A stretch of DNA of 59,824 nucleotides from Jimgerdemannia flammicorona (lineage: Eukaryota): the NCBI GenBank assembly GCA_003990765.1, contig RBNJ01000017.1, forward strand, positions 1 through 59,824. Reading direction: 5' to 3'. Positions within the stretch are counted from its first letter, which is position 1. Each line of letters starts with the position of its first letter. The notes beneath the pieces are model-generated. The model was given only the letters and a program-made list of their open reading frames with translations. It was not told where the DNA came from and did not search any database. Positions 1 through 59,824 of the stretch are shown here, piece after piece. The position numbers were made by a program, and so were the translations under genes.

Positions 1-221
1 ATTTCGACAAGGTGTTGAAGACGTTTTCAAGCTCCTTTGAGGAGCTTAAGGACTGCGCGCTTAAATTTCACAAGTTGTTGTTTCCGTCAAACCATAGTAC
101 GAGTTCCGACATCGATTACGACAAGGTGATCGGGGTGTTTGATGAAGCGTTGCGTATGTTTGAAGTTACAGGCAGGGTTGGGCAGATGGGACTAAGTGAA
201 ACGAAGACGAGGAGATCGTGA
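1..221 (+). CDS. 3' end of a host gene running in from the left edge; possibly the C-terminus of a fungal-type (FunK1/Pkinase_fungal) protein kinase
   Basis: Frame open from nt 3 (FDKVLKTFSSSFEELKDCALKFHKLLFP...YDKVIGVFDEAL) to TGA 219-221, with normal CpG content. The F-x2-L-x2-F...F-x2-LK...LFP...Y-x2-II-x2-FD-x-A pattern resembles FunK1 tails from memory; no catalytic motif is in the window. Confidence 0.4.
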   Translation, partial: FDKVLKTFSSSFEELKDCALKFHKLLFPSNHSTSSDIDYDKVIGVFDEALRMFEVTGRVGQMGLSETKTRRS

Positions 222-712
222 GATCGCGTCAGCGCCGGACGGATGTTGGGTGTATTTGGAGCGTGTGATTTGTCAAACATCGTTTATCCGTTTGCAGTTT
301 ACAGATTATTTCTCATCGCGTTGTAGTGTATTTTAGTCGATTCGAAAGGCTCTTATATTTTATTCATTAAAATCTGACTCTCGGGGGTAGTTCTTTTATT
401 TAATTTGTGAATTAGCACAGGGCGGGTTGCGTGACGAAACGAATCCTATTGATTATGGTTGTAAAAGATTATTTACGTCGCGGAATTTTGCAGAAGCTCC
501 CATTATGATTGGGGAACGTTTCTGGAAACTTGGAAGTAAAACAAGGAAGAAATCCCCGTCCCCCTAGAATGTTGTGGGGAATATTTCAGGAAGCCTTTGA
601 AGTAAGGATTAAAAATATATTAAAGCATCTCTTAATAGTAACTCTGCCAAAGTAAACCTCTTTGCAATGAAAACTCTATATAATTAGAAACTTTTTTTTA
701 CAATAGCAACTC

Positions 713-785
713 TAGTATTCTCAAGCAAATTAAATCAATTTAAATTTAATCAAATTGAAGTTGATCCAAATTGAATTATTTATAA
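713..785. mobile_element. Heavily decayed terminal fragment of the hAT-type MITE family seen at 2885-3308
   Basis: tagtattctcaagcaaattaaatcaatttaaat aligns to the reverse-complemented MITE right end tagtgctcccaaacgagtcgaatcaattcaaat, almost only by C>T/G>A changes. Confidence 0.6.
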
Positions 786-819
786 AATTCATTATGTATA
801 ATAATTAATATTTTATAAG

Positions 820-1023
820 TCAGCCTACTATACTATAAATACTATATATAATTCTGGTTACTATCTCATAGTCAACTTTATCTGACTGAAATTACAAAAA
901 TATTTGAGTAATTAAGTAATTATATATTTTTTTTATTTCTTTTTTTCTTCTTATATATCTTAGTTTTTTATTATTATTAAGACTATATTGAATTATTCAT
1001 TTTATATTAATTAGTTGATATTT

Positions 1024-1098
<75 letters not shown>

Positions 1099-2620
1099 GT
1101 CCCTTGTACTCCATCTTTATTACCAGTCTATGAATAAGTATACAATATCACCACCCACTATCCGATCCCCATCGGGTGGTCCCACCCCACCTCGTCATGT
1201 ACATATAAAGACCACCCTCTCACCAACAACTCCAACTCTCCCACCACTCTGACCATAGATTTTCACCACCAAGTAGTGCCTCCGACCCCCCTGCAGCCTC
1301 CAACCAAGCCACCAGCCTGTCAAGGTATCCTCCACAAGGAACTACTACCTTGCTAACTGGCTCCCCAAGCTCGGTCGCTTCTCTTCCTCAAATACAAATA
1401 GCCAGTAGCTGGCCAGCTCAACCCAAATAGCCAACACCCAGCCTAGAGTAATCCACTCTTCCCCAACCCCTCCTATCAATTGATCCCTCAGGTCCTCCCA
1501 CCTCTCTCGTACATCATCACCCCTATGTCTTACCCCCAAGCGATCCCCAACGGTCTGCCAAAAGTCTCCCAACACCTCACACTCCTCTAGCCAATGTTCC
1601 AGCATCTGTACCAATCCCTCTTCCTGCCCAACATTATGGCACTCCTCGCAGTCAAAGCAGCCCCCTACAACAAGGTGTCCTGAGTGGAAGTTAAGTATCA
1701 CATTCCTCCTCAGTACATGTCACCAGACTATCCAGTACTTCAGCAGTATCCAATTTTTCACTGCGGCACTCCAGGTTAGTTGATATTTAGTTATCATTAT
1801 ATTCTCTTATAGTTAGTATTAAATATATAGGTATTTTATCTTAGTTCTCTTTATTTTTACTTTTGCATCTTTATTTTTTTTAGAGTTATAATAAAATAAT
1901 TTTATCTAGCCCTCTTCTTAAGATAGTTATCTTACTGATCTTTGTTTAGTTTTTTTTTTAGCTAGTTGTTTATTTCACTTATATCATTTTACTTTTCTCA
2001 TCTTTGAAAGTCATATTATTTATTATATTAATATATTTTATCTTCTCTATAATAAATTAAATAACTTAAGGTCTAACTCTAACTCTCCTCTTTTTCTCTT
2101 AGACTTATATCTTCTATATACATCTATCATTACAGCTATTTGAGCTAACTATGTATCTGCCCTAATAGAGATTATTTCTTTTATAGCTATCTTTATAAGT
2201 ACAGTCTTCTCAATAGTTCATATATATCTTATATTCAGAGATAATACTAGTCATAAGTAATTAGACTGATTCTTTAATAGAAAATGATAGAAAAAATATT
2301 ATACTTATTCTCTTCACACTTTTCACAAATTAGCTTATTGTATATTTGATACTATATATAATTCTAATAACTATCTTACAGTGGACTTTTGTCTTACTAA
2401 AATAATAAAAAATACTTAAATAATTAAGCAATTATATATTTTCTTTATTTTCTTTTCTTCTCCTATTAATCTTAGTTTATTTATATATTAAAACTATATT
2501 AAATAATTTATTTTATATTAGTCAGTTGGTATTTAGTTATTAATATATTTTTATATAGTTGATATCAGATATTTGTATATATATATTATCTTAGTTTTTT
2601 TTATTTACTTGCTATATTTT
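820..2620. repeat. Old AT-rich diverged direct repeat: copy 1 ~820-1025 + 1791-1880 (split by a LINE), copy 2 ~2330-2620
   Basis: actatatataattct at 841 and 2351 starts a collinear match of over 250 bp; copy 2 lacks the LINE. Confidence 0.7.
1026..1775 (-). mobile_element. 5'-truncated L1-clade LINE (end of ORF2, 3'UTR, poly(A))
   Basis: T70 at 1026-1095; perfect 15-bp TSD ttagttgatatttag at 1011-1025 and 1776-1790; encodes the C-terminal CxxC...EHWLEEC knuckle shared with the other LINE copies. Confidence 0.93.
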
Positions 2621-5615
2621 AATGGTGGGAAGGAGTGTTGGACTCAGATGGTGTACTGGTGTATGGTGTACAGGACATTCTTGGATTGCTGAAGGAGAGA
2701 TAGAGTGGATTGTGAAGTGAGGAGGAGGGTGGGGCAGATGCCGCTACAATTGAACAAACATTGGAGGATTGGCACCCACCACAAGTCGAAGGGCTAGGGG
2801 ACCTGGGGATGCCAGTACAGGAGGATGAGATCTATCAGGTTCTTGCCATGACAATGCCAGGTACAGTACCTGGGGAGGATGGTCTAGTGCTCCCAATGAA
2901 TTGAATCGAATCAAATTTGGCCCAAACTCGATTTGATTCGATCGAATCAAGGGTCCAATTTGATTCAATTTGAATCGAATCAAAGGTCCAATTCGATTCG
3001 AAGTTCGATTCGAACCTTAATTTTCAAAATATAATAACTCGACGAAAACTCATCCAAATTTAACGTATTTTAGCTTGTTAGATTCACCGTATTAATGTGA
3101 TTCTAACAAGCTAAAGTACATTAGATTTGGATGAGTTTACACTGAGTTATCACATTTTGAAAATTAGGGTTCGAATTAGACCCTCAATTCGATTCGACTT
3201 TTGATTCGATTTGAATTGATTCGAATTGAAAAATCCCCAATTCGATTTGACTTGTTTAACCCTCAATTCGATTTGATTTGAATTGATTCGACTCGTTTGG
3301 GAGCACTAGGATGGTCTGCCCTGGGACTTTTGGAAGCAAATGGTTGGAGTCCCAGAGATAATGGGAGAGATGACAGTACTGTGCGACCTCATTCTACAGA
3401 CAGTGAGGTGGGTGGGGGAGCAGGACCTTGGGCTGGTGACACTGCTTTACAAAAACAAAGGAAGGTAGGAGGATTGGAAGAACTGGCAGCTGATAATGTT
3501 GCTAGATATAGACAGAAAGTTGGTAACTAAGGTGGTGGTGGCAAGATTACAGAAGGTGGCCCAGCAAGTCATGGGTGTTGAGCAGAGGGGATTTATGGGT
3601 GGTCGGCTCATCAGGGATGGCACTGCCTGGGTACATGGCATTATCAAAGGGGCAAGGGCCTGTGGACTGGATGGGTGTCTAGTCTTCTTGAACCAGGAGA
3701 AGGTGTATGACTGGGTGCGAAGAGTCTGGCTGGCAAAAGTTTTGGATAGAATGGGGGTTCCACATCAGTTCCGGTCAGCAATAGTCAGCCTACTGGAAGG
3801 GAGTAGGGCTGCTCTCACATGTAATGGACATAGAGGGGTAGCATTCCCCTTAGGTAGGGGGGTGCCCCAGGGGGACCCATTGTCTCCCATTTTGTATGCT
3901 CTTTCTCTGGAACCCCTTATGGATAGGATTAGGCAGAGGATAGCAGGGCTCTCTGTCTTTGGCATAGGATGGAAAGTTGGGGCCTTTGCTGATGACATAG
4001 TGGTGGGTTTGGGTTCGATTGCTGATGTTGAAGAGCTCAAGATGACTGTGGGTGATATGAGGAGAACTCTGGAGCTAAGCTAAATTGGCATAAGTGTGAA
4101 ATGATGGTGCTAGGCAATGGTCTGGTGGGAGGGGAAGTTATAGGAACAATCATCCCCACTAGTGAAGCAGTGCGGTACTTAGGTATCTACTTGTCAGTCT
4201 ATGGGTCAGTTCTGCCCAGGCTTTGGTGGGAGCAGAGGATTAGAATCTGGGAGGAGGCCCTGCAGAGTTGGGGGGGAAGGCAATTTTCTCTGGCAGGGTG
4301 GGTCTCGATTTTGAATGTCTACTGGCTGCCAAAGTTGTGGTACCTGGCATATTATCTGGACTTCCCGGCCTAGGTGGTGAAGAGATTGATGAAGTTGGCG
4401 AAGGGATGGATTTGGGCTGGCAGGCAGAGTCAGATTGGTTGGGAGACCTTGTCCCTACCAGTGGCAAGAGGTGGTCTTGGGCTGGTTGACTTTACAAAAT
4501 AGTTATACTGCTTGAGAGTATGGTGGCTTAAGAGGGCAGTGGAATTGCGAGGAGGTGGATGGGTTCCTCTGCTACAGAAGATCTGGGAGAGGCGGTCATT
4601 GCCAAGGGGCTCAACTGGCAATCTACTCTCATTGGTAGGACTTCAGCATACTGAACAACTACAATATAAAGGATTTTAGTGGGGGATTGCAGAAGGGGTG
4701 CACTGCATTGGTATTCGTTAGCAGAGGAATGAAGGAGAGGAGGTTTGGGACCTGGCAATGTGGAGATGAGATTGTATACTGCTGGGTAGCACTCCCTTAA
4801 TTGAGTTTGACATTGGTGATGGAATGGAATGCCAAAGGGGACCAGGCCAGGATTTGTGGCCTAGTGGTTGGCAAGGAGTTGGAATTGGCGAAGAGTGGAA
4901 CTGGCATGGTGTTTGGACCTAGAGTGCTGCAGTGAGAAAGTGGTTGCCACCAAAGTACTGGGTGGTCTAGTGGTGCATGCTGTAGAGGAATGTTATGCTC
5001 AACTTTTACTTGGGGCACCTTGTTGTAGGGGGTTGCTTTGACTGTGAGGAGTGCCATAATGTAGGGCAGGAGGGGGGTTATGTACAGATGTCTGAACATT
5101 GGCTAGGAGAGTGTGAGGTGTTGGGGGATTTCTGGCAGACAATTGGAGAACACTTGGGGGTACAGGGTAGGGGAGATGAGGTATGGGGGAGGTGGGAGGA
5201 CTCGAGGGATAGATTGGTAGGGGGGATAGAGAAGAAGTAGCTTACTTTGGATTGGGCTTTGGCTATTTGGGTGGAGCTGGCCAGTCATTGGCTATTTGTT
5301 TTTGAGGACAGGAAGAGACAGGGCTTGGGGGACCAGTTGCTGCAGTGGCATAGGCTTATGGAAGACACCTTAACGGGCTGGTGGCTAGGTTGGGGGATGC
5401 AGGGTGGTTGGAGGTGCCACTTGGTGGAGAAAATTTGTGGGCAAAGTGGGGGGAGAGTTGGGGTAATTGGTGAAAGGGTGATTTTTATTCGTAAGGAGGT
5501 GGGGAGAGACCTCCCTGTGGGAATTGGGTAGTGGGTAGTGATGGTGTATACTTATTTATAGACTGGTAATAAAGGCAGAGTCCAAGTGACTATAAAAAAA
5601 AAAAAAAAAAAAAAA
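2621..5615 (+). mobile_element. 5'-truncated L1-clade LINE with degenerate RT, interrupted by a MITE
   Basis: RT motifs QRGF, RGVPQGDPLSP, FADD, VRYLGI (3496-4373); C-terminal zinc knuckle ~5030-5115; AATAAA then poly(A) 5594-5615; no TSD found. Confidence 0.92.
2885..3308. mobile_element. Non-autonomous hAT-type DNA transposon (MITE), 424 bp
   Basis: 12-bp TIR tagtgctcccaa/ttgggagcacta; 8-bp TSD ggatggtc at 2877-2884 and 3309-3316; the paralogous LINE site near 36505 has a single ggatggtc; many TTCGA/GAATC subterminal repeats; internal palindrome 3009-3175. Confidence 0.92.
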
Positions 5616-6370
5616 TACTGAGATCAATCCTTATAGGAATTGGTCTGGGTTATCCTGAAGGATAGGATGTCAGAAGTCTTCTACTTCTTCACTGTTGAGG
5701 GTGATAGTGGACTAGGCTTCTGTAGCCACCCTGGCTTCTAGTACATTGATACAGCAGGATGATAGGTCTCTGAAGTCTGAGACTCTGACATACTCCAAGT
5801 TGGAGATTGACCATGGTGCATGTCTGAAGATCTGATAGATCTTCTTAGCTGTTCTCATTTTGCATATGTCCATGGGAGTGGCATCTTGTAGCTCTTGGGT
5901 ACTGGTCTGTGGGAACTCCTGGCAGAGGAGGTTTCCTATTTCACACTCCTGCCACATTTAGAGATATTTGGTAGTAATGGTGATCCTTGTTTCCATTTCA
6001 CGGTGGTAGAAAATAAAGTGATAAGGGTCTGCAGTACCCAGGTTGATACTAGGAGTCCTTCTTGAGCAAGTCCCCATAGCTCTTCTGATGTCTTAGAACA
6101 TCCTTTCCTCGACTGAGATACCTTAGTGATTCCTTGACCTTGAGGTTTGGTGGACAGTAGGTATTTTATTTGTAGTAAGTCTTTGAGCTATTTTGGGATT
6201 AGTAGTTCTTGTTGGTTGCTGCTACTGTGGTTCCTTGATCCTTCTTTTATATTCTTCAGGATGCTTGTACTGTGGTCACAATGACTCACAGTTGATCATC
6301 ATTGCTCATCTTATATGCTGTATGATCTTCCTGTGCTCCAATCTGGTAGCTTATGAGGAAAGGCTGTCTC
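5616..6370 (-). repeat. Partial family A Gypsy LTR, truncated at both ends, with part of the LTR-borne ORF
   Basis: Reverse-complement match to ~53311-54065; same subtype as the 53273 LTR because it lacks the ~13-bp insert found in the 9383 and 19433 LTRs. Confidence 0.9.
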
Positions 6371-9300
6371 ATAGTTAATACAGAGTCTTAGAGAAAACTC
6401 TCCAGGCTTGCTTCCTTTCTTTGGGACAAGGACAATGGCTGAAGCCCAGTGACTAATAGCTTACTTGATGATTCCAGCTTCTTCTATTTCCTTGAGTTCT
6501 GCTTACAGCCATTCTCTATAGGCAGGTGGTATAGGTCTGGCTTTCTGGTAGATGAGCTTAATATCACTGGTATCAACTTCATGATAGTATTTGGATTCTT
6601 GATTGTAGATATCCCTGAAGTCTGTAGTAAGTACTTCTTCATTCTGATATAGGATCTTGAGAGGTTTTTCTTCCAGGAAAAGGTTTTCTCCAATGATATA
6701 TGTGTACTTATTCTGGTCCTTATCTTTCTTATGCTCAAGTTTGATAATCTTAGTGGCAATATAGACTCCTCTTTCAGTAGATCCAAAGCCTTGTTCTTCT
6801 CTCTTAGTCTTAATGAGTTCAATGACTTCAGTGATCTTGGGCTTCTTGATTTCATGGATCAGTATCTGACCAATCCTATCATACTTCTTGACTTTGAATA
6901 GGGTAGTGGAGTTGTGATTCCTGACTATGAGAAAGATCTCACCAGTATAATCAGGGTCAATTACTTCTCCTTTAACTAAGATTTTGCTTTTGGCCAGACT
7001 GCTCCTGATCTTGATAATTCTGACATAGTTCTCTGGCAGCTTGACTCCAATTCTGATGTCAAGTAGGGTAGTGGTCTGTGGTTTGAGGATAGCATCTTGA
7101 ATGCTGGTAAGGTCTATTTCTATGGCTCCTTTAGTCTTGTATTCTGGGATCTTAGCTTTAGGGTGAAACTTCTTGACCTTGAGGGTAATGTCTGGTTCTT
7201 ATTCCTTCTCATCATTACTGTCAGCTTAAAGTTCTGGGGGCTGGTCATCTTCTTTGGCTTTTCTTTTTGCTTCAGCAACTTCTTGCTTATGCTTCTGTTG
7301 AGACTTTACTGATACAGAACCAGCAGTCATTTAGGTGTTCAGAGCAGTACATCTTAGTACCATGGGGGTATCTTCCTTAAGAGGCATAGCCATTGATGAT
7401 CTAGCTATACCACTGCTCATCTGTAAGCTTGGGTGTCTTATTCTTGTTCTTATTCACTGAGTGCATAAAGACTTCTGTGTCCTCTTTATTTCCTTTCTCC
7501 ATATCTAGTAGAACTCCTTTGTGGACATTGATAGAGACTCATATCTTTCTTCCTTTATAGTTAATCTACATCTTCTGGGCATTGAGGTCAATGATGGCCT
7601 TGGCCTTGTAAAGCTATTAGTTATCAATAAGGATGTCATAGTTGGTGGTGCTTGTAACAATCACATCTACTAGAATGATAGCTCCTCTTATCTTGATGGG
7701 GACTTCTTAGATTTTGCTAAGGAGGGTAGCTCATATACTATTTGCTATAACATAGACCATCTTAGTAGACTCTTCAATGTCCCAGTCTAGGCAGTCAATT
7801 GTCTTCTTACTCATGAGGCATCCTCCAGCACTGGTATCAATGATGGTATCAAAGATACAATCTTCAATCTAATATGGAGTATAGGCTGATGTCTTGTACT
7901 GGTCTTCAGATTCTTCACCTAAGTCTTCTTAATCATCTTCTTGTGCATTGTGAGCTTCTACAATCTTGTACTCTTGATTCTTGACAGTAGTTGCAAGTCC
8001 TACTCTCAACTGCTGTCTGAAGGCAGGAACTTTGGCTAGTTGTCCAAAAGTAGCATTGATCTTCTGTTTCTTGAGGTCCTTGTAGATATCATACTGGTAG
8101 ATCTTAGTCTTGTGCAGCTTCTGTTTCTTTTTGCTTTTACTTTCTCCTGAGACTGGAGTAGTATCTTCAATGATTTGGCAGACAGCTTCATCTAACTCTA
8201 TGTCTTGATCAATCTCCTTGGGTTGGGTCTTGCTTTGAATAGTAATAGCTGGAGTCTTCTTTGGTCTTCCAACTAGTTTGCTATTGCTCTTCTTGTCATA
8301 GGGCTTGGACTGAGTTCTGGTACCTTCAGTAGTAGAGTAGAATTTAAGCTCTTTATAGTATTCTTCATCATCAGTATCACCAATCTCCTTGATGATTACT
8401 GCATTGATTTTTTCTCTGGTTCTAGTAGTATTACTTAGTTAGACTTTGCATCTTGTTTTAGTTATGCAACTTTTTGCATAGTGGCCTTCTTCTCTACATC
8501 TGAAGTATGTGATATTGCATTCTTCTATAGTAGCTATAAATCTCTACCCTGGTCTCCTGTTAGTACTTCAGACTTCTCTAACAATATTATCAAGGTATAT
8601 AGTCATCTCAGCAAACTGCTTGGCAAGTTCTTCTACTGGGTCAGCTTTGACTGTCTTGGAGGTAGATGGGGATGATTGTCTGTTTACAACTGTAGTGGAT
8701 ATAATACTAGTTACTTTGATAGTTCCATCTTAATGCCAGTTATTTTCTCCATTGAGTGTTTAGCAGGATGTCTAGCAGTCTAATATCTCTATACAAAGAC
8801 CACTTTCTGATCAAGGGTCAGTGCAGCTAGGGTAGACCAGATTGCTAGGGCAATTTCAGGGTGAACTCCTTTAAGGAAGGTTAAATCTGCTATTTGTTTC
8901 TTGAGAGCATCATCATAGTCAGCCAAGACAATCTGGTAGTAGATTTGGGTATAGAATGAGTTGGAATCTTCACTGAGTCTCTGACAGATAGTGTTGAGTT
9001 GATTCTTGAGAGCTTGCTTGATCTCTTCAGTATAGTATATTGTTCTAAAGAAGGCCTTCATGTTGGCTGCACCATTATCAGCAATAGTGGCTATATTGAA
9101 CTTGTCTCTGGTAGGTCCTCTGAGACTGACTGGTAGAAGGGCTAATTGTGCATCCATATCAAGAGCTCATATGGCAGCAAATTATTCAAAGTCTTTAATA
9201 AAGATCAGGATTAACTCTTCAGTAGTATATATCTATAGAATGTGGGGGGGATATATTTCCATTTTATCTTGAATTCTTACAGGAGTAACTCTTGTAGTCA

Positions 9301-10997
9301 GAGTAGTTATTGTAGTAGTTGTTCATTTTTTAGCTTGAAAGTAAGAGATTCATCTTGAATCACCAGCTAATGGGCACCAAGTTATTATATAGTAGTCACT
9401 AAGTCCTTCAAATATGTCAGATTCTCTTCAAGGTATATCTCTTAGACTAACTCAAGTTTGTTATAAGCAAGTTCTTATTAGAGTGCCTTCCCAAGGTCTT
9501 ATAGTTCTCAAACTTCTTATCTTTAAACTATCTTGTTATCTCTTAGATTGCTTATAAGAAATTGTATATATTATACTGAGAGGAACTAACTTTATTTCAA
9601 AGAAAATAAGAATGGTATTTATACAAAATATAATTCAATGATTGCTAAGATATAAAGCTAAATATAAATTTCAATAACCAAATAAAAATACTGAAATACA
9701 GAAAACTGCCAAGTTTCAGGATCAGTATAGATGATTATACAGGTTCAGAATACTGGTATAATTTTAGTGATACAGAAAAAGAGTACTGGAATAATTCTGA
9801 GCCACATAAGGTCAGAGTAGAGGAACAGCTGTTATATAGGAAAAAAATGCCAGCATAATTCAGTATAACTAAGGAACTTAGAGCAGAATGTTCAGAACCA
9901 TAGGGGTTTCATCTTTATCAGAGGTCAGAATGTCTTTGAAGAAGATGAGGTCTGCAAATATTTCATCCATCTTGTTATATAGGTTGTACATTTTGCATTT
10001 GTCACATATTGCATGTGCTTTGCACATGTTATATGGGATGATGTCATCACTGGTGATGTTATCATATTTGGTAGCAGTAGGAACAAGGAGGTCTGGGGCT
10101 CTCCAGTTTATGAAATTCTCTTCTACATAATAGGGAACAAATGTGGGGTCTTGGAGAGGTCTAATCTGAATACTTGGGCCTTGGAATACTGAGATCAATC
10201 CTTACAGGAATTGATCTGAGTTGTCCTGGAGGATGGGATGCCAGAGGTCATCTACTTCATTACTATTAAGGGTGATAATGGACTGAACTTCTATAGCCAC
10301 CCTGACTTCTAGTATATTGATATAGTAGGCTGACAGATCTCTGAAGTCTGAGACTCTAATATACTCCAAGTTAGGGATTGACTATAGTATATGCTAGAAG
10401 ATCTGATGAATATTCTTTGCTATCCTTATTTTATATATATATATCTATGAGAGTAGCATCTTGTAGCTCTTGAGGGCTGGTCTGTGGGAACTCTTGGCAG
10501 AGAAGGTTTCCTATTTCATACTCCTGCCACATTTGGAGGTATTTGATAGTAATGGTGATTCTTGTTTCCATTTCATAATGGTAGAGAATATAATAATAAG
10601 GGTTACCAGTACTCAGGTTGACACTAGGAGTCCTTGTAGTGTAGGTCCTCATGGCTCTTCTGATGTCTTAGAACATCCTTTCTTCAACTGAGGTACTTTG
10701 GTGATTCCTTGACCTTGAGGTTTGGTGAGCAGCAGGTATTTTATTTATAGTAAGTCTTTGAGCTACTTTGGGATTGGTGGGTTTTATTGAGTTACTGCTA
10801 CTGCAGTTTTTTGATCTTTCTTTTATATTTCTTAGGATGCCTATACTGTGGTCACAATGACTTATAGTTGGTCATCATTGCTCATCTTGTAGCCTGGGTA
10901 AGTCATGTCATATGATCTTCTTATACTCCAATATAGTGGCTTTATAAGAAATTACTGTCTTTTGTACTGATATCATTATTCTGAGATCACTGTTACA
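6371..10997 (-). mobile_element. Gypsy family A element 1, 5' half (5' LTR, PBS, gag, protease, Cys/His module, dUTPase, RT start), inverted relative to its 3' half
   Basis: Collinear with 53273-57817; many stop codons; ends at RT ...LRLCINY at 6371. Confidence 0.92.
9383..10997 (-). repeat. 5' LTR of family A element 1 (~1.6 kb) with a disrupted U3 ORF at ~9878-10739
   Basis: Begins TGTAACA on the minus strand at 10997 and is followed by the PBS-like ACTTGGTGCCCATT at 9369-9382. Confidence 0.9.
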
Positions 10998-11659
10998 ATA
11001 TATTTAGAAGAATATATTAATAGCTAAAGTGGTTTAATAGAAATATCAAGCTGTTAAAATAATTTCTAAATATACTTCTTATCTCTCTCTTATATTTTGC
11101 TCTATTATATAATATAGACTACTAAGAGATAAAAATATTATCTTCTTAATCTCTAGTAAACTTACAATAGAGTCTCTCTCAAGCTTATTCTTTAGTATCT
11201 TGAGGATTAGAATACCAATACAGCACTCTTGAGTATTCTATATAGTCTTTTTATATAATTACTACTTATATTAGATAGTGGTTAATAGTATGAAACCTAA
11301 TCTTAAGAAATATAGTTATATATATTGGTCTTGCTAACTATATTATACTAATTGAGAGCAAACTATATAAACTTTTTCCTATATATATTTAGATATACTA
11401 TATGTATACTAATAAGAAATTTAAATTTATTAATCTTATATTATAGAATATAGCTAAGATAGAAAGAACCTTGAATTTCTACTATATTCATAGTTCTCTC
11501 TAATTCTTTATTAAATCTCAGTTATCTCTTTCTTTGAGCTTCTTGTCTAGCTACTATATACTATAGAGCTTCAGATATTAATATAATCTGAATTGGTCTT
11601 TAATAAGACTATGATCTAGACTATTGAGTATTTTGATAAGTCTATAGTTAATAGTATAA

Positions 11660-12049
11660 TGTAGCAGATACTAAGATGGGCAAGTACATCAGATTTCTTT
11701 ATCTTGAATTCTTGTCTTCTTGACTTCTAGAGTCAGTAGTTCCTTGAGGCCAAATGTGTTTAAAGAGGTAATCCCGAAAGTTCCTTTATCAGTATACTTG
11801 TTCTTTTTCTAATACTTTCGATCTGAGGTTTATTCACTTGAAGATACTGGGTTATTTATACAAGTTTGCTAGCTATGAGATGGCTACTGAGTTACATGGC
11901 TAAGTTATGAGTCATTTAGACAATGTCTAGAAATTTAGACAATGTCAAAATCGGCGACTGCTAACTATAAAACTATACTACTTTGGGAATGGGTGCGATC
12001 AAGTGTCTATTCCCTATTTCCTTCTTCCTAATTCAGCTATACCATCACA
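11660..12049 (-). repeat. 3' LTR of family B (~390 bp)
   Basis: On the minus strand the purine tract CAGGAGGAAG(T) precedes TGTGATGG at 12049; the LTR ends ...GCTACA at 11660; TATA-like GTATAAATAACCC at ~11849-11861. Confidence 0.75.
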
Positions 12050-12548
12050 ACTTCCTCCTGAATAGATGGTCTCGTCTCTGAGATATCTATTCAAACTTCC
12101 ATACTTCGACTGTCTGTATGGTTTTGTACTATTCAATTTGTTGCATGACTGTCTCCCAATGATGTCTCCTTATTTTATCAAAGTCAGTAGGGGTTACTCC
12201 TCACAGGTGGGCTAATGCTGATTCATCTTCTTGAAATAGCTTGTGGATCCTTTTGGCAATAGTGATCTGTGAGTAGGAGAGTTGGCACTCTGCGATCCAG
12301 TCTTCTTTGGTCTTTGCTGGATCCTGGTTGAGCACCCGTCCAAGCTTGAAGTACTCTTGGAACTCTGCCTGATATTGGTAGGCACTAAAATGTAAGATCT
12401 GAGAGAGATGAGTCTGCACAATACTCTGAATATCCTCATAGTATGCCTCTATGGTCGGAGGCTTGGTGGTGTGCCATTGTCTTTCAATAGCCCTTTGTGC
12501 AGCACTAGTGATCTTGAGTGCTGCTGCAGTGCTCCAGTTATTGGCCAT
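12045..12548 (-). pseudogene. Family B accessory ORF3 of unknown function (up to ~167 codons, in-frame stops)
   Basis: The 115-aa ORF 12201-12548 continues past TGA as GVTPTDFDKIRRHHWETVMQQIE*; its ATG overlaps the integrase end; similar to the LTR ORFs of families A and C. Confidence 0.75.
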
Positions 12549-15239
12549 GGTACTTCTTGAGTTGGTTTTGGTGAATGGTGGTAGGGATTATTGTGCCTGA
12601 GAGCTTTCGTAGTTGGAAAGTGGTCCCTTTTATATCTTGCACCAGGTAATGTCCTTCCCATTTAGGCTCCAGTTTTTGTGACCAAGAGGCTTCTACTATA
12701 TTCTGATACACCAGGACTTCATCTCTTATCTTAATAATCTCCAGGGGCTTGTGGGTTTTTTCTGCATTGCTCTATTGTAGTGCCTGCGCCTTGATTATAT
12801 AATCTTCTGCCTTTTTTCTAATTTGATGCAATCTCTGTATCTCCATATCTATATGCTTCCAGATTGCATCATTATCTGCTGACAAACTTCCACTAGAACC
12901 TTCTTCACCGAATAGCATTTCTTGTAGTGTAAAATGGGTGCTTTGTGATTGTATATTCCATAGAGTGGATAATGCTATTGGTAGATAGTGGTCCCAGTTT
13001 CCATATTCATCACAGATCTTGGCAATGATGTTCTTGAGGGTCTTGTTGGTTCTTTCTGCTTGTCCATTTCCTTGTGGGTGATAGGCTGTAGTCTTGATGT
13101 ATTGGATCTTGTACTTTTTGTAAAGAACCTCATGGAACTGGTTGACAAATTCTGTTCCTCTGTCTGTAGTAACTTGCTTTGGGGTCTTGAATCAGCAGAT
13201 GATTTCTCTATGAAAGAAATCGGTAATTGACTGTACATTGGCTTCCTTGAGGGGTCCGGCCTCTATCCATTTTGTAAATAGATCCACTATTACAATGACA
13301 TATTGGTTGCCAGTCAATGTCAGGGGTAGAGAGCCAATTACATCCATTGTGATGTGGGCAAATAGTATTGGTTCGATGTCTGCTGATCCAGGGGCTTGAT
13401 CCCATTGGTCTTGTTTCTGTTTCTCGCATTTGTCACAGGTTCTGACAAATCATCTGATATCTTCTTTCATTCCAGGCCACCACATAGTTCTTTTTGCTTT
13501 GTCATACATATTTGCTCCTCCTACATAATCCTGTTCATGTACTTCTTTCATCACTTGATTCTTCCGGTACTCAGAGATGACTAATTGTTGTCCTTTCTTG
13601 AGTATTTCTCCATCAGTTTCAAATTGTTTCCATGTTCGATTAATAATTGTTTTTGTCCATTCTTCCAGATGCGGGGGTATCTTTTGCTGCCCCAGGTAGC
13701 TGATGATTCCATAATACAGCTCCCTATTCATGGTGATTTTGTGGGGGTGGGGTCCTTCAGAGTGTCTGTGAGAGGGCATCAGCATTGGTGTTGGTTTTTC
13801 CAGAGCAGTGGGTGATCATGGCATTGTATGCTTGCAGCTTCATGATCCATCAGGCATAGATTCCTTTGGGCTCACTGGTAGTAAGCAACCAGGTGAGTGC
13901 TGAATGATCTGTCTAGATGGTGAAGTGTCTGCCAGCCAGATAGTAGTGGAACTTCTCTATAGCCCAGATAACTGCAAGGCATTCCAACTTGTATGATTCA
14001 TAGGACTGCTCAGCTCCTTGGGTACCTCAGCTGAGATAAGCTACTACATATTCAGCACCATTCTTCTTTTATATGAGGACAGCTCTAAGTTCTATTGCAC
14101 TGGCATCCATCTGCAGAATAAACTCTTGAGTCCAGTTGAGTCTTCTCAGGATTGGGGCCTGGGTCAATCTGGTCTTGAGCTCGTCAAAGGCTAGTTGCTG
14201 CTGCTGAGTCCACTGGAACTTGACCTCTTTTCTGAACAGATCATAGATAGGACTGGCGATGTGGGAGAACCTTCTGATAAATCTTCTGTAGTAGGATACA
14301 AGTCCCATGAAGGCTCAGGCTTCAGTGGTACTGGTAGGTACTGGGTATACTGCTACTGCCTTAATCTTTGTAGGGTCTGTATGTGTTCCTTCATGGTTGA
14401 TGATATGTCCAAAGTATGCGATTTCTTTTTCTCCAAACTTGCATTTCTTGGGCTTGATATAGAGGCTATGTTTGGAAGCCTTCTGAGGATTTCCTCAATG
14501 TGGTCCAAGTGTTCTTTGGCTGTTCGGCTGAAGATAATCATATCATCTACATATACCATCATCCATTTTTCCATAACATCTCTGAAGATACTGTTCATCA
14601 TTCACTGGAAGCTTGCTGGTACATTGCACATTCCAAAGAGCATGCAGAGATAGACATAAGTTCCATCTGGGGTGATGAAGGCTGACTTTTTGCTGGCTTC
14701 AGGTATAAGGCCAATTTGGTAGAATCCAGAGAACAGATCAAGAGTGGTGTAGAATTGTGCTTCATTCCCCAGTATGATAAGAATGTCACCGATGTTGGGC
14801 AATAGTTGTCTGTCCTTCTCTGTGACCTTATTGAGTCTTCTATAATCTGTACAGAGTCTTGGTGCAAATTCTCCTGGTCGGCTCCTTTCTTTGGTACAAG
14901 AACGATGGGGGAGAACCAAGGGCTACTGGCTTCTTCAATGATACTGAATTCCTCCATTTTCTTGATCTCTGTCTTGAGCCATTCTCTGTATGCTGGTGGA
15001 ATGGGGCAGGCCTTCTGATAGATTGACTTTGTATCTCCAGTATTGACATCATGATAATACAAGGGTTTCTTGGTCTTGATGTTCTTGAAATCCATGGCCA
15101 GTATATCCTCAAATGTATGCAAGAGGCTCTGCAATTCTTCTCTGAGGGGAAGTTTCTTCTGATTGTATAGGTGTGTTTGTCTTGGCTTTCCTCCTTTTTG
15201 TGCTCCAATTCGGTGATCTTAGTTGCTGTGAGGACTCCT

Positions 15240-15655
15240 CTTTCTGTAGAGCTGAATCTAGCTCTTCCTCATTAAGTTTGTCTGATGTTTGCAACCTCCT
15301 TGATTCTTGGATTAAGGACAGATAGGATGAGCATTTGTGCCAGCCGATCCTTCTTCCTTACTTCAAATGGGATTGTTGGGTTGTGGTTCTTGGTGAGGAG
15401 AAGAATTTTTCCAGTATAATCTGAATCAATAACTCCTCCTTCTATAGATATTTCACTCTTTGCCAAGCTGCTCCTTGTCTTGAGGATTCTGACATAGTTT
15501 GGTGGGATGGTTACTTCAATTCCTGTTCCTAGAATGGTGGTGGTCTGCAGTTTGAGTATTGTGTATGTTGTGGTGGATAGGTCCATTCCTGCTGCATTCT
15601 CTGATTTGTATTGTGGCATGACTGCATCAGGGTGAATTCTTCATATCTTGACTGT
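15240..15655 (-). pseudogene. dut: Trimeric dUTPase domain of family B pol
   Basis: Motifs AGMDL, KTRSSLA, GGVIDSDYTG, DRLAQML. Confidence 0.92.
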
Positions 15656-18600
15656 GATGTCTTCTTCATCATTGCTATCATCCAATAGTTCTGGTGGTCC
15701 ATCTTCTGGTTCCTCCTGGTTCTTCTTTAGCTTGTTGGTGATCTTCTTCACCTCAATGATACAAGAGTAGCAGCAATCTAAGTGCTGGGCACAGTACATT
15801 CTTTCACCATGGGGGCACCTTCCTAGTGGGGCATATCCATCTGTGATTCTTATATACCATTCTTCCTCTGTCAATTGCTTGTCTTTTCCTTTCTTTATAG
15901 TAACCATATAGGCTTCTTCTTCTTGGTCTTCCTCCATCTCAGGGCGGACTCCTTTGTGGATATTGATGGGAATTCTGATCTTCTTTCCCTGGTAGATGAT
16001 CTGCATCTTCTGTGCACTGAGGTCAATCATTGCCTTGGCTTTATGAAGCCATTGATTGCTGATGAGGATATCATAGTTAGTTGCATTGGTGATGATGACA
16101 TCTACAGAGATAGTGGCCTCTCCGAACTTGATTGGTACATCTTGGATCTTTCCCAAAGGTGTTGCTCATGTTCCATCAGCTGTGACGAATACCAGTTTGG
16201 TGGCTTCTTCTATCTCCCAGCCTAGGCAGTCTACTGCTTTCTTGGTGATGAGATATTCTCCTGCTCCTATATCAATAATGGCTTCGAAGACTCAATCCTT
16301 AATCTGGCAGGTAATATAGGCTGATGTTTTCTGATTATCTTCACTCTCTTCATCTGAATCTTCTTGTGCATTATTGGCTTTGATTATTTTCCAACCTTGG
16401 TCTTTGCCAATGTCTGAGATTCCTGTCCTCATTTGCTGTCTGAATGTTGGGATTTCAGCCAGCTGGCCAAAGGTTGCATTGACCTTTTGGTTCTTGAGGT
16501 CCTTGAAGATGTCATACTTAAAGGTCTTGCTCTTGCACAGTTTCTGCTCCTTCTTCCCTTCACTTGATGGGGTAGTATTTCGAATAATATCTTCTACTGC
16601 TCACTCCAGCTCAGCATCTTGTTCTAGCTTCATTTCTTGATCAGCTTCGCTCTGCTGGGTCTCATTTCCGATGACAACTTCTGGTTGCTTTGTTTGTATC
16701 TGGGTCTTCTTAGGAGGTCTGCCTGGAGATCTTTTGTAGAGACTGGATTGGACATCCTTCTAGGAAGCTCAATATAATCACTAAGAAGGATAGGCAGCTC
16801 TTGCCAAATATTCAAGAAATCCTTACTACCCTTGGAAGTAAAGCCAAATACTACACCACCTTGGATCTATTCTTAGGCTTCTATCAGATTGGTCTCACTC
16901 AAGATACCAGTGTGAAATCAGTCTTCATCACACCTAATGCCACCTATATCTACCTGTGAATACCATTTAGAATGTACAATGCTCCAGCCAGCTTTCAGCA
17001 AATGATGAACAGAGTCTTTAGTAATGAGATTGGAAAATAGCTCTTTATCTATATTGATGATGTGATCATCTTTAGCAATACTGTACAGAAACATATCAAC
17101 TATATATAGCTAGCTCTCAAGAAGCTCAAGGAGTATGGCCTCTACATTAAGCCCAAGAAGTGTAAGTTTGCAGCTCAGAAAATCACCTATCTAGGACACC
17201 TCATTAACCAGACTGAAATTCACACAGACTCTATGAAGATTGAGGCTATTGCAGCCTATTCAAGATCCAGAACAACCATAGAAGTCCATGTCTTCCTTGG
17301 ACTAGCCTCCTACTACAGAAGATTCATATAAGGATACTTCAATATTGCAGTACCTATCTATGAACTACTAAAGAAGGAGACTAAATTCAAATGGACTAAG
17401 AAATACTAAGAAACCTTCAATGAACTCAAGATCAGATTGACCCAAGTACCCATTCTCAGAAGACCAGATTGGAACCTAGAGTTCATCCTGCAGACAGATG
17501 CAAGCACTATAAGACTTAGAGCAGTTCTAGCTCAGAAGAAAGATAGATATGAATATATCATCTCCTATGTAAGCTGAGGTACCTGCAGAGCAGAACAGAA
17601 CTATAAGTTATACAAGCTTGAATATTTAGCAGTAGTTTGAGCAGTAGATAAGTTTCACTACTATCTAGCTGGGAAACACTTTACTATTTAAACAGACCAT
17701 TCTGCTCTTGCCTGGCTATTCTATATACTGAACCCCAAAAGAATATATATCAGATGGATCTACAGGCTGCAAGAGTATGACTATACTATCAAGTACTACT
17801 CAGAGAGAACCAACACTAATACTGATGCACTCTCAAGGATACCTCAAAATACCCCCATCAAGACTATTCAATATGAATAAGAAGTTATACTATGAATTAA
17901 TCAGCTATCTTGAGCAGTGGAAGATGCCCAATCATCTCAAACTCTGAACTATCACTATCATCAACCAGACTTGGAAATAATTTGAACTAGATAACACTAT
18001 ACTCAGAAAAGGAGAAAAGCTTGTAATATCTAAACACAAGAAGTATCAAGTAATGAAGAAAGTATATGAACAAGGATACCTAGGAGGAACTAATATGTAT
18101 AACAAAACAAGAAGAACCATATAGTAGCCCAAGATGGAAGAAGATCTGTACCAATTTGTCAAAGGGTGTGACAAGTGCCAAAAACAGAAACAAGATCAGC
18201 AAGACCAGGCACTCAGGTCATCAAGAATTGAGTCTATCTCCTTCCACCACATTGTAATAGATATCATTAGGTTACTACCAGTAACACTATCAGGAAACTG
18301 CTACATCATAGTTATTGTAGACCTCTTTACTAAATAGATAGAAGCAGGAGTATTACAAGAAGCCAATGTCCTCTCTATAGCTGACTTCCTACACTGAGAA
18401 ATCATCTGCCACTACAAGACACCAAGGCAAATCACTACAGACTATAGCACAGAATTTATCAATAGATTCTATGAGATAATATATCAGAAATACAAGATTC
18501 AGTACATCAAGACCACTGCATATCACTCTCAAGGAAATGGACAGATAGAAAGAACCAATAAGACCCTCAAGAACATCCTAGCAAAGATCTCAGATACATA

Positions 18601-19432
18601 TGAGAATTGAGATAACTATCTCTCAACTGCCCTCTCTGTCCTACAAGACATATGGTCATAGAGTACACACTTTACCCCAAGAGAACTGCTCTTCAGAGAA
18701 GAAGATTCTGATGAAACCTCAGCCATAAATCTAGACCTAACTTGGAGACAGGTTGACTCAGAAATCCGAGACTATACCAAATCAGGAAGAAGGCTGAAGA
18801 TTACATTATCAAGTTATAAGCACTGATAAGAAAGAATATAGAAAAGAATTATAAGAACCTAGAACTCATCCAAATTAGAGAAAAGGCCCTACTGTATCAC
18901 AATATGGTAGAAGCCTCATGGTTGTGAAAACTGGAGCTCAAATGAGAAGGATCCTTCTACATGCAAGATATCAAGAGAACTATCTTTTGGCTTAGAAAAA
19001 TCTCAGAGACTATACTGCCTACTATGGTACACAGAAACAGACTCAAGAAGTACTATGAACCTATACAAGAGAAGCAAAATGTAATAACTGCCCATGAGGT
19101 TCTAGTCTGTGAATCATAACAGTATGTCCCATAACTAGTAGGCTATCTGTCTGGACTATTCTCTAAGAGATATAGTACCAGAAACTACTTATCCATGAGA
19201 CTTTTGAAGCTAGAGGAGTTTGAACCATCAACTGATTGATCAAGATCAGAATTAGGTTCTTGCTCTATATAAAGGGAGCAACCCTTCACCATTATGCCAA
19301 AATACATAGGGAAAATGCCAGCCCATAAACACTACTTTTTGACCCCCTGCCAAAGGTTATGGGATTAGCAAATTTTTCAGAACTGGACCAATGAATAAGA
19401 ATATTCAAGAAGATCCTTATTTAGGAGAAAGA

Positions 19433-22281
19433 TGTAATGGTGACCTCAGAATGATGACATCAGCATAAGAGATAGCAATTTCTTGCAAAGCCACCAGATT
19501 GGAGTACAAGAAGATCATATGGTATAACTCACCCAGGCTACAAGATAAGTAATAATGACTAACTATGAGTCATTATGACCACAGTACAGATATCCTAAGA
19601 AATATAAAAGAAGGATCAAGGAACTGCAGTAGCAGCAACTCAATAAGATCCACTAATCCCAAAGTAGCTCAAAGACTTACCACAAATAAAATACCTGCTA
19701 CTCACTAAACCTCAAGGTTAAGAAACTACTAAGACACCTCAGTTGAAGAAAGGATGTTCTAAGACATCAGAAGAGCCATAAGGACCTGTACTACAAGGAC
19801 TCCTAGTGTCAACCTGGGTACTAGTGACCCTTATTATTATATTCTCTACTGCTGTGAAATAGAAACAAGAATCACCATTGCTACTGAATACCTCTAAATG
19901 TGGCAGGAGTATGAAATAAGAAATCTTCTCTGCCAGGAGTTCCCACAGACCAGCCCTCAAGAGCTATAAGATGCTATTCTCATGGATATATGTATATAAA
20001 ATAAGAATAGCAAAGAAGATTCATCAGATCTTCAGGCATATACCATAGTTGATCCTCAACTTAGAGTATGTTATTATCTCAGATTTCAGAGATCTGTCAG
20101 TCTGCTATATCAATGTACTAGAAGCCAGGGTGGCTACAGAAGCCCAGTCTACTATCACTCTCAATAGTAATGAAGTAGAAGACCTCTGGCATCCCATCCT
20201 CCAGGACAACCCAGATCAATTCCTGCAAGGATTGATCTCAGTATTCCAAGACCCAAGTATCCAGATTAGACCTCTCCAAGACCCCACATTTGTTCTCTAT
20301 TTTGTGGAAGAGAATCTCATAAACTAGAGAACCCCAGACCTCCTTGTTCTCACTACTGTCAAACATAATGATGTCACCAATGATGATATCTTCTCATATG
20401 ACATCATCTCATATGATATATGCAAAGCATATAAAACACATAACATATGTGAAATATACAATCTACATAATGAGATAGATGAAATGTTCACAGACTTCAT
20501 CTCTTTTGAAGATATTCTGACCTCTAATGAATATAAAGCTCCTATGGTCCTGAATATTCTACTCTAAGTTCCTTAGTTATACTGAATTATGTCAGCATTC
20601 TTTTTCTGTATAACAGTTATTCCTCTACTTTTTTTTTTTTTTTTTTTTTTTAACAGACTCAAAGTCTCACAGATTTTTATTAGAAGGGAATCTAGACTAT
20701 ATAGGCCAAAACCCTCCCCCACTACCTATCAAGCACTGCCTCCTCATTAATCTAGACTAGTTATTATCTAGTAGCTCAACTATGCTAGGTGTAGCAGGAC
20801 TAATAGTAGCCCACACCTCATTCTGTACACCATACTCTTCCTATCACTAGGGGAAATCCAGCTATATATCAATAACCAAAAGCACATGCCCAAGACCCCA
20901 ACATATATACAAGGCCATGCCCAAGCTGAATAGAATAGCTCTTGCTACTCCAAAGAGAATAATAGATAAAGAAAAACTCTCATCAAAGTACATTATAGTG
21001 GGTAGGGCCTGGTTCTCCTAGTCAAGATAAGTAAAGAACTTACACATGAGGTAGGAGGAGACCCCCATACTTTACTACTCAAGCCTGCAGACCTTGATCA
21101 CATTACTATATTAGCTTCTGGTTCCAGTTGAGTGCAGCCAAGACATCTGAAATAGGTAGCCTCAGACCCCCCGACCTCCCTCCCAACAACTGGGGTCCAA
21201 CTTGCTAAATTATCAATAGAAGCCAAAAGTGATACCTACTATCTAACTACTCTACACTAATTAAAAGACCCCACTGAAGTAGTACCTACTCCAGCCCTGA
21301 TAACCACCCCCAGCCTGATACTCTACTGGTTTACCATTATTGTCCTTTCTCCTATCTATAATAGCCATCTCTTCTTTCATTCTGATAATATCCAAAAAGC
21401 AGTCACCTATACCAGAACTGTACTTACCAGGAAGCTCACCACAGCCAGAGGGCCTCACTACAGGTACTGAGGACCTACAGGTAACCTATACTAGGCACTT
21501 GATGCCCAAGGTCAGCCAACTCCCTATGTAATCTATGATACACTGAGATAGCATCTTATTGGTAATAACAAAAGAAAGAAGATACTGCACCAAAATGGAT
21601 ATACTTCAGATGTAGCTGAAGATATCAGAAACTGCAAAAAAGTGGAGAAGACACTAATCCAACACTGATAAAGGGGCAACTCATCACCATTGCCTCCCTC
21701 TCACTACCCTGCAATAGGTACAGCAAATCAACCCAAGGTAGAGGGGGTAATAATTGTAAAAAGTGGACTTGGAAGATCACTTACCAAACTATTGTAACTG
21801 ATAAGATAGTAGAGAAAGAGGCATAATAGCTGTTCCTCCACTGATATTCTAACCTTGTGTAGCTCAGAATTATTGCAGTACTCTTTTCCTATATTATCAA
21901 AATTATACCAGTATCCTAAACCTATGCAACTATCTGTACCAACTCTGGAACTTAGTAGTTTTCTGTGTTCTAGCATTTTTATTTAGTTATTAAAATTTAT
22001 ATTTAGCTTTATATCTTAACAACTATTAAATTATATTTTATATAAATATCCTTCTTATTTTCTCTGAAATAAAGTCAGTTCCTCTCAGTGCAATATATAC
22101 AATTCCTTGCAAGCAATCTAAGAGATAACAAGATAGTTTAAAGATAAGAAGTTTGAGAACTATAAGACCTTGGAAAGGCACTCTAATAAGAACTTGCTTA
22201 TAATAAACTTGAGTTAGTCTAAGAGATACACCTTGAAGAAAATCTGATATATTTGAAGGACTCAGTGACTACTATGTGATA
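19433..22281 (+). repeat. 3' LTR of family A element 1, interrupted at 20630-21822; U3 ORF remnant ~19691-20567
   Basis: Runs tgtaatggtgacc...actatgtgata and is collinear with the other family A LTRs. Confidence 0.9.
20630..21822 (-). mobile_element. ~1.2 kb non-autonomous poly(A) retroelement, copy 1
   Basis: T-tract ~20629-20651; 20-bp TSD ataacagttattcctctact (20610-20629) / ataatagctgttcctccact (21823-21842) differing by 4 transitions; absent from the partner LTR near 9820; full-length match to 58645-59824. Confidence 0.88.
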
Positions 22282-22969
22282 ATATTTTAAGAGTCAGTTG
22301 AATATCTTAATAAGAGTATTAAAGTAAAATTCATTAATAATTCTAGATTTCTTCTTCTTAGAGATTAGAAAAATAATAATAGTATTTAATAGAAAAGAGT
22401 GAGACCCCAGACTATATATAGTTAAATATAAAAAAAACAGAGCTTTTGATAGACTATTTGGAGTATTCTTCTCACTCACTATCATCAAGAGAATCTAGAC
22501 ATACAAGGAGTCAGTACTATAATTCTTTATAAGAGGTTAATAGTTGATAGCCCTTCAAACTATAGGCTAGTTAAACTAAGTCTATAGTTTAAGGATTTCT
22601 ATATAAAGAAAAAAAAAAATTCTTAAAGTTATAGAGATAGAGAGAGAGATTATCTTAATTGAAGATAGTAGTAAATAAGTAACTATATCATCAAATATAG
22701 AGTTAAAGAGAGAATAAGATTAGAGGGAAATATTAAGAATAGAGTAGTATACTTATTTAAAACTACAAATAGTATTAGAAACTAAGGATATACTATAAAA
22801 AAGGTCTCATTATTAGAGTAGTACTGTTCAAATTTCTCTTATATTATATAAGTTCAAAATATTCTTACAGATAGACTGTAGACCAGTAGTTAAAAAGTTC
22901 TTTAAAGAATAAAAGTCAGCAACATAATCTCTAATAATAAAGATGGCCTTAATAACTATATTATAAATT

Positions 22970-24610
22970 TATTATATAGTGAGCACTAAGTTCTCTAAGT
23001 ATGTCAGATTCTCTTTAAGATATATCTCTTAGATCAACTATAAGTTTCTTATAAGTATATTCTTTTAGAGTGTCTTTCTAAGGTCTTATAGTTCTCAAAC
23101 TTCTTATCTTTAAACTGTTCTGTTGTCTCTTAGATTTTCTTGCTTAGAATTGAGTAGAGAACTGAAACTTCTGTACTTCTTTAGTAGCTGAGTACTTGAA
23201 TACTTGAGTGTTTTAATACTGACTTTATTTTAAAGGAAATGAGAGGAGTATTTATACAAAATATAATTCAATGATTGCTAAGTTATAAAGTAAATATAGA
23301 TCTCAATAACTAAATAAGATATTTGAATACAGAAAACTTCAGATTGTAAGTACAAATTCAAGTATCTATATAATTAGTTATATAAGATCAGAATGCTAGA
23401 ATAATTTCTAACAGTTACACAAGATCAGAATACCAGAATAATTTCAACAGTTGTACAAAAAACTTAAAGCAGAATGTTTAGAATCCTGAGAACTTCATCT
23501 TCATCATTATCATTAAGACTAGAGGTTGGAAAAAGGATGTCTTCAAAGGAAATAAGATCAGCAAATATTTCTGTAAGTATCTCATCTATTTCACATATTT
23601 TGCATGTTTTGTATGTTTTATATATTTTGTATATTTTACACATGTTGATTAGTGGGATGACATCATCACCAATGACATCATCACATTTAGCAGTGGTAGA
23701 AGCAAGAAGATTAGAGGCTCTCCAATCTATGCCATTTTTCTCTACAAAGTAGGAGACAAAGGTAAAATCTTGAGGGGGTCTAATCTAGATACTGGGGCCT
23801 TGGAATACTGAGATTAATCCTTATAAGAATTGATCTGGATTGTTCTGGAGGATGGGATTTCAGAACTCTTCTATCTCATTACTTTTGAGAGTGATGGTGA
23901 ATTGGACTTCTGTAGCCACTATGGCCTCTAGTACATCTATATAGTAGGTTGATAATTCTTTGAAGTCTGAGACTCTGGTATACTCCAAGTTGGGAATTGA
24001 CCAAAGTACATACCTGAAGACCTAATGGATCTTTTTGGCTACTTTCAATTCACATATATCTATAGAGATAGCATCTTGTATCTCCTGGAGACTGGTCTGA
24101 GAGAATTCCTGGTAGAGAAGATTTCCTATTTTGTATTCCTGCCACATCTAGTGGCATTCAGTAGTGATAGTAATCCTTGTCTCCATTTTACAGCAGTAGA
24201 GGATAAAGTGATAAGAGTCATCAGTACCCAGGTTAAGGCTAGAAATTCTTCTGGTATAGATCTTTATGGCTTTTCTAATATCTTAAAATATCCTTTCTTA
24301 GACTGAGAATCTTTGGTAGTTCCTGGACCTTGAGATTTAGTGAGTGGCAGACATTTGTTTATAGTGAGTCTTTTGAACTATTTCAGGATTTTGTAAGTCT
24401 TATTTGAGTTACTGCTGCTGTGGTTTCTTAGTTCTTCTTATATTCTTTGAGATATCTATCTTGTGGTCATTATGACTTATAGTTTGTCATTATTGCTTAT
24501 CTTATAGTCTAGGTAAGTCATGCTATATAATTTTCTTATACTTCAATCTAGTGACTTATAAGGAAAGATTGTCCCTGTGATGATATCACCATTCTAAGAT
24601 CACCATTATA
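22970..24610 (-). repeat. 3' LTR of family A element 2, with U3 ORF remnant ~23464-24354
   Basis: PPT (plus strand tcttccttctaaa) at 24611-24623; matches 44097-45690. Confidence 0.9.
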
Positions 24611-25055
24611 TCTTCCTTCTAAATAAGGATCTTCTCTTGAACATCCTTATTCATTGGTCTAGTTTGAAAAATTTTTCTGATTCTATAACCTCTGGTAGGG
24701 GGTCAAAAAGTAGCTAGTATCTTTCTCATATATTTTGGTATAATGGTGAAGAGTTACTTCCTTCATATAGAGCAAGGTTCTGATTCTAATCTTGACCAAT
24801 CAGTTGATTGTTCAAACTCCTCTAACTTTAAAAGTTTCATAGATGAGTAGTTGCTAGTACCATATCCCTTAGAGAATAGTCTAGATAGATTGTCTACTAG
24901 TTATGGAATATGCTGTTATAATTTGTAAACTAGAACCTTATAGGCAGTTATTATATTTTACTTCTCTTATATAGGTCTATGGTACTTCTTGAGTCTATTC
25001 TTATATACTATAGTAGACAGTATAGTTCCTAAGAGTTTTCTAAACCAGAAGGTAG

Positions 25056-25060
<5 letters not shown>

Positions 25061-25094
<34 letters not shown>

Positions 25095-28000
25095 CTCTTG
25101 AACTTTACCATTTATTACCAATCTATTTATAATTATACATCATCCCCTCTCCCTATCTGATTCCCATAGGGGAGCTCCTCCCTGCACCATCATGAATAAA
25201 GGCCACCTTCACACTCACCCTCCCCTGACTCTACCTATAGATCTTCTCCACTAAGTAGTACCTTTAACCACCCTACAGCCCCCAACCAAGCCACTAGCCT
25301 GTCAAGGTGTCTTCCATAAGGCCATGCCAATGCAACAACTGGTCCCCCAAGCCAAGTCTCCTCCCATCTTTAAAAACAAATAGCCAGTGACTGGCCAACC
25401 CCACTCAAATTGCTAAAACCCAGCCTAAGGTAAGCTACTTCCCCCCACCAATCTATTCCTCAGATCTTCCCACCAACCCTGCATGCCATCACTCTGATAC
25501 ACTACCCCCAAGTAGTCCCCAACAGACCACCAGAAGTTACTAAGTATCTCACACTCCCCTAGCTAATGTTCAGATATCTGTATATATCCCCCTTCCTGCT
25601 CTACATTGTGATACTCCTCATAGTCAAAGCAACCCCCCTCAATAAGGTGACCTGAGCAGAAGTTGAGCATCACATTCCTCCTCAGCATATACCACCAGAC
25701 CACCCAGTACTTTGGCAGCATCTATCTCCTCACCTCAGCACTCTAGGTCTATACACTATACCAGTTTCATTTTTTTCTGATACTGACTCTCTGTCATCTG
25801 CTAGACCACAGATCCTGACCTTGTTCCCTTTGGCAGTCTATCTCATCACAAATGTCAAACTTAATTAAGGGAATACCCCCCAATAATACTTGGTCCCATC
25901 TCAACATCACCAGGTCCCAAGCTATCTCTCCTTCATTACCTCACCAACAAATTCTAATGTGGCATGTTCCCTCTGCCACTCTCCACCAGAAGTCTTTATA
26001 TCACAATTGTACGGTTTTCTGAAGCCCCACCAATAAAAGAAGATTACCTGTCAAGCCTCTTGGTGAGGTTCTCATCTCTCAGATCTTCTATAATAGGAGA
26101 ACCCAACTACTTCCTCTCAATTCCACTGCTCTCTTCAACCACCATGCCCTCAAACAGTATAGCTACTTTGGAAAGTCAACCAGCTCAAGCCCTCCTCTTA
26201 CCACTGGTAAGGATAAGACCTCCCAACTGATCTGATCCCTCCTTCCAGCCCAGATCCACTCCTTGGCCAGCTTCAACAATCACTTCACTACCTAAACTAG
26301 GAAGTCCAGATGATAAGTCAGATACCATAACTTCAGTAGCCAATAGATATTCAAAATCGAGACATGCCTTACTAGAGATAAATGGTGACCCCCCCAACTC
26401 TACAGGGCCTCCCCCCATATTCCAACTCTCTGCTCCCATCAAAGTCTAGGTAGTACTGACCCATATACTGACAAATAAATACCCAAGTACTACACTACCT
26501 CACCAGTAGGGACAATTGTTCTGATGATGTCCCCACCCACCAGACCATTGCCCAATACCATTGTTTCATACTTGTGCCAATTGAGTTTAGCTCCAAAGTT
26601 CTCCTCAACATCTGCAATAGATCCCAGGCCAACAACTATGTCATCTGCAAAGGCCCCAACTTGCCACCTAATTTCAAAGATGGAGAGCTCTATTATCTTC
26701 TACCTGATTCTGTCTATTAGGGGCTCCAGGGAAAGGGCATATAGAATGGGGGACAGTGGGTCCCTCTGGGGTACTCCTCTACCTAGGGAAAATGATACTT
26801 CTCTATGTCTATTAAGTACCACCCTACTCCTTTCCAGTAGGCTGATCATTGCTGATCAGAACTGTTGTAGTACCCCAGTCCTATCTAATACTTTCACCAG
26901 CCAGACTTGCTGCACCCAATCATAAGCCTTCTTTTGGTCCAAGAAGACCAATTGCCCATCTAGTTCACAGACTTGTGCCCCTTCAATAACTCTATGTACC
27001 CAAGCTGTGCTATCCCTAATGAGCCAGCCTCCTACAAAGCCTCTCTGCTCAATACCCAGGACTTGCTGGGTCATCTTCTGTAGCTATATGACCACTACCT
27101 TAGTCACCAACTTTCTGTCCATATCCAGTAACATAATTGGCCACCAGTTCTTTCAGTCCTCATGCCTTCCTTTGTTCTTATAAAGCAGTGTCACCAACCC
27201 CAGATCCTGTTCCCCCACCCATCTCTCTATCTATAATATAAAGTTACATAATGCCATTATCTCACCCAGAACTCCCAGAACTCCCACCAACTTCTTCCAG
27301 AAGTCTCAGGGCAGACCTCCTCTCCAGGTGTCATGCCCAGGATTATCGCAGTAAGAACCTGGTGGATCTCCTCCTCCTGTACTGGCAACACTAAGTCACC
27401 CAGCCCATCTGCTTGAGGAGGATACCAATTCTCTAATGTCTGGTCAATGGCAGCAGTATCTGCCCCCCTCTCCTTCTCACTCCACAATCCACTCTATTAC
27501 TCCTTTAGTGAACCAAAAATATCTTGTATACCATACATCAGTATACCATCAGAGTCAATCACCCCCTTCCACTGTTGCTGTACCCTTCTTGCCTGAAGGA
27601 CCCTTGTGAGATACTTAGAGGGCCTCTCCCCTTCTTCTAACCTCTGTCAATAAAGCTGTGCTACCAAGCTCTATACCCTTGCCTCCTCCTTACCCTTCAG
27701 CACCTGTTGTAATTCCCCAATCTCTATTTTCACCCTTATTAATCTCCAATCCTCTCTTCCCTCCACTACCATAGCTAGCCCTGCCCAATCCTCCAAGAGT
27801 CTGGTCAGTCTAACAGAGGCCCATCTCACCTGTCACCTCCTCTACTTCTCAGCCTCCCTACCAGTCTCACTCCAGTAAACCTTGGCCATTGCTTTCATCC
27901 TTATCCACCTAATACCAACTGGGGTACCTTCCTGCCTCCAGCTCTCTACCCTCAGTTGAATGTCTTCTGTCTATATATTCCACCGGATCCTATTATGTAG

Positions 28001-30877
28001 TAATGAGGAATTGAGGCACCAATATCCAGGCCCATCCCCACTTCCCCCAAAATATCCCTGCCCTAACAGCCCCCAATGATCTAACCAAGGGCACCATTCC
28101 ACTTCCAGTGATTTCCAAACATCCAATCCCCAGTAGTTGGCCATCAGCATCCAGTCAATTCTCATCTCCAGACCCCCCATCTAATGCATGTATACCCTCC
28201 TATCTCTCCAATACTCCCTACCAGCATCTACCAAAGTACTTAGCCTTTCTAAATTCTCCCATATCACCAACCCTCCACTCCTATTCTCAGCTCTCCTTCC
28301 ACTATCTGTTCTATCCACTTGTGCATCTTGGACCATATTGAAATTGCCACCAAGCACATCCACCCCAGCCTCTGCAAGGACCCCACTCTCCTGAAGACCC
28401 TTTATCCAATCCACATACTCACTCTGTACTGCAGGGCAGTAACAGGAGCCCACTGTGACCAGCTCCCAGCCTATATGTATCTACTCTCTCCAGACCAATC
28501 TATCCCCCCAGCTCCTCATCTCCTGTATCTCCTCTTGACCCTTTCAGACCAGAATCCCAATCTTGCCCTTCCAAACTGTCTCATCTCCCCATTCCTTTGT
28601 TCATTCTAGCCTATCCAAATCATTCTCACACCTGATATCCTACAAGAGAAAGAGATTGGCTTCCAATCCCTTCAACTAAGTAAAAATGTTCCTATGGTAA
28701 GAAGTGCCCTGTAACCCATTCATGTTCAAAGAGAAAATGTTGGTTATACTATTTATAATGAAATATGGTGTGTTATCCAGTCTATCCCTACTGCTCCATA
28801 TTCATCTCTTTCTACACCATGTCCAGATTACATTCCATAGTCACCTCCTCCTCTTCAGCCCTCTGAGCCTCCAGTCTAGCCAATAGCTCATTCATCTCTC
28901 CATCTGCCTTCTTCTCAAACTCCTCATGGTACTCCAGATAGGTCTCCTGCCAGAGCTGCAGTCCATGATGCTTGTCCCAACAGTATTTAGCCCTCTCACC
29001 AGTAACCCCTGTCAGCTCTCTTGTACCTTTCCTCCTCCAGATATACTGCAAGGATTTCTGTCTTCAATACCAGCTCCACACCATCCCTTTGCAGGATTCT
29101 TGCCCAATGCTCATCACTCATTACTCTCAAGTCCACCTCTCTCAACTCTTCAGCTGTCAGGTTATTCATTATTTTGTACATCCAAAGTAGGTTCCCCACC
29201 TCCTTCCCCCCAAGAGTCACCAGTCTCTCTCCATCCAACATTGTGGTGTCAGTCCCTATACTTGCAGACTCATCCCACACCTCTAGGACATCCACCAGTT
29301 CCTCCTCTCCAACTGCCACCACTTGTCCCCCATTCGCTACCTCAGGAACTCCAAACTATACTCACTGGGCCCCCCTCATTAGCACATCATCTACCACTCT
29401 GCTTCAGGAAGTCAGACTATATCTGATAAGAGGAGTAGGGGTAGGTGATTCCTCTCAGTCCTCCTCCCAGACCTCAAACGTACCATCAGTATATGGATCA
29501 TTGCCAGTCACTTCCCTGTTCTCTTCTGCCACCTTCCCTGTGCTCCTGCCATCTTTGTCAGCCCAGACACTCACTTTGACACCCCCTGCCTCCACCATTC
29601 CACCTGCATCCTTCTGAGATCTAACTTCTAGCTTAGCCAATAGCTCCTTCTGATACTTACACCTCTGAGCTCTTTTCTACTACCTCTTGTCTATTCTAAT
29701 TTGCTTCCCATCTACTACCTCCAAGTGCATCAATTCTACAAAAGCCTTCCAAGCCTTTGCCCACTACTCCATCACACTACTCAGCTCTTTTAATGCTTCC
29801 AGCAAATCCTCTTCCTCCTCCTCACTCTCTTTCACTCTTGTCACCTTATACAAAATTGCCTCTCAGACTATTACTGATGGTCAGTCTCTTGTCTTTCTAG
29901 TAGCCTCCTTCCCAGCCAGCCAAATCTGCATGTCAACATCCCTAGTCCTGAGTGAGGTCTCTTCCCAGACCCTAAAGCCAATGTTTACCACCTTGCTATA
30001 CTCTGCTATAACCTCCTCAACTCTCCTTCTCATCTCTACTGCTATCATTATGGGCACTCCTTTCACCAGCAGTTATACAACCCTGAGATCTTATCTCAGG
30101 TAGCATGCCATAGGGACACACACTTTCCTAATAGTCAAACTAATCTTCAGTACCTCCTCCAAAGGCTCAGTCTTCTCAAAGCCCACTTTCACTCTCTCTA
30201 GTCTCTTCAGAAACTTTACTGATACTGCTCCAGCCACCTGCTTAGTGATAAACCCCAGTACCATTTTTGCCATCACTACTAGACCTCAGAAGCACAGTAT
30301 AACTATGAACATTGAGATCAATTTTTTGAGTAATAAGGCCACTGCCAGGCCCATTGCACCATCTACCAAGTCTCTCTGCCCTCTAAGCCCCTGCTGCTCA
30401 GCTACACTATCAGCAGTTACATCTGGATTTTTTTCCAGATTAGTAGTCTCATCACTATCAGCCATCATACTCACCCCAGCCACTACTCTCCCAGCTCCTC
30501 TGCCCTCACCACCAAGGGCTACTCCCCTACAAACTACTGTCTTCTCCATTTCCTTATCTTTCTTTAGTCATTCCTCCAACTCAGATATCTGCTATCTCTC
30601 CTTCACCATCTCCACAAAGCTTGCTCTTTCAGACCCCTGTTCTCTACTACTATCTTCTTCCCCTTCTCATCCTCCTGCCAACAGCCCCCTCATACCTCCC
30701 CCCAGGCCAGGACCTCTTCCTACCTACTGCCAGTCAAATGTACTAGGGCTGCCCTGCCCAGTATGTACTCCAGATTACTTGCTGTTTGCTATTACCTTAG
30801 TATCTTTCTCTAATAAATGACTTGAAAGTATGTTGTAAGAGTGTGTGTAACGTAAATTGTAGCTGAGAAAGGTGGTG
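25061..30877 (-). mobile_element. Full-length (~5.8 kb) degenerate L1-clade LINE: ORF1 plus ORF2 (AP endonuclease, RT, Zn knuckle)
   Basis: T34 at 25061-25094; perfect 15-bp TSD cagaaggtagttctc at 25046-25060 and 30878-30892; EN motifs SLNMNGL, GNFN, RID; RT motifs; 5' end matches the copy at 32941. Confidence 0.95.
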
Positions 30878-33800
30878 CAGAAGGTAGTTCTCTTGATATC
30901 TTGCACATAGAAGGGTCTTTCCCATTTGGGCTCCAGTTTTTGCAACTATGAGACTTCTACTATATTTCAATATAGTAGAACCTTTTCTCTAATTTGAATG
31001 GATTTTAGGGTCTTGTAATTCTTTTCTGTATTCTTTTTTATTAGTACTTGTAACTTGATAATGTAATCTTCTGCCTTCTTTCTAATTTGGTGTAGTCTCC
31101 AGATTTCTGAGTCAATCCATCACTAAGTTAGATCTAGATTTATAGCTAAGGTTCTATCAGAATCTTCTTCAAAGAGTAGTTCTCTTGAGGTAAAGTGTGT
31201 ACTCTGTAACTGTATACATATCTCATAGGATAGAGAGGGCAGTTGAGAGATAGTTATCCCAATTCTCATATATATCTAAGATCTTGGCCAGGATATTCTT
31301 GAGGGTCTTATTGGTTCTTTCTATCTATCCATTTCTTTGAGAGTGATATGTAGTAGTCTTGATATGCTGAATCTTATATTTCTGATATATTATCTCATAG
31401 AATCTATTGACAAATTCTGTGCCATAGTCTGTGGTGATTTGCTTTGGTATCTTATAGTGGCAGATGATTTCTCAGTACAGGAAGTTGTCTATAGAGAGAA
31501 CATTGGCTTCTTGTAATACTCCTGCTTCTATCCATTTGATAAAGAGGTCTAAAATAACTATAATATAGTGGTTTTCTGATAGAGTTACTGGTAGTAGTCT
31601 AATGATATCTATTATGATGTGGTGGAAGAGGATAGATTTGATTCTTGATGACCCAGGTGCCTGGTCTTGCTGATCTTATTTCTGTTTTTGGCACTTATCA
31701 CACTCTTTGACAGATTGGCACAAGTTTTTTTCCATCTTAGGCCTCTATATGATTTTTCTTGTCTTGTTATATATATTAGTTCTTCCTAAGTATTCTTATT
31801 TGGGTACTTTCTTTATTATTTAATACTTTTTATATTTGGATATGATAAGCTTTCCTCTTTTTCTGAGTATAGTATTGTCTAGTTTAAATTGTTTCTAAGT
31901 CCAGTTGATAATAGTACATAATAGTTCAGGGTTTAAGGTGGTTGAGTATCCTTTGCTGTCCAAAGTAGTTGATTAATCTATAGTATGGCTCCATATTCAT
32001 ATTGAATAGTCTTGATGGGGGTGTTTCAAGATATCCTTGAAAGTGCATCAGTATTGGCATTAGTTCTTTCTGAGTAGTATTTGATAGTATAGTTATACTC
32101 TTGCAGTCTATAGATCTATCTAGCATATATTTCTTTGAGGTTCAGAGTGTAGAATTACCAGACAAGAGTAGAATAGTCTATTTGAATAGTGAAGTATTTC
32201 TTAGCTAGATAGTAGTAGAACTTGTCTACTGTCCAGACTACTGCTAAGCATTTAAGCTTATATAACTCATAGTTCTGTTCTACTCTATAGATACCTCAGC
32301 TTACATAGGAGATAATATATTCATATTCATCTTTTTTCTAAGCTAGCACTGCTCCAAGTCCTATAGCACTTGCATCTATCTGCAGAATGAACTCTAGGTT
32401 TCAATCTGGTCATCTAAGAATGGGTGCTTGGGTCAATCTGATCTTGAGTTTGTTGAAGATTTCTTGATATTCCTTGATCTATCTCTTTCTTCAGTAGCTC
32501 ATAGATAGGTACTGTAATGTTGGAGTATTCTTTGATGAATCTTCTATAGTAGGAGATCAGTCTAAGGAAAACATAGACTTCTATAGTTATTCTAGATCTT
32601 GGGTAGGCTGCAACAGTCTCAATCTTCATAGAGTCTATATGAATTCTAGTCTGGTTGATGATATATCTTAGGTAGGCAATTTCCTAAGCTATAAACTTAT
32701 ACTTCTTAAGCTTGATATAGAGTTCATACTTCTTGAGCTTCTTGAGAGCTAACTATATATAGTTGACATATTCCCATATAGTGTTACTGGAGATGATCAC
32801 ATCATCAATATAAACAAAAAGCTATTTTTCAATTTCATTACTAAAGACTCTATTCATTATTTACTGAAAACTTGCTAATTCTGAATAGTATTCATAGATA
32901 GATATAGGTGATATTAGGTGTAATAAAGACTGATTTCTCACATCATCTTTCTCTAGTACCATTCAGGTTACACAATCTTTAAAAAGTACTTACAACATCA
33001 TTTTTGGAGAAAAGAGACTAGTAATATGGTAACTGACAGATAATCTGAGGTATATACTAGGTAGAGTGGCCCAAGCATATTTAACTAACAGTATGTGGGG
33101 AGAAGCCCTGGACTGGGGGAAAGCATGAGGGGGCTACTGGTAGGAGGACATGAAAGAGGAGGAGGCAGTAGTAGAGGACAGGGGTCTAGGAGGACAAGCT
33201 TCATAGAGATAGTGAAGGAGAGACAGCAGGCATTGGGGCTGAAGAGATGGCTGAGAAAAGGTAAGGAGATAGAGAAGACAGCAGAATATAGGGGAGTAGT
33301 TCTTGGCAGTAGAGGCAGTAGAGCTAAAGGTGTAGTAGCTGGAGTGAGTATGATGGCTGATAGTGATGGGACTACTAATCTGGAAAAAAATCCAGATATG
33401 ACTGCTGATGACATAACTGAGTGGCTGGGGCTTGGAAGACAGGGGAATTGAGCAGATGGTGTGATGGGCCTAGTGGTGGCCCCATTACTCAAAAAATCGA
33501 TCTTGGCATTTGTAGTTACACTGTACTTCCAAGGCCTAGTAGTGACAGTAAAAATGGTACTGGGGCTTATCACTAAGCAGGTGGCTGAGACAGCATTGGT
33601 AAAGTTTCTGAAGGGATTAGAGAGAGTGGAGGTGGGCTTTGAGAAGGCTGGGTCTTTAGAGGAGGTACTAAAAGTTGGATTGATTGTTGGGAAGGTGTGT
33701 GTACCAATAATATGTTACCTGAGATGAGATCCCTGGGTGGTACAACTGCTGGTAAAAGGAGTATCTATGGTGACAGCAGTGGAGACAAGAAGGAGAGTTG

Positions 33801-36800
33801 AGGAGGTCATGGTAGAGTATGGAGAGGTAGTAGATATCAGATTCAGAGTCTGGAAAGAGACCTCACTCAGAACTGGGGATATTGATATGAGAATTCAGCT
33901 AGCAGAGAAGGAAGCTACTGGGAAGGCAAGAGACTGACCTTTGGTGATGATCTGGGGGATGATCTTGTATAAGGTAATGAGAGTGAAGGAGAGTGAGGAG
34001 GAGGAAGAGGACTTATTAGAAGTACTGAAAGAGCTGAGTAGTACTGTAGAGCAGTGGGCAAAGGCTTGGAAGACTTTTATGGAGTCAACACACTTGGAGG
34101 TGGTAGATGGGAAGTAGATTCGAGTGGACAAGGGGTAGTGGGAAAGAGCTCAGGGACATAAGAGACAGAAGGAGATGCTAGCTAAGCTGGAAGATAGACT
34201 ACAGAAGGATGCAGATGGAATAGTGGAGGTGGGGGAGGCCAAAGCAAGTGTCTGAGTCAGCAAAGACTGCAGGAGTGCAGAGAAGGAGACAGGAGAGGAC
34301 AGGGAGGCAACTGGTGATGACCCATATGTTGATGGTATGTTTGAGGTCTGAGAGGAGGCCTGGGAGAACTTGCCTACCCCTACTTCTCTTATTAGGCAAG
34401 GCCTGACTTCCTGAAGCAGGGTGGTAGAGGATGTGCTAATATAGGGGACCCAGTGAGTGCAATTTGGAGTTTCAGAGGTGGTAAATGGGGGACAAGTAGT
34501 AGCAGTTAGAGAGGAGGAACTGGTGGATGTCCCAGAGGTGTGGGATAAGTCTGTGAGTATTAGAGCTGACACCATAATACTGAAAGGAGGGAGGCTGGTG
34601 ACTCCTAGAGGGAAGAAGGTGGGGAACCTACTTTAGATGTGTAGGATAATGAATAATCTGGCAGCTGAAGAGTTGGGAGAGGTAGATCTGAGAGTAATAA
34701 GTGATGAGTATTGGGTGCAGATCCTGTAGAGGGATAGAGTAGTGATGGTATTGAAGACAGAAATCCTTATAGTGTATCTGGAGAAAGAAGAGTATGAGGT
34801 GGATAAGGAGTAGAAGGCAGAGCTGGCAGGTGTTGTTGGTGAGAGGACTAAATACTGCTGGACCAAGCATCATGGATTGCAGCTCTGGTAGAAGGTCTGC
34901 CTGGAGTATTGGGAGAAGTTTGAGAAGAAAGCAGATGGAGATATGAATGAGCTGTTGGCTGGATTGGAGGCTCAGAGGGCTGAAGAGGAGGAGGAGACTG
35001 CAGAATATAATCTGGATAGGGTGCAGAAAGAGATGAATATGGAGCAGTAGAGAAGGATATAATAACACACCATATTTCATTATGAATAGTACAACTAATA
35101 TTTTTTCTTTGAATATGAATAGATTACAGAGTACTTCTCAATATAGGAACATTTTTACTTGGCTGAAGAGATTGGAGGCTGATATTTTCCTCTTGCAGGA
35201 TGTCAGGTGTGAGGATGATTTGGATAGGCTGGAATAGAAGAAAGAATGGAGAGGTGAGGCAGTTTAGAAGGGCAAAGTTGGGATTCTGGTCTGGAAAGGC
35301 AGAGGGGAGATGCAGGATATAAGAAGCTAGGAGGATAGATTGGTCTGGAGAGAGTGGATATATATAGGTTGGGAGCCAGTCACAGTGGGCTCCTGTTACT
35401 GCCTCACTGTACAGGGTGAGTATATGAATTGGATGATAGAGCTCCAGAAGAGTGGGGTCCTTGCAGAGGCTGGGGTGGATCTACTGGGTAGAGACTTTAA
35501 TATGGTCTAGGACATCCTGATGGATAGAACAGATAGAGAATGGGGAGCTGAGAGTAAAAGTGGAGGGCTAGCAGTATGAGAGGAAGTGGAAAGGCTAAGT
35601 GCTCTGGTAGATACTGATAGGGAGTATTAGGGAGATAGGAGGATATACACACATTGGGTAGGGGGCCTGAGGATGAGGATTGACTGGATTTTGATGGCTA
35701 GCTACTGGGGCTTAGATGTTTGGAAGTCACTGGAGGTGGAATGGTGTCTATGGTCAGATCATTGAGGGCTATTAGGACAGGGGCATTTTGGGGGGAGTAG
35801 GGATGGGCCTGGACATTGGTACCTCAATTTCTCTTTATTAGATGATAGGATTCAGTGGGACAAGTGGGCTGAAGACATTCAATTGAGGGTAGAGAGCTGG
35901 AGGCAGAAAGGTACCCCAGTTGGTGTTTGGTGGATAAGGATAAAAGAGATGACCAGGGTCTACTGGAGTGAGGCTGGTAAGGAGGCTGGGAAGCAGAGGA
36001 GGTGATGGGTGAGATGGGCTTCTGTTAGACTAGTTAGACTCTTAGAAGATTGGACAGAACTAGTAATATTAGAGGGGGGAGAGGATTGGAGATTGATGAG
36101 AGCAAAAATAGAGGTTGGAAAATTATAACAGATGTTGCAGAAAGAGAAAGAGGCAAGGATGCAGAGCTTGGTGGCATGGCTTCACTGGCAGGGTTTGGAG
36201 GAAGGAGAGAGGCTCTCAAAGTATCTCATGAGGGCTCTTCAGGCAAGAAGAGTACAGCAAAGATAGGAGGGGGTACTTGACTCTGATAGTATACTAGTAT
36301 ATAGTATATAAGACATTCTTGGATCATTAAAGGAGCAATGGAGTGAATTATAGAGTGAGGAAGAGGGCAGGGTTAATGCTGCTGCTATTGACCAGGTATT
36401 GGAGGATTGGCACCCTCTACAAGTAGATGGGCTGGGTGACTTGGTGTTGCCAGTATAAGAGGAAGAGATCTTGCCATGACAATACCAGATATAGCACCTG
36501 GGGAGGATGGTCTGCTCTGGGACTTCTGAAAGAAGATAGTGGGAGTCTCAGGAGTATTGGGTGAGATGATGGCATTGTGTGATTTTATACTATAAACAGG
36601 GAGATGGATGGGGGAGCAGGATCTGGGACTGGTGACATTGCTTTATAAGAACAAAGGAAGGTGAGAGGACTGGAAGAACTGGTGGCTGATTATGCTATTG
36701 GATATAGACAGAAAGTTGATAACTAAGGTAGTGGTTGTGAGGATATAGAAGGTGGCCCAGCAAGTCTTAGATGTTGAGTAAAGGGGCTTTGTAGGAGGCT

Positions 36801-36899
36801 GGCTCATTAGGAATGGTACAGCTTGAGTACATAGAGTTGTTGAAGGGACATGAGCTTGTGAACTAGATGGGTGACTGGTCTTTTTGGACCAGGAGAAGG

Positions 36900-38975
36900 T
36901 GTAAGAGGGTTACTTGTTAGTGTAACCATTATGTAGTTCTGGAAGGGTTTTCTGGAAGCTCTGGATATTCTGGAAGACCATTTTCTTTAAGGTTAAGATC
37001 AATTTCATATAGAGTGCATTCTCTATACTCATTGATTTCAAGTTCAGATTGATATCTTAACCAAAGTCCTTTTTTGGACTAGTTTTGGATGTTCAGGATT
37101 TTCTGTTTTTCAGGAAGTTCAAGAAACTAAGGCCAGCTTAGTTGAATTGGTATATCACTGCAGACAATACCTAATTAGAAAATTTCATAATAGGGTTAGG
37201 AGTGAGACCTAACAGAGAGCAGATTTACTTAAGAGTGGTTTGTGAGTTATTAAATAGGTTTATTTGCTATTCATGATATTGCTATACTAGGAGTAGTTAT
37301 ATGAAGGAGTATTGTAGAGAAGTGCTCAGGAGTTGTATTCAGATTGTTCAAGTATTCAAGTCTGAGATTCTGAGGTCTGGGGGAGGGGGTATTTATACTA
37401 GTGAGAGGCTATCTGGACTATACTAAATATGAATATAGTACTTAGTACCTTGCTGAGTTGGAATATAGTTATATAGTACAAGTGTGATTTGATATGTCAA
37501 GGGATCATCTGACTGCTGAGTCAGTTATATCATACAAGGCTAATCTAACTATACTATGACTGCTAAGCTATCTATAGATTTAGACACTATCTGGGTAGTC
37601 TTTGATAATACATATTACCATTGATGACATCATCTCTAATAAAGTAGTTATCTAGGAACAGTTGTTTGCAGATTAATTCTCCTTATTTGCTGAGGTAATA
37701 ATATATTGAGACTTCGTCACCATCCCACAGGATAGCATTATCTGTCTCATATACTAAGTAAGGAGTTGGTGGATAAAGGAGGGGTATGTTATCTTTACTT
37801 TCCTCAGATTTGCTATTTGCATACCTTCTATAAGTTATGGTACTATGAGTTGCTGAGTTGTAGTAAGCTGGTGACTGTGGTTCATGTTACTCATATTCAG
37901 GTGGTAGAGTAGTTGGTTTGATCTTGAGAGTTGTCTGAAGATACAGATTGTATTCTCTGGTTTCTTTGTTATAGTTGAAATAATCAGGGGTGAATGCAGG
38001 TTAGTATTCATACTAATGGTCATTGTCCTAATAAGTCTCATAGGTGGTTATGAACTGTTATAAGTTCATCAGCAAGGTTGGTAGAGTGATCAGGGTTGGT
38101 AGGGATCCTTGGCTTGAGGTCATGTCAGCATCAGAGGGATCATTGTCTTCTACTTCATCTTTATCAAATCAGATTATATTATAGATATCCTTCATAGTAT
38201 ATCTGACTTAAGGCATTTGCAGGATATAGTTATCAGAGTATAGGAAGGTTCTGTCTGTGGTCTTAATATATTCAAGATACTTATAGTTGAGTTCTTATAT
38301 TATATCATCTATTTGGCCATAAGATAGAGTAGCAACCATTTCAGCAGTAGTAGCTTGGAGGTAGGAAATAATGGTGCTATACTTATAGAAGAGTTCTTGA
38401 TACTTGCGAGCAATGAGTTTTTAGTGTTGAGATATCTAGATAATATCTATATCATAATGGTGTTTGACCATGTCTTCTAGGAGATAGCTGATCTGGTAGT
38501 AGCTTGAGATTTGTCCAATTTGGTAGACTTTGCTAAGTATGTTCAGGGCATTCCATCAGGCTTCCACAAAGTAGAGGAGTGCTAGGCTATGGATATTTAT
38601 AAGGGATAGAGGGGGTGTGGCTCGGTTGACAATAGTATTTCAAATATCAGCATAGATATAGTTGTAGATCTTGGTGGTTATGTTTGTATATTCAGGAGTT
38701 GAGGTTGTATATTTGGTTTGTTTTGGTTTTCTGTTTTGACATATCTCAGTACTTAGTATATATATATTTGGTCCTGATTGGTAAGATCTCATTTGTATAA
38801 ATCTTATATTCTGTAACTTCATATTGACTTAGCTTTATATATAGTAACTTTGGTTTGACTCAGCTTCATGATCTTACAGGTGGTTTTCAGATTTTTTCAG
38901 AGGTTGTATGTAACTTCAGTGGCTTGTTCTGAGGGTGACATGTGATTTTGGTGACTTGGAGGTTGTGCACTTACA
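36900..38975 (-). mobile_element. Solo LTR, family C, 2076 bp
   Basis: TGTAAG...CTTACA termini; perfect 5-bp TSD gaagg at 36895-36899 and 38976-38980; removing it restores LINE RT DQEKAYD; minus-strand GTATAAATACCCCC at ~37385-37398. Confidence 0.9.
38100..38822 (-). pseudogene. Degenerate ORF inside the family C LTR, homologous to the A and B accessory ORFs (ends approximate)
   Basis: A single frame read through CGA/CAR-type stops: ...NRATPPLSL...SSYYQISYLLED...KLIARKYQELFYKYSTIISYLQATTAEMVATLS...DKDEVEDNDPSD. Confidence 0.65.
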
Positions 38976-41900
38976 GAAGGCTTATGATAGGGTATAGTGA
39001 GTCTGGTTGATAAAAGTATTAGATAAGACTGGGATACTGCACCAGTTCTGGTCAGCAATGATCAGCCTACTGAAAGAGAGTAGGGCTGCTCTCATATATA
39101 ATGGATATAGAGAAGTATCATTTCTCTTGGGTAGAGGTATATTCCAGAGAGACCCACTGTCCCCTATTCTATATGCTCTCTTTCTGAAACCTCTAATGGA
39201 TAGAATTAGGCAGAAGATAGTGGGGCTCTCTATCTTTGGAATTGGGTGGAAAGTTGGGGCCTTTACAGATAACATAGTGGTTGGCCTGGGATCAATTGCT
39301 GATATTGAGGAGCTCAAGGAGATAGTGAAGTGATATGAGGAGAACTCTGGGGCTAAACTCAATTGGTATAAGTGTGAAATAATAGTGTTAGGCAATGGCC
39401 TAGTAGGAGGGGATGTTATTGGAACAATCATCCCTACTGGTGAGATAGTGTAGTACTTGGGTATTTATTTGTCAGTATATAGATCAGTATTACTCAGACT
39501 TTGGTAGGAGCAGAGGATTGGAATCTGAGGGAAGGCCCTGTAGAGTTGGGGGGGGGGTGCCACTTATCTCTAGTAGGGTATGTCTCAATTTTGAACATCT
39601 ATTGGCTGTCAAAGTTATAATATCTGGCTTACCATCTGGACTTCCCAGCCTGGGTGGTGAAGAGATTGATGAAGCTGGCCAAGAGGTAGATCTGGGCTAG
39701 AAGACAGAGTCAGATCAGTTGGGAGGTCTTATCCTTACTGGTGATAAGAGGAGAACTTGAGCTGGTTGACTTTCCAAAGAGGCTATACTGCTTGGGAGCA
39801 TGGTGGTTAAAGAGAGCAGTAGAGTTGAGAGGGGGCAGCTGGGTCCTCCTATTGCAGAAGGTCTGGGAGATGAGGTCCTTATCAAGAGGCTTGATAGGAG
39901 ATCTTTTATCATTGGTTGGGCTTTGGAACACTGAATAATTGTGATACAAAGACTTCTGGTGGAGGGTAGCAGAGGGGGTGCACCACATTGGAATTCATTG
40001 GCAGGGAAATAAAAGAGAGATAGCTTGGGACCCAGTGATGTAGAGATAAGACCAAGTGTTGCTGGGAGGCATCCCCTTAGTTGAGTTTGACATTAGTGAT
40101 GAGATAGAATGCCAAAGGGTACTAGGCCAGGATCTGTGGCCTAGCAGATGGCAGGGAGTAAGTATCAGAGAAGAGTAAAACTGACATGACATTTGGGCCT
40201 AGAGTACTGAGGTAAGGAGGTGGATACTGCTGAAGTACTGGGTGGTCTGGTAGTGCATGCTGAGGAGAAATGTAATGCTCAACTTTTGCTTAGGTCACCT
40301 TATTGAGGGGGGTTTCTTTGACTGTGAGGAGTGCCAAAATATAGAGCAGGAAGGGAGATATGTGCAGATACCTGAACATTGGCTAGGAGAGTGTAAAGTG
40401 CTTAGTGACTTTTGGCAGACTGTTGGAGATTATTTGGGGGTAGTGTATAGGAGAGATGGTGCATGGGGTAGGTGGGAGGATTTGAGGGATAGACTGGTGG
40501 GGGGGGGGGTGGGGAAGGAGTGGCTTACCTTAGGATAGATTTTGGTGATTTGGATAGAACTGGTCAGTCACTGGTTACTTGTTTTGAGGATAGGAGGTAA
40601 TTGGGCTTAAGGGACTGGCTGTTGCATTGGCATAGCCTTATGGAAGACATATTGACAGACTGGTAGCTTGGTTGGAGGTTGCAGGGTAGTCAAAGGTGTC
40701 ACTTGGTAAAGAAAGTCTGTGGGCAGAGTAGGGGGAGAGTTGGAGTAATAGGTGAGAAGATAGTCTTTATTTATAATGATAAGAGGAGGAGCTCCCCTGT
40801 GGGGATTGAGTAGTGGGAGGTGATACTGTATACTTATTAATAGACTGGTAATAAATGGCAGAGTCCAAGTAACTATAAAAAAAAAAAAAAAAAAAAAAAA
40901 AGGCTAATTTCTCACTGGTATCTTGAGTGAGACCAATCTGATAGAAGCCTGAGAACAGATTCAAGGTGGTATAGAATTTGGCTTCACTTCTAAGAGTGAT
41001 AAGAATTTCTTAAATATTTGGTAAGAGCTGCATATTCTTCTTAGTAATTATATTAAGCTTTCTGTAATTAATGCAGAGTCTTAGGACAAACTCTCCAGAC
41101 TTACTTTCTTTCTTTAGAGTGAGGACAATGAGTGAAGTCCAGGAGCTGATAGCTTACTTGATAATACCAGTTCATTTTCTTAAGTTCTGCTCACAGTCAT
41201 TCTCTATAGGTAGGTGGTATGGGTCTGACTTTCTGATAGATGAGCTTGGTATCACTAGTATCAACTTCATAATAGTACTTGGATTCTTGATTATAGATGT
41301 CTCTAAAGTCTGTGGCAAGTATTTCTTTATTCTGATACAGTATCTTGAGAAGTTGTTCTTCTAAAGAAAGTTTTCTCCAATGATATATATGTATGTGCTT
41401 ATTCTGGTCCTTATCTTTCTTATACTTAAGTTTAGTAATCTTGATAGTAGCATAGACTCCTCTTTCAGTAGATCCAAAGCCTTGTTCTCCTCTCTTAGTC
41501 TTGATGAGTTCAATGACTTCAGTGATCTTAGGCTTCTTGACTTCATGGATTAGTATCTGGCCAATCCTGTCATACTTCTTGACTTCAAATAGAGTGGTAA
41601 AGTTGTGATTTCTGACTATAAGAAAGATCTCACCAGTGTAATCAGGATCAATGACTCCTCCTTCAACTGAGTTTTTACTCTTGGTCAGACTGCTCTTGGT
41701 CTTGATAATTCCAACATGGTTCTCTGGTAACTTGACTTCAATTTCAGTACCAAGTAGAGTGATGGTCTGTAGTTTGAGGATAATATCTTGGATACTGGTA
41801 AGGTCTATTCCTACAGCTTCTTCAGTTTTGTATTCTGGGATCTTGGCTTTAGGGTGAAACTTCTTAACCTTGAGAGTAATATCTGGTTCTTATTTCTCAT

Positions 41901-44096
41901 CATTATCACTATCAGCTTGAAGCTCTGAGGGCTAGTCATCTTCTTTGGCTTTCTTTTTTACTTTAGCTACTTCTTACTCATACCTTTATTGATGAATTTT
42001 TCTAACTTTACTGATACAGGACCAGTAGTTATTTAGATATTCAGAGCAGTATATCTTAGCACCATGGGGGTATCTTTCTTGAGAGTCATAGCCATCAATG
42101 ATCTTATTGTACTACTGCTTATCTGTGAGCTTAGTTGTCTTGCTTTTGTTCTTATATACTGAGTGTATGAAGACTTCTGTGTTCTCTTTATCTTCTTTCT
42201 CTATATTTGGTAGTACTTCTTTGTGGATATTGATAAAGACTTGTACCTTTCTTCTTATATAATTGATCTATATTTTCTAGACATTGAGATCAATGATAGT
42301 CTTGGCCTTATAAAGCCATTGGTTACTAATGAGGATGTCATAGTTAGTGGTACTTGTGATAATTATATCTACTGAGATAGTAGTTTCTCCAATCTTGATA
42401 GGAACTTCTCAGATCTTGCCTAGAGAGGTAGCTTATATACCATCTGTTGTAACATAGACTATTTTGGTGAATTCTTTAATATTCCAGCCTAAGCAGTCAA
42501 TTGCCTTCTTATTAATAAGATATTCTCTAGCACTAGTATCAATGATAGCATCAAAGATACAATCTTCAATCTGATATTAAGTATAGACTGAGGTCTTATA
42601 CTGATCTTCAGATTCTTCACCTAAGTCTTCTTATTCATCTTCCTATATATTGTGAGCTTCTATGATCTTGTACTCTTAGTTATTAATAGTAGTTGCAAGT
42701 CCTGCTCTCAACTGCTATCTGAAGGCAGGGACTTCTGCTAGTTGTCCAAAAGTAGTATTGACCTTCTATTTCTTGAGATCTTTGTAGATATTATACTAAT
42801 GGACCTTGGTCTTGCACAGCTTCTGTTCTTTCTTGCTTTTACTTTCTTCTGAGACTGGAGTAGTACCTTCAATAATTTGGCAGATAGCTTTATCTAACTC
42901 TATATCTTGATCAATCTCCTCAGATTGGATCTTATTTTGAATAGTGATAGTTGAGGTTCTTTTTGGTATTTCAACTAGCTTACTGTTATCCTTCTTGTTA
43001 TAGAACTTGGACTGAGTTCTGATACCTTCAGTGATAGGATAGAATTCAGACTCCTCATAGTATTCTTCATCATTAGTATCACCAATTTCCTCAATGACTA
43101 CAGTATTAGTTTGTTCTCTAGTTCTAGTAGTATTACTTAGTTGAGCTCTATGCCTTGTTTCAGTTATGTAATTCTTTACATAGTAGTCTTCTTCTCTATA
43201 TTTGAAGTATATAATAGTGTATTCTTCTGTAGTAGCTGTAAACTTCTGTACTAGTCTCCTGTTGGCACTTTGTACTTCTCTAACAATATCACTAAGATAC
43301 ATATATAGTCATCTTAGCAAACTACTGAGTAAGTTCCTCCACTGAGTTGGCTTTAGTTATCTTGGAGATAGATAGAGATAGTTGTCTGTTAAGAGCTGTG
43401 GTAAATATGATACTAGTTAGCTTTAGTGACTCTATCTTGATATCAGTTATCCTTTCTATTAAGTGTTCAGCAGAGTGTCTGGTTGTCTAATATCTCTGTA
43501 CAAAGACCACTTTCTGATCAAGGGTTAGAGCAGCTAGAGTAGACTGGATTGCTAGAGTAATTTCATAGTAGACTCCTTTTAGAAAGATTGAATCAGCTAT
43601 CTATTCCTTGAGGGAATTATCATAGCCAGCTAAGATAATCTAATGGCAGATTTGGATGTAGAATAAGTTGAGATCTTCATAGAGTTCTTGGCAGATAGTA
43701 TTGAGTTGATCTTTGAGAGCTTGCTTGATCTCTTCAGTATAGTATATAGTTCTGAGGAAGTTCTTCATATTAGTGAGTTTGGCTGCACCAGTATCAGTAA
43801 TGGTAGTTGTATTGAACTTATCTTTAGCAGGTCCTCTGAGACTGATAAGTAGAAGAGCCAATTGTGCTTCAACATTGAGAGCTCATATGGTGGCAAATTG
43901 TTCAAAGTCTTCAATGAAGGTTAGAATTGACTCTTTAGTAATAAATCCATAGAATATGGGGGGACATATTTCCATCTTATCTTAAATTCCTATAGGGGGT
44001 AACTCTTATAGTCAGGGTAGTTATTATAATGGTTATTTGTTTTTTAGCTTGAAAGTGAAGGATCCTAATAGTATTACTAGCCACTGGACACCAAGT

Positions 44097-45690
44097 TATT
44101 ATATAATAGATGCTAAGTTCTCTAAGTATGTCAGATTCTCTTTAAGATATATCTCTTAGACTAATTATAAGTTTCTTATAAGTAAGTTCTATTGGAGTAC
44201 CCTCTCAAGGTCTTATAGTCCTCAAACTTCTTATCTTTAAACTATTCTGTTGTCTCTTAGATTTACTTGCTTGGAATTGAGTAGAGAACTAGAACTTCTA
44301 TACTTTTGGAGTAGTTAGATACTTGAATGCTTGAGTATTTTAATATTGACTTTATTTCAAAGAAAATGAGAGAGGTATTTATATAAAATATAATTCAATG
44401 ATTGCTAAGTTATAAAACTAAATATAGATCCCAATAACTAAATAAGATATTTAAATATAGAAAACTTTAGATTATAAGTACAAATTTAAGTATCTATACA
44501 ATTGATTATAAGAGATCAGGATGCCAGAATAATTTCAACAATTATACAAAAAACTTAGAGTAGAATGTTCAGAATCCTGGAGACTTCATCTTTATTACTA
44601 TTATTAAGGCTAGAGATCAGAGACAGAATATCTTCAAAGAAAATAAGATCAGTAAATATTTCTGTAAACATCTTATCTATTTTGTATATTTTATATATTT
44701 TATATATTTTGCATATTTTGTATATTGATTAGTGGGATGACATCATCACTGATAACATCATCATATTCAGTAGCAGTGAGGTAAGAAGATTAGGAGCTCT
44801 CCAATCTATGATATTTTCCTCTATAAAGTAAGAAACAAAGGTGAGATCTTAATGGAGTCTAATCTGAATACTGGGGCCTTGGAATACTGAGATTAATTCT
44901 TGCAGAAATTGATCTGAATTATCCTGGAGGATGAGATTCTAGAACTCTTCTATCTCATTACTTTTGAGAGTAATAGTAAATTGGACTTCTATAACTACTA
45001 TGACCTCTAGTACATCTATATGGCAGGCTGATAATTTTTTAAAGTCTGAGACTCTGGTATACTCCAAGTTAGAAATTGATCAAGATATATGCCTGAAGAT
45101 CTGATGAATCTTTTTGACTACCCTCAATTTGTATATATCTATAGAGTTGGCATTTTGTATCTTCTGAAGATTGGTCTGAGGGAATTTCTGATAGAGAAGA
45201 TTTCTTATTTTGTATTTCTGCCACATTTAGAGGTATTTGGTAGTAGTAGTGATCCTTGTCTCCATTTTATAGTAGTAGAGAATAAAGTAGTAAGAGTTAC
45301 TAGTACTCAGATTAAGACTAGGAATCCTTCTAGTATAGATTCTTATAGCTCTTCTGATGTCTTGGAATATCCTTTCTTGGACTGAGAATCCTTAGTGATT
45401 TCAGGATCTTGAGGTTTGGCAAGTAGTGGACATTTGTTTATAGTGAGTCTTTTGAACTATTTCAGGATTTTGTAAGTCTTGTTTAAGTTGCTATTACTGT
45501 GGTTTCTTAGTTCTTCTTATATTTTTTAAGATATCTATCTTGTAGTCATCATAACTCATAGTTTATTATTATTACCTATCTTGTAGCCTAGGTGAGTTAT
45601 GTTGTATAATCTTCTTATACTCTGATCTGATGACTTGTAAGGAAAGACTGTCTTCTGTAATGATGTCACTATTCTAAGATTACTATTACA
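44097..45690 (-). repeat. 5' LTR of family A element 2, with U3 ORF remnant ~44555-45434
   Basis: Begins TGTAATAG on the minus strand at 45690; PBS-like ACTTGGTGTCCAGTGG at 44081-44096. Confidence 0.9.
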
Positions 45691-46164
45691 ATATGTAATA
45701 TTAAAAGTCTCTCAAAGATAAGTATATATAATAGGATTAGAGAGATATCTTATAGAAAATTTATATATATTAGTTAAAGTAGTTACTGACAAGAGAGAGA
45801 AGAAAAAAGAAATAATAAAAAGAGAGAGATAGACAGTAGAATAGAGAGAGTTAAATATAGTAGTAATTTAAATAATTTTATAATTAACTTTATAATTATA
45901 CTAATTTGTCTATATTATAAAATGAGAGATAAATATATATATTTAAGTATCAATATTAAGTATAGTAGAATGTAAAATATGGTAGAATATAGTAGTATAT
46001 ATTTATAAAAATAAAAATGATATAACTAAATTCAAATTAATTAGATTTGATTATATATATTATATAAATCACATGATAAAATTTATAAACAAATTTATCT
46101 ATAGATATCAATAATCTAAAGAATAAAGAGATATATATAGTACTGAATATATAGTCAATATATA

Positions 46165-47150
46165 TTTTTTATTTTTTCTATAAGCTCTGTATCTTTTTAT
46201 TAACTAATTTATAACAAATACAAGATTCTTATATTACATAAGTAGCTCTAATCTAACTCTATCTTACTTTACTCCAATATACTTCTTTCTTCTCATTTAC
46301 TCTTTTTTAAAGACTATCAGATTATTAACCATCTCAATCTACCTACTACTTCTCTTGTATATTTCTTCTATCTGATATTTATAGTAACTCTCTTAAGGAC
46401 TCCACTCCCTCTATCAGTCTGACAGAATATCCACTATCAACTCTTCTCACCTCACTACTCTTTTTTTTAAAATTATCTACATATCTTCTATTCTTGAATA
46501 CATATTACTAGTATTTAGTTAATCTTATCTATATTACCAATATCCACTTAACTATAAGTTATTCATTATTAATATAACTCACCAACTGCTCCTTTAAGTC
46601 ATCCTATCTCCCCCCCTCTCTACTATCTTGCTACTTTACCTCTAAATAATCTCTAACTATTACTCAGAAGTCACAAAGTACCTTATATACTTCTAACTAA
46701 TATTCTGGTATCTGTACAGTTCTATCCTTCTGTCTAATATTATAACAATTCTCATACTCAAAAATCCTCTCTTCTACTAAGTATTCTGATCTAAAGTTCA
46801 ATATGATATTACCACTCAGAGTCTCAGAGGAAGCTATTGTCACACCTCAGTACTCCAGGACTAGACTCTGGCCTAGTTCCATATCTTATCAATATCTGTT
46901 AACTATTAGCCCACTAGCTACAAATCCTATCTCACTCTCTATTAATACTCAATATTAGTACCAACATCAAGTCTATATGAGAGAACTACTCAATAGAAGT
47001 CTATTCTACTACTATATCACATATCTCTATTATAGCTCTCTATAGTTAATATATATAAAGCCAACTACTACAGTCAAGTAATGTAAAGTCTATATCATTA
47101 TAGTAGAATTGACAATATATCTCTGATTTCAAAGACTAGAAGTGATATTA
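46165..47150 (-). mobile_element. Very decayed 3' fragment of an older related LINE
   Basis: A T-rich tract, then ataagctctgtatctttttattaactaatttataa, resembling the LINE 3' end at 1096-1135; patchy similarity continues (e.g. cacacctcagtactccagg). Confidence 0.55.
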
Positions 47151-48453
47151 CCAAAATTAATACTATGTAGTCAGTAGAGTCGGCCACTTTTGTTTCCTTC
47201 ATGCAATCCAGAATTGGAATCCAAAATCAAAGTGGGGACTCGCGTAAGCTGGATGCAGTATTCCACAAACAGGAGTAGGCATTCAATAGGCAATGTTCAC
47301 AAGAACATCCCTCCTGAAATCGCAATGTGGGCGTGAGTTCGAATCGGTTGCACCATCCAGCAACCAAATAATTACATTACATATGCTATAGTTTAAGCAA
47401 GTCGGCTTCTTCCAGACCTTCCAACGCCACGCCGCCGCAGATCTATTGATTGCGAGATAGCATCTTATCTACGATCGATACATCTGCTCGTCTCCCGATA
47501 TTGAATGGAAAATCGCAATCAATTTTTATGCATGCCTGTCCTGATTAACGAACTAATGTAAAAGCATGAAGTCGATAAAAATCCCAAAATACGACACACG
47601 TCTTTGTCGTCGCAGCGCTCTGTCGCCTTGACAGCCAAGCAGGTCGGCACCTCCGCCATCCCCGAGCCGGAACCGGAGCCCATACCCATCCCCAGCAAAC
47701 CGCCGCGCAACCACTGCGTTACACCGCCGCCACCATCCGTTTGCTTATGCGAGACTAATTTTGGTTTTTTGCGGGGCATGGGGCTGGTTTATGCTTCCAT
47801 ATTAGTTTTTATTTTATTTATTTTTAGGGGGACAATAAGAACTATTGACACATCGAGCTTAGTCTTGTTACATTGAACGCGGAGTTTTTGACAGCGATCG
47901 TTATACGAAGCATGTTATGTTCTCTGTTTCCTGCTGTCAATGTGACGCCGTTGTTTGACATCTTTATTCAATTATTCAATGCAGAAACTAGCAATCAAAT
48001 TGCAGATGTGTCCAATTTTTACTGATTTATTTTATAGACTTCTACAAACTTCTCGTATTCAGCGTCGTCCGAGAAATGGAACTTTGGGACACGAGGTTCT
48101 GGTATCGGAAAAGTACCGTAATATGGGGCGAGCATGCCCGCCTCTTCCTTTTTTTAATATACCGGCTGGAATAATATCGCAACGTGGTTCTACAAATACC
48201 CGGAGCGAGAGTACCGGGACAGTGTTTTCCCGAAATATCCGAATCAGGCTCCTCACTCGATGAAATGGTTAGATTCGTTTTTGTCCTACGCTTGGCAGGT
48301 TCGTATTGGTTTGCGGAGTATTTTTTACCCCGATTGGGTGCGCGACGGGCCACACATGACACGAATTCCGGATTCGGGGCATCTTCCGATTTCCTGATTT
48401 CCTGATTGGGCCAGGTTCGAAGCAACGGCAAAAAAAAGCTTTCGACAGAAATG

Positions 48454-48460
48454 TATAAAA
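48454..48460 (+). promoter_or_regulatory. Candidate TATA box of the acetate channel gene
   Basis: TATAAAA 75 nt upstream of the ATG, followed by a pyrimidine-rich leader. Confidence 0.5.
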
Positions 48461-48528
48461 ACGAGCTACCGTCGCCTTTCTTCAATATTCACCACTCTCC
48501 CAATCAACCAACTCAACACTCTTCAAAC

Positions 48529-49278
48529 ATGTCCGACGCCGAGAATAAACACTCCATGGCCCACCATACACCTGCCCCCCCCCAGGTTGCCAATCCCGGA
48601 CCCCTCGGTCTATCAGCCTTCTCCCTGACCACTTTTGTTCTGTCTTGTTACAACGCTGGTGCTGGCGTTAGCCCCACGGGCCCCGCGACCATCATCGTCG
48701 GTCTCGCCCTCTTCTACGGTGGCCTTGTTCAGGTATGTGTCTTGCAATCATGCATTGGAATATCACTAGGCCTGCTAGTCTAGCCTAACAGCGCCATCCA
48801 CCACTCTATCTTCCAAAAGTTGCTCGCTGGTATGTGGGAATTTAAAGCCGGCAACATGTTTGGTGCTACCGCCTTCAGCTCCTATGGCGCCTTCTGGCTT
48901 TCGTTTGGTGTGATCTTCATCCCCTGGTTCGGCATCCTCGCGCCCTACACTACCAAGGACGCCGCTGGCAATGACTTCACCTATGAGCTCGATAACGCTC
49001 TCGGTATCTACCTGCTCGCTTGGACCATCTTCACCGGCATCATGCTCATTGCCTCCCACCGTACCTCCGGCGGCCTCGTCGCCCTCTTCTTCGCCCTCTT
49101 CGTCACTTTCGTCCTTCTCACCGCCTCCAAATTCAACGCAAGCACCACTTGCCAAGTTGCTGGTGGTGCCTTTGGCATCATCACCGCCATCATCGGTTGG
49201 TACGTGGCTCTCTCTGGGCTCTTGACCCCTGAGACCTCCAACTTCACCCTCCCCGTTCTTCCCCTCAAGAAGAACTAA
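48529..49278 (+). CDS. ADY2: GPR1/FUN34/YaaH (Ady2/SatP) acetate transporter, 220 aa; exons 48529-48732 and 48820-49278
   Basis: Signature [34 protein letters not shown] and multiple hydrophobic segments; 87-nt phase-0 GT..AG intron with a CTAAC branch site. The symbol is family-level. Confidence 0.96.
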
Positions 49279-51665
49279 AGAATTGCCTCCTTAATCTGCA
49301 CAATATTAAATATAATTGCTCCAACTCAGTCTTTATAGAGGATATCGCATGTAACAGAATCCTCATTGTGTACCCCTACTTTTATTTGCTCGTTTGTAAT
49401 TCTAGTTCTCACGTTTCGTTTAATGTATGATGGATCCTATGAAAAACGAATACATATAAACTGAACGATCCGCATTATGTCCTTTTTGGCTGGTATGTTG
49501 AAGAAATCTTATGGTAATCATCGGCGCAACAACATTTACCCGTACTAAATTCAAGCGCCGATAAACCTGTGTAATGTTAGAGTTTGACATGCTGGGGGCG
49601 CATCCACTGGTTCTAAAAAAAAAAAAAAAAAAACGCCGATGGCAAAGTGGTTTACCCTTTTTGTGACTGGGTTTTGCGCGTCCTCTCGGCCATTGATTAT
49701 TACGTTTCCGGTAACCACGTTTTCGGAATCTGTGCCTGAGTGGCGTGGTTTTATTTTTCGAAACAAAGACACATATAGATAAGCTGTGCCGCCACATGGA
49801 CCTACTATAGGTGCGCATAACTGAGTTCTTATAGACAAACTTCATTAATAATAGAGTACTTCTGAATAAAAAGTAACCCGTTTGAATAAATATTTGTATT
49901 ACACTCATAGGTCTGTATTACATTATACTAAGGGAACGCAAAATCACCACACGTCCTAGGTTGAGTACCATGTCTTAGGTTGGAAGTACACGAAATCACC
50001 ACATCCTAGTGAATAGCGGCTCCATAAGACAATGGCTGGCAATATTCTTTGACTTCGTTTAGATAGAGAGTGAATAAGAATAGTGTGTTCCATGCCACTG
50101 CCAAATCCAGTTCACTAAAAGAACTAAAAGAGGAGGTTCACTAAAGTGTCCACCAGAATTATTTTTAGAAAATATCAATTTGCTACTATGGCTTGTTTGT
50201 CACGATTGGAGCCTCATGATCAGGATGGTTGGGAATTTTAAATTATGCATGATGATAAGAATGAGACTGGAATGGAGAGCAGATCATTCATGTTCACAGT
50301 AATAATAATAATCACATCAGTATAATAAATTAACACCCCAACATCATAATGATATATATTATTGCCAAAGATGATAGCATCAGATTCATGTTACTATCAT
50401 AGTTATATACTAAATAGTCAATGATAGCTAATTTTGAAATAGAAATAACAGTCTTATTAGTAATAATAATAATAATTATAATATATAGATACTTAAAAAT
50501 CACTATCAATAATTAGGTAACAGTAATTAATGAAAAGCTAATAAGTATATATGTACAAAACTAGTAAAAAGATAATTTATAATTATACCAATCAGGTCAA
50601 TAGCTTGGTCAATTCGATCAATATACTTGTAAGGAGAGATTCTGATAAAGTAAAAGTAAAGATAAAGCAATTATCCTTATATGTAGATTGTTAGATATGT
50701 CCTGTTTTTTGCGTGGTGCATCTTGTGCGATCCCCGCCCGAATTTTATTGATCTTCCAGGATTAAAGACTCGCTTTCATGCGTATTCGAAGGTTGTTGAA
50801 TATTTAATTTTTGGGAAGGGAGACATGGAAAGGGGATGTGGGGAGGATGCTTCCAGCGGCGGGAATTTGCATCGTGGACAAAATATTATCAAAGGCTTGA
50901 CCTGTGATAATTATTGCCGTGGATGCGTCTATAATTGTGTTATTATGATTTATGCTTCTCGACGGTTTTTGCAAGACGCTGTCGGAGCTGTTGGTAAGAC
51001 GTACGGTTTCGCTCTACTCGAGACAAATCCGAATAACCATCATGTCTAGCTCTTATTTGGTCCAACGAGGAGATTATCAGAAATAGAAGGTGAGAATCCT
51101 CTTCCTTGAGAACTGAGTCGTGGACGAGATAACATGTGTGTGAAAAGCACTGTTTTAACCAAGATTAAGAATCTGTGCATTGTATTGACAAACTTCAGAC
51201 TAGGTAAAAAAAAAAAAAAAAAAAAAACTATGAATGGGCTCATAAATTTATCGGTACCACGTCACCCGCAGTGAGCTCTCGTTCTTCGCCTTTTATTTGG
51301 CCCCAGCTCCCACTACTATTGACGCGGTGAAAAGGAGGTTTAAATTCTTTGGTGTTTCCGACACGCTACAGTCAACCCACCAGCTGTAACGCTCGATTCC
51401 CAATTCATAGTGGACAGTGTGAAGATGCCAATATAGACGATGATCCAGGGGCATCCAACAAGATGGGCGCACGCTTCTGGTGTCATTATGCATGCAAAAA
51501 ATGGGAAGAGAAAGCAGTTTCTACCTAGTGCTCGTGCATCTGATCTCTTTGGGCGTTTGCATGACATCATCCGGCGCCCTCCTTTCATAATTTTCACTTC
51601 TTAGCTTCGAACTCATCACCATCCTTCTTCTTTCCTTCTAGATCACCCGCTTGTTCAAACACATC

Positions 51666-53034
51666 ATGCCGACGACGGAAAAATACCTAATTCTTGCCTG
51701 CAACGCCGGCTCCTCTAGCCTCAAGTTCAAACTCTTCAATCCCACCAACGACTCCCTCTCCCTGCTAGCCCAAGGCAATTGCGCCGAGATTGGCACCCAC
51801 TCCCCCCACTTCACCTGCCACGTTCTCTCCCCCGACAACAACGTCGATCGCGACGAGCTCACCCTAACCACCCACGAGGCCAGCTTCTCGTACCTCCTCA
51901 GCCACCTGACCACCGTCCTCGCCGATCACGCAGCCATCCGCATTGTCGCCCACCGTGTTGTTCACGGCGCATCCAAGTTCCGCGAGCCCACCCGCATCAC
52001 CAATGACACCCTCGAGCAGCTCGACGCGCTGGGCGATTTAGCACCGCTGCACAATCACCGATCCGTTGTCGTGATGCGCGAGTGTTTGCGCGTTCTGCCG
52101 AAAGCGCGGAACATTGCATTTTTCGATACCATGTTCCACACTACGATCCCGGAGCATGTGTACACGTATCCGTTGCCGAATAAGGTCGCTAAAGAGAAGG
52201 GTATACGCAAGTTTGGATTTCATGGGTTATCGCATGGATTTGTGGCGAAAAAGGCGGCCGAGTTCTTGGGCGGGAGGGTTGAGGATTTCATGTTCATCAC
52301 GATACATTTAGGTGCTGGGTCGAGTGCGTGTGCGATTAAGCACGGGAAAAGCTACGATACTAGCATGGGATTGACGCCCCTGGCAGGTAATTTTGAAATA
52401 TCGTGTTTTTATATTATTCAATTGATTTTCCTCTTCTTTTGGCTGGTTGCCCTTCTCTATCAAATTTTAACAAACTCGCATTATTTCCCTTCAAGGTCTC
52501 CCCGGTGGCACCCGCTCCGGTGACATCGACCCGACAGCTGTCTTTCACTTCCTCCCTTCTCCCTCGTCCCCCTCCCCTAGCGGTCTCACACACGCCGAGG
52601 AAGTTCTAAACCACGATTCAGGCCTTCTAGGGATCTGCGGCACATCCAACGTCCGCGAGATCGTCGACCAGATGCGTCCCCGCAGCTCCGTATCGGACGA
52701 TGCCCGGCACCGCGCCCAGCTCGCCTTTGACCTGTTTGTCAACCGGATCCAAAACTTTGTGGGCGCGTACCTGGTCGCGCTCGAGGGCGCCGACGCCGTC
52801 ATCTTCGCGGGCGGGATTGGCGAAAATTGCCCCGAGATCAGGGAGGCAGTGTGCAGGAAACTGGCATGGGTCGGTGCCGGGATCGAGCCCGGGAGGAATG
52901 AGAGGGCTAAAGAAAAGCTAGATAAAAATGGTGTGGTTGATGTGGGGGTGGAGGGAAATAAGATTAGAGTGTTGGTGGTGAAGACAGATGAGGAGAGGGA
53001 GATGGCAGAGGTAATCGCGGGAAAGGGATTGTGA
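51666..53034 (+). CDS. ackA: Acetate kinase, 419 aa; exons 51666-52386 and 52496-53034
   Basis: NAGSSSLK, AHRVVHG, APLHN, FDTMFH, RKFGFHGLSH, HLGAGSS, SMGLTPLAG|LPGGTRSGDIDP, FAGGIGEN, TDEE; a 109-nt GT..AG intron restores the frame. Confidence 0.97.
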
Positions 53035-53514
53035 GGTTGGAGTGGGACATGTTTGATTGTGTTAGAGAGGGGAATTAAGGGAATTGGAACGGTTTTAAAT
53101 TCTCTTGTTCGTTTACATGTGTTCCGGTGATAGATTCGTACTTTCCGGAATCATTACATTTGAAGATTATGAGTGCCCCAACCATTGCGAATCCATTGAC
53201 TCTAGCACAAATGGACAGGAAGAGTAAGAATGTAATAGATGAAGCTCGTCATAATAGAATATGGGTATATAATGTAACGGTGACCCCAGAATGATGACAT
53301 CAGCACCGGAGACAGCCTTTCCTTGCAAGCCACCAGATCGGAGCACAAGAAGATCATATAGCATACGAGATGAGCAATGATGACCAACTGTGAGTCATTG
53401 TGATCACAGCACAAGCATCCTGAAGAATATAAAAGAAGGATCAAGGAACCACAGTAGCAGCAACCAACAAGAACCACCAATTCCAAAATAGCTTAAAGAC
53501 TTACCACAAATGAA

Positions 53515-54348
53515 ATGTCTGCTGCCCATCAAACCTCAAGGTCAAAGAATCACCAAGGTATCTCGGTCAAGGAAAGAATGTTCCAAGACATCAGAAGAGC
53601 CATGAGGACCCACTCAAGAAGGACTCCTAGTGTCAACCTGAGTACTGCAGACCCTTATCACTTTATTCTCTACCACTGTGAAATGGAAATAAGGATCACT
53701 ATTGCTATCAAATGCCTCCAAATATGGCAGGAGTATAAAATAGGAAACCTCCTCTGCTGGGAGTTCCCACAAGCCAGCATCCAAGAGCTACAAGATGCCA
53801 CTCCCATGGATATATGCAAAACAAGGACAGCTAAGAAGATCTATCAGATCTTCAGGCATGTATCATGGTCGATCCCCAACTTGGAGTATGTTAGAGTCTC
53901 AGACTTCAGAGATCTATCATCCCACCATATCAATGCACTAGAAGCCAGGGTGGCTACAGAAGCCCAATCCACTATCACCCTCAACAGTAAAGAAGTAGAA
54001 GACTTCTGGCACTCTATCTTTCAGGACAACCCAGACCAATTCCTGTAAGGATTGATCTCAGTATTCCAAGGCCCAAGCATCCAGATTAGACCTCCCCAAG
54101 ACCCCATATTTGTTTCCTATTTTGTGGAAGAGAACCTCATAGACTGGAGAGCTCCAGATCTTGTTCCTGATTTTCCCACCACAGCCAAATGTGATGATGT
54201 CATCGGCGATGACATCATCCCACATGACATTGACATATATGAGACACATAACGAAGCATACAAAAATGACAAATTCACAGATCTCATCTCCTTTAGTGAT
54301 GATGATGACAAGGATGAAGCTTCTATGGTCCTGAACTTTCTGCTCTAA
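53515..54348 (+). pseudogene. LTR (U3)-encoded accessory ORF, 277 codons, with one premature TAA at 54046-54048
   Basis: ORFs 53515-54048 and 54052-54348 share a frame; the copy at ~20220 reads QFLQGLIS (CAA) across the stop; the terminal ...LL* is conserved in the full LTR copies. Confidence 0.85.
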
Positions 54349-54360
54349 GTTCTGTATTAC

Positions 54361-54450
54361 ACTAAATAATACCAGCACTGGTATTTTGATATTATACTAA
54401 ATAATGCCAGCACTGGTATTTTGATGTAACACTAAATAATGCCAGTATTC
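54361..54450 (+). repeat. 35-bp tandem repeat (~2.5 units) in U3
   Basis: actaaataatRccag starts at 54361, 54396 and 54431. Confidence 0.85.
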
Positions 54451-54791
54451 TGAACCTGTACAACCATCAGTACCGACTCTGGAACTTAGTAGTTTTAGTT
54501 ATTAGAATTTATATTTAGCTTTATATCTTAGCAACCATTGAATTGTATTTTGTATAAATACCCCTCTTATTTTCTCTAAAATAAAGTCAGTCTTCTCAGT
54601 ACAATATACATACTTTCTTGCAAGCAATCTAAGAGATAATAAGACAGTTTAAAGATAAGAAGTTTGAGGATTATAAGACCTTGGGAAGGCACTCTAATAA
54701 GAACTTGCTTATAACAACTTAAGTTAGTCTAAGAGATACACCTTGAAAAGAATCTGGTATATTTGAAGGACTTAGCGACCACTATGTAACA

Positions 54792-54810
54792 ACTTGGTGC
54801 CCATTGGCTG
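54792..54810 (+). promoter_or_regulatory. Putative primer-binding site
   Basis: ACTTGGTGCCCATTGGCTG directly after the LTR end, containing TGG; conserved after the other two 5' LTRs and absent after 3' LTRs. Cognate tRNA not identified. Confidence 0.7.
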
Positions 54811-57004
54811 ATGATTCAAGACAAATCCCTCACTTTCAAGCTGAAAAACGAACAACTCCCACAATAACTACTCTGACTACAAGAGTCACCCCTGCAAGAA
54901 TTTAAGATAAGATGGAAATGCATCCCCCCACATTCTATGGATATACTACTGAAGAGTCAATTCTGACTTTTATTGAAAACTTTGAACAATATACCACCAT
55001 ATGAGCCCTTGGTGTAGATGCTCAATTGGCCCTTCTACCAGTCAGCCTCAGAGGACCTGCCAGTGACAAGTTTAATGCAGCCACCATTGCTAGTGCTGAT
55101 GCAGTCAAACTTACCAACATGAAGACCTTTCTCAGAACAACATATTATACCAAAGAGATCAAGCAAGCTCTCAAGGATCAACTCAATACTATCTGCCAGG
55201 GACTTAGTGAAGATTCCAACTCATTCTATATCTGAATCTATCACCAGATTGTCTTGGCTAGCTATGATGATGCCCTTAAGGAACAAATAGCAGATTCAAC
55301 CTTCCTCAAAGGAGTTTACCCTGAAATTGCCCTAGCAATCCAGTCTACCCCAGCTGCACTGACCCTTGATCAGAAAGTGGTCTTTGCATAGAGATATTGG
55401 ACTGCCAGACACCCTGCCAAACACTCAATGGAGAAAATAACTAGCATCAAGATGGAGCCATCAAAGCCAACTAGTATCTTATCTGCCATAGTTGTAAACA
55501 GACAACCAACCCCACCTACTCTCAAGATAGCCAAAGCTGACCCAGTGGAAGAACTTGCCAAGCAGTTTGCCAAGATGACTGCATACCTCGGTGATGTTGT
55601 TAGAGAAGTCCAAAGTGCCAACAGGAGACCAGTGCAGAGATTTGCAGCTACTACAGAAGAATGCAATATCACATGCTTCAGATGTAGAGAAGAAGGCCAT
55701 TATGCAAAGAGTTGCATGACCAAAACGAGATGCAAAGCCCAACCAAGCAATGCTAGCAGAACTAGAGAACAAACCAATGCAGTAGTCATCAAGGAGATCA
55801 GTGATACTGATGATGAAGAATACTACAAGGAGCTTGAATTCTACCCTGCTACTGAAGGTACCAGAACCTGGTCCAAGCCCTATGACAAGAAGAGCAACAG
55901 CAAGCCAGTTGGAAGACCAAAGAAGACTCCAGCTGTCACTATTCAAAGCAAGACCCAATCTAAGAAGATTGATCAAGATATGGAATTAGACGAAGCTGCC
56001 CACCAAATTATCGAAGACACTACTCCAGTCTCAGGAGAAAGTGAGAGCAAGAAGGAACAGAAGCTGTGCAAGACCAAGATCCACTAGTATGATATTTACA
56101 AGGATCTCAAGGAACAGAAGGTCAATGCCACTTTTGGGCAGCTAGCTGAAGTCTCTGCCTTTAGATAGCAGTTGAGAGTAGGACTTGCAACTATTGCCAA
56201 GAATTAAGAGTACAAGATTGTAGAAGCTTACAATGCACAAGAAGAATCTGAGAACTCAGGTAAAGAATCTGAAGACCAGCGCAAGATATCAGCCTATACC
56301 CCCTGCTAGATTGAAGACTATATCTTTGATGCCATTATTGATACTAGTGCTGGAGGATGTCTCATGAGCAAGAAGGCAATTGACCACCTAGGTTGGAACA
56401 TTGAAGAATCCACCAAGATGGTCTATGTCACAGCAGATGGTATATGAGCTATCCCCCTTGGCAAAATTCGAGAAGTCCCCATCAAGATAGGAGGAGCTAC
56501 CATCCCAGTAGATATGATTGTTACAAGCACTACCAACTATGACATCCTCATTGGCAGCCAATGGCTTCACAAGACCAAGGTCATCATTGATCTCAATGTC
56601 CAGAAGATGCAGATCAACTACAGAGGAAGAAAGGTATGAGTTTCTATCAATGTCCACAAAGGAGTCCTGCCAGACATAGAGGAAGGAGATAAAGAAGACA
56701 CAGAGGTCTTCATGCACTTGGTGAACAAGAACAAGAACAAGACACCCAAGCTCACAGATGAGCAGTGGTATAACAAGATCATCAATAGATATGCCCCTCA
56801 AGGAAGATGCCCCCATGGTACTAGAATATACTGCTCCAAACACCTGAATGACTGCTGGTTCTGTATCAGTGAAGTCAGGAAAATCTACCAACAGAAACAC
56901 AAGCAAGAAGCTGCTGAAGCAAAAAGGAAAGCTGAAGAAGATGACCAGCCCCCAGAGCTTCAAGCTGACAGTGACGATGAGGAGGAACAAGAATCAGATA
57001 TTAC

Positions 57005-57418
57005 TCTCAAGGTCAAGAAGTTTTACCCTGAAGCCAAGATCCCAGAATACAAGACTGAAGGAGCCATAGAAATGGACCTTGCCAGCATCCAAGATGCTAC
57101 CCTCGAACCACAGACCACCACCCTACTTGGCACTGGAATTGGAGTCAAGTTGCCAGAAAACCATGCTGGAATTATCAAGACCAGGAGCAGTCTGGCCAAA
57201 AGCGAAATCTCAGTTGAAGGAGGAGTAATTGACCCTGATTACACTGGCGAGATTTTTCTCATAGTCAGAAATCACAACCACACCACCCCCTTTGAAGTCA
57301 AGAAGCATGACAGGATTGGCCAGATGCTGATCCACGAAATCAAGAAGCCCAAGATCATAGAAGCCACTGAACTTATCAAGACCAAGAGAGGAGAACAAGG
57401 CTTTGGATCTACTGGAAG
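57005..57418 (+). CDS. dut: Open trimeric dUTPase domain of family A pol (decayed copies at ~6770-7190 and ~41450-41880)
   Basis: All five motif regions: EMDL (motif 1 altered), KTRSSLA, GGVIDPDYTGEI, DRIGQML, RGEQGFGSTG. Confidence 0.95.
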
Positions 57419-58644
57419 AGGAGTCTATACTACCACCAAGATTACTGAACTTGAGCATAAGAAAGACAAGGACCAGAACAAGTACACATATACCATTAGA
57501 GAAACTTTCCCCTGGAGGAACAACTTCTCAAGATCCTGTACCAGAATGAAGGAGTACTTGCTACAGACTTTAGGGATATCCACAATCAAGAACCCAAGTA
57601 CTATCACAAAGTTGACACTGGTGATACCAAGCCTATCTATCATAAAGCCAGACCCATACCACCTGCCTACAGAGAGTGGCTGTGAGCCGAACTCAAGGAA
57701 ATGGAAGAAGCCGGAATCATCAAGCAAGCTATCAGCCCCTGGGCCTCACCCATTGTCTTTGCTCCAAAGAAAGGAAGCAATTCTGGAGAGTTTGTACCAA
57801 GACTCTGCATTGACTACAGGAAACTCAATGCCATCACCAAGAAGGATAGGCAGCCCTTGCCGAATATTCAAGAAATCCTTACCACCCTTGGAAGTGAAGC
57901 CAAATACTACACCACCTTAGATCTGTTCTCAGACTTCCATCAGATCAGTCTCACTCAAGATGCCAGTGAGAAATCAGCCTTCATCACACCTGATGCTACC
58001 TATATCTATCTGCGAATGGTATTTGGAATGTGCAATGCCCCAGCAAGTTTCCAGTAAATAATGAATAGAGTCTTCAGCAATGAGATTGGAAAATAGCTCT
58101 TTGTCTATATTGATGATGTGATCATCTTCAGCAACACTGCTTGGGAACATATCAATCACATACAGCTAGCCCTCAAGAGGCTCAAGGAGTATGGCCTCTA
58201 CATCAAGCCCAAGAAATGCAAGTTTGTAGCTCAATAAATCACCTACCTAGGACACCTCATCAACCAGACTAGAATCCACACAGACCTCATGAAGATCGAG
58301 GCTGTTGTAGCCTACCCAAGACCCAGAATAACTACAGAAGTCCACACCTTCCTTGGACTGTCCAGCTACTACAGAAGATTCATCAAAGGATACTCTAACA
58401 TTGCAGCACCTATCTACGAGCTACTGAAGAAGGAGATTAAATTCGAATGGACCAAGGAGTACCAAGAAACCTTCAATGAACTTAAGACCAGATTGACCCA
58501 AGCATCCATCCTCAGAAGACCAGACTGGAACCTAGAATTCATCCTGCAGACAGATGCAAGTGCTATAGGACTTGGAGCAGTTCTAGCTCAGAAGAAAAAT
58601 GGACATGAATATGTCATCTCCTATGCAAGCTGAGATATCTACAG

Positions 58645-59824
58645 TGCCAGCTCCTTTCTCCACTACCTTACCAGTCATAAGATTTGGTAGGTGACCTTCT
58701 GTGTCCCCTTTCCTCTATTATTACCCCCTCTACCTCGGGTTGGTTTGCTGTGCCTACAGGGGTATGGTGGGAGGAGGGCAATGGTGATGAGTTGCCCCTT
58801 TATTGGTATTGGATTGGTGCTTTCTCCACTTTTTCACAGATTCTGGTGCCTTTGGCTGTGTCTGGGGTATACCTGTTTTGGTGTGGTGCCTTTTTCCTTT
58901 TGCCGTCACCAACAAGGTGTTGTCTCGGTATATCTCAGGCTACGTAGGGAGTTGGCTGACCTTGGGCATCAAGTTCTCAGTGTAAGTTACCTGCAGGTCC
59001 TTGGTGTCTGTAGTGGGGCCCTCTGGCTTTGGCGAGCTTCCCGAAGAGCATGGTTCTGGCATAGGTGACTGCTTTTCAGGTGTTATCAGGATGGGAGGGG
59101 AGATGGCCATCACAGATAGGCGAAAGGGCAATAATGATGGACCAGTAGGGTACCAGACTGGGGGCAGTCATCGGGGCTGGGGCAGGTGCTGCTTCGGTGG
59201 GACCTTTTGATTGGTGCGGCATAGTTAGGTAGTAGGTGTCACTATCGGCTTCTTTTGGTGGTCAGCAGGGTTGGGCCCCAGTCATCAGGGGGGGTCAGGA
59301 GGCCCGAGGCTACCCATTTCAGGCATCTTGGCTGCACTCAACTGGAACCAGGAGCTGATATAGCAATGTAATCAAGGCCTGTAGGCTTGAGTAGTGGGGT
59401 ATTGGGGGTTTCCTCCTGCCTCACATGTAAGTCCTTTACTCACCTCAACTGGGAGAACCAGGTCCTACCCACTGTGTTGTGCTTTGATAAGGGTTTTTTA
59501 TTTACCTGTCATTCCCTTTGGAGTGGCAGGGGCTATTCTATTCGGCTCAGGCATGGCCTTGTACATACATTGGGTTCTCGGGCATGTGCTTTCAGTCATT
59601 GGCATATGGTTGGGTTTCCCCTGGTGGTAGGGAGAGCATGGTGCATAGAATGAGGTGTGGGCCAACATAGGCCCTGCCGTGCCTGGTATGGTTGAGCTGC
59701 TGGACAATAGCTAGCCTAGGTTAATGAGGGGGTAGTGCTTAGTGGGTGGTGGGGGAGGGTTTTGGCCTATATAGTCTAGGTTCCCTTCCAATAAAAATCC
59801 ACAGGACATGAGTCCGTTAAAAAA
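58645..59824 (+). mobile_element. ~1.2 kb non-autonomous poly(A) retroelement, copy 2 (tail at the window edge)
   Basis: Gypsy RNase H similarity stops at 58644; collinear with the reverse complement of 20630-21822; AATAAA near 59790, then the A-tail begins. Confidence 0.87.

Follow-up and report, generated by a model that had tools for sequence, protein, structure and literature searches.

Why would a retrotransposon carry an extra reading frame between its integrase and its 3′ long terminal repeat (LTR), and why would what looks like the same protein be encoded inside the LTRs of its relatives? Positions 12087 to 12548 of a 59,824-nt stretch of DNA from Jimgerdemannia flammicorona (contig RBNJ01000017.1; here, the window) raise this question. 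That segment is the pseudogenised third gene (ORF3) of a dUTPase-carrying Ty3/Gypsy LTR retrotransposon, here family B, and its relatives lie in the LTRs of two further families, A and C. The account that we favour, and consider fairly likely as a whole, combines a decayed ORF3 belonging to one protein family, an LTR border that moved across it, and a product that would act in trans as a regulator.

The layout of family B is gag, protease (PR), dUTPase, reverse transcriptase (RT), RNase H, integrase (IN), ORF3, polypurine tract (PPT), and LTR (Table 1). Its internal region in the window is truncated at the 5′ end, carries stops and frameshifts, and is 83.7% identical in nucleotides to positions 1613-6384 of L001, a near-complete element with an intact ORF B homologue at the same place. 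L001 encodes zf-CCHC (206-222), protease (410-532), dUTPase (648-775), RVT_1 (892-1057), and RNase H (1120-1248) domains, followed by Integrase_H2C2 and rve; this succession of zinc-knuckle Gag, aspartic protease, RT, RNase H, and integrase, which recurs in the same order in the window copies, is that of Ty3/Gypsy. The dUTPase between protease and RT was recognized in four window frames (PF00692, E 1e-22 to 1e-28) and also in L001. The integrase C terminus reads ...LKKYHGQ and then a stop. ORF B itself runs from its methionine codon (12548-12546) through in-frame stops at 12201-12203 and 12129-12131 to a terminal stop at 12087-12089, some 27 nt short of the PPT and its 395-nt LTR. Against the intact protein P0014 (153 aa), the window copy aligns over 153 of 153 residues at 78% identity, with two stops. 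The PPT/LTR junction is present twice in L001. The LTR has TATAAATA at 11853-11860 and AATAAA at 11829-11834, and it ends in ...ACATTATA, the point at which blastn similarity to L001 ceases.

Table 1. Positions of the ORF family and its carrier elements in the window
Feature	Position	Strand	Description	Basis
ORF B, decayed copy	12087..12548	-	153-codon accessory gene of Gypsy family B	Translation and profile match
Family B polypurine tract	12050..12064	-	TATTC AGGAGGAAG T; abuts LTR start TGTGATGG	Sequence
Family B 3′ LTR	11655..12049	-	395 nt	blastn to L001, LTR-end alignment, sequence
Family B internal region	12538..16724	-	Mid-gag, protease, dUTPase, RT, RNase H, integrase	Pfam
Family C solo LTR	36900..38975	-	2,076 nt; ends TGTAAG...CTTACA	Empty-site comparison
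ORF C, putative heavily decayed homologue of family core	38301..38678	-	LTR positions 298-675	Profile matches
A53 5′ LTR	53273..54791	+	1,519 nt; TGTAACGG...ATGTAACA	LTR-end alignments, motif positions
ORF A, best window copy	53515..54348	+	A53 LTR positions 243-1076; 1 in-frame stop (54046-54048), 0 frameshifts	
ORF A copy, element A45 5′ LTR	44558..45433	-	LTR ~44099-45690; 7 stops	
ORF A copy, 3′ LTR A24	23467..24354	-	LTR 22972-24608, after pol 3′ end and PPT; 8 stops	
ORF A copy, element A19 3′ LTR	19691..20564	+	1 frameshift, 7 stops	
ORF A copy, element A11 5′ LTR	9881..10739	-	LTR 9385-10997; 1 frameshift, 4 stops	
ORF A copy, truncated	5613..6164	-	LTR fragment 5614-6370; 6 stops	

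In family A, the homologous frame encodes 247 to 342 residues and lies wholly within an LTR of about 1.5 kb. All six window copies are decayed. The best of them, in element A53, is homologous to the 271-aa protein P0004; its LTR has TATAAAAG at 53428-53435, tandem repeats (35 nt, 2.6 units) at 54355-54445, TATAAATA at 54553-54560 (LTR position 1281), and AATAAA at 54580-54585 (LTR position 1308). A primer binding site (PBS), TTGGTGCCCATTGG, follows at 54794, and the same PBS stands 3′ of the 5′ LTR in three window copies and in L001. Families A and B have conserved LTR ends (TGTAAC/TGTGAC...ACA), a conserved PPT (AGGAG(G/A)AAG), and conserved PPT/LTR junctions; the family A junction reads AGGAGAAAGA directly followed by TGTAATGG. 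The LTR of A19 is split into 19433-20597 and 21900-22277 by an inverted pol fragment.

Family C is a solo LTR, the one place where a target duplication was seen (5 bp, CCTTC, at 38976-38980 and 36895-36899); the empty site for this insertion is kept in a paralogous copy at 26927-26932. In this LTR, TATAAATA is at position 1579. ORF C lies in an AT-rich, stop-filled region and was recognized by profile matches of 15 bits (E 6.3e-4 and 6.7e-4).

Are these frames related? BLASTP of the window A frame against the B frame was not significant (E 0.15, 21% identity), and a narrow profile of four close A proteins reached B at an i-E of only 0.2 and missed C. A broad profile was built from A copies and four diverged database relatives, with neither B nor C included, and was run against 1,002 six-frame pieces of the window. 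It found B at E 2.9e-8, with 29.5 bits over profile positions 8-134; C followed at E 6.3e-4, with 15.2 bits over positions 9-130, and the next unrelated piece among the 1,002 had E >= 0.4. None of 1,002 reversed and 5,010 shuffled pieces (0 of 6,012 in total) exceeded 7.7 bits. Profile-profile alignment with hhalign joined A (9 sequences) to B (10 sequences) at a probability of 91% and an E of 9.7e-7 over 115 columns, and B to P0010 at E 8.7e-6; tblastn of the intact P0014 reached the A53 frame at E 5.2e-4. These comparisons support a single protein family for A and B, with a helical core of about 135 residues that they would have in common. C appears to share this core more weakly; it is the weakest member, resting on 15 bits, and its homology to A is marginal yet above all controls.

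An earlier note on this DNA had quoted protein strings for the three frames. That for B translates exactly as given from the minus strand of 12040-12590, and those for A and C were located at 53728-53853 (+), with further copies, and 38388-38507 (-). Its assignment of all three to the same protein family agrees with the profile scores for B and C (controls at most 7.7 bits) and with the A-B result of the profile-profile alignment that it had named as a check. It had spoken of three Gypsy lineages; the window bears this out for two, A and B, both of which have pol there, while C is a solo LTR. The T-P-P/S motif said to lie upstream in all three does align A with C, but the TEPP of B falls in another column. 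The placement of the genes was read correctly, with B between integrase and the PPT beside a short LTR (395 nt) and with A and C inside long LTRs (1,519 nt and the 2,076-nt solo LTR).

Codon positions and database copies both speak to selection. Between L001 and the window, ORF B differs at 38, 26, and 89 first, second, and third positions over 153 codons (pN 0.21, pS 0.84). ORF A of A53 and A45 differs by 0.25, 0.18, and 0.40 at the three codon positions, compared with 0.34 in the noncoding LTR. Intact public proteins of the B type (153 aa) and A type (247-342 aa) exist. This codon-position bias and these intact copies show that the ORF has been under purifying selection. Among 7,860 database candidates, 17 were family proteins at E <= 0.01, including the intact 153-aa P0014; a search of 1.84 billion representatives gave six matches, a metagenome scan with the B alignment gave one locus, and neither the A nor the B alignment yielded a confirmed match in IMG/VR. 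Database relatives overall number only a few dozen. Rfam matches and tRNA genes were both at zero.

Two RNA runs (X1 and X2) were compared with 36000-55999 of the window, away from the ORF B locus. Their contigs skip two GT..AG introns of host genes, and over ORF A they cover 53513-54144 at 88 to 92% identity (for example, 53513-53788, with 32 of 276 letters different, and 53581-53984, with 38 of 404); these contigs come from other copies and are silent on strand and ends. Other bins, such as 41336-42669 and 46672-48005, are empty.

What might the protein do? An AF2 model of P0014, which speaks for the B type only, has eight helices (pLDDT 71, pTM 0.62); the ESM Atlas model of the A-type P0004 has a pLDDT of 0.35. 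From the B-type model, we infer a soluble, all-alpha protein, probably fast evolving; A-B identity is about 16 to 24% for the ORF protein versus 56 to 68% for Gag-Pol. None of eight family proteins has a transmembrane (TM) segment (maximal 19-residue Kyte-Doolittle means of 0.19 to 1.05). An env-like ORF3 of the errantivirus/Athila type is ruled out by this absence of a hydrophobic segment in all eight proteins, together with the helical, soluble model. A-type proteins have an extra basic N terminus and an acidic, hydrophobic-studded tail (in P0004, a charge of +8 over the first 40 residues and -14 over the last 60); the B type has no acidic tail. To judge from its composition, the A-type tail looks like an activation domain.

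Searches for a known relative of the protein gave little. With Pfam, the window frames and 18 family members matched no family at curated level; HTH_Tnp_Mu_2 matched two of the 18 members, with a best E of 0.031. The best E in a sequence profile search of the PDB was 0.17. Foldseek gave no matches at E <= 0.001 against the PDB, where TetR-family chains came up only at E > 3, and the viral folds in BFVD gave none at E <= 0.001. In VIA-align, the best score, for the USP8 N-terminal domain (Z 5.9, rmsd 5.7, 99 aligned), is in the uninformative range for helical models, and Spo0J (Z 5.6) is level with unrelated helical proteins. For P0004, the best ESM Atlas feature score (0.83) and the TM scores (<= 0.33) are both at noise level.

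As the likeliest role, we tentatively suggest that the protein acts in trans to regulate the element that encodes it, at the level of expression or RNA, which would be analogous in position to the 3′ regulatory genes of retroviruses. A subgenomic RNA would serve for the B protein, and subgenomic transcripts, LTR-internal transcripts, or both for the A protein; a TATA box stands 87 nt before the ATG of ORF A. A bolder version, to which we give rather less credence, is that an A or C LTR is a complete gene. It would comprise the TATA box 87 nt 5′ of the ATG, a selected ORF of 250 to 340 codons, and the poly(A) signal of the element. Any such LTR, even a solo one, could then yield a fast-evolving regulatory protein specific to retroelements, from a transcript of about 1.1 kb and at a dose that would track LTR copy number.

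About as plausible as this complete-gene version, and hence also a minority view, is that the same anatomy serves another job, the product being not an activator but an antagonist of host defence (RNA silencing, chromatin/methylation, or autophagy) or a dose-dependent self-limiter of copy number. The ORF evolves very fast compared with Gag-Pol, as is typical of conflict genes, and its LTR location scales dosage with LTR number, again with solo LTRs included. In addition, A-type tails contain the acidic-aromatic motifs EEFWNPIL and DLISFEDI, which we take to be akin to short linear interaction motifs. However, the searches matched it to no known suppressor in sequence or fold, and these features would fit an activator equally well.

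The position of the gene is the more tractable question. In all three families the order is the same, pol, ORF, and then the LTR core (TATAAATA, AATAAA, U5, and PBS). What differs is the place of the PPT and the 5′ edge of the LTR, which are 3′ of the gene in B (short LTR, single internal copy) and 5′ of it in A and C (long LTR). When the B LTR (~75-395) was aligned with A LTR sequence 3′ of the ORF, five copies scored 67, 62, 57, 45, and 41. Three of the five exceed all of 400 random window segments (mean 27.7, SD 5.8, maximum 54); the other two, 45 and 41, fall under that maximum and are moderate only. A LTR sequence 5′ of the ORF scored 29 to 34 against the B LTR, which is the null level. 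A and B LTRs both have TATAAATA and then, after 18 to 19 nt, AATAAA about 205 to 240 nt before the LTR end, and their PBSs are identical. The B LTR thus has its counterpart after ORF A and not before it. Both families therefore run from pol through the ORF to the LTR core, and a shared order that differs only in the PPT/LTR border supports a shift of that border. ORF A thus placed would lie in U3, to judge by motifs and homology.

The earlier note had described a conserved gene, not env-like, that passed into or out of U3 through a shift in PPT use. The gene is borne out by the intact proteins of both types and the codon-position bias, its non-env character by Kyte-Doolittle maxima of at most 1.05 in eight of eight proteins, and the shift gains support from the common order of pol, ORF, and LTR core in the families and from the core scores of 67, 62, and 57. 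We propose that the LTR border crossed the gene when a different plus-strand priming site came into use; the gene would then fall in U3, be copied into both LTRs, and persist in solo LTRs. In family A, integrase and PPT are 375 nt apart, and profile searches matched no relic of ORF B there, nor any relic of ORF A in the B LTR. The stretch from ORF A to the LTR core likewise showed no trace of a former PPT.

Somewhat less probable than an antagonist, and in our view unlikely, is that the gene moved as a cassette, or was captured independently, around a fixed PPT, for which template switching between co-packaged RNAs offers a possible route. A and B resemble each other in the PPT and in the first ~10 nt of the LTR, even though these lie on opposite sides of the ORF, and in either family TATAAAAG precedes the ATG by 86 to 87 nt, within integrase coding sequence in B and in noncoding LTR in A. 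A weak collinear A-B alignment upstream of the ATG (score 29) was reached by 20 of 600 null segments. ORF3 types are also reported to move between unrelated retroelements in bdelloid rotifers (PMC5408684). However, PPTs and LTR tips are short and functionally constrained, and any new border needs them. Over the ~120 nt upstream of the A and B ATGs, similarity is not significant overall (8 of 10 comparisons not significant at p < 0.05), and the collinearity of pol, ORF, and LTR core, with a pre-ORF A LTR unlike the B LTR, is what a border shift predicts.

It is improbable that family B lacks a separate gene and that its frame is a C-terminal extension of integrase, reached where the two overlap through either a +1 frameshift or termination-reinitiation. 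ORF B does begin in the +1 frame within the end of pol: the overlap is 11 nt in the window, where the pol stop is at 12538-12540, and 44 nt in L001. Yet the length of the overlap varies between copies, the frame has its own ATG in an ACCATGG context in both, and in A and C the PPT and the LTR edge stand between pol and the homologue, which has an ATG of its own; nor was a fusion of the domain to longer proteins (600-2000 aa) found, although this counts for little. Least likely by far are chance open frames in repeats whose likeness is a compositional artefact, for although all eight window copies are broken, the pairwise A-B E value is 0.15, and the C region is AT rich with many stops, this is contradicted by the controlled profile and profile-profile statistics, the strong third-position bias, and the intact diverged copies outside the window.

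The known extra genes of LTR retrotransposons are mostly env-like or enzymatic; new here is a selected gene for an orphan, probably soluble protein that is internal in one family and LTR borne in others. Set side by side, the families allow a natural comparison of how LTR borders change and of how U3 content, gene dosage, and solo-LTR persistence change with them. If the LTR is indeed a complete gene, then B against A and C would display, in one genome, a terminal repeat swallowing or expelling a gene through a change of plus-strand priming site. If the protein regulates or protects its element, it could help to account for how well dUTPase-bearing Gypsy elements have fared in genomes inflated by transposable elements. 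For annotation, there is a warning that long "LTRs" may conceal real genes.

In the A/B/C gene, retrotransposons may have an equivalent of the 3′ regulatory genes found in complex retroviruses. There is a likeness in position to mouse mammary tumor virus (MMTV), in which sag is an ORF in the U3 of the LTR; this vertebrate retrovirus thereby encodes Sag, a superantigen that is a type II membrane glycoprotein. As in MMTV, the whole of ORF A lies in the LTR; to judge by motifs, it would be in U3, upstream of the genomic promoter. A gene so placed is present in both LTRs and could be expressed by the 3′ LTR or by promoters internal to the LTR. Unlike Sag, the ORF A protein is predicted to be soluble and helical and is carried by a retrotransposon without env; it had no match of any kind in Pfam, PDB, or BFVD. 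Foamy virus tas/bet and HTLV tax/rex are retroviral 3′ regulatory genes; like them, the gene here lies between pol (or env) and the 3′ LTR or would overlap U3, and its product is small and nonstructural. The basic N terminus and acidic C-terminal tail of the A type may also recall nuclear activators of the Tas type; the B type has no such tail. This likeness to retroviral 3′ regulators is one of position and charge distribution only, with no BFVD matches at E <= 0.001. Snakehead retrovirus likewise has a reported 3′ORF (PMC12193657).

Among Gypsy elements, varied ORF3s are reported in the dUTPase-bearing elements of bdelloid rotifers (PMC5408684), and an extra gene, brtn, in Botrytis Boty/BcGypsy1 (10.1101/2021.04.13.439636). 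The gene described here resembles them: it is an extra gene 3′ of pol and 5′ of the PPT, in a lineage with dUTPase, nonenzymatic, and lineage restricted. It differs from env-like, GDSL, and DEDDy ORF3s, in that the A/B protein has no sequence or fold relation to them, no TM segment, and no Pfam match, and from known Gypsy ORF3s in general in that it is also LTR borne in sister families. Botrytis brtn is antisense, unlike the A/B gene, which is in sense. A search of the accessible literature on ORFs inside retrotransposon LTRs, with Repbase-type libraries outside its range, turned up MMTV, other retroviral cases, and work on ORF3s but no description of the A/B/C family.

In the crapaud LTR subfamilies of Podospora, the 5′ (U3) part ahead of the TATA box is reported to vary and the 3′ part to be conserved (PMC10787394). 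Here too, divergence between related LTRs is concentrated in the 5′ (presumably U3) part. The variable part of crapaud is noncoding and less than 200 bp, whereas the extra stretch of presumed U3 here comes to 1.1 to 1.6 kb and contains an ORF under selection.

The accessory open reading frames of families A, B and C of these Ty3/Gypsy elements (ORF A, ORF B and ORF C) are a new protein family, and in the order of their parts the three families differ only in the side of the gene on which the polypurine tract (PPT) and the 5′ edge of the long terminal repeat (LTR) sit. Pairwise BLASTP of A against B gave an E of 0.15, below significance, and a profile built from four closely related A proteins scored B at an i-E of 0.2 and missed C. 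However, an A-type-only profile run against 1002 six-frame pieces recovered B (E 2.9e-8) and C (E 6.3e-4), with noise at E of at least 0.4; none of 6012 reversed and shuffled controls rose above 7.7 bits. The profile-profile check proposed in the earlier note was run for A versus B, and hhalign aligned the two over 115 columns (probability 91%, E 9.7e-7). Database relatives comprised 3 close proteins, 6 matches among 1.84 billion representatives and 17 found with a mixed profile, the last including intact B proteins (P0014-P0022). One of these, the 153-residue P0014, matched the frame of the family A copy A53 by tblastn (E 5.2e-4). Adding B to the profile brought no gain for C (E 6.7e-4), which therefore stays the weakest link. 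The claim of one family across three lineages is thus supported for A and B and more weakly for C.

In family B, the accessory gene had been placed in an env position beside a short LTR, and this is what we find. Translation of the minus strand of 12040-12590 matches exactly the protein string quoted from this family. The frame begins in the context ACCATGG, overlapping by 11 nt the end of integrase (...VHQNQLKKYHGQ*), and AGGAGGAAG-T follows about 27 nt past its end, then TGTGATGG. A 6,479-nt public metagenome contig, L001, is 83.7% identical to window 11973-16724 and represents a near-intact family B element. It has a single 1,281-codon frame (774-4616) encoding Gag with a zinc knuckle, protease, dUTPase, RT and RNase H; integrase follows, with one frameshift and one stop, then an uninterrupted 153-codon ORF (5795-6256) and the same PPT/TGTGACGG junction. 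Its 5′ start carries the tail of a 153-codon-type ORF, a PPT, a complete LTR of about 455 nt ending in GTTACA, and the primer-binding site (PBS) TTGGTGCCCATTGG. Similarity to the window ends precisely at the end of the L001 LTR, and the window 3′ LTR was therefore delimited there (see the table); it holds TATAAATA, with AATAAA 18 nt further on. In all Gypsy copies here, a dUTPase domain lies between protease and RT.

In families A and C, as the earlier note also had it, the frame is internal to a long LTR. Borders for A were set by alignment of five copies. The LTR starts with TGTAA(C/T)GG, preceded in two 3′ LTRs by the pol 3′ end and a PPT, and ends in ...TGTAACA, followed in all three 5′ LTRs by the PBS of family B. 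All six window copies of ORF A are broken: A53 has one stop and the others three to eight, two of these with a frameshift and one truncated. In another copy, A19, the 3′ LTR is interrupted at 20629-21823 by an inverted stretch of family A pol about 1.2 kb long (20646-21818 matches 59824-58654). The family C insertion is a solo LTR, hence without C pol; it is bounded by TGTAAG...CTTACA and a 5-bp duplication, CCTTC, and its uninterrupted target site is kept in a paralogous copy (26927-26932).

Features of the window and of contig L001
Feature	Position	Strand	Remarks
ORF B	12548-12546 (Met) to 12087-12089 (stop)	-	153 codons; in-frame stops 12201-12203, 12129-12131; integrase stop 12538-12540
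Family B 3′ LTR	12049-11655	-	395 nt
A53 LTR	53273-54791		1,519 nt; ORF A at LTR positions 243-1076
Family C LTR	36900-38975	-	2,076 nt; ORF C homologous frame at LTR positions 298-675
dUTPase (PF00692)	6506-7198 (-), 15275-15640 (-), 41200-41889 (-), 56640-57917 (+); L001 residues 648-775 of the 774-4616 frame		E 1e-22 to 1e-28
PBS and first ~60 nt of leader	54794-54860, 9310-9380 (-), 44020-44094 (-); L001 535-600		TTGGTGCCCATTGGCTGGTGATTCAAGAC.AATCCCTCACTTTCAAGCTGAA; almost identical in A and B
GPR1/FUN34/YaaH host gene	48406-49275	+	one GT..AG intron, 48731-48817, confirmed by RNA-type contigs
Acetate kinase host gene	51642-53031	+	one GT..AG intron, 52385-52493, confirmed by RNA-type contigs
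Tandem repeats, A U3	54355-54445, 23376-23452		35-37 nt
Tandem repeats, two B LTRs	L001 174-277, 6396-6479		21 nt and 18 nt
RT-bearing repeat, two copies	25065-32941, 32941-40901		~79% identical; inverted, joined near 32941
Pure T runs	1026-1095, 25061-25094		70 and 34 nt; at repeat-fragment edges

A shift in PPT use had been proposed to explain these arrangements, and the collinearity it predicts was found. From about position 75 to its end, the B LTR aligns with the terminal ~300 nt of the A LTR, which lie 3′ of the ORF; scores for five A copies were 67, 62, 57, 45 and 41, against 400 random window segments with a mean of 27.7 (sd 5.8, maximum 54). The A LTR ahead of the ORF scored 29-34, the null level. 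Both LTRs carry TATAAATA and, after 18-19 nt, AATAAA about 205-240 nt short of the LTR end. The 3′-terminal 900 nt of the C LTR scored 52 against the B LTR, versus 33.6 +/- 5.6, with 0 of 200 shuffles as high. Given these alignments and the common motifs and PBS, A, B and C share the order pol, ORF, LTR core. The LTR border, not the gene, has then probably changed place, which puts ORF A and ORF C in a putative U3. Counting against a simple border shift, the PPT and first ~10 LTR nt are similar in A and B; this likeness might stem from functional constraint, or from movement of a cassette. No relic PPT turned up 3′ of ORF A. The evidence supports the earlier interpretation, a shifted border, subject to caveats concerning age, the direction of change and family C. 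The near-identical PBS and leader start of A and B, though pol is only ~67% identical, points to strong constraint, perhaps from priming, packaging or a splice donor. The family-specific tandem repeats in U3 regions may be arrays of enhancers or binding sites.

When L001 is compared with the window, the 153 codons of ORF B show 38 differences at first, 26 at second and 89 at third positions (pN 0.21, pS 0.84). Between A subfamilies, the per-position differences in ORF A are 0.25/0.18/0.40, and 0.34 in non-coding LTR. The accessory family evolves much faster than Gag-Pol (A-B identity 16-24% versus 56-68%). For expression, contigs of two public runs were placed on window 36000-55999, a stretch outside which the family B locus lies; they skip the two host-gene introns and leave several bins empty, and so behave as RNA assemblies. 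The set from both runs includes contigs 88-92% identical to ORF A, from other copies and without strand or end information. In three of five family A copies, TATAAAAG lies 87 nt upstream of the ATG (in A53 at 53428-53435, in non-coding LTR), with TATAAG in the remaining two, and the single AATAAA of 54300-54800 is that of the LTR core. With this motif arrangement, transcription within the LTR could yield an RNA of about 1.1 kb. A-type proteins lie on 8 of the 10 contigs listed, and the sizes of five of those 8 (1,018-1,181 nt) agree with such a transcript without proving it. In family B, TATAAAAG is found 86 nt upstream of the ATG (12632-12625 (-); L001 about 5709-5716), where it encodes the conserved integrase residues D-I-K-G; collinear alignment of the A and B upstream regions is weak (best p about 0.03) and overall not significant. 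The highest contig depth in 36000-55999 falls at 37027-37309 (C LTR positions 1667-1949; bin means 378 and 1776), with at least 20 variant contigs, downstream of TATAAATA at C LTR position 1579; this peak may mark the R-U5 of a family C that is active.

AlphaFold2 gave an all-helical model of P0014 from 18 aligned sequences (pLDDT 71, pTM 0.62). The accessory proteins have no hydrophobic segment, in line with the earlier view that they are not env-like. A-type proteins are extended by an N-terminus that is basic (+8 over 40 residues), by another conserved block (NPILQDNPDQFLQGL...) and by an acidic tail (-14 over 60 residues) bearing DLISF/ILNFLL motifs. No specific match to the accessory protein came from Pfam, PDB sequences, Foldseek (PDB, BFVD), VIA-align or ESM Atlas, so function could be judged only from position and composition; a search for a longer fused form found none. 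From these we favor, tentatively, a trans-acting regulator of the element. That the protein instead antagonizes host defense or controls copy number is only slightly less probable, and an assembly cofactor is a further alternative.

The 59,824-bp window (G+C 40%) consists of nested, decayed LTR retrotransposons surrounding two host genes, which are adjacent to each other. The contigs of acetate kinase stop at 53238 and 53265, about 35 nt or less from the A53 LTR start, and A53 therefore inserted at the 3′ end of that gene. The family B element (-) and A19 (+), both 5′-truncated, stand head to head no more than 40 nt apart (16724-16762), which suggests a deletion or inversion between them. An inverted family-A-like pol fragment (30878-32941) lies between the two copies of another RT-bearing repeat; large plus-strand frames at 28887-30817 had no match in a Pfam search.

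Our literature search found no account of the accessory family, and likewise none of a retrotransposon gene that lies internally in one lineage and within the LTR of a sister lineage. Genes within U3 are known from MMTV. Earlier reports describe known and diverse ORF3 genes in Gypsy-like elements (PMC5408684), an extra gene in Boty (10.1101/2021.04.13.439636) and, in fungal LTR families, variation that falls in the U3 halves (PMC10787394).

What the first reader, a model, noticed from the sequence alone, without database searches (positions are those of the whole stretch)
36900..38975. 2.08-kb solo LTR that retains a decayed accessory ORF
Seen: TGTAAG/CTTACA ends, a 5-bp TSD and clean interruption of a LINE RT. 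A long minus-strand frame broken mainly by C>T-type stops lies upstream of a GTATAAATACCCC box like family A's. Inference: an independent second case of an LTR-resident gene, left behind after LTR-LTR recombination. Its assignment to Gypsy is inferred, since no internal region is present.
Basis: partly seen in the sequence, partly recalled or inferred. Interest (0 to 1): 0.72.

Follow-up and report, generated by a model that had tools for sequence, protein, structure and literature searches.

The report
Protein gene inside chromovirus solo LTR
This 2-kb piece is the leftover terminal repeat of a fungal jumping gene; unusually, that repeat carries its own conserved protein gene of unknown function, distantly related to extra genes of two other jumping-gene families in the same DNA.

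Summary
Confirmed. Window 36900-38975 is a solo LTR (minus sense, TSD GAAGG) that splits a LINE RT. Other genomic copies abut a tRNA-Met PBS or a polypurine tract. Two are complete elements with paired LTRs, a shared TSD and gag-dUTPase-PR-RT-RH-IN-chromodomain, so the family is a Ty3/Gypsy chromovirus. The U3 holds a real 365-codon gene: ATG in 30 of 33 copies, 264 of 265 premature stops of C>T/G>A type, 20 natural copies open, and transversion pN/pS 0.175 against 1.5 and 2.5 in the other frames. The window copy is dead. "Independent" is doubtful: a profile of the accessory ORFs of two non-chromovirus families in this window (one in U3, one after integrase) hits the N-terminal domain at E 1.7e-7, above all 5000 shuffles, although the RTs share only about 35% identity. 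No Pfam, PDB or confident fold match was found. Best guess: a soluble regulator (helical core, acidic tail) expressed from its own promoter in U3. Function and expression are not shown. This scan noted the same kind of LTR gene on other pieces of this genome.

The parts
36900..38975 (-). Solo LTR (2076 bp) of a Ty3/Gypsy chromovirus; sense is the minus strand
36895..36899 (+). 5-bp target-site duplication GAAGG (left)
38976..38980 (+). 5-bp target-site duplication GAAGG (right)
37580..38681 (-). Decayed copy of the 365-codon U3 gene: start codon lost, 13 in-frame stops, private frameshifting insertion near the 3' end
   Evidence: open in 20 natural copies
38247..38681 (-). N-terminal helical domain (aa ~1-145), homologous to the accessory ORFs of families A and C
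   Evidence: low-confidence helical model
37580..38246 (-). Acidic, Pro/aromatic-rich C-terminal region (natural copy P0002: 49 D/E, 6 K/R, 24 P, 30 F/W/Y in 220 aa)
38756..38781 (-). CCAAT plus weak TATA-like motif about 75 nt upstream of the ORF start: candidate promoter for the U3 gene (inferred)
   Evidence: parallel TATAAAA about 80 nt before the family A ORF in 12 of 14 loci
37386..37398 (-). Main TATA box GTATAAATACCCC near the inferred U3/R boundary
   Evidence: present at LTR position ~1576 in 11 of 11 copies
37259..37264 (-). AATAAA, candidate poly(A) signal in R (inferred)
   Evidence: A[AT]TAAA at LTR position ~1700 in 11 of 11 copies
32941..40901 (+). Host LINE element interrupted within its RT by the LTR
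53515..54348 (+). Family A U3 ORF (about 280 aa), distant homologue
12087..12548 (-). Family C 153-codon ORF between integrase and PPT, distant homologue lying outside the LTR

Best explanation
Shown: this is the solo LTR of a high-copy chromovirus retrotransposon whose U3 contains a conserved 365-codon sense gene. Every integration therefore carries the gene twice, and LTR-LTR recombination leaves one copy behind. This copy was then inactivated by C>T hypermutation (mainly at CpG and CpA). Supported by a profile test: the N-terminal domain belongs to an accessory-gene family that other Gypsy lineages carry either after integrase or in U3. Inferred: the gene is transcribed from a small promoter at the 5' end of U3 and ends at the LTR's own poly(A) signal, so any intact LTR (5', 3' or solo) is a self-contained expression cassette. 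Most speculative: the product is a soluble regulator of the element, with a helical binding core and an acidic activation-type tail, that boosts transcription from the main LTR promoter in trans, like foamy-virus Tas in logic.
For: PBS matches the genome's tRNA-Met 3' end over 12 nt in the least decayed copies. Of 33 copies, 12 carry a PPT, 11 a PBS, 8 are solo with a TSD, 2 other. Full elements: C1851 (TSD TGAAG, LTRs 87.9% identical) and C792 (TSD TAGCC, 91.3%). Domains: dUTPase and protease; RVT_1, RNase H, integrase Zn, SH3, Chromo. ORF: ATG in 30 of 33, stop at codon 366 in 31 of 33, 264 of 265 stops transition-type; no indel between LTR positions 291 and 1351 in 32 of 32 copies; pairwise transversion pN/pS 0.175 vs 1.49 and 2.48; shared transversions 8/1659 N vs 19/295 S, p=1e-10. 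A metagenome homologue at 66% identity exists. Homology: 17.7 bits, E 1.7e-7, 0 of 5000 shuffles reach it. Tail composition and no transmembrane segment (max 19-residue hydropathy 0.86). Parallel upstream TATA in family A.
Against: No expression data. The upstream TATA-like motif is weak (CATATATAC in 46 of 92 matches) and its conservation among young copies is not independent evidence. No known DNA-binding motif; AF2 pLDDT is only 32.5 and 46. The family C homologue (153 aa) lacks the acidic tail, so the shared core need not be an activator. Single-family profile comparisons are weak: ours vs A E 0.014, above 30 of 30 shuffles; ours vs C E 0.029, not above the best shuffle. The broken window copy itself scores only 2.7 bits against the A+C profile.
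Confidence: 0.42

Rival explanations
1. The protein is an anti-silencing or counter-defence factor that protects the element from host cytosine methylation, RIP-like mutation or RNAi; its place in the LTR multiplies the dose.
For: The host attacks these repeats hard: against 20 open copies, the window copy shows C>T at 57% of CpG and 41% of CpA sites; LTR CpG o/e is 0.05. Three of the large families here carry the gene (first-look candidates 5771, 6973 and 2491). Acidic tails can mimic DNA (recalled). Fungal transposons with TET/JBP genes exist (PMC12730594, search listing only).
Against: No similarity to any known enzyme or suppressor. All examined copies are mutated anyway.
Confidence: 0.2
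2. The protein works after transcription (genomic-RNA export, packaging, or as a particle chaperone, like CERV or Rev) and is expressed from a spliced or 3' subgenomic RNA, as ordinary post-pol ORFs are; its place in U3 is an accident of the PPT moving upstream.
For: Family C has the same core directly after the integrase stop and before the PPT. Rotifer ORF3s are typically expressed from spliced messages (PMC5408684, passages). CERV is a novel Gypsy accessory protein needed for gRNA export (PMC10309623, abstract).
Against: The N-terminal domain is not basic (18 D/E vs 13 K/R). Two families show a TATA-like motif at the same distance upstream of the ORF.
Confidence: 0.2
3. The protein is a self-limiting (copy-number control) or competitor-restriction factor, usefully supplied also by solo LTRs.
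For: A promoter-ORF-poly(A) unit would persist in solo LTRs (8 of 33 copies). Ty1 p22 is a recalled precedent.
Against: These families reached very high copy numbers. The selection signal is in variants shared between copies (replication lineage), not in single insertions.
Confidence: 0.1
4. Env-like or superantigen-like membrane protein, as in errantiviruses or MMTV sag.
For: Position only: 3' end of the genomic RNA, overlapping U3 as MMTV sag does (PMC9147501, passages).
Against: No hydrophobic segment (max 19-residue hydropathy 0.86); no Pfam or PDB hit.
Confidence: 0.03
5. The ORF is an unselected captured host-gene fragment or an accidental open frame.
For: No family assignment; Atlas recognition value is below its threshold.
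Against: pN/pS 0.07-0.18 on transversions in the sense frame only, fixed start and stop, homologues in other lineages and in a metagenome.
Confidence: 0.02

Closest known systems
Fungal chromoviruses (Ty3/Gypsy, chromodomain-bearing), including those with dUTPase (PMC2864245, passages read)
   Same: PR-RT-RH-IN-chromodomain order, TG...CA LTRs, 5-bp TSD, tRNA-Met PBS, dUTPase domain. That paper also draws an 'add. ORF' of unknown function in some elements.
   Different: The LTR is 2.07 kb and holds a complete selected 365-codon gene. The passages seen describe no ORF inside an LTR; the supplements, which list per-family structures, were not read.
MMTV sag (PMC9147501, passages read)
   Same: [quoted passage not shown]
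   Different: sag is a superantigen of a mammalian retrovirus (membrane protein, recalled). This protein has no transmembrane segment and no sequence similarity, and sits in a fungal retrotransposon.
Additional ORFs of LTR retrotransposons: plant aORFs (PMC7264820, part 1 of 3 read), rotifer ORF3s (PMC5408684, passages), Retrosat2 ORF0 (PMC3485330, passages)
   Same: Extra conserved ORF in most copies; the same ORF type shared between unrelated lineages (rotifers).
   Different: Those described lie in the internal region (pol to 3' LTR, or upstream of gag). Here the gene is wholly inside U3 in two lineages and internal in a third.
Foamy-virus Tas/Bel1 (recalled) and Cer1 CERV (PMC10309623, abstract only)
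   Same: Functional analogues: element-encoded regulators of the element's own expression.
   Different: No sequence or fold similarity shown; their genes are not LTR-contained.

Membership tests
Solo LTR | TG...CA ends flanked by an exact TSD, with no PBS, PPT or internal region | tested here: met
Solo LTR | Same sequence occurs as paired direct repeats around gag-pol with one shared TSD | tested here: met
   C1851 and C792
Ty3/Gypsy (Metaviridae) | pol order PR-RT-RH-IN | tested here: met
Ty3/Gypsy (Metaviridae) | tRNA-complementary PBS after the 5' LTR and PPT before the 3' LTR | tested here: met
Chromovirus | Chromodomain at the integrase C-terminus | tested here: met
   Pfam Chromo E 4.6e-12 in C792
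Chromovirus | RT phylogeny placing it in a named clade (Tcn1, MarY1 etc.) | not tested
   no reference RT set was fetched
Env-like ORF (errantivirus, plant env-like) | Transmembrane or signal segment | tested here: not met
   max 19-residue hydropathy 0.86
MMTV sag-type LTR gene | ORF located in U3, upstream of the main TATA box | tested here: met
   ORF at LTR positions ~289-1386, TATA at ~1576; U3/R boundary inferred from motifs
MMTV sag-type LTR gene | Homology to the superantigen family | tested here: not met
   no Pfam hit for 3 open copies apart from a sub-cutoff RAMP hit in one
Retroviral transactivator (Tas/Tat-like) | Activates its LTR promoter in trans | not testable with these tools
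   only the tail composition is suggestive
Retroviral transactivator (Tas/Tat-like) | Recognisable nucleic-acid-binding fold | tested here: inconclusive
   model pLDDT 46; best Z 6.0 among generic helical bundles
Accessory ORF family shared with window families A and C | Profile similarity above shuffled controls, in one consistent register | tested here: met
   17.7 bits vs shuffle max 9.2 of 5000; hhalign 19.99 vs max 17.78 of 100; weaker pair by pair

The most novel reading that the evidence does not exclude
An undescribed accessory-gene family moves between distant Gypsy lineages (chromovirus and non-chromovirus) of a fungus and has repeatedly become lodged in U3 with its own promoter. Thousands of LTRs, solo LTRs included, would then be autonomous cassettes for a trans-acting activator or anti-silencing protein that fuels genome-scale retrotransposon expansion.
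Probability: 0.3. Interest if true: 0.82.

Novelty: new variant of a known kind. Interest (0 to 1): 0.6.

Why it matters
LTRs are treated as non-coding, and solo LTRs as inert promoter relics. Here a 2-kb LTR carries a gene under purifying selection, so LTR-LTR recombination removes gag-pol but leaves a whole accessory gene. The same protein core in a chromovirus and in two non-chromovirus families (RTs about 35% identical) points to module exchange or deep ancestry, and offers a testable candidate for how these families reached high copy number despite heavy C>T mutation. It also warns that dating by LTR divergence assumes neutrality, which half of this LTR did not obey during replication.

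Tried and rejected
Pfam on the window frame, 3 open copies, P0003, P0007 and P0008: nothing above cutoff. PDB by sequence and by profile: nothing significant. HMMER against 1.84 billion representatives: 4 hits; P0003 and P0004 are true relatives, P0005 and P0006 are repeat proteins scored by summed weak repeats and were rejected. ESM Atlas: best 0.82 (whole) and 0.89 (aa 1-140), unnamed clusters, some Mucoromycota; leads only. AlphaFold2: pLDDT 32.5 and 46; fold searches gave only generic helical matches, so no fold is claimed and none excluded. The search for related loci found no relatives in metagenome or viral contigs. RNA: no RNA holder listed; laying run X1 (contigs, RNA only a guess) gave 530 contigs with mostly C>T/G>A differences and a depth peak over R/U5 that cannot be read as expression. 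The idea that gag starts at an ATG in U5 was rejected: ATA in 26 of 26 matches and out of frame in most. The first tRNA pattern included CCA and found nothing; it was redone without. The antisense mirror frame also has few stops and low pN/pS on shared transversions (0.41), but lacks a fixed start and homologues, so it is taken as a shadow of the sense frame. Locus L064 was out of register, which inflates the singleton counts of the 'intact21' and 'all54' rows; those rows are not used. L057 is cut by its contig end. Literature: 8 searches showed no fungal LTR-internal gene; the phrase search returned only an MMTV review. The library lacks most subscription journals.

Full report
Observation. 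The element is 2076 bp with TGTAAG/CTTACA ends and an exact GAAGG duplication, and has no second copy in the window. It interrupts a LINE: the flanks match an uninterrupted LINE copy at 3308-5615, the right flank is RVT_1 (E 2.7e-10), and the break falls in the LDQEK/AYDRV motif. CpG o/e is 0.05. The host looks fungal: the window holds acetate kinase and Gpr1/Fun34 genes, the nearest Atlas clusters include Mucoromycota (leads only), and the element has a Tf2-type SH3 domain. I did not establish the taxon.

It is an LTR. A DNA search of the own genome (231 Mb) scored 40 of 6133 candidates and returned 46 matches, most of them full-length at 82-85% identity. I classed the 33 distinct full-length copies held, the window's included: 12 are preceded by a polypurine tract, 11 followed by a PBS, 8 are solo with a TSD (at most 1 mismatch), and 2 are other. 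The PBS is complementary over 12 nt to the 3' end of a tRNA-Met(CAT) gene of this genome in the least decayed copies. Contigs C1851 and C792 hold complete elements with paired LTRs (87.9% and 91.3% identical) and one shared TSD each. The internal region reads gag-like, dUTPase, protease, then RT, RNase H, integrase, SH3 and chromodomain. The family is thus a dUTPase-bearing chromovirus; dUTPase in fungal Gypsy elements is known (PMC2864245, passages). LTR sense is the window's minus strand.

The ORF is a real gene. In 33 copies chosen by DNA similarity, not by intactness, the frame starts with ATG in 30 and ends at codon 366 in 31; 264 of 265 premature stops are one C>T or G>A change from a codon seen in the same column. 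No indel occurs between LTR positions 291 and 1351 in 32 of 32 copies; many of the indels outside lie in simple repeats, so this is supporting evidence only. A protein search scored 114 of 5771 candidates; 22 had no stop in the matched codons. I fetched all 22: 21 give an ATG frame of at least 340 aa (13 exactly 365; 8 longer through variable upstream ATGs), 1 is cut by a contig end, and 1 of the 21 is out of register at its end, leaving 20. Avoiding the deamination bias, pairwise transversion pN/pS in the 33 unselected copies is 0.175 in this frame against 1.49 and 2.48 in the other sense frames (pairs are not independent). Transversions shared by 3 or more copies are 8/1659 nonsynonymous against 19/295 synonymous (p=1e-10), while C>T/G>A changes are neutral (pN/pS about 0.9). 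So the gene was selected while the family replicated and decays after insertion. The window copy has lost its start codon, has 13 stops and a private frameshift; relative to 20 open copies it shows C>T at 57% of CpG, 41% of CpA, 15% of CpC and 10% of CpT sites.

Relatives. Pfam, PDB and fold searches give nothing reliable. One metagenome protein is 66% identical. Within the window, family A carries a ~280-aa ORF in its LTR (open in many genomic copies), and family C a 153-aa ORF between the integrase stop and the PPT. A and C are clear homologues (hhalign probability 89%, E 2e-6). Our protein against either alone is weak (E 0.014 and 0.029; only the first beats all 30 shuffles). An HMM built from A and C rows only scores the open copy P0002 at 17.7 bits (E 1.7e-7 for one sequence, residues 60-134); none of 5000 shuffles reached it (max 9.2), and hhalign gave 19.99 against a maximum of 17.78 in 100 shuffles. 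The carriers are distant: RT-RH identity to A is 34%, RT identity to C 36%, A to C 54%; C has no chromodomain hit, and A places dUTPase after, not before, the protease. Whether by exchange or by ancient inheritance is untested.

How it probably works. In 11 of 11 full LTRs examined the ORF (positions ~289-1386) lies upstream of a TATA box at ~1576 and an A[AT]TAAA at ~1700, i.e. in U3 (boundaries inferred). On genomic RNA it would be the last cistron and poorly translated, so a separate message is expected (inference). A CCAAT plus weak TATA-like motif sits about 75 nt before the ATG, and family A has TATAAAA about 80 nt before its ATG in 12 of 14 loci. This suggests a promoter-ORF-poly(A) unit inside each LTR. 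The protein has a helical N-terminal domain (low-confidence model), a very acidic, Pro- and aromatic-rich 220-aa tail, and no transmembrane segment. I favour a soluble regulator, most likely a transcriptional activator of the LTR (0.42 for the whole chain; about 0.97 that the gene is real, 0.8 for the homology, 0.55 for the internal promoter). Against it: family C's version has no tail, and no binding fold is recognisable. Anti-silencing and RNA-export roles remain open. No expression data were available.

Comparison and novelty. The layout recalls MMTV sag, which overlaps U3 (PMC9147501, passages), but the protein is unrelated and not membrane-type. Additional ORFs of LTR retrotransposons are well known but described in the internal region (PMC7264820, part 1 of 3; PMC5408684, passages; PMC3485330, passages). 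The Podospora crapaud LTR has a variable but short U3 with no ORF mentioned in the passages seen (PMC10787394). Eight searches of the held library showed no fungal LTR-internal gene; unread supplements of PMC2864245 could bear on this. Earlier notes of this scan describe the same kind of gene, probably including this 365-aa family, on other pieces of this genome. Verdict: a real feature, an ordinary solo LTR in origin, carrying an unusual and apparently undescribed U3 gene. New variant of a known kind, interest 0.6.

Noticed in passing
window 48406-49275 (+) and 51642-53031 (+): Host gene island among the repeats: a Gpr1/Fun34/YaaH acetate-transporter gene next to an acetate kinase gene, the latter in two overlapping frames (intron or frameshift); a possible acetate-use cluster.
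   Followed up: partly
window ~19070-19420 (+), between the family A integrase end and the LTR at 19433: A further ~350-bp stretch with a possible short decayed ORF between integrase and PPT in family A, in addition to its LTR ORF.
   Followed up: no
L080:570-1600 (G000:C792): The gag frame of this family has a long (~330 aa) N-terminal extension that is open from the PBS onward, with no obvious ATG and no Pfam hit.
   Followed up: partly
L078 vs L080, between chromodomain stop and PPT: The 3' untranslated stretch has length variants: C8000 and C1851 have about 160 bp more than C792.
   Followed up: no
L058:2248-2555 (R/U5 part of the LTR): Run X1 shows hundreds of short contigs with summed depth 100-1000 times higher over R/U5 than over U3; run type uncertain, cause unexplained.
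   Followed up: no
whole window: Repeats show C>T loss at CpA as well as CpG (41% vs 57%), a RIP-like spectrum in a fungus that does not look like an ascomycete.
   Followed up: partly
window 54552 (+), 23257 (-), 9624 (-), 11861 (-), 37398 (-): All three Gypsy families carrying the accessory gene share a GTATAAATA core in their LTRs despite otherwise unalignable LTR sequence.
   Followed up: no
L017:976-2070 region: One solo LTR has a 283-codon open antisense frame over the ORF; taken as a mirror of the sense frame.
   Followed up: partly

Follow-up and report, generated by a model that had tools for sequence, protein, structure and literature searches.

A likely accessory protein gene contained entirely within the U3 region of a Ty3/Gypsy retrotransposon LTR in Jimgerdemannia flammicorona

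The long terminal repeats (LTRs) of a Ty3/Gypsy retrotransposon family in Jimgerdemannia flammicorona harbor an open reading frame (ORF) that is likely to be a genuine accessory protein gene of the element, placed in the sense orientation and entirely within the U3 region. The family was studied in a 59,824-nt stretch of DNA (contig RBNJ01000017.1, positions 1 to 59,824 of the forward strand, GenBank assembly GCA_003990765.1), hereafter the window, in which blastn recovered six copies of the LTR (A–F, with F being partial) that were aligned with MAFFT. The ORF of copy A is a pseudogene, and none of the six window copies is still intact. Copy A and its features are organized as follows:

53273..54791, + strand: LTR copy A, the 5' LTR of a Ty3/Gypsy element, with TG..CA ends, 1519 nt (blastn and alignment to the five further copies)
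53428..53435, + strand: TATA-like box TATAAAAG in the upstream U3, ~80 nt 5' of the ATG; TATAAAAG in A, B, C and F, TATAAG in D and E
53515..54348, + strand: LTR-borne ORF, with an ATG, 277 codons and a terminal TAA; one internal TAA at 54046-54048
54355..54445, + strand: 35-nt tandem repeat, 2.6 copies, directly 3' of the ORF stop, in the sole hypervariable part of the LTR
54553..54560, + strand: TATA box TATAAATA, presumed promoter of the genomic RNA at the U3/R border region; kept in A–E
54580..54585, + strand: AATAAA poly(A) signal; kept in A–E
54794..54807, + strand: PBS-like TTGGTGCCCATTGG; kept after LTRs A, B and E, where gag follows

The ORF is preceded by 242 nt of LTR sequence and followed by 443 nt, with 205 nt separating it from the downstream TATA; because it lies wholly inside the LTR and upstream of the conserved TATA and AATAAA, it belongs to U3. 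The block with these two signals (54513-54592) is among the best conserved of the LTR, with an all-five identity of 0.72-0.78. The tandem repeat between the ORF and this block is possibly enhancer-like, and the TATA-like box upstream of the ATG is a candidate promoter of the LTR gene. A search of positions 53000-55200 against Rfam returned four matches, all far under their gathering scores, and the window contains no tRNA genes. The five other copies of the LTR, which provide the comparative material for all that follows, are distributed across the window thus:

~9383..10997, - strand: LTR copy B, a 5' LTR; ORF at ~9881-10739, with a +4 frameshift in common with C and 4 internal stops
19432..20597 and 21900..22277, + strand: LTR copy C, a 3' LTR in two parts around a 1.3 kb insertion (20598-21899); ORF at ~19691-20564
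22970..24611, - strand: LTR copy D, the 3' LTR of element E...D; ORF at ~23467-24354, in frame with A, 891 nt
44097..45690, - strand: LTR copy E, the 5' LTR of element E...D; ORF at ~44558-45433, in frame with A, 879 nt
5614..6370, - strand: LTR fragment F, LTR positions 37-793, nearest to A; holds the first 183 ORF codons

The preliminary description of this DNA, made from its letters, had placed a 277-codon sense ORF wholly in the U3 of an LTR with TG..CA ends, with a PBS after the 5' copies and a purine tract before the 3' copies. Our analysis agrees with it on the coordinates of the ORF, the limits of the LTR and the positions of the TATA and AATAAA, and finds the PBS after A, B and E and the purine tract immediately 5' of C and D. 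That description had also named LTR boundaries excluding the ORF as an outcome that would tell against it; the ORF instead lies inside 53273-54791. The extra ORFs of LTR retrotransposons are usually internal, going by the available portions of two papers (PMC5408684; PMC2864245), and an alternative would be that the repeat is misdelimited and that the ORF is merely an ordinary internal ORF3 between pol and the true 3' LTR. We consider the probability of this to be close to negligible: the ORF is present in the 5' LTRs A, B and E, which are followed by the PBS and gag, as well as in the 3' LTRs C and D directly after the purine tract, and the remnants of pol stop ~300 nt short of the 3' LTR. 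With a purine tract upstream of it and copies of it in 5' LTRs, the ORF falls outside the definition of an internal ORF3. The same boundaries emerge from public sequencing runs. The purine tract abuts 53273 in six contigs of the soil run X3 and one contig of the run X6, and in contigs of X1 and X2, two runs of the window's own organism from two studies, the flanks become unrelated directly past 54791/54792; thus, the limits 53272/53273 and 54791/54792 coincide exactly with the points at which contigs of other runs break.

The element that bears these LTRs belongs to the Ty3/Gypsy group (Metaviridae), as seen from its TG..CA LTRs, PBS, purine tract and an integrase that comes last in pol. The internal region that follows copy A retains the following:

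54912..58650, + strand: decayed gag-pol of element A, interrupted near 58650 by another insertion (Pfam; blastn map)
55392-56084, + strand: zf-CCHC of element A (Pfam)
56640-57917, + strand: dUTPase of element A (Pfam)
57686-58054, + strand: RT of element A (Pfam)
58238-58630, + strand: RNase H of element A (Pfam)

The rest of pol is recovered 5' of LTR C, where Pfam detects RVT_1, RNase H, Integrase_H2C2 and rve domains; the pol order of the element is PR-dUTPase-RT-RNaseH-IN, and no Pfam protease model matched in the pol of the element. A blastn map of the window further shows that E...D is a single minus-strand element broken by two insertions, and that a second element now lies in two mutually inverted halves, one made up of B and its internal part, the other of C and its own. 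The flanks of E...D, which are AT-rich and hypermutated, display no clear 4-5 bp target-site duplication. Each of the two elements, E...D and B/C, has the ORF in both of its LTRs. As U3 is copied to both ends by reverse transcription, each new insertion carries the gene twice, a duplication that the preliminary description had anticipated and that these two elements of the window bear out. The window as a whole is a nest of decayed repeats adjoining an intron-bearing acetate kinase gene (51642-53034; Pfam Acetate_kinase). The PDB entries matched by this kinase gave no indication of the host taxon.

The decay of the window copies bears the signature of C>T/G>A hypermutation, which has ruined them and affects every repeat of the window. 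Transitions account for 486 of the 577 biallelic alignment columns, and the observed/expected ratio of CpG is 0.00-0.21 in the repeats as against 1.03-1.05 in two genic stretches. Copies A and F differ by 79 transitions and 0 transversions, B and C by 205 transitions and 13 transversions, and D and E by 236 transitions and 12 transversions. In total, 16 codon sites have an internal stop in one or more of the six copies. Each such stop can be reached by one C>T or G>A change from a sense codon (CAA, CAG, TGG or another) found in another copy, and the same codon has often been hit independently, e.g., codon 165, with TGA in D and F but TAG in E. The internal stop of A, at codon 178, illustrates this well. 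It had been noted earlier as a CAA in a copy near ~20220, and this is indeed the codon in C (20226-20228), though not in C uniquely as E also has CAA, with TAA being found in A, B, D and F. The terminal stop, on the other hand, had been described as kept in all full LTRs, and it is a TAA in all five that are long enough to include the end of the ORF (A–E).

Beneath this decay, the frame itself has the properties of a coding sequence. The longest stop-free run in the LTR spans 183 codons, with the other five frames reaching 112 codons at most, and a run of at least 183 codons in any of the six frames appeared in 2 of 2000 dinucleotide shuffles (mean 85.7). Ancestors were reconstructed from the window copies by setting C/T columns to C and A/G columns to G: the reverted ancestor of A, B, C and F has no stops in 277 codons and that of D and E has one, as compared to 6-18 stops when these columns are read in the two other frames. 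An open consensus upon reversion of the C>T/G>A changes had been proposed beforehand as a check of the gene, along with a test for codon-position bias between lineages, and both came out in its favor, the latter with moderate force. With a Nei-Gojobori dN/dS of 0.25 between the lineage ancestors, the ORF is below its control frames (1.03 and 1.24), but this value flatters selection given a baseline of 0.34-0.65. This baseline derives from the two LTRs of one element, which diverge only after insertion and therefore furnish a neutral standard: their apparent dN/dS is 0.65 for B–C and 0.34 for D–E (that of A–F is 0.53), values that fall below 1 owing to the transition bias of the mutation and the abundance of C in third positions (120 of 274). 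Set against the within-element comparisons (B–C plus D–E), the differences between lineages are enriched in third positions, with counts by codon position of 46/39/90 versus 96/65/94 (contingency p=0.008), and the synonymous to non-synonymous changes number 77:98 between lineages versus 86:169 within elements (Fisher p=0.034). Likewise, the fixed differences between A/B/C and D/E divide into 38 synonymous and 33 non-synonymous as compared to 64:111 among singletons (p=0.016). Transversions taken alone (12/10/19 by codon position) are too few and fall short of significance. Since the baseline itself is below 1, the window taken alone gives a moderate signal of selection (p 0.008-0.03).

The insertions and deletions follow the same theme. 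Relative to A, copy D shows only indels of -6, +12, +24 and +27, all in frame, and copy E shows -6, +24 and +27 together with a compensated -1/+1. These observations bear on the possibility that U3 is conserved as a non-coding sequence, such as an enhancer or a packaging signal, which is open by chance and specifies no protein. Such an origin is very improbable in light of the shuffles, the contrast between the stop-free ancestor and the 6-18 stops of the other frames, the third-position excess between lineages, the indels in multiples of three and the diverged open relatives with conserved residue blocks described below, even though the 240 nt of U3 5' of the ATG are as conserved at the purine/pyrimidine level as the ORF (0.90-1.00 in both) and transition hypermutation alone depresses the apparent dN/dS. 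Taken at the level of sequence, the window copies point to a probably genuine gene whose ancestors were open and under coding constraint and which has decayed in the window. Variation in sequencing reads points in the same direction: among the 24 best-supported read variants in the ORF, 16 change a residue, and 14 of these 16 are toward the majority residue of the homologs with 0 away from it. The +4 frameshift common to B and C, the two halves of one element, tells of a different aspect of the gene. Its presence in both LTRs implies that the parent RNA already had it and that the element transposed with a broken ORF; hence, the gene was not needed in cis, with the protein being either supplied in trans or dispensable.

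Homologs of the protein were recovered from environmental sequences. The window protein had 5 matches in a collection of 5.8 billion clusters. When 1.84 billion representatives were searched exhaustively with a HMMER profile, 6 were recovered at E<=0.001, which marks the family as a very small one, and a profile word search found 8 relatives. Along with their cluster members, these relatives (P0002-P0016) are open frames of 87-342 aa with 21-79% identity to the full-length P0003; they begin with MPA.R wherever the N-terminus is present, and all display the conserved blocks. They come from ENA or JGI environmental contigs that measure 600-4848 nt, where they are unnamed or labeled 'hypothetical protein', and no annotated genome is the source of any member of the family that was found. 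Gene callers report open frames only, so that the open relatives constitute a selected sample; nonetheless, a frame that stays open across such divergence is hard to explain otherwise than by coding constraint. A scan of metagenome_contigs with peptide patterns matched 594 stretches, of which 0 were confirmed as relatives, and six marine contigs that matched a 23-base conserved word of the LTR proved to be unrelated, having only ~32 nt in common with it.

These relatives also help weigh the idea that the ORF is a passenger, i.e., a captured fragment of a host or foreign gene that was briefly open, never useful to the element and kept by the copying of the LTR. Transposition of the B/C element with its frameshifted ORF speaks for such an origin, and both the moderate selection signal of the window and a protein with no function assignable from Pfam or PDB sit well with it. 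It is nevertheless improbable, as the frame is still open in relatives at 21-48% identity, D and E stay in frame despite four in-frame indels, and the changes between lineages are enriched in third positions over the within-element baseline. To this may be added that the relatives found are unnamed or hypothetical proteins on short environmental contigs and, as weaker evidence, that no fused form or longer match was seen among proteins of 600-2000 aa. We accordingly return to the view of the ORF as an accessory gene of the retrotransposon in considering its product.

The product is predicted to be a soluble acidic protein of ~271-277 aa. Neither the window protein nor the family matches anything in Pfam, PDB sequences, PHROG or NCBIfam, consistent with the preliminary description, which had found no domain that it could name. 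Upon relaxing the Pfam threshold to E<=1, 11 members returned nothing but sub-threshold hits to ATG5_HBR (E 0.03-0.09), which we take to be chance matches, and no PDB chains were found at E<=10. The pI in the family is 4.5-4.9, rising to 6.0 in the most distant member, and the charge is unevenly distributed, with P0003 having a net charge of +8 in its first 60 residues and -14 in residues 211-270. A conserved core separates this basic N-terminus from the acidic tail, and the latter features two hydrophobic motifs of the types D-L-I-x-F-E/S-D and V-L-N-F-L that are kept in relatives with 41-48% identity. No membrane segment is detectable, the maximal 19-residue Kyte-Doolittle mean being 0.55-0.74 in five members of the family. 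The ESM Atlas model of P0003 has a pLDDT of 0.35, suggesting that the protein may be largely disordered, and its neighbors in the ESM Atlas (feature scores <=0.83, structural TM <=0.41) include none that are usable. Going by its composition, the product may be a trans-acting factor, soluble and probably nuclear, with an acidic tail for activation or for binding a partner. More tentatively, the same composition would be compatible with a function as a transcriptional activator or a counter-silencing factor serving the element.

RNA of the LTR family that includes the ORF region exists. Both X1 and X2 contain contigs of the family that span the ORF with 85-95% likeness, and the acetate-kinase contig in these runs is joined across a 109-nt GT..AG intron, which indicates that they are cDNA-derived; the contigs in themselves give no strand, ends or level. 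We also observed that in X1 and X2 the gag bins at 54834-55421 are uncovered while the LTR bins are covered, which is not counted as evidence for LTR-only transcripts. The depths of the LTR as compared to acetate kinase, 142-8765 versus 18.9 in X2 and 6-43 versus 119 in X1, are likewise not usable for ranking expression.

By virtue of its position upstream of the genomic TATA, the ORF is missing from the 5' end of the genomic RNA, and it is presumably read from a 3'-coterminal message. Such a message would most likely start at the TATA-like box at 53428-53435 in U3 and end at the AATAAA of the LTR itself, giving a length of ~1.1 kb, and could be produced from any LTR. Its product may serve the element in trans, by transcriptional activation or counter-silencing. 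A real gene could also be expressed, in the manner of the 3' accessory genes of retroviruses, through a spliced subgenomic RNA driven by the promoter of the 5' LTR rather than one in U3. The ORF lies by position at the 3' end of every genomic RNA, and the ORF3s of LTR retrotransposons are typically separate units translated from spliced messages, as far as the available portion of one account goes (PMC5408684), both of which would suit this route. We consider it rather unlikely, though well within the range of serious alternatives, for three reasons. No GTRNGY donor is present between the TATA and the start of gag in any of the three copies with this leader (0/3; A, B, E), a weak negative that pertains to the leader only; no contig joins the leader to U3, again a weak negative as contigs drop rare forms; and the TATA-like box ~80 nt 5' of the ATG is kept in all six copies. 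It is on these grounds that a message begun in U3 is favored as the most likely route, with the P2 promoter and sag of mouse mammary tumor virus (MMTV) as its parallel.

Combining these elements, one may picture each LTR, solo LTRs included, as a complete gene in itself: its U3 promoter, its 277-codon ORF and its poly(A) signal would yield a nuclear regulator that activates the LTR promoters of the family or blunts host silencing, such that dead elements and solo LTRs feed live ones in trans. The regulator would thereby be a counterpart, in fungal Metaviridae, of MMTV sag/Naf or foamy virus Tas with an unseen fold. As a complete scheme, this is doubtful.

The closest known parallel is offered by MMTV, in which the sag/Naf ORF lies in U3 and is served there by a promoter of its own, P2, and which has a dUTPase gene as well (PMC9412291, in its available portion). 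As in the case of sag/Naf, the present ORF is a sense ORF wholly in U3 and upstream of the main LTR promoter, and is hence duplicated at both ends; on the evidence of the same partial source, the dUTPase is a further feature common to MMTV and this element. The resemblance does not extend to the proteins. Pfam includes a Sag model, and the LTR protein has no match in Pfam or PDB and no sequence relation to Sag. Moreover, Sag is a type II membrane glycoprotein with a hydrophobic anchor, in contrast to the LTR protein with no hydrophobic segment (maximum 0.55-0.74 in the five members). Judged by sequence, the LTR protein is not a member of the Sag family. The carrier too is distinct, being an env-less fungal-type Ty3/Gypsy element and not a vertebrate retrovirus.

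A second set of parallels comes from nef of HIV/SIV and tas/bel-2 of foamy viruses, which start in the internal region and merely overlap U3. Foamy virus Tas, a transactivator, is similar in size to the LTR protein and possesses an acidic activation domain. As with the ORF described here, these are 3' accessory genes that have LTR sequence in common; unlike them, the present ORF begins and ends inside the LTR. Both tas and bel-2 are named in a figure legend of PMC7828637.

Among LTR retrotransposons proper, additional ORFs, with ORF3s and env-like genes among them, are known in the Juno, Vesta and TelKA lineages of bdelloid rotifers, and bdelloid lineages with a dUTPase are also found (PMC5408684, in its available portion). 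These ORFs, those of the plant Athila/Tat elements and brtn of Boty from Botrytis are, like the present one, lineage-specific genes beyond gag-pol with varied or unknown functions, as far as the available portions of the sources show. Within the same portions, none of the rotifer, plant and Botrytis ORFs is described as lying inside an LTR, in contrast to the sense ORF within the LTR seen here. The additional ORFs of rotifers and plants are located 5' of gag or in the interval from pol to the LTR, and brtn of Boty is reportedly antisense. The backbone of the element, for its part, resembles that of dUTPase-bearing fungal Gypsy elements, with a similar dUTPase-RT arrangement: PosPlaTy3-5 of Postia placenta and elements of Phanerochaete and Tuber have a dUTPase between PR and RT, as given in the available portion of PMC2864245. 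A figure legend of the same article marks, for some fungal elements, an 'add. ORF' whose function is unknown and which may overlap with the present gene. A full-text search of the literature, covering journals other than subscription titles, returned no description of a protein ORF inside a Ty3/Gypsy LTR; four articles considered in the course of it (PMC6673714, PMC11302176, PMC4031123 and PMC12037069) were not relevant to such an ORF.

An accessory gene wholly in U3 is thus something already known from MMTV, by analogy with which the present case can be understood. What our analysis supports as new is a U3-resident accessory gene in an env-less Ty3/Gypsy element, which encodes a protein family with no match in the libraries of known families. 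Retrotransposon LTRs are commonly treated as non-coding control regions, and as a consequence repeat masking hides the genes encoded in them, with which the absence of the family from annotated genomes is consistent. If U3 does hold a conserved gene, a device associated with 'complex retroviruses' would have also arisen in env-less Ty3/Gypsy elements outside animals, and, if this is true, solo LTRs can be coding. The parallel with MMTV, in which a dUTPase and a U3 ORF co-occur, makes convergent evolution testable, and the gene product would be a small, tractable candidate protein for the self-regulation of a retrotransposon or for countering defense in a host that hypermutates its repeats.

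The pol region of the Gypsy family, the Ty3/Gypsy retrotransposons whose LTR carries the 277-codon U3 ORF, contains a dUTPase domain (56640-57917, E = 2.6e-27) situated between the zinc-knuckle/protease region and the RT. PosPlaTy3-5 of Postia placenta is reported to have its dUTPase in the same position (PMC2864245). Mouse mammary tumour virus (MMTV), which alone among well-known elements carries a U3 ORF, likewise possesses a dUTPase.

Upstream of LTR A, the 5' LTR of the decayed reference copy (element A), lies an acetate kinase gene (51642-53265), which is spliced in cDNA contigs from two public sequencing runs that we infer to be cDNA-derived (X1 and X2), with a GT..AG intron at 52385-52493. 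The mRNA contigs from these runs stop at 53265 and 53238, a few bases short of the LTR start at 53273; therefore, the LTR is at the 3' end of the gene or just beyond it. Within the conserved R/U5 part of this LTR, a 32-nt stretch (~54636-54670) shows 97% identity to six marine metagenome contigs (L001-L006), with no similarity found between these contigs and the LTR outside it; the match probably reflects chance or low-complexity A/G-rich sequence.

The window also preserves a single Gypsy element in two halves, a 5' half at 6372-11003 on the reverse strand and a 3' half at 16762-22277 on the forward strand, which join at equivalent positions of element A (57816/57818) and yet lie in opposite orientations. 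An LTR fragment (F) adjoins the break. This layout suggests an inversion, or else a nested insertion followed by rearrangement.

The blocks at 3000-6000, 25000-31000, 33000-37000 and 39000-41000, with a GC skew of about +/-0.4-0.5 and a CpG observed/expected ratio of 0.00-0.21, belong to a repeat family other than the Gypsy family. Its C depletion is confined to one strand (C constitutes 11.6% of the G-rich strand at 33000-37000). Given a weak match to the Exo_endo_phos endonuclease on the G-rich strand (E = 1.7e-4, under the Pfam cut-off), the family probably represents a non-LTR (LINE-like) retrotransposon. On the G-poor strand, the long ORFs lack any Pfam match and look like composition artefacts.

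The 3' LTR of the broken element (copy C) is itself split by a 1.3 kb insertion (20598-21899) that begins with a long T run and shares 79% identity with 58654-59824 in inverted orientation; its inverted counterpart is the sequence that interrupts the pol of element A from ~58650. The sequence truncating fragment F at ~5614 similarly opens with a long T run. These insertions probably belong to one further family of poly(A)-tailed retroelements, with repeated insertions into the Gypsy family.
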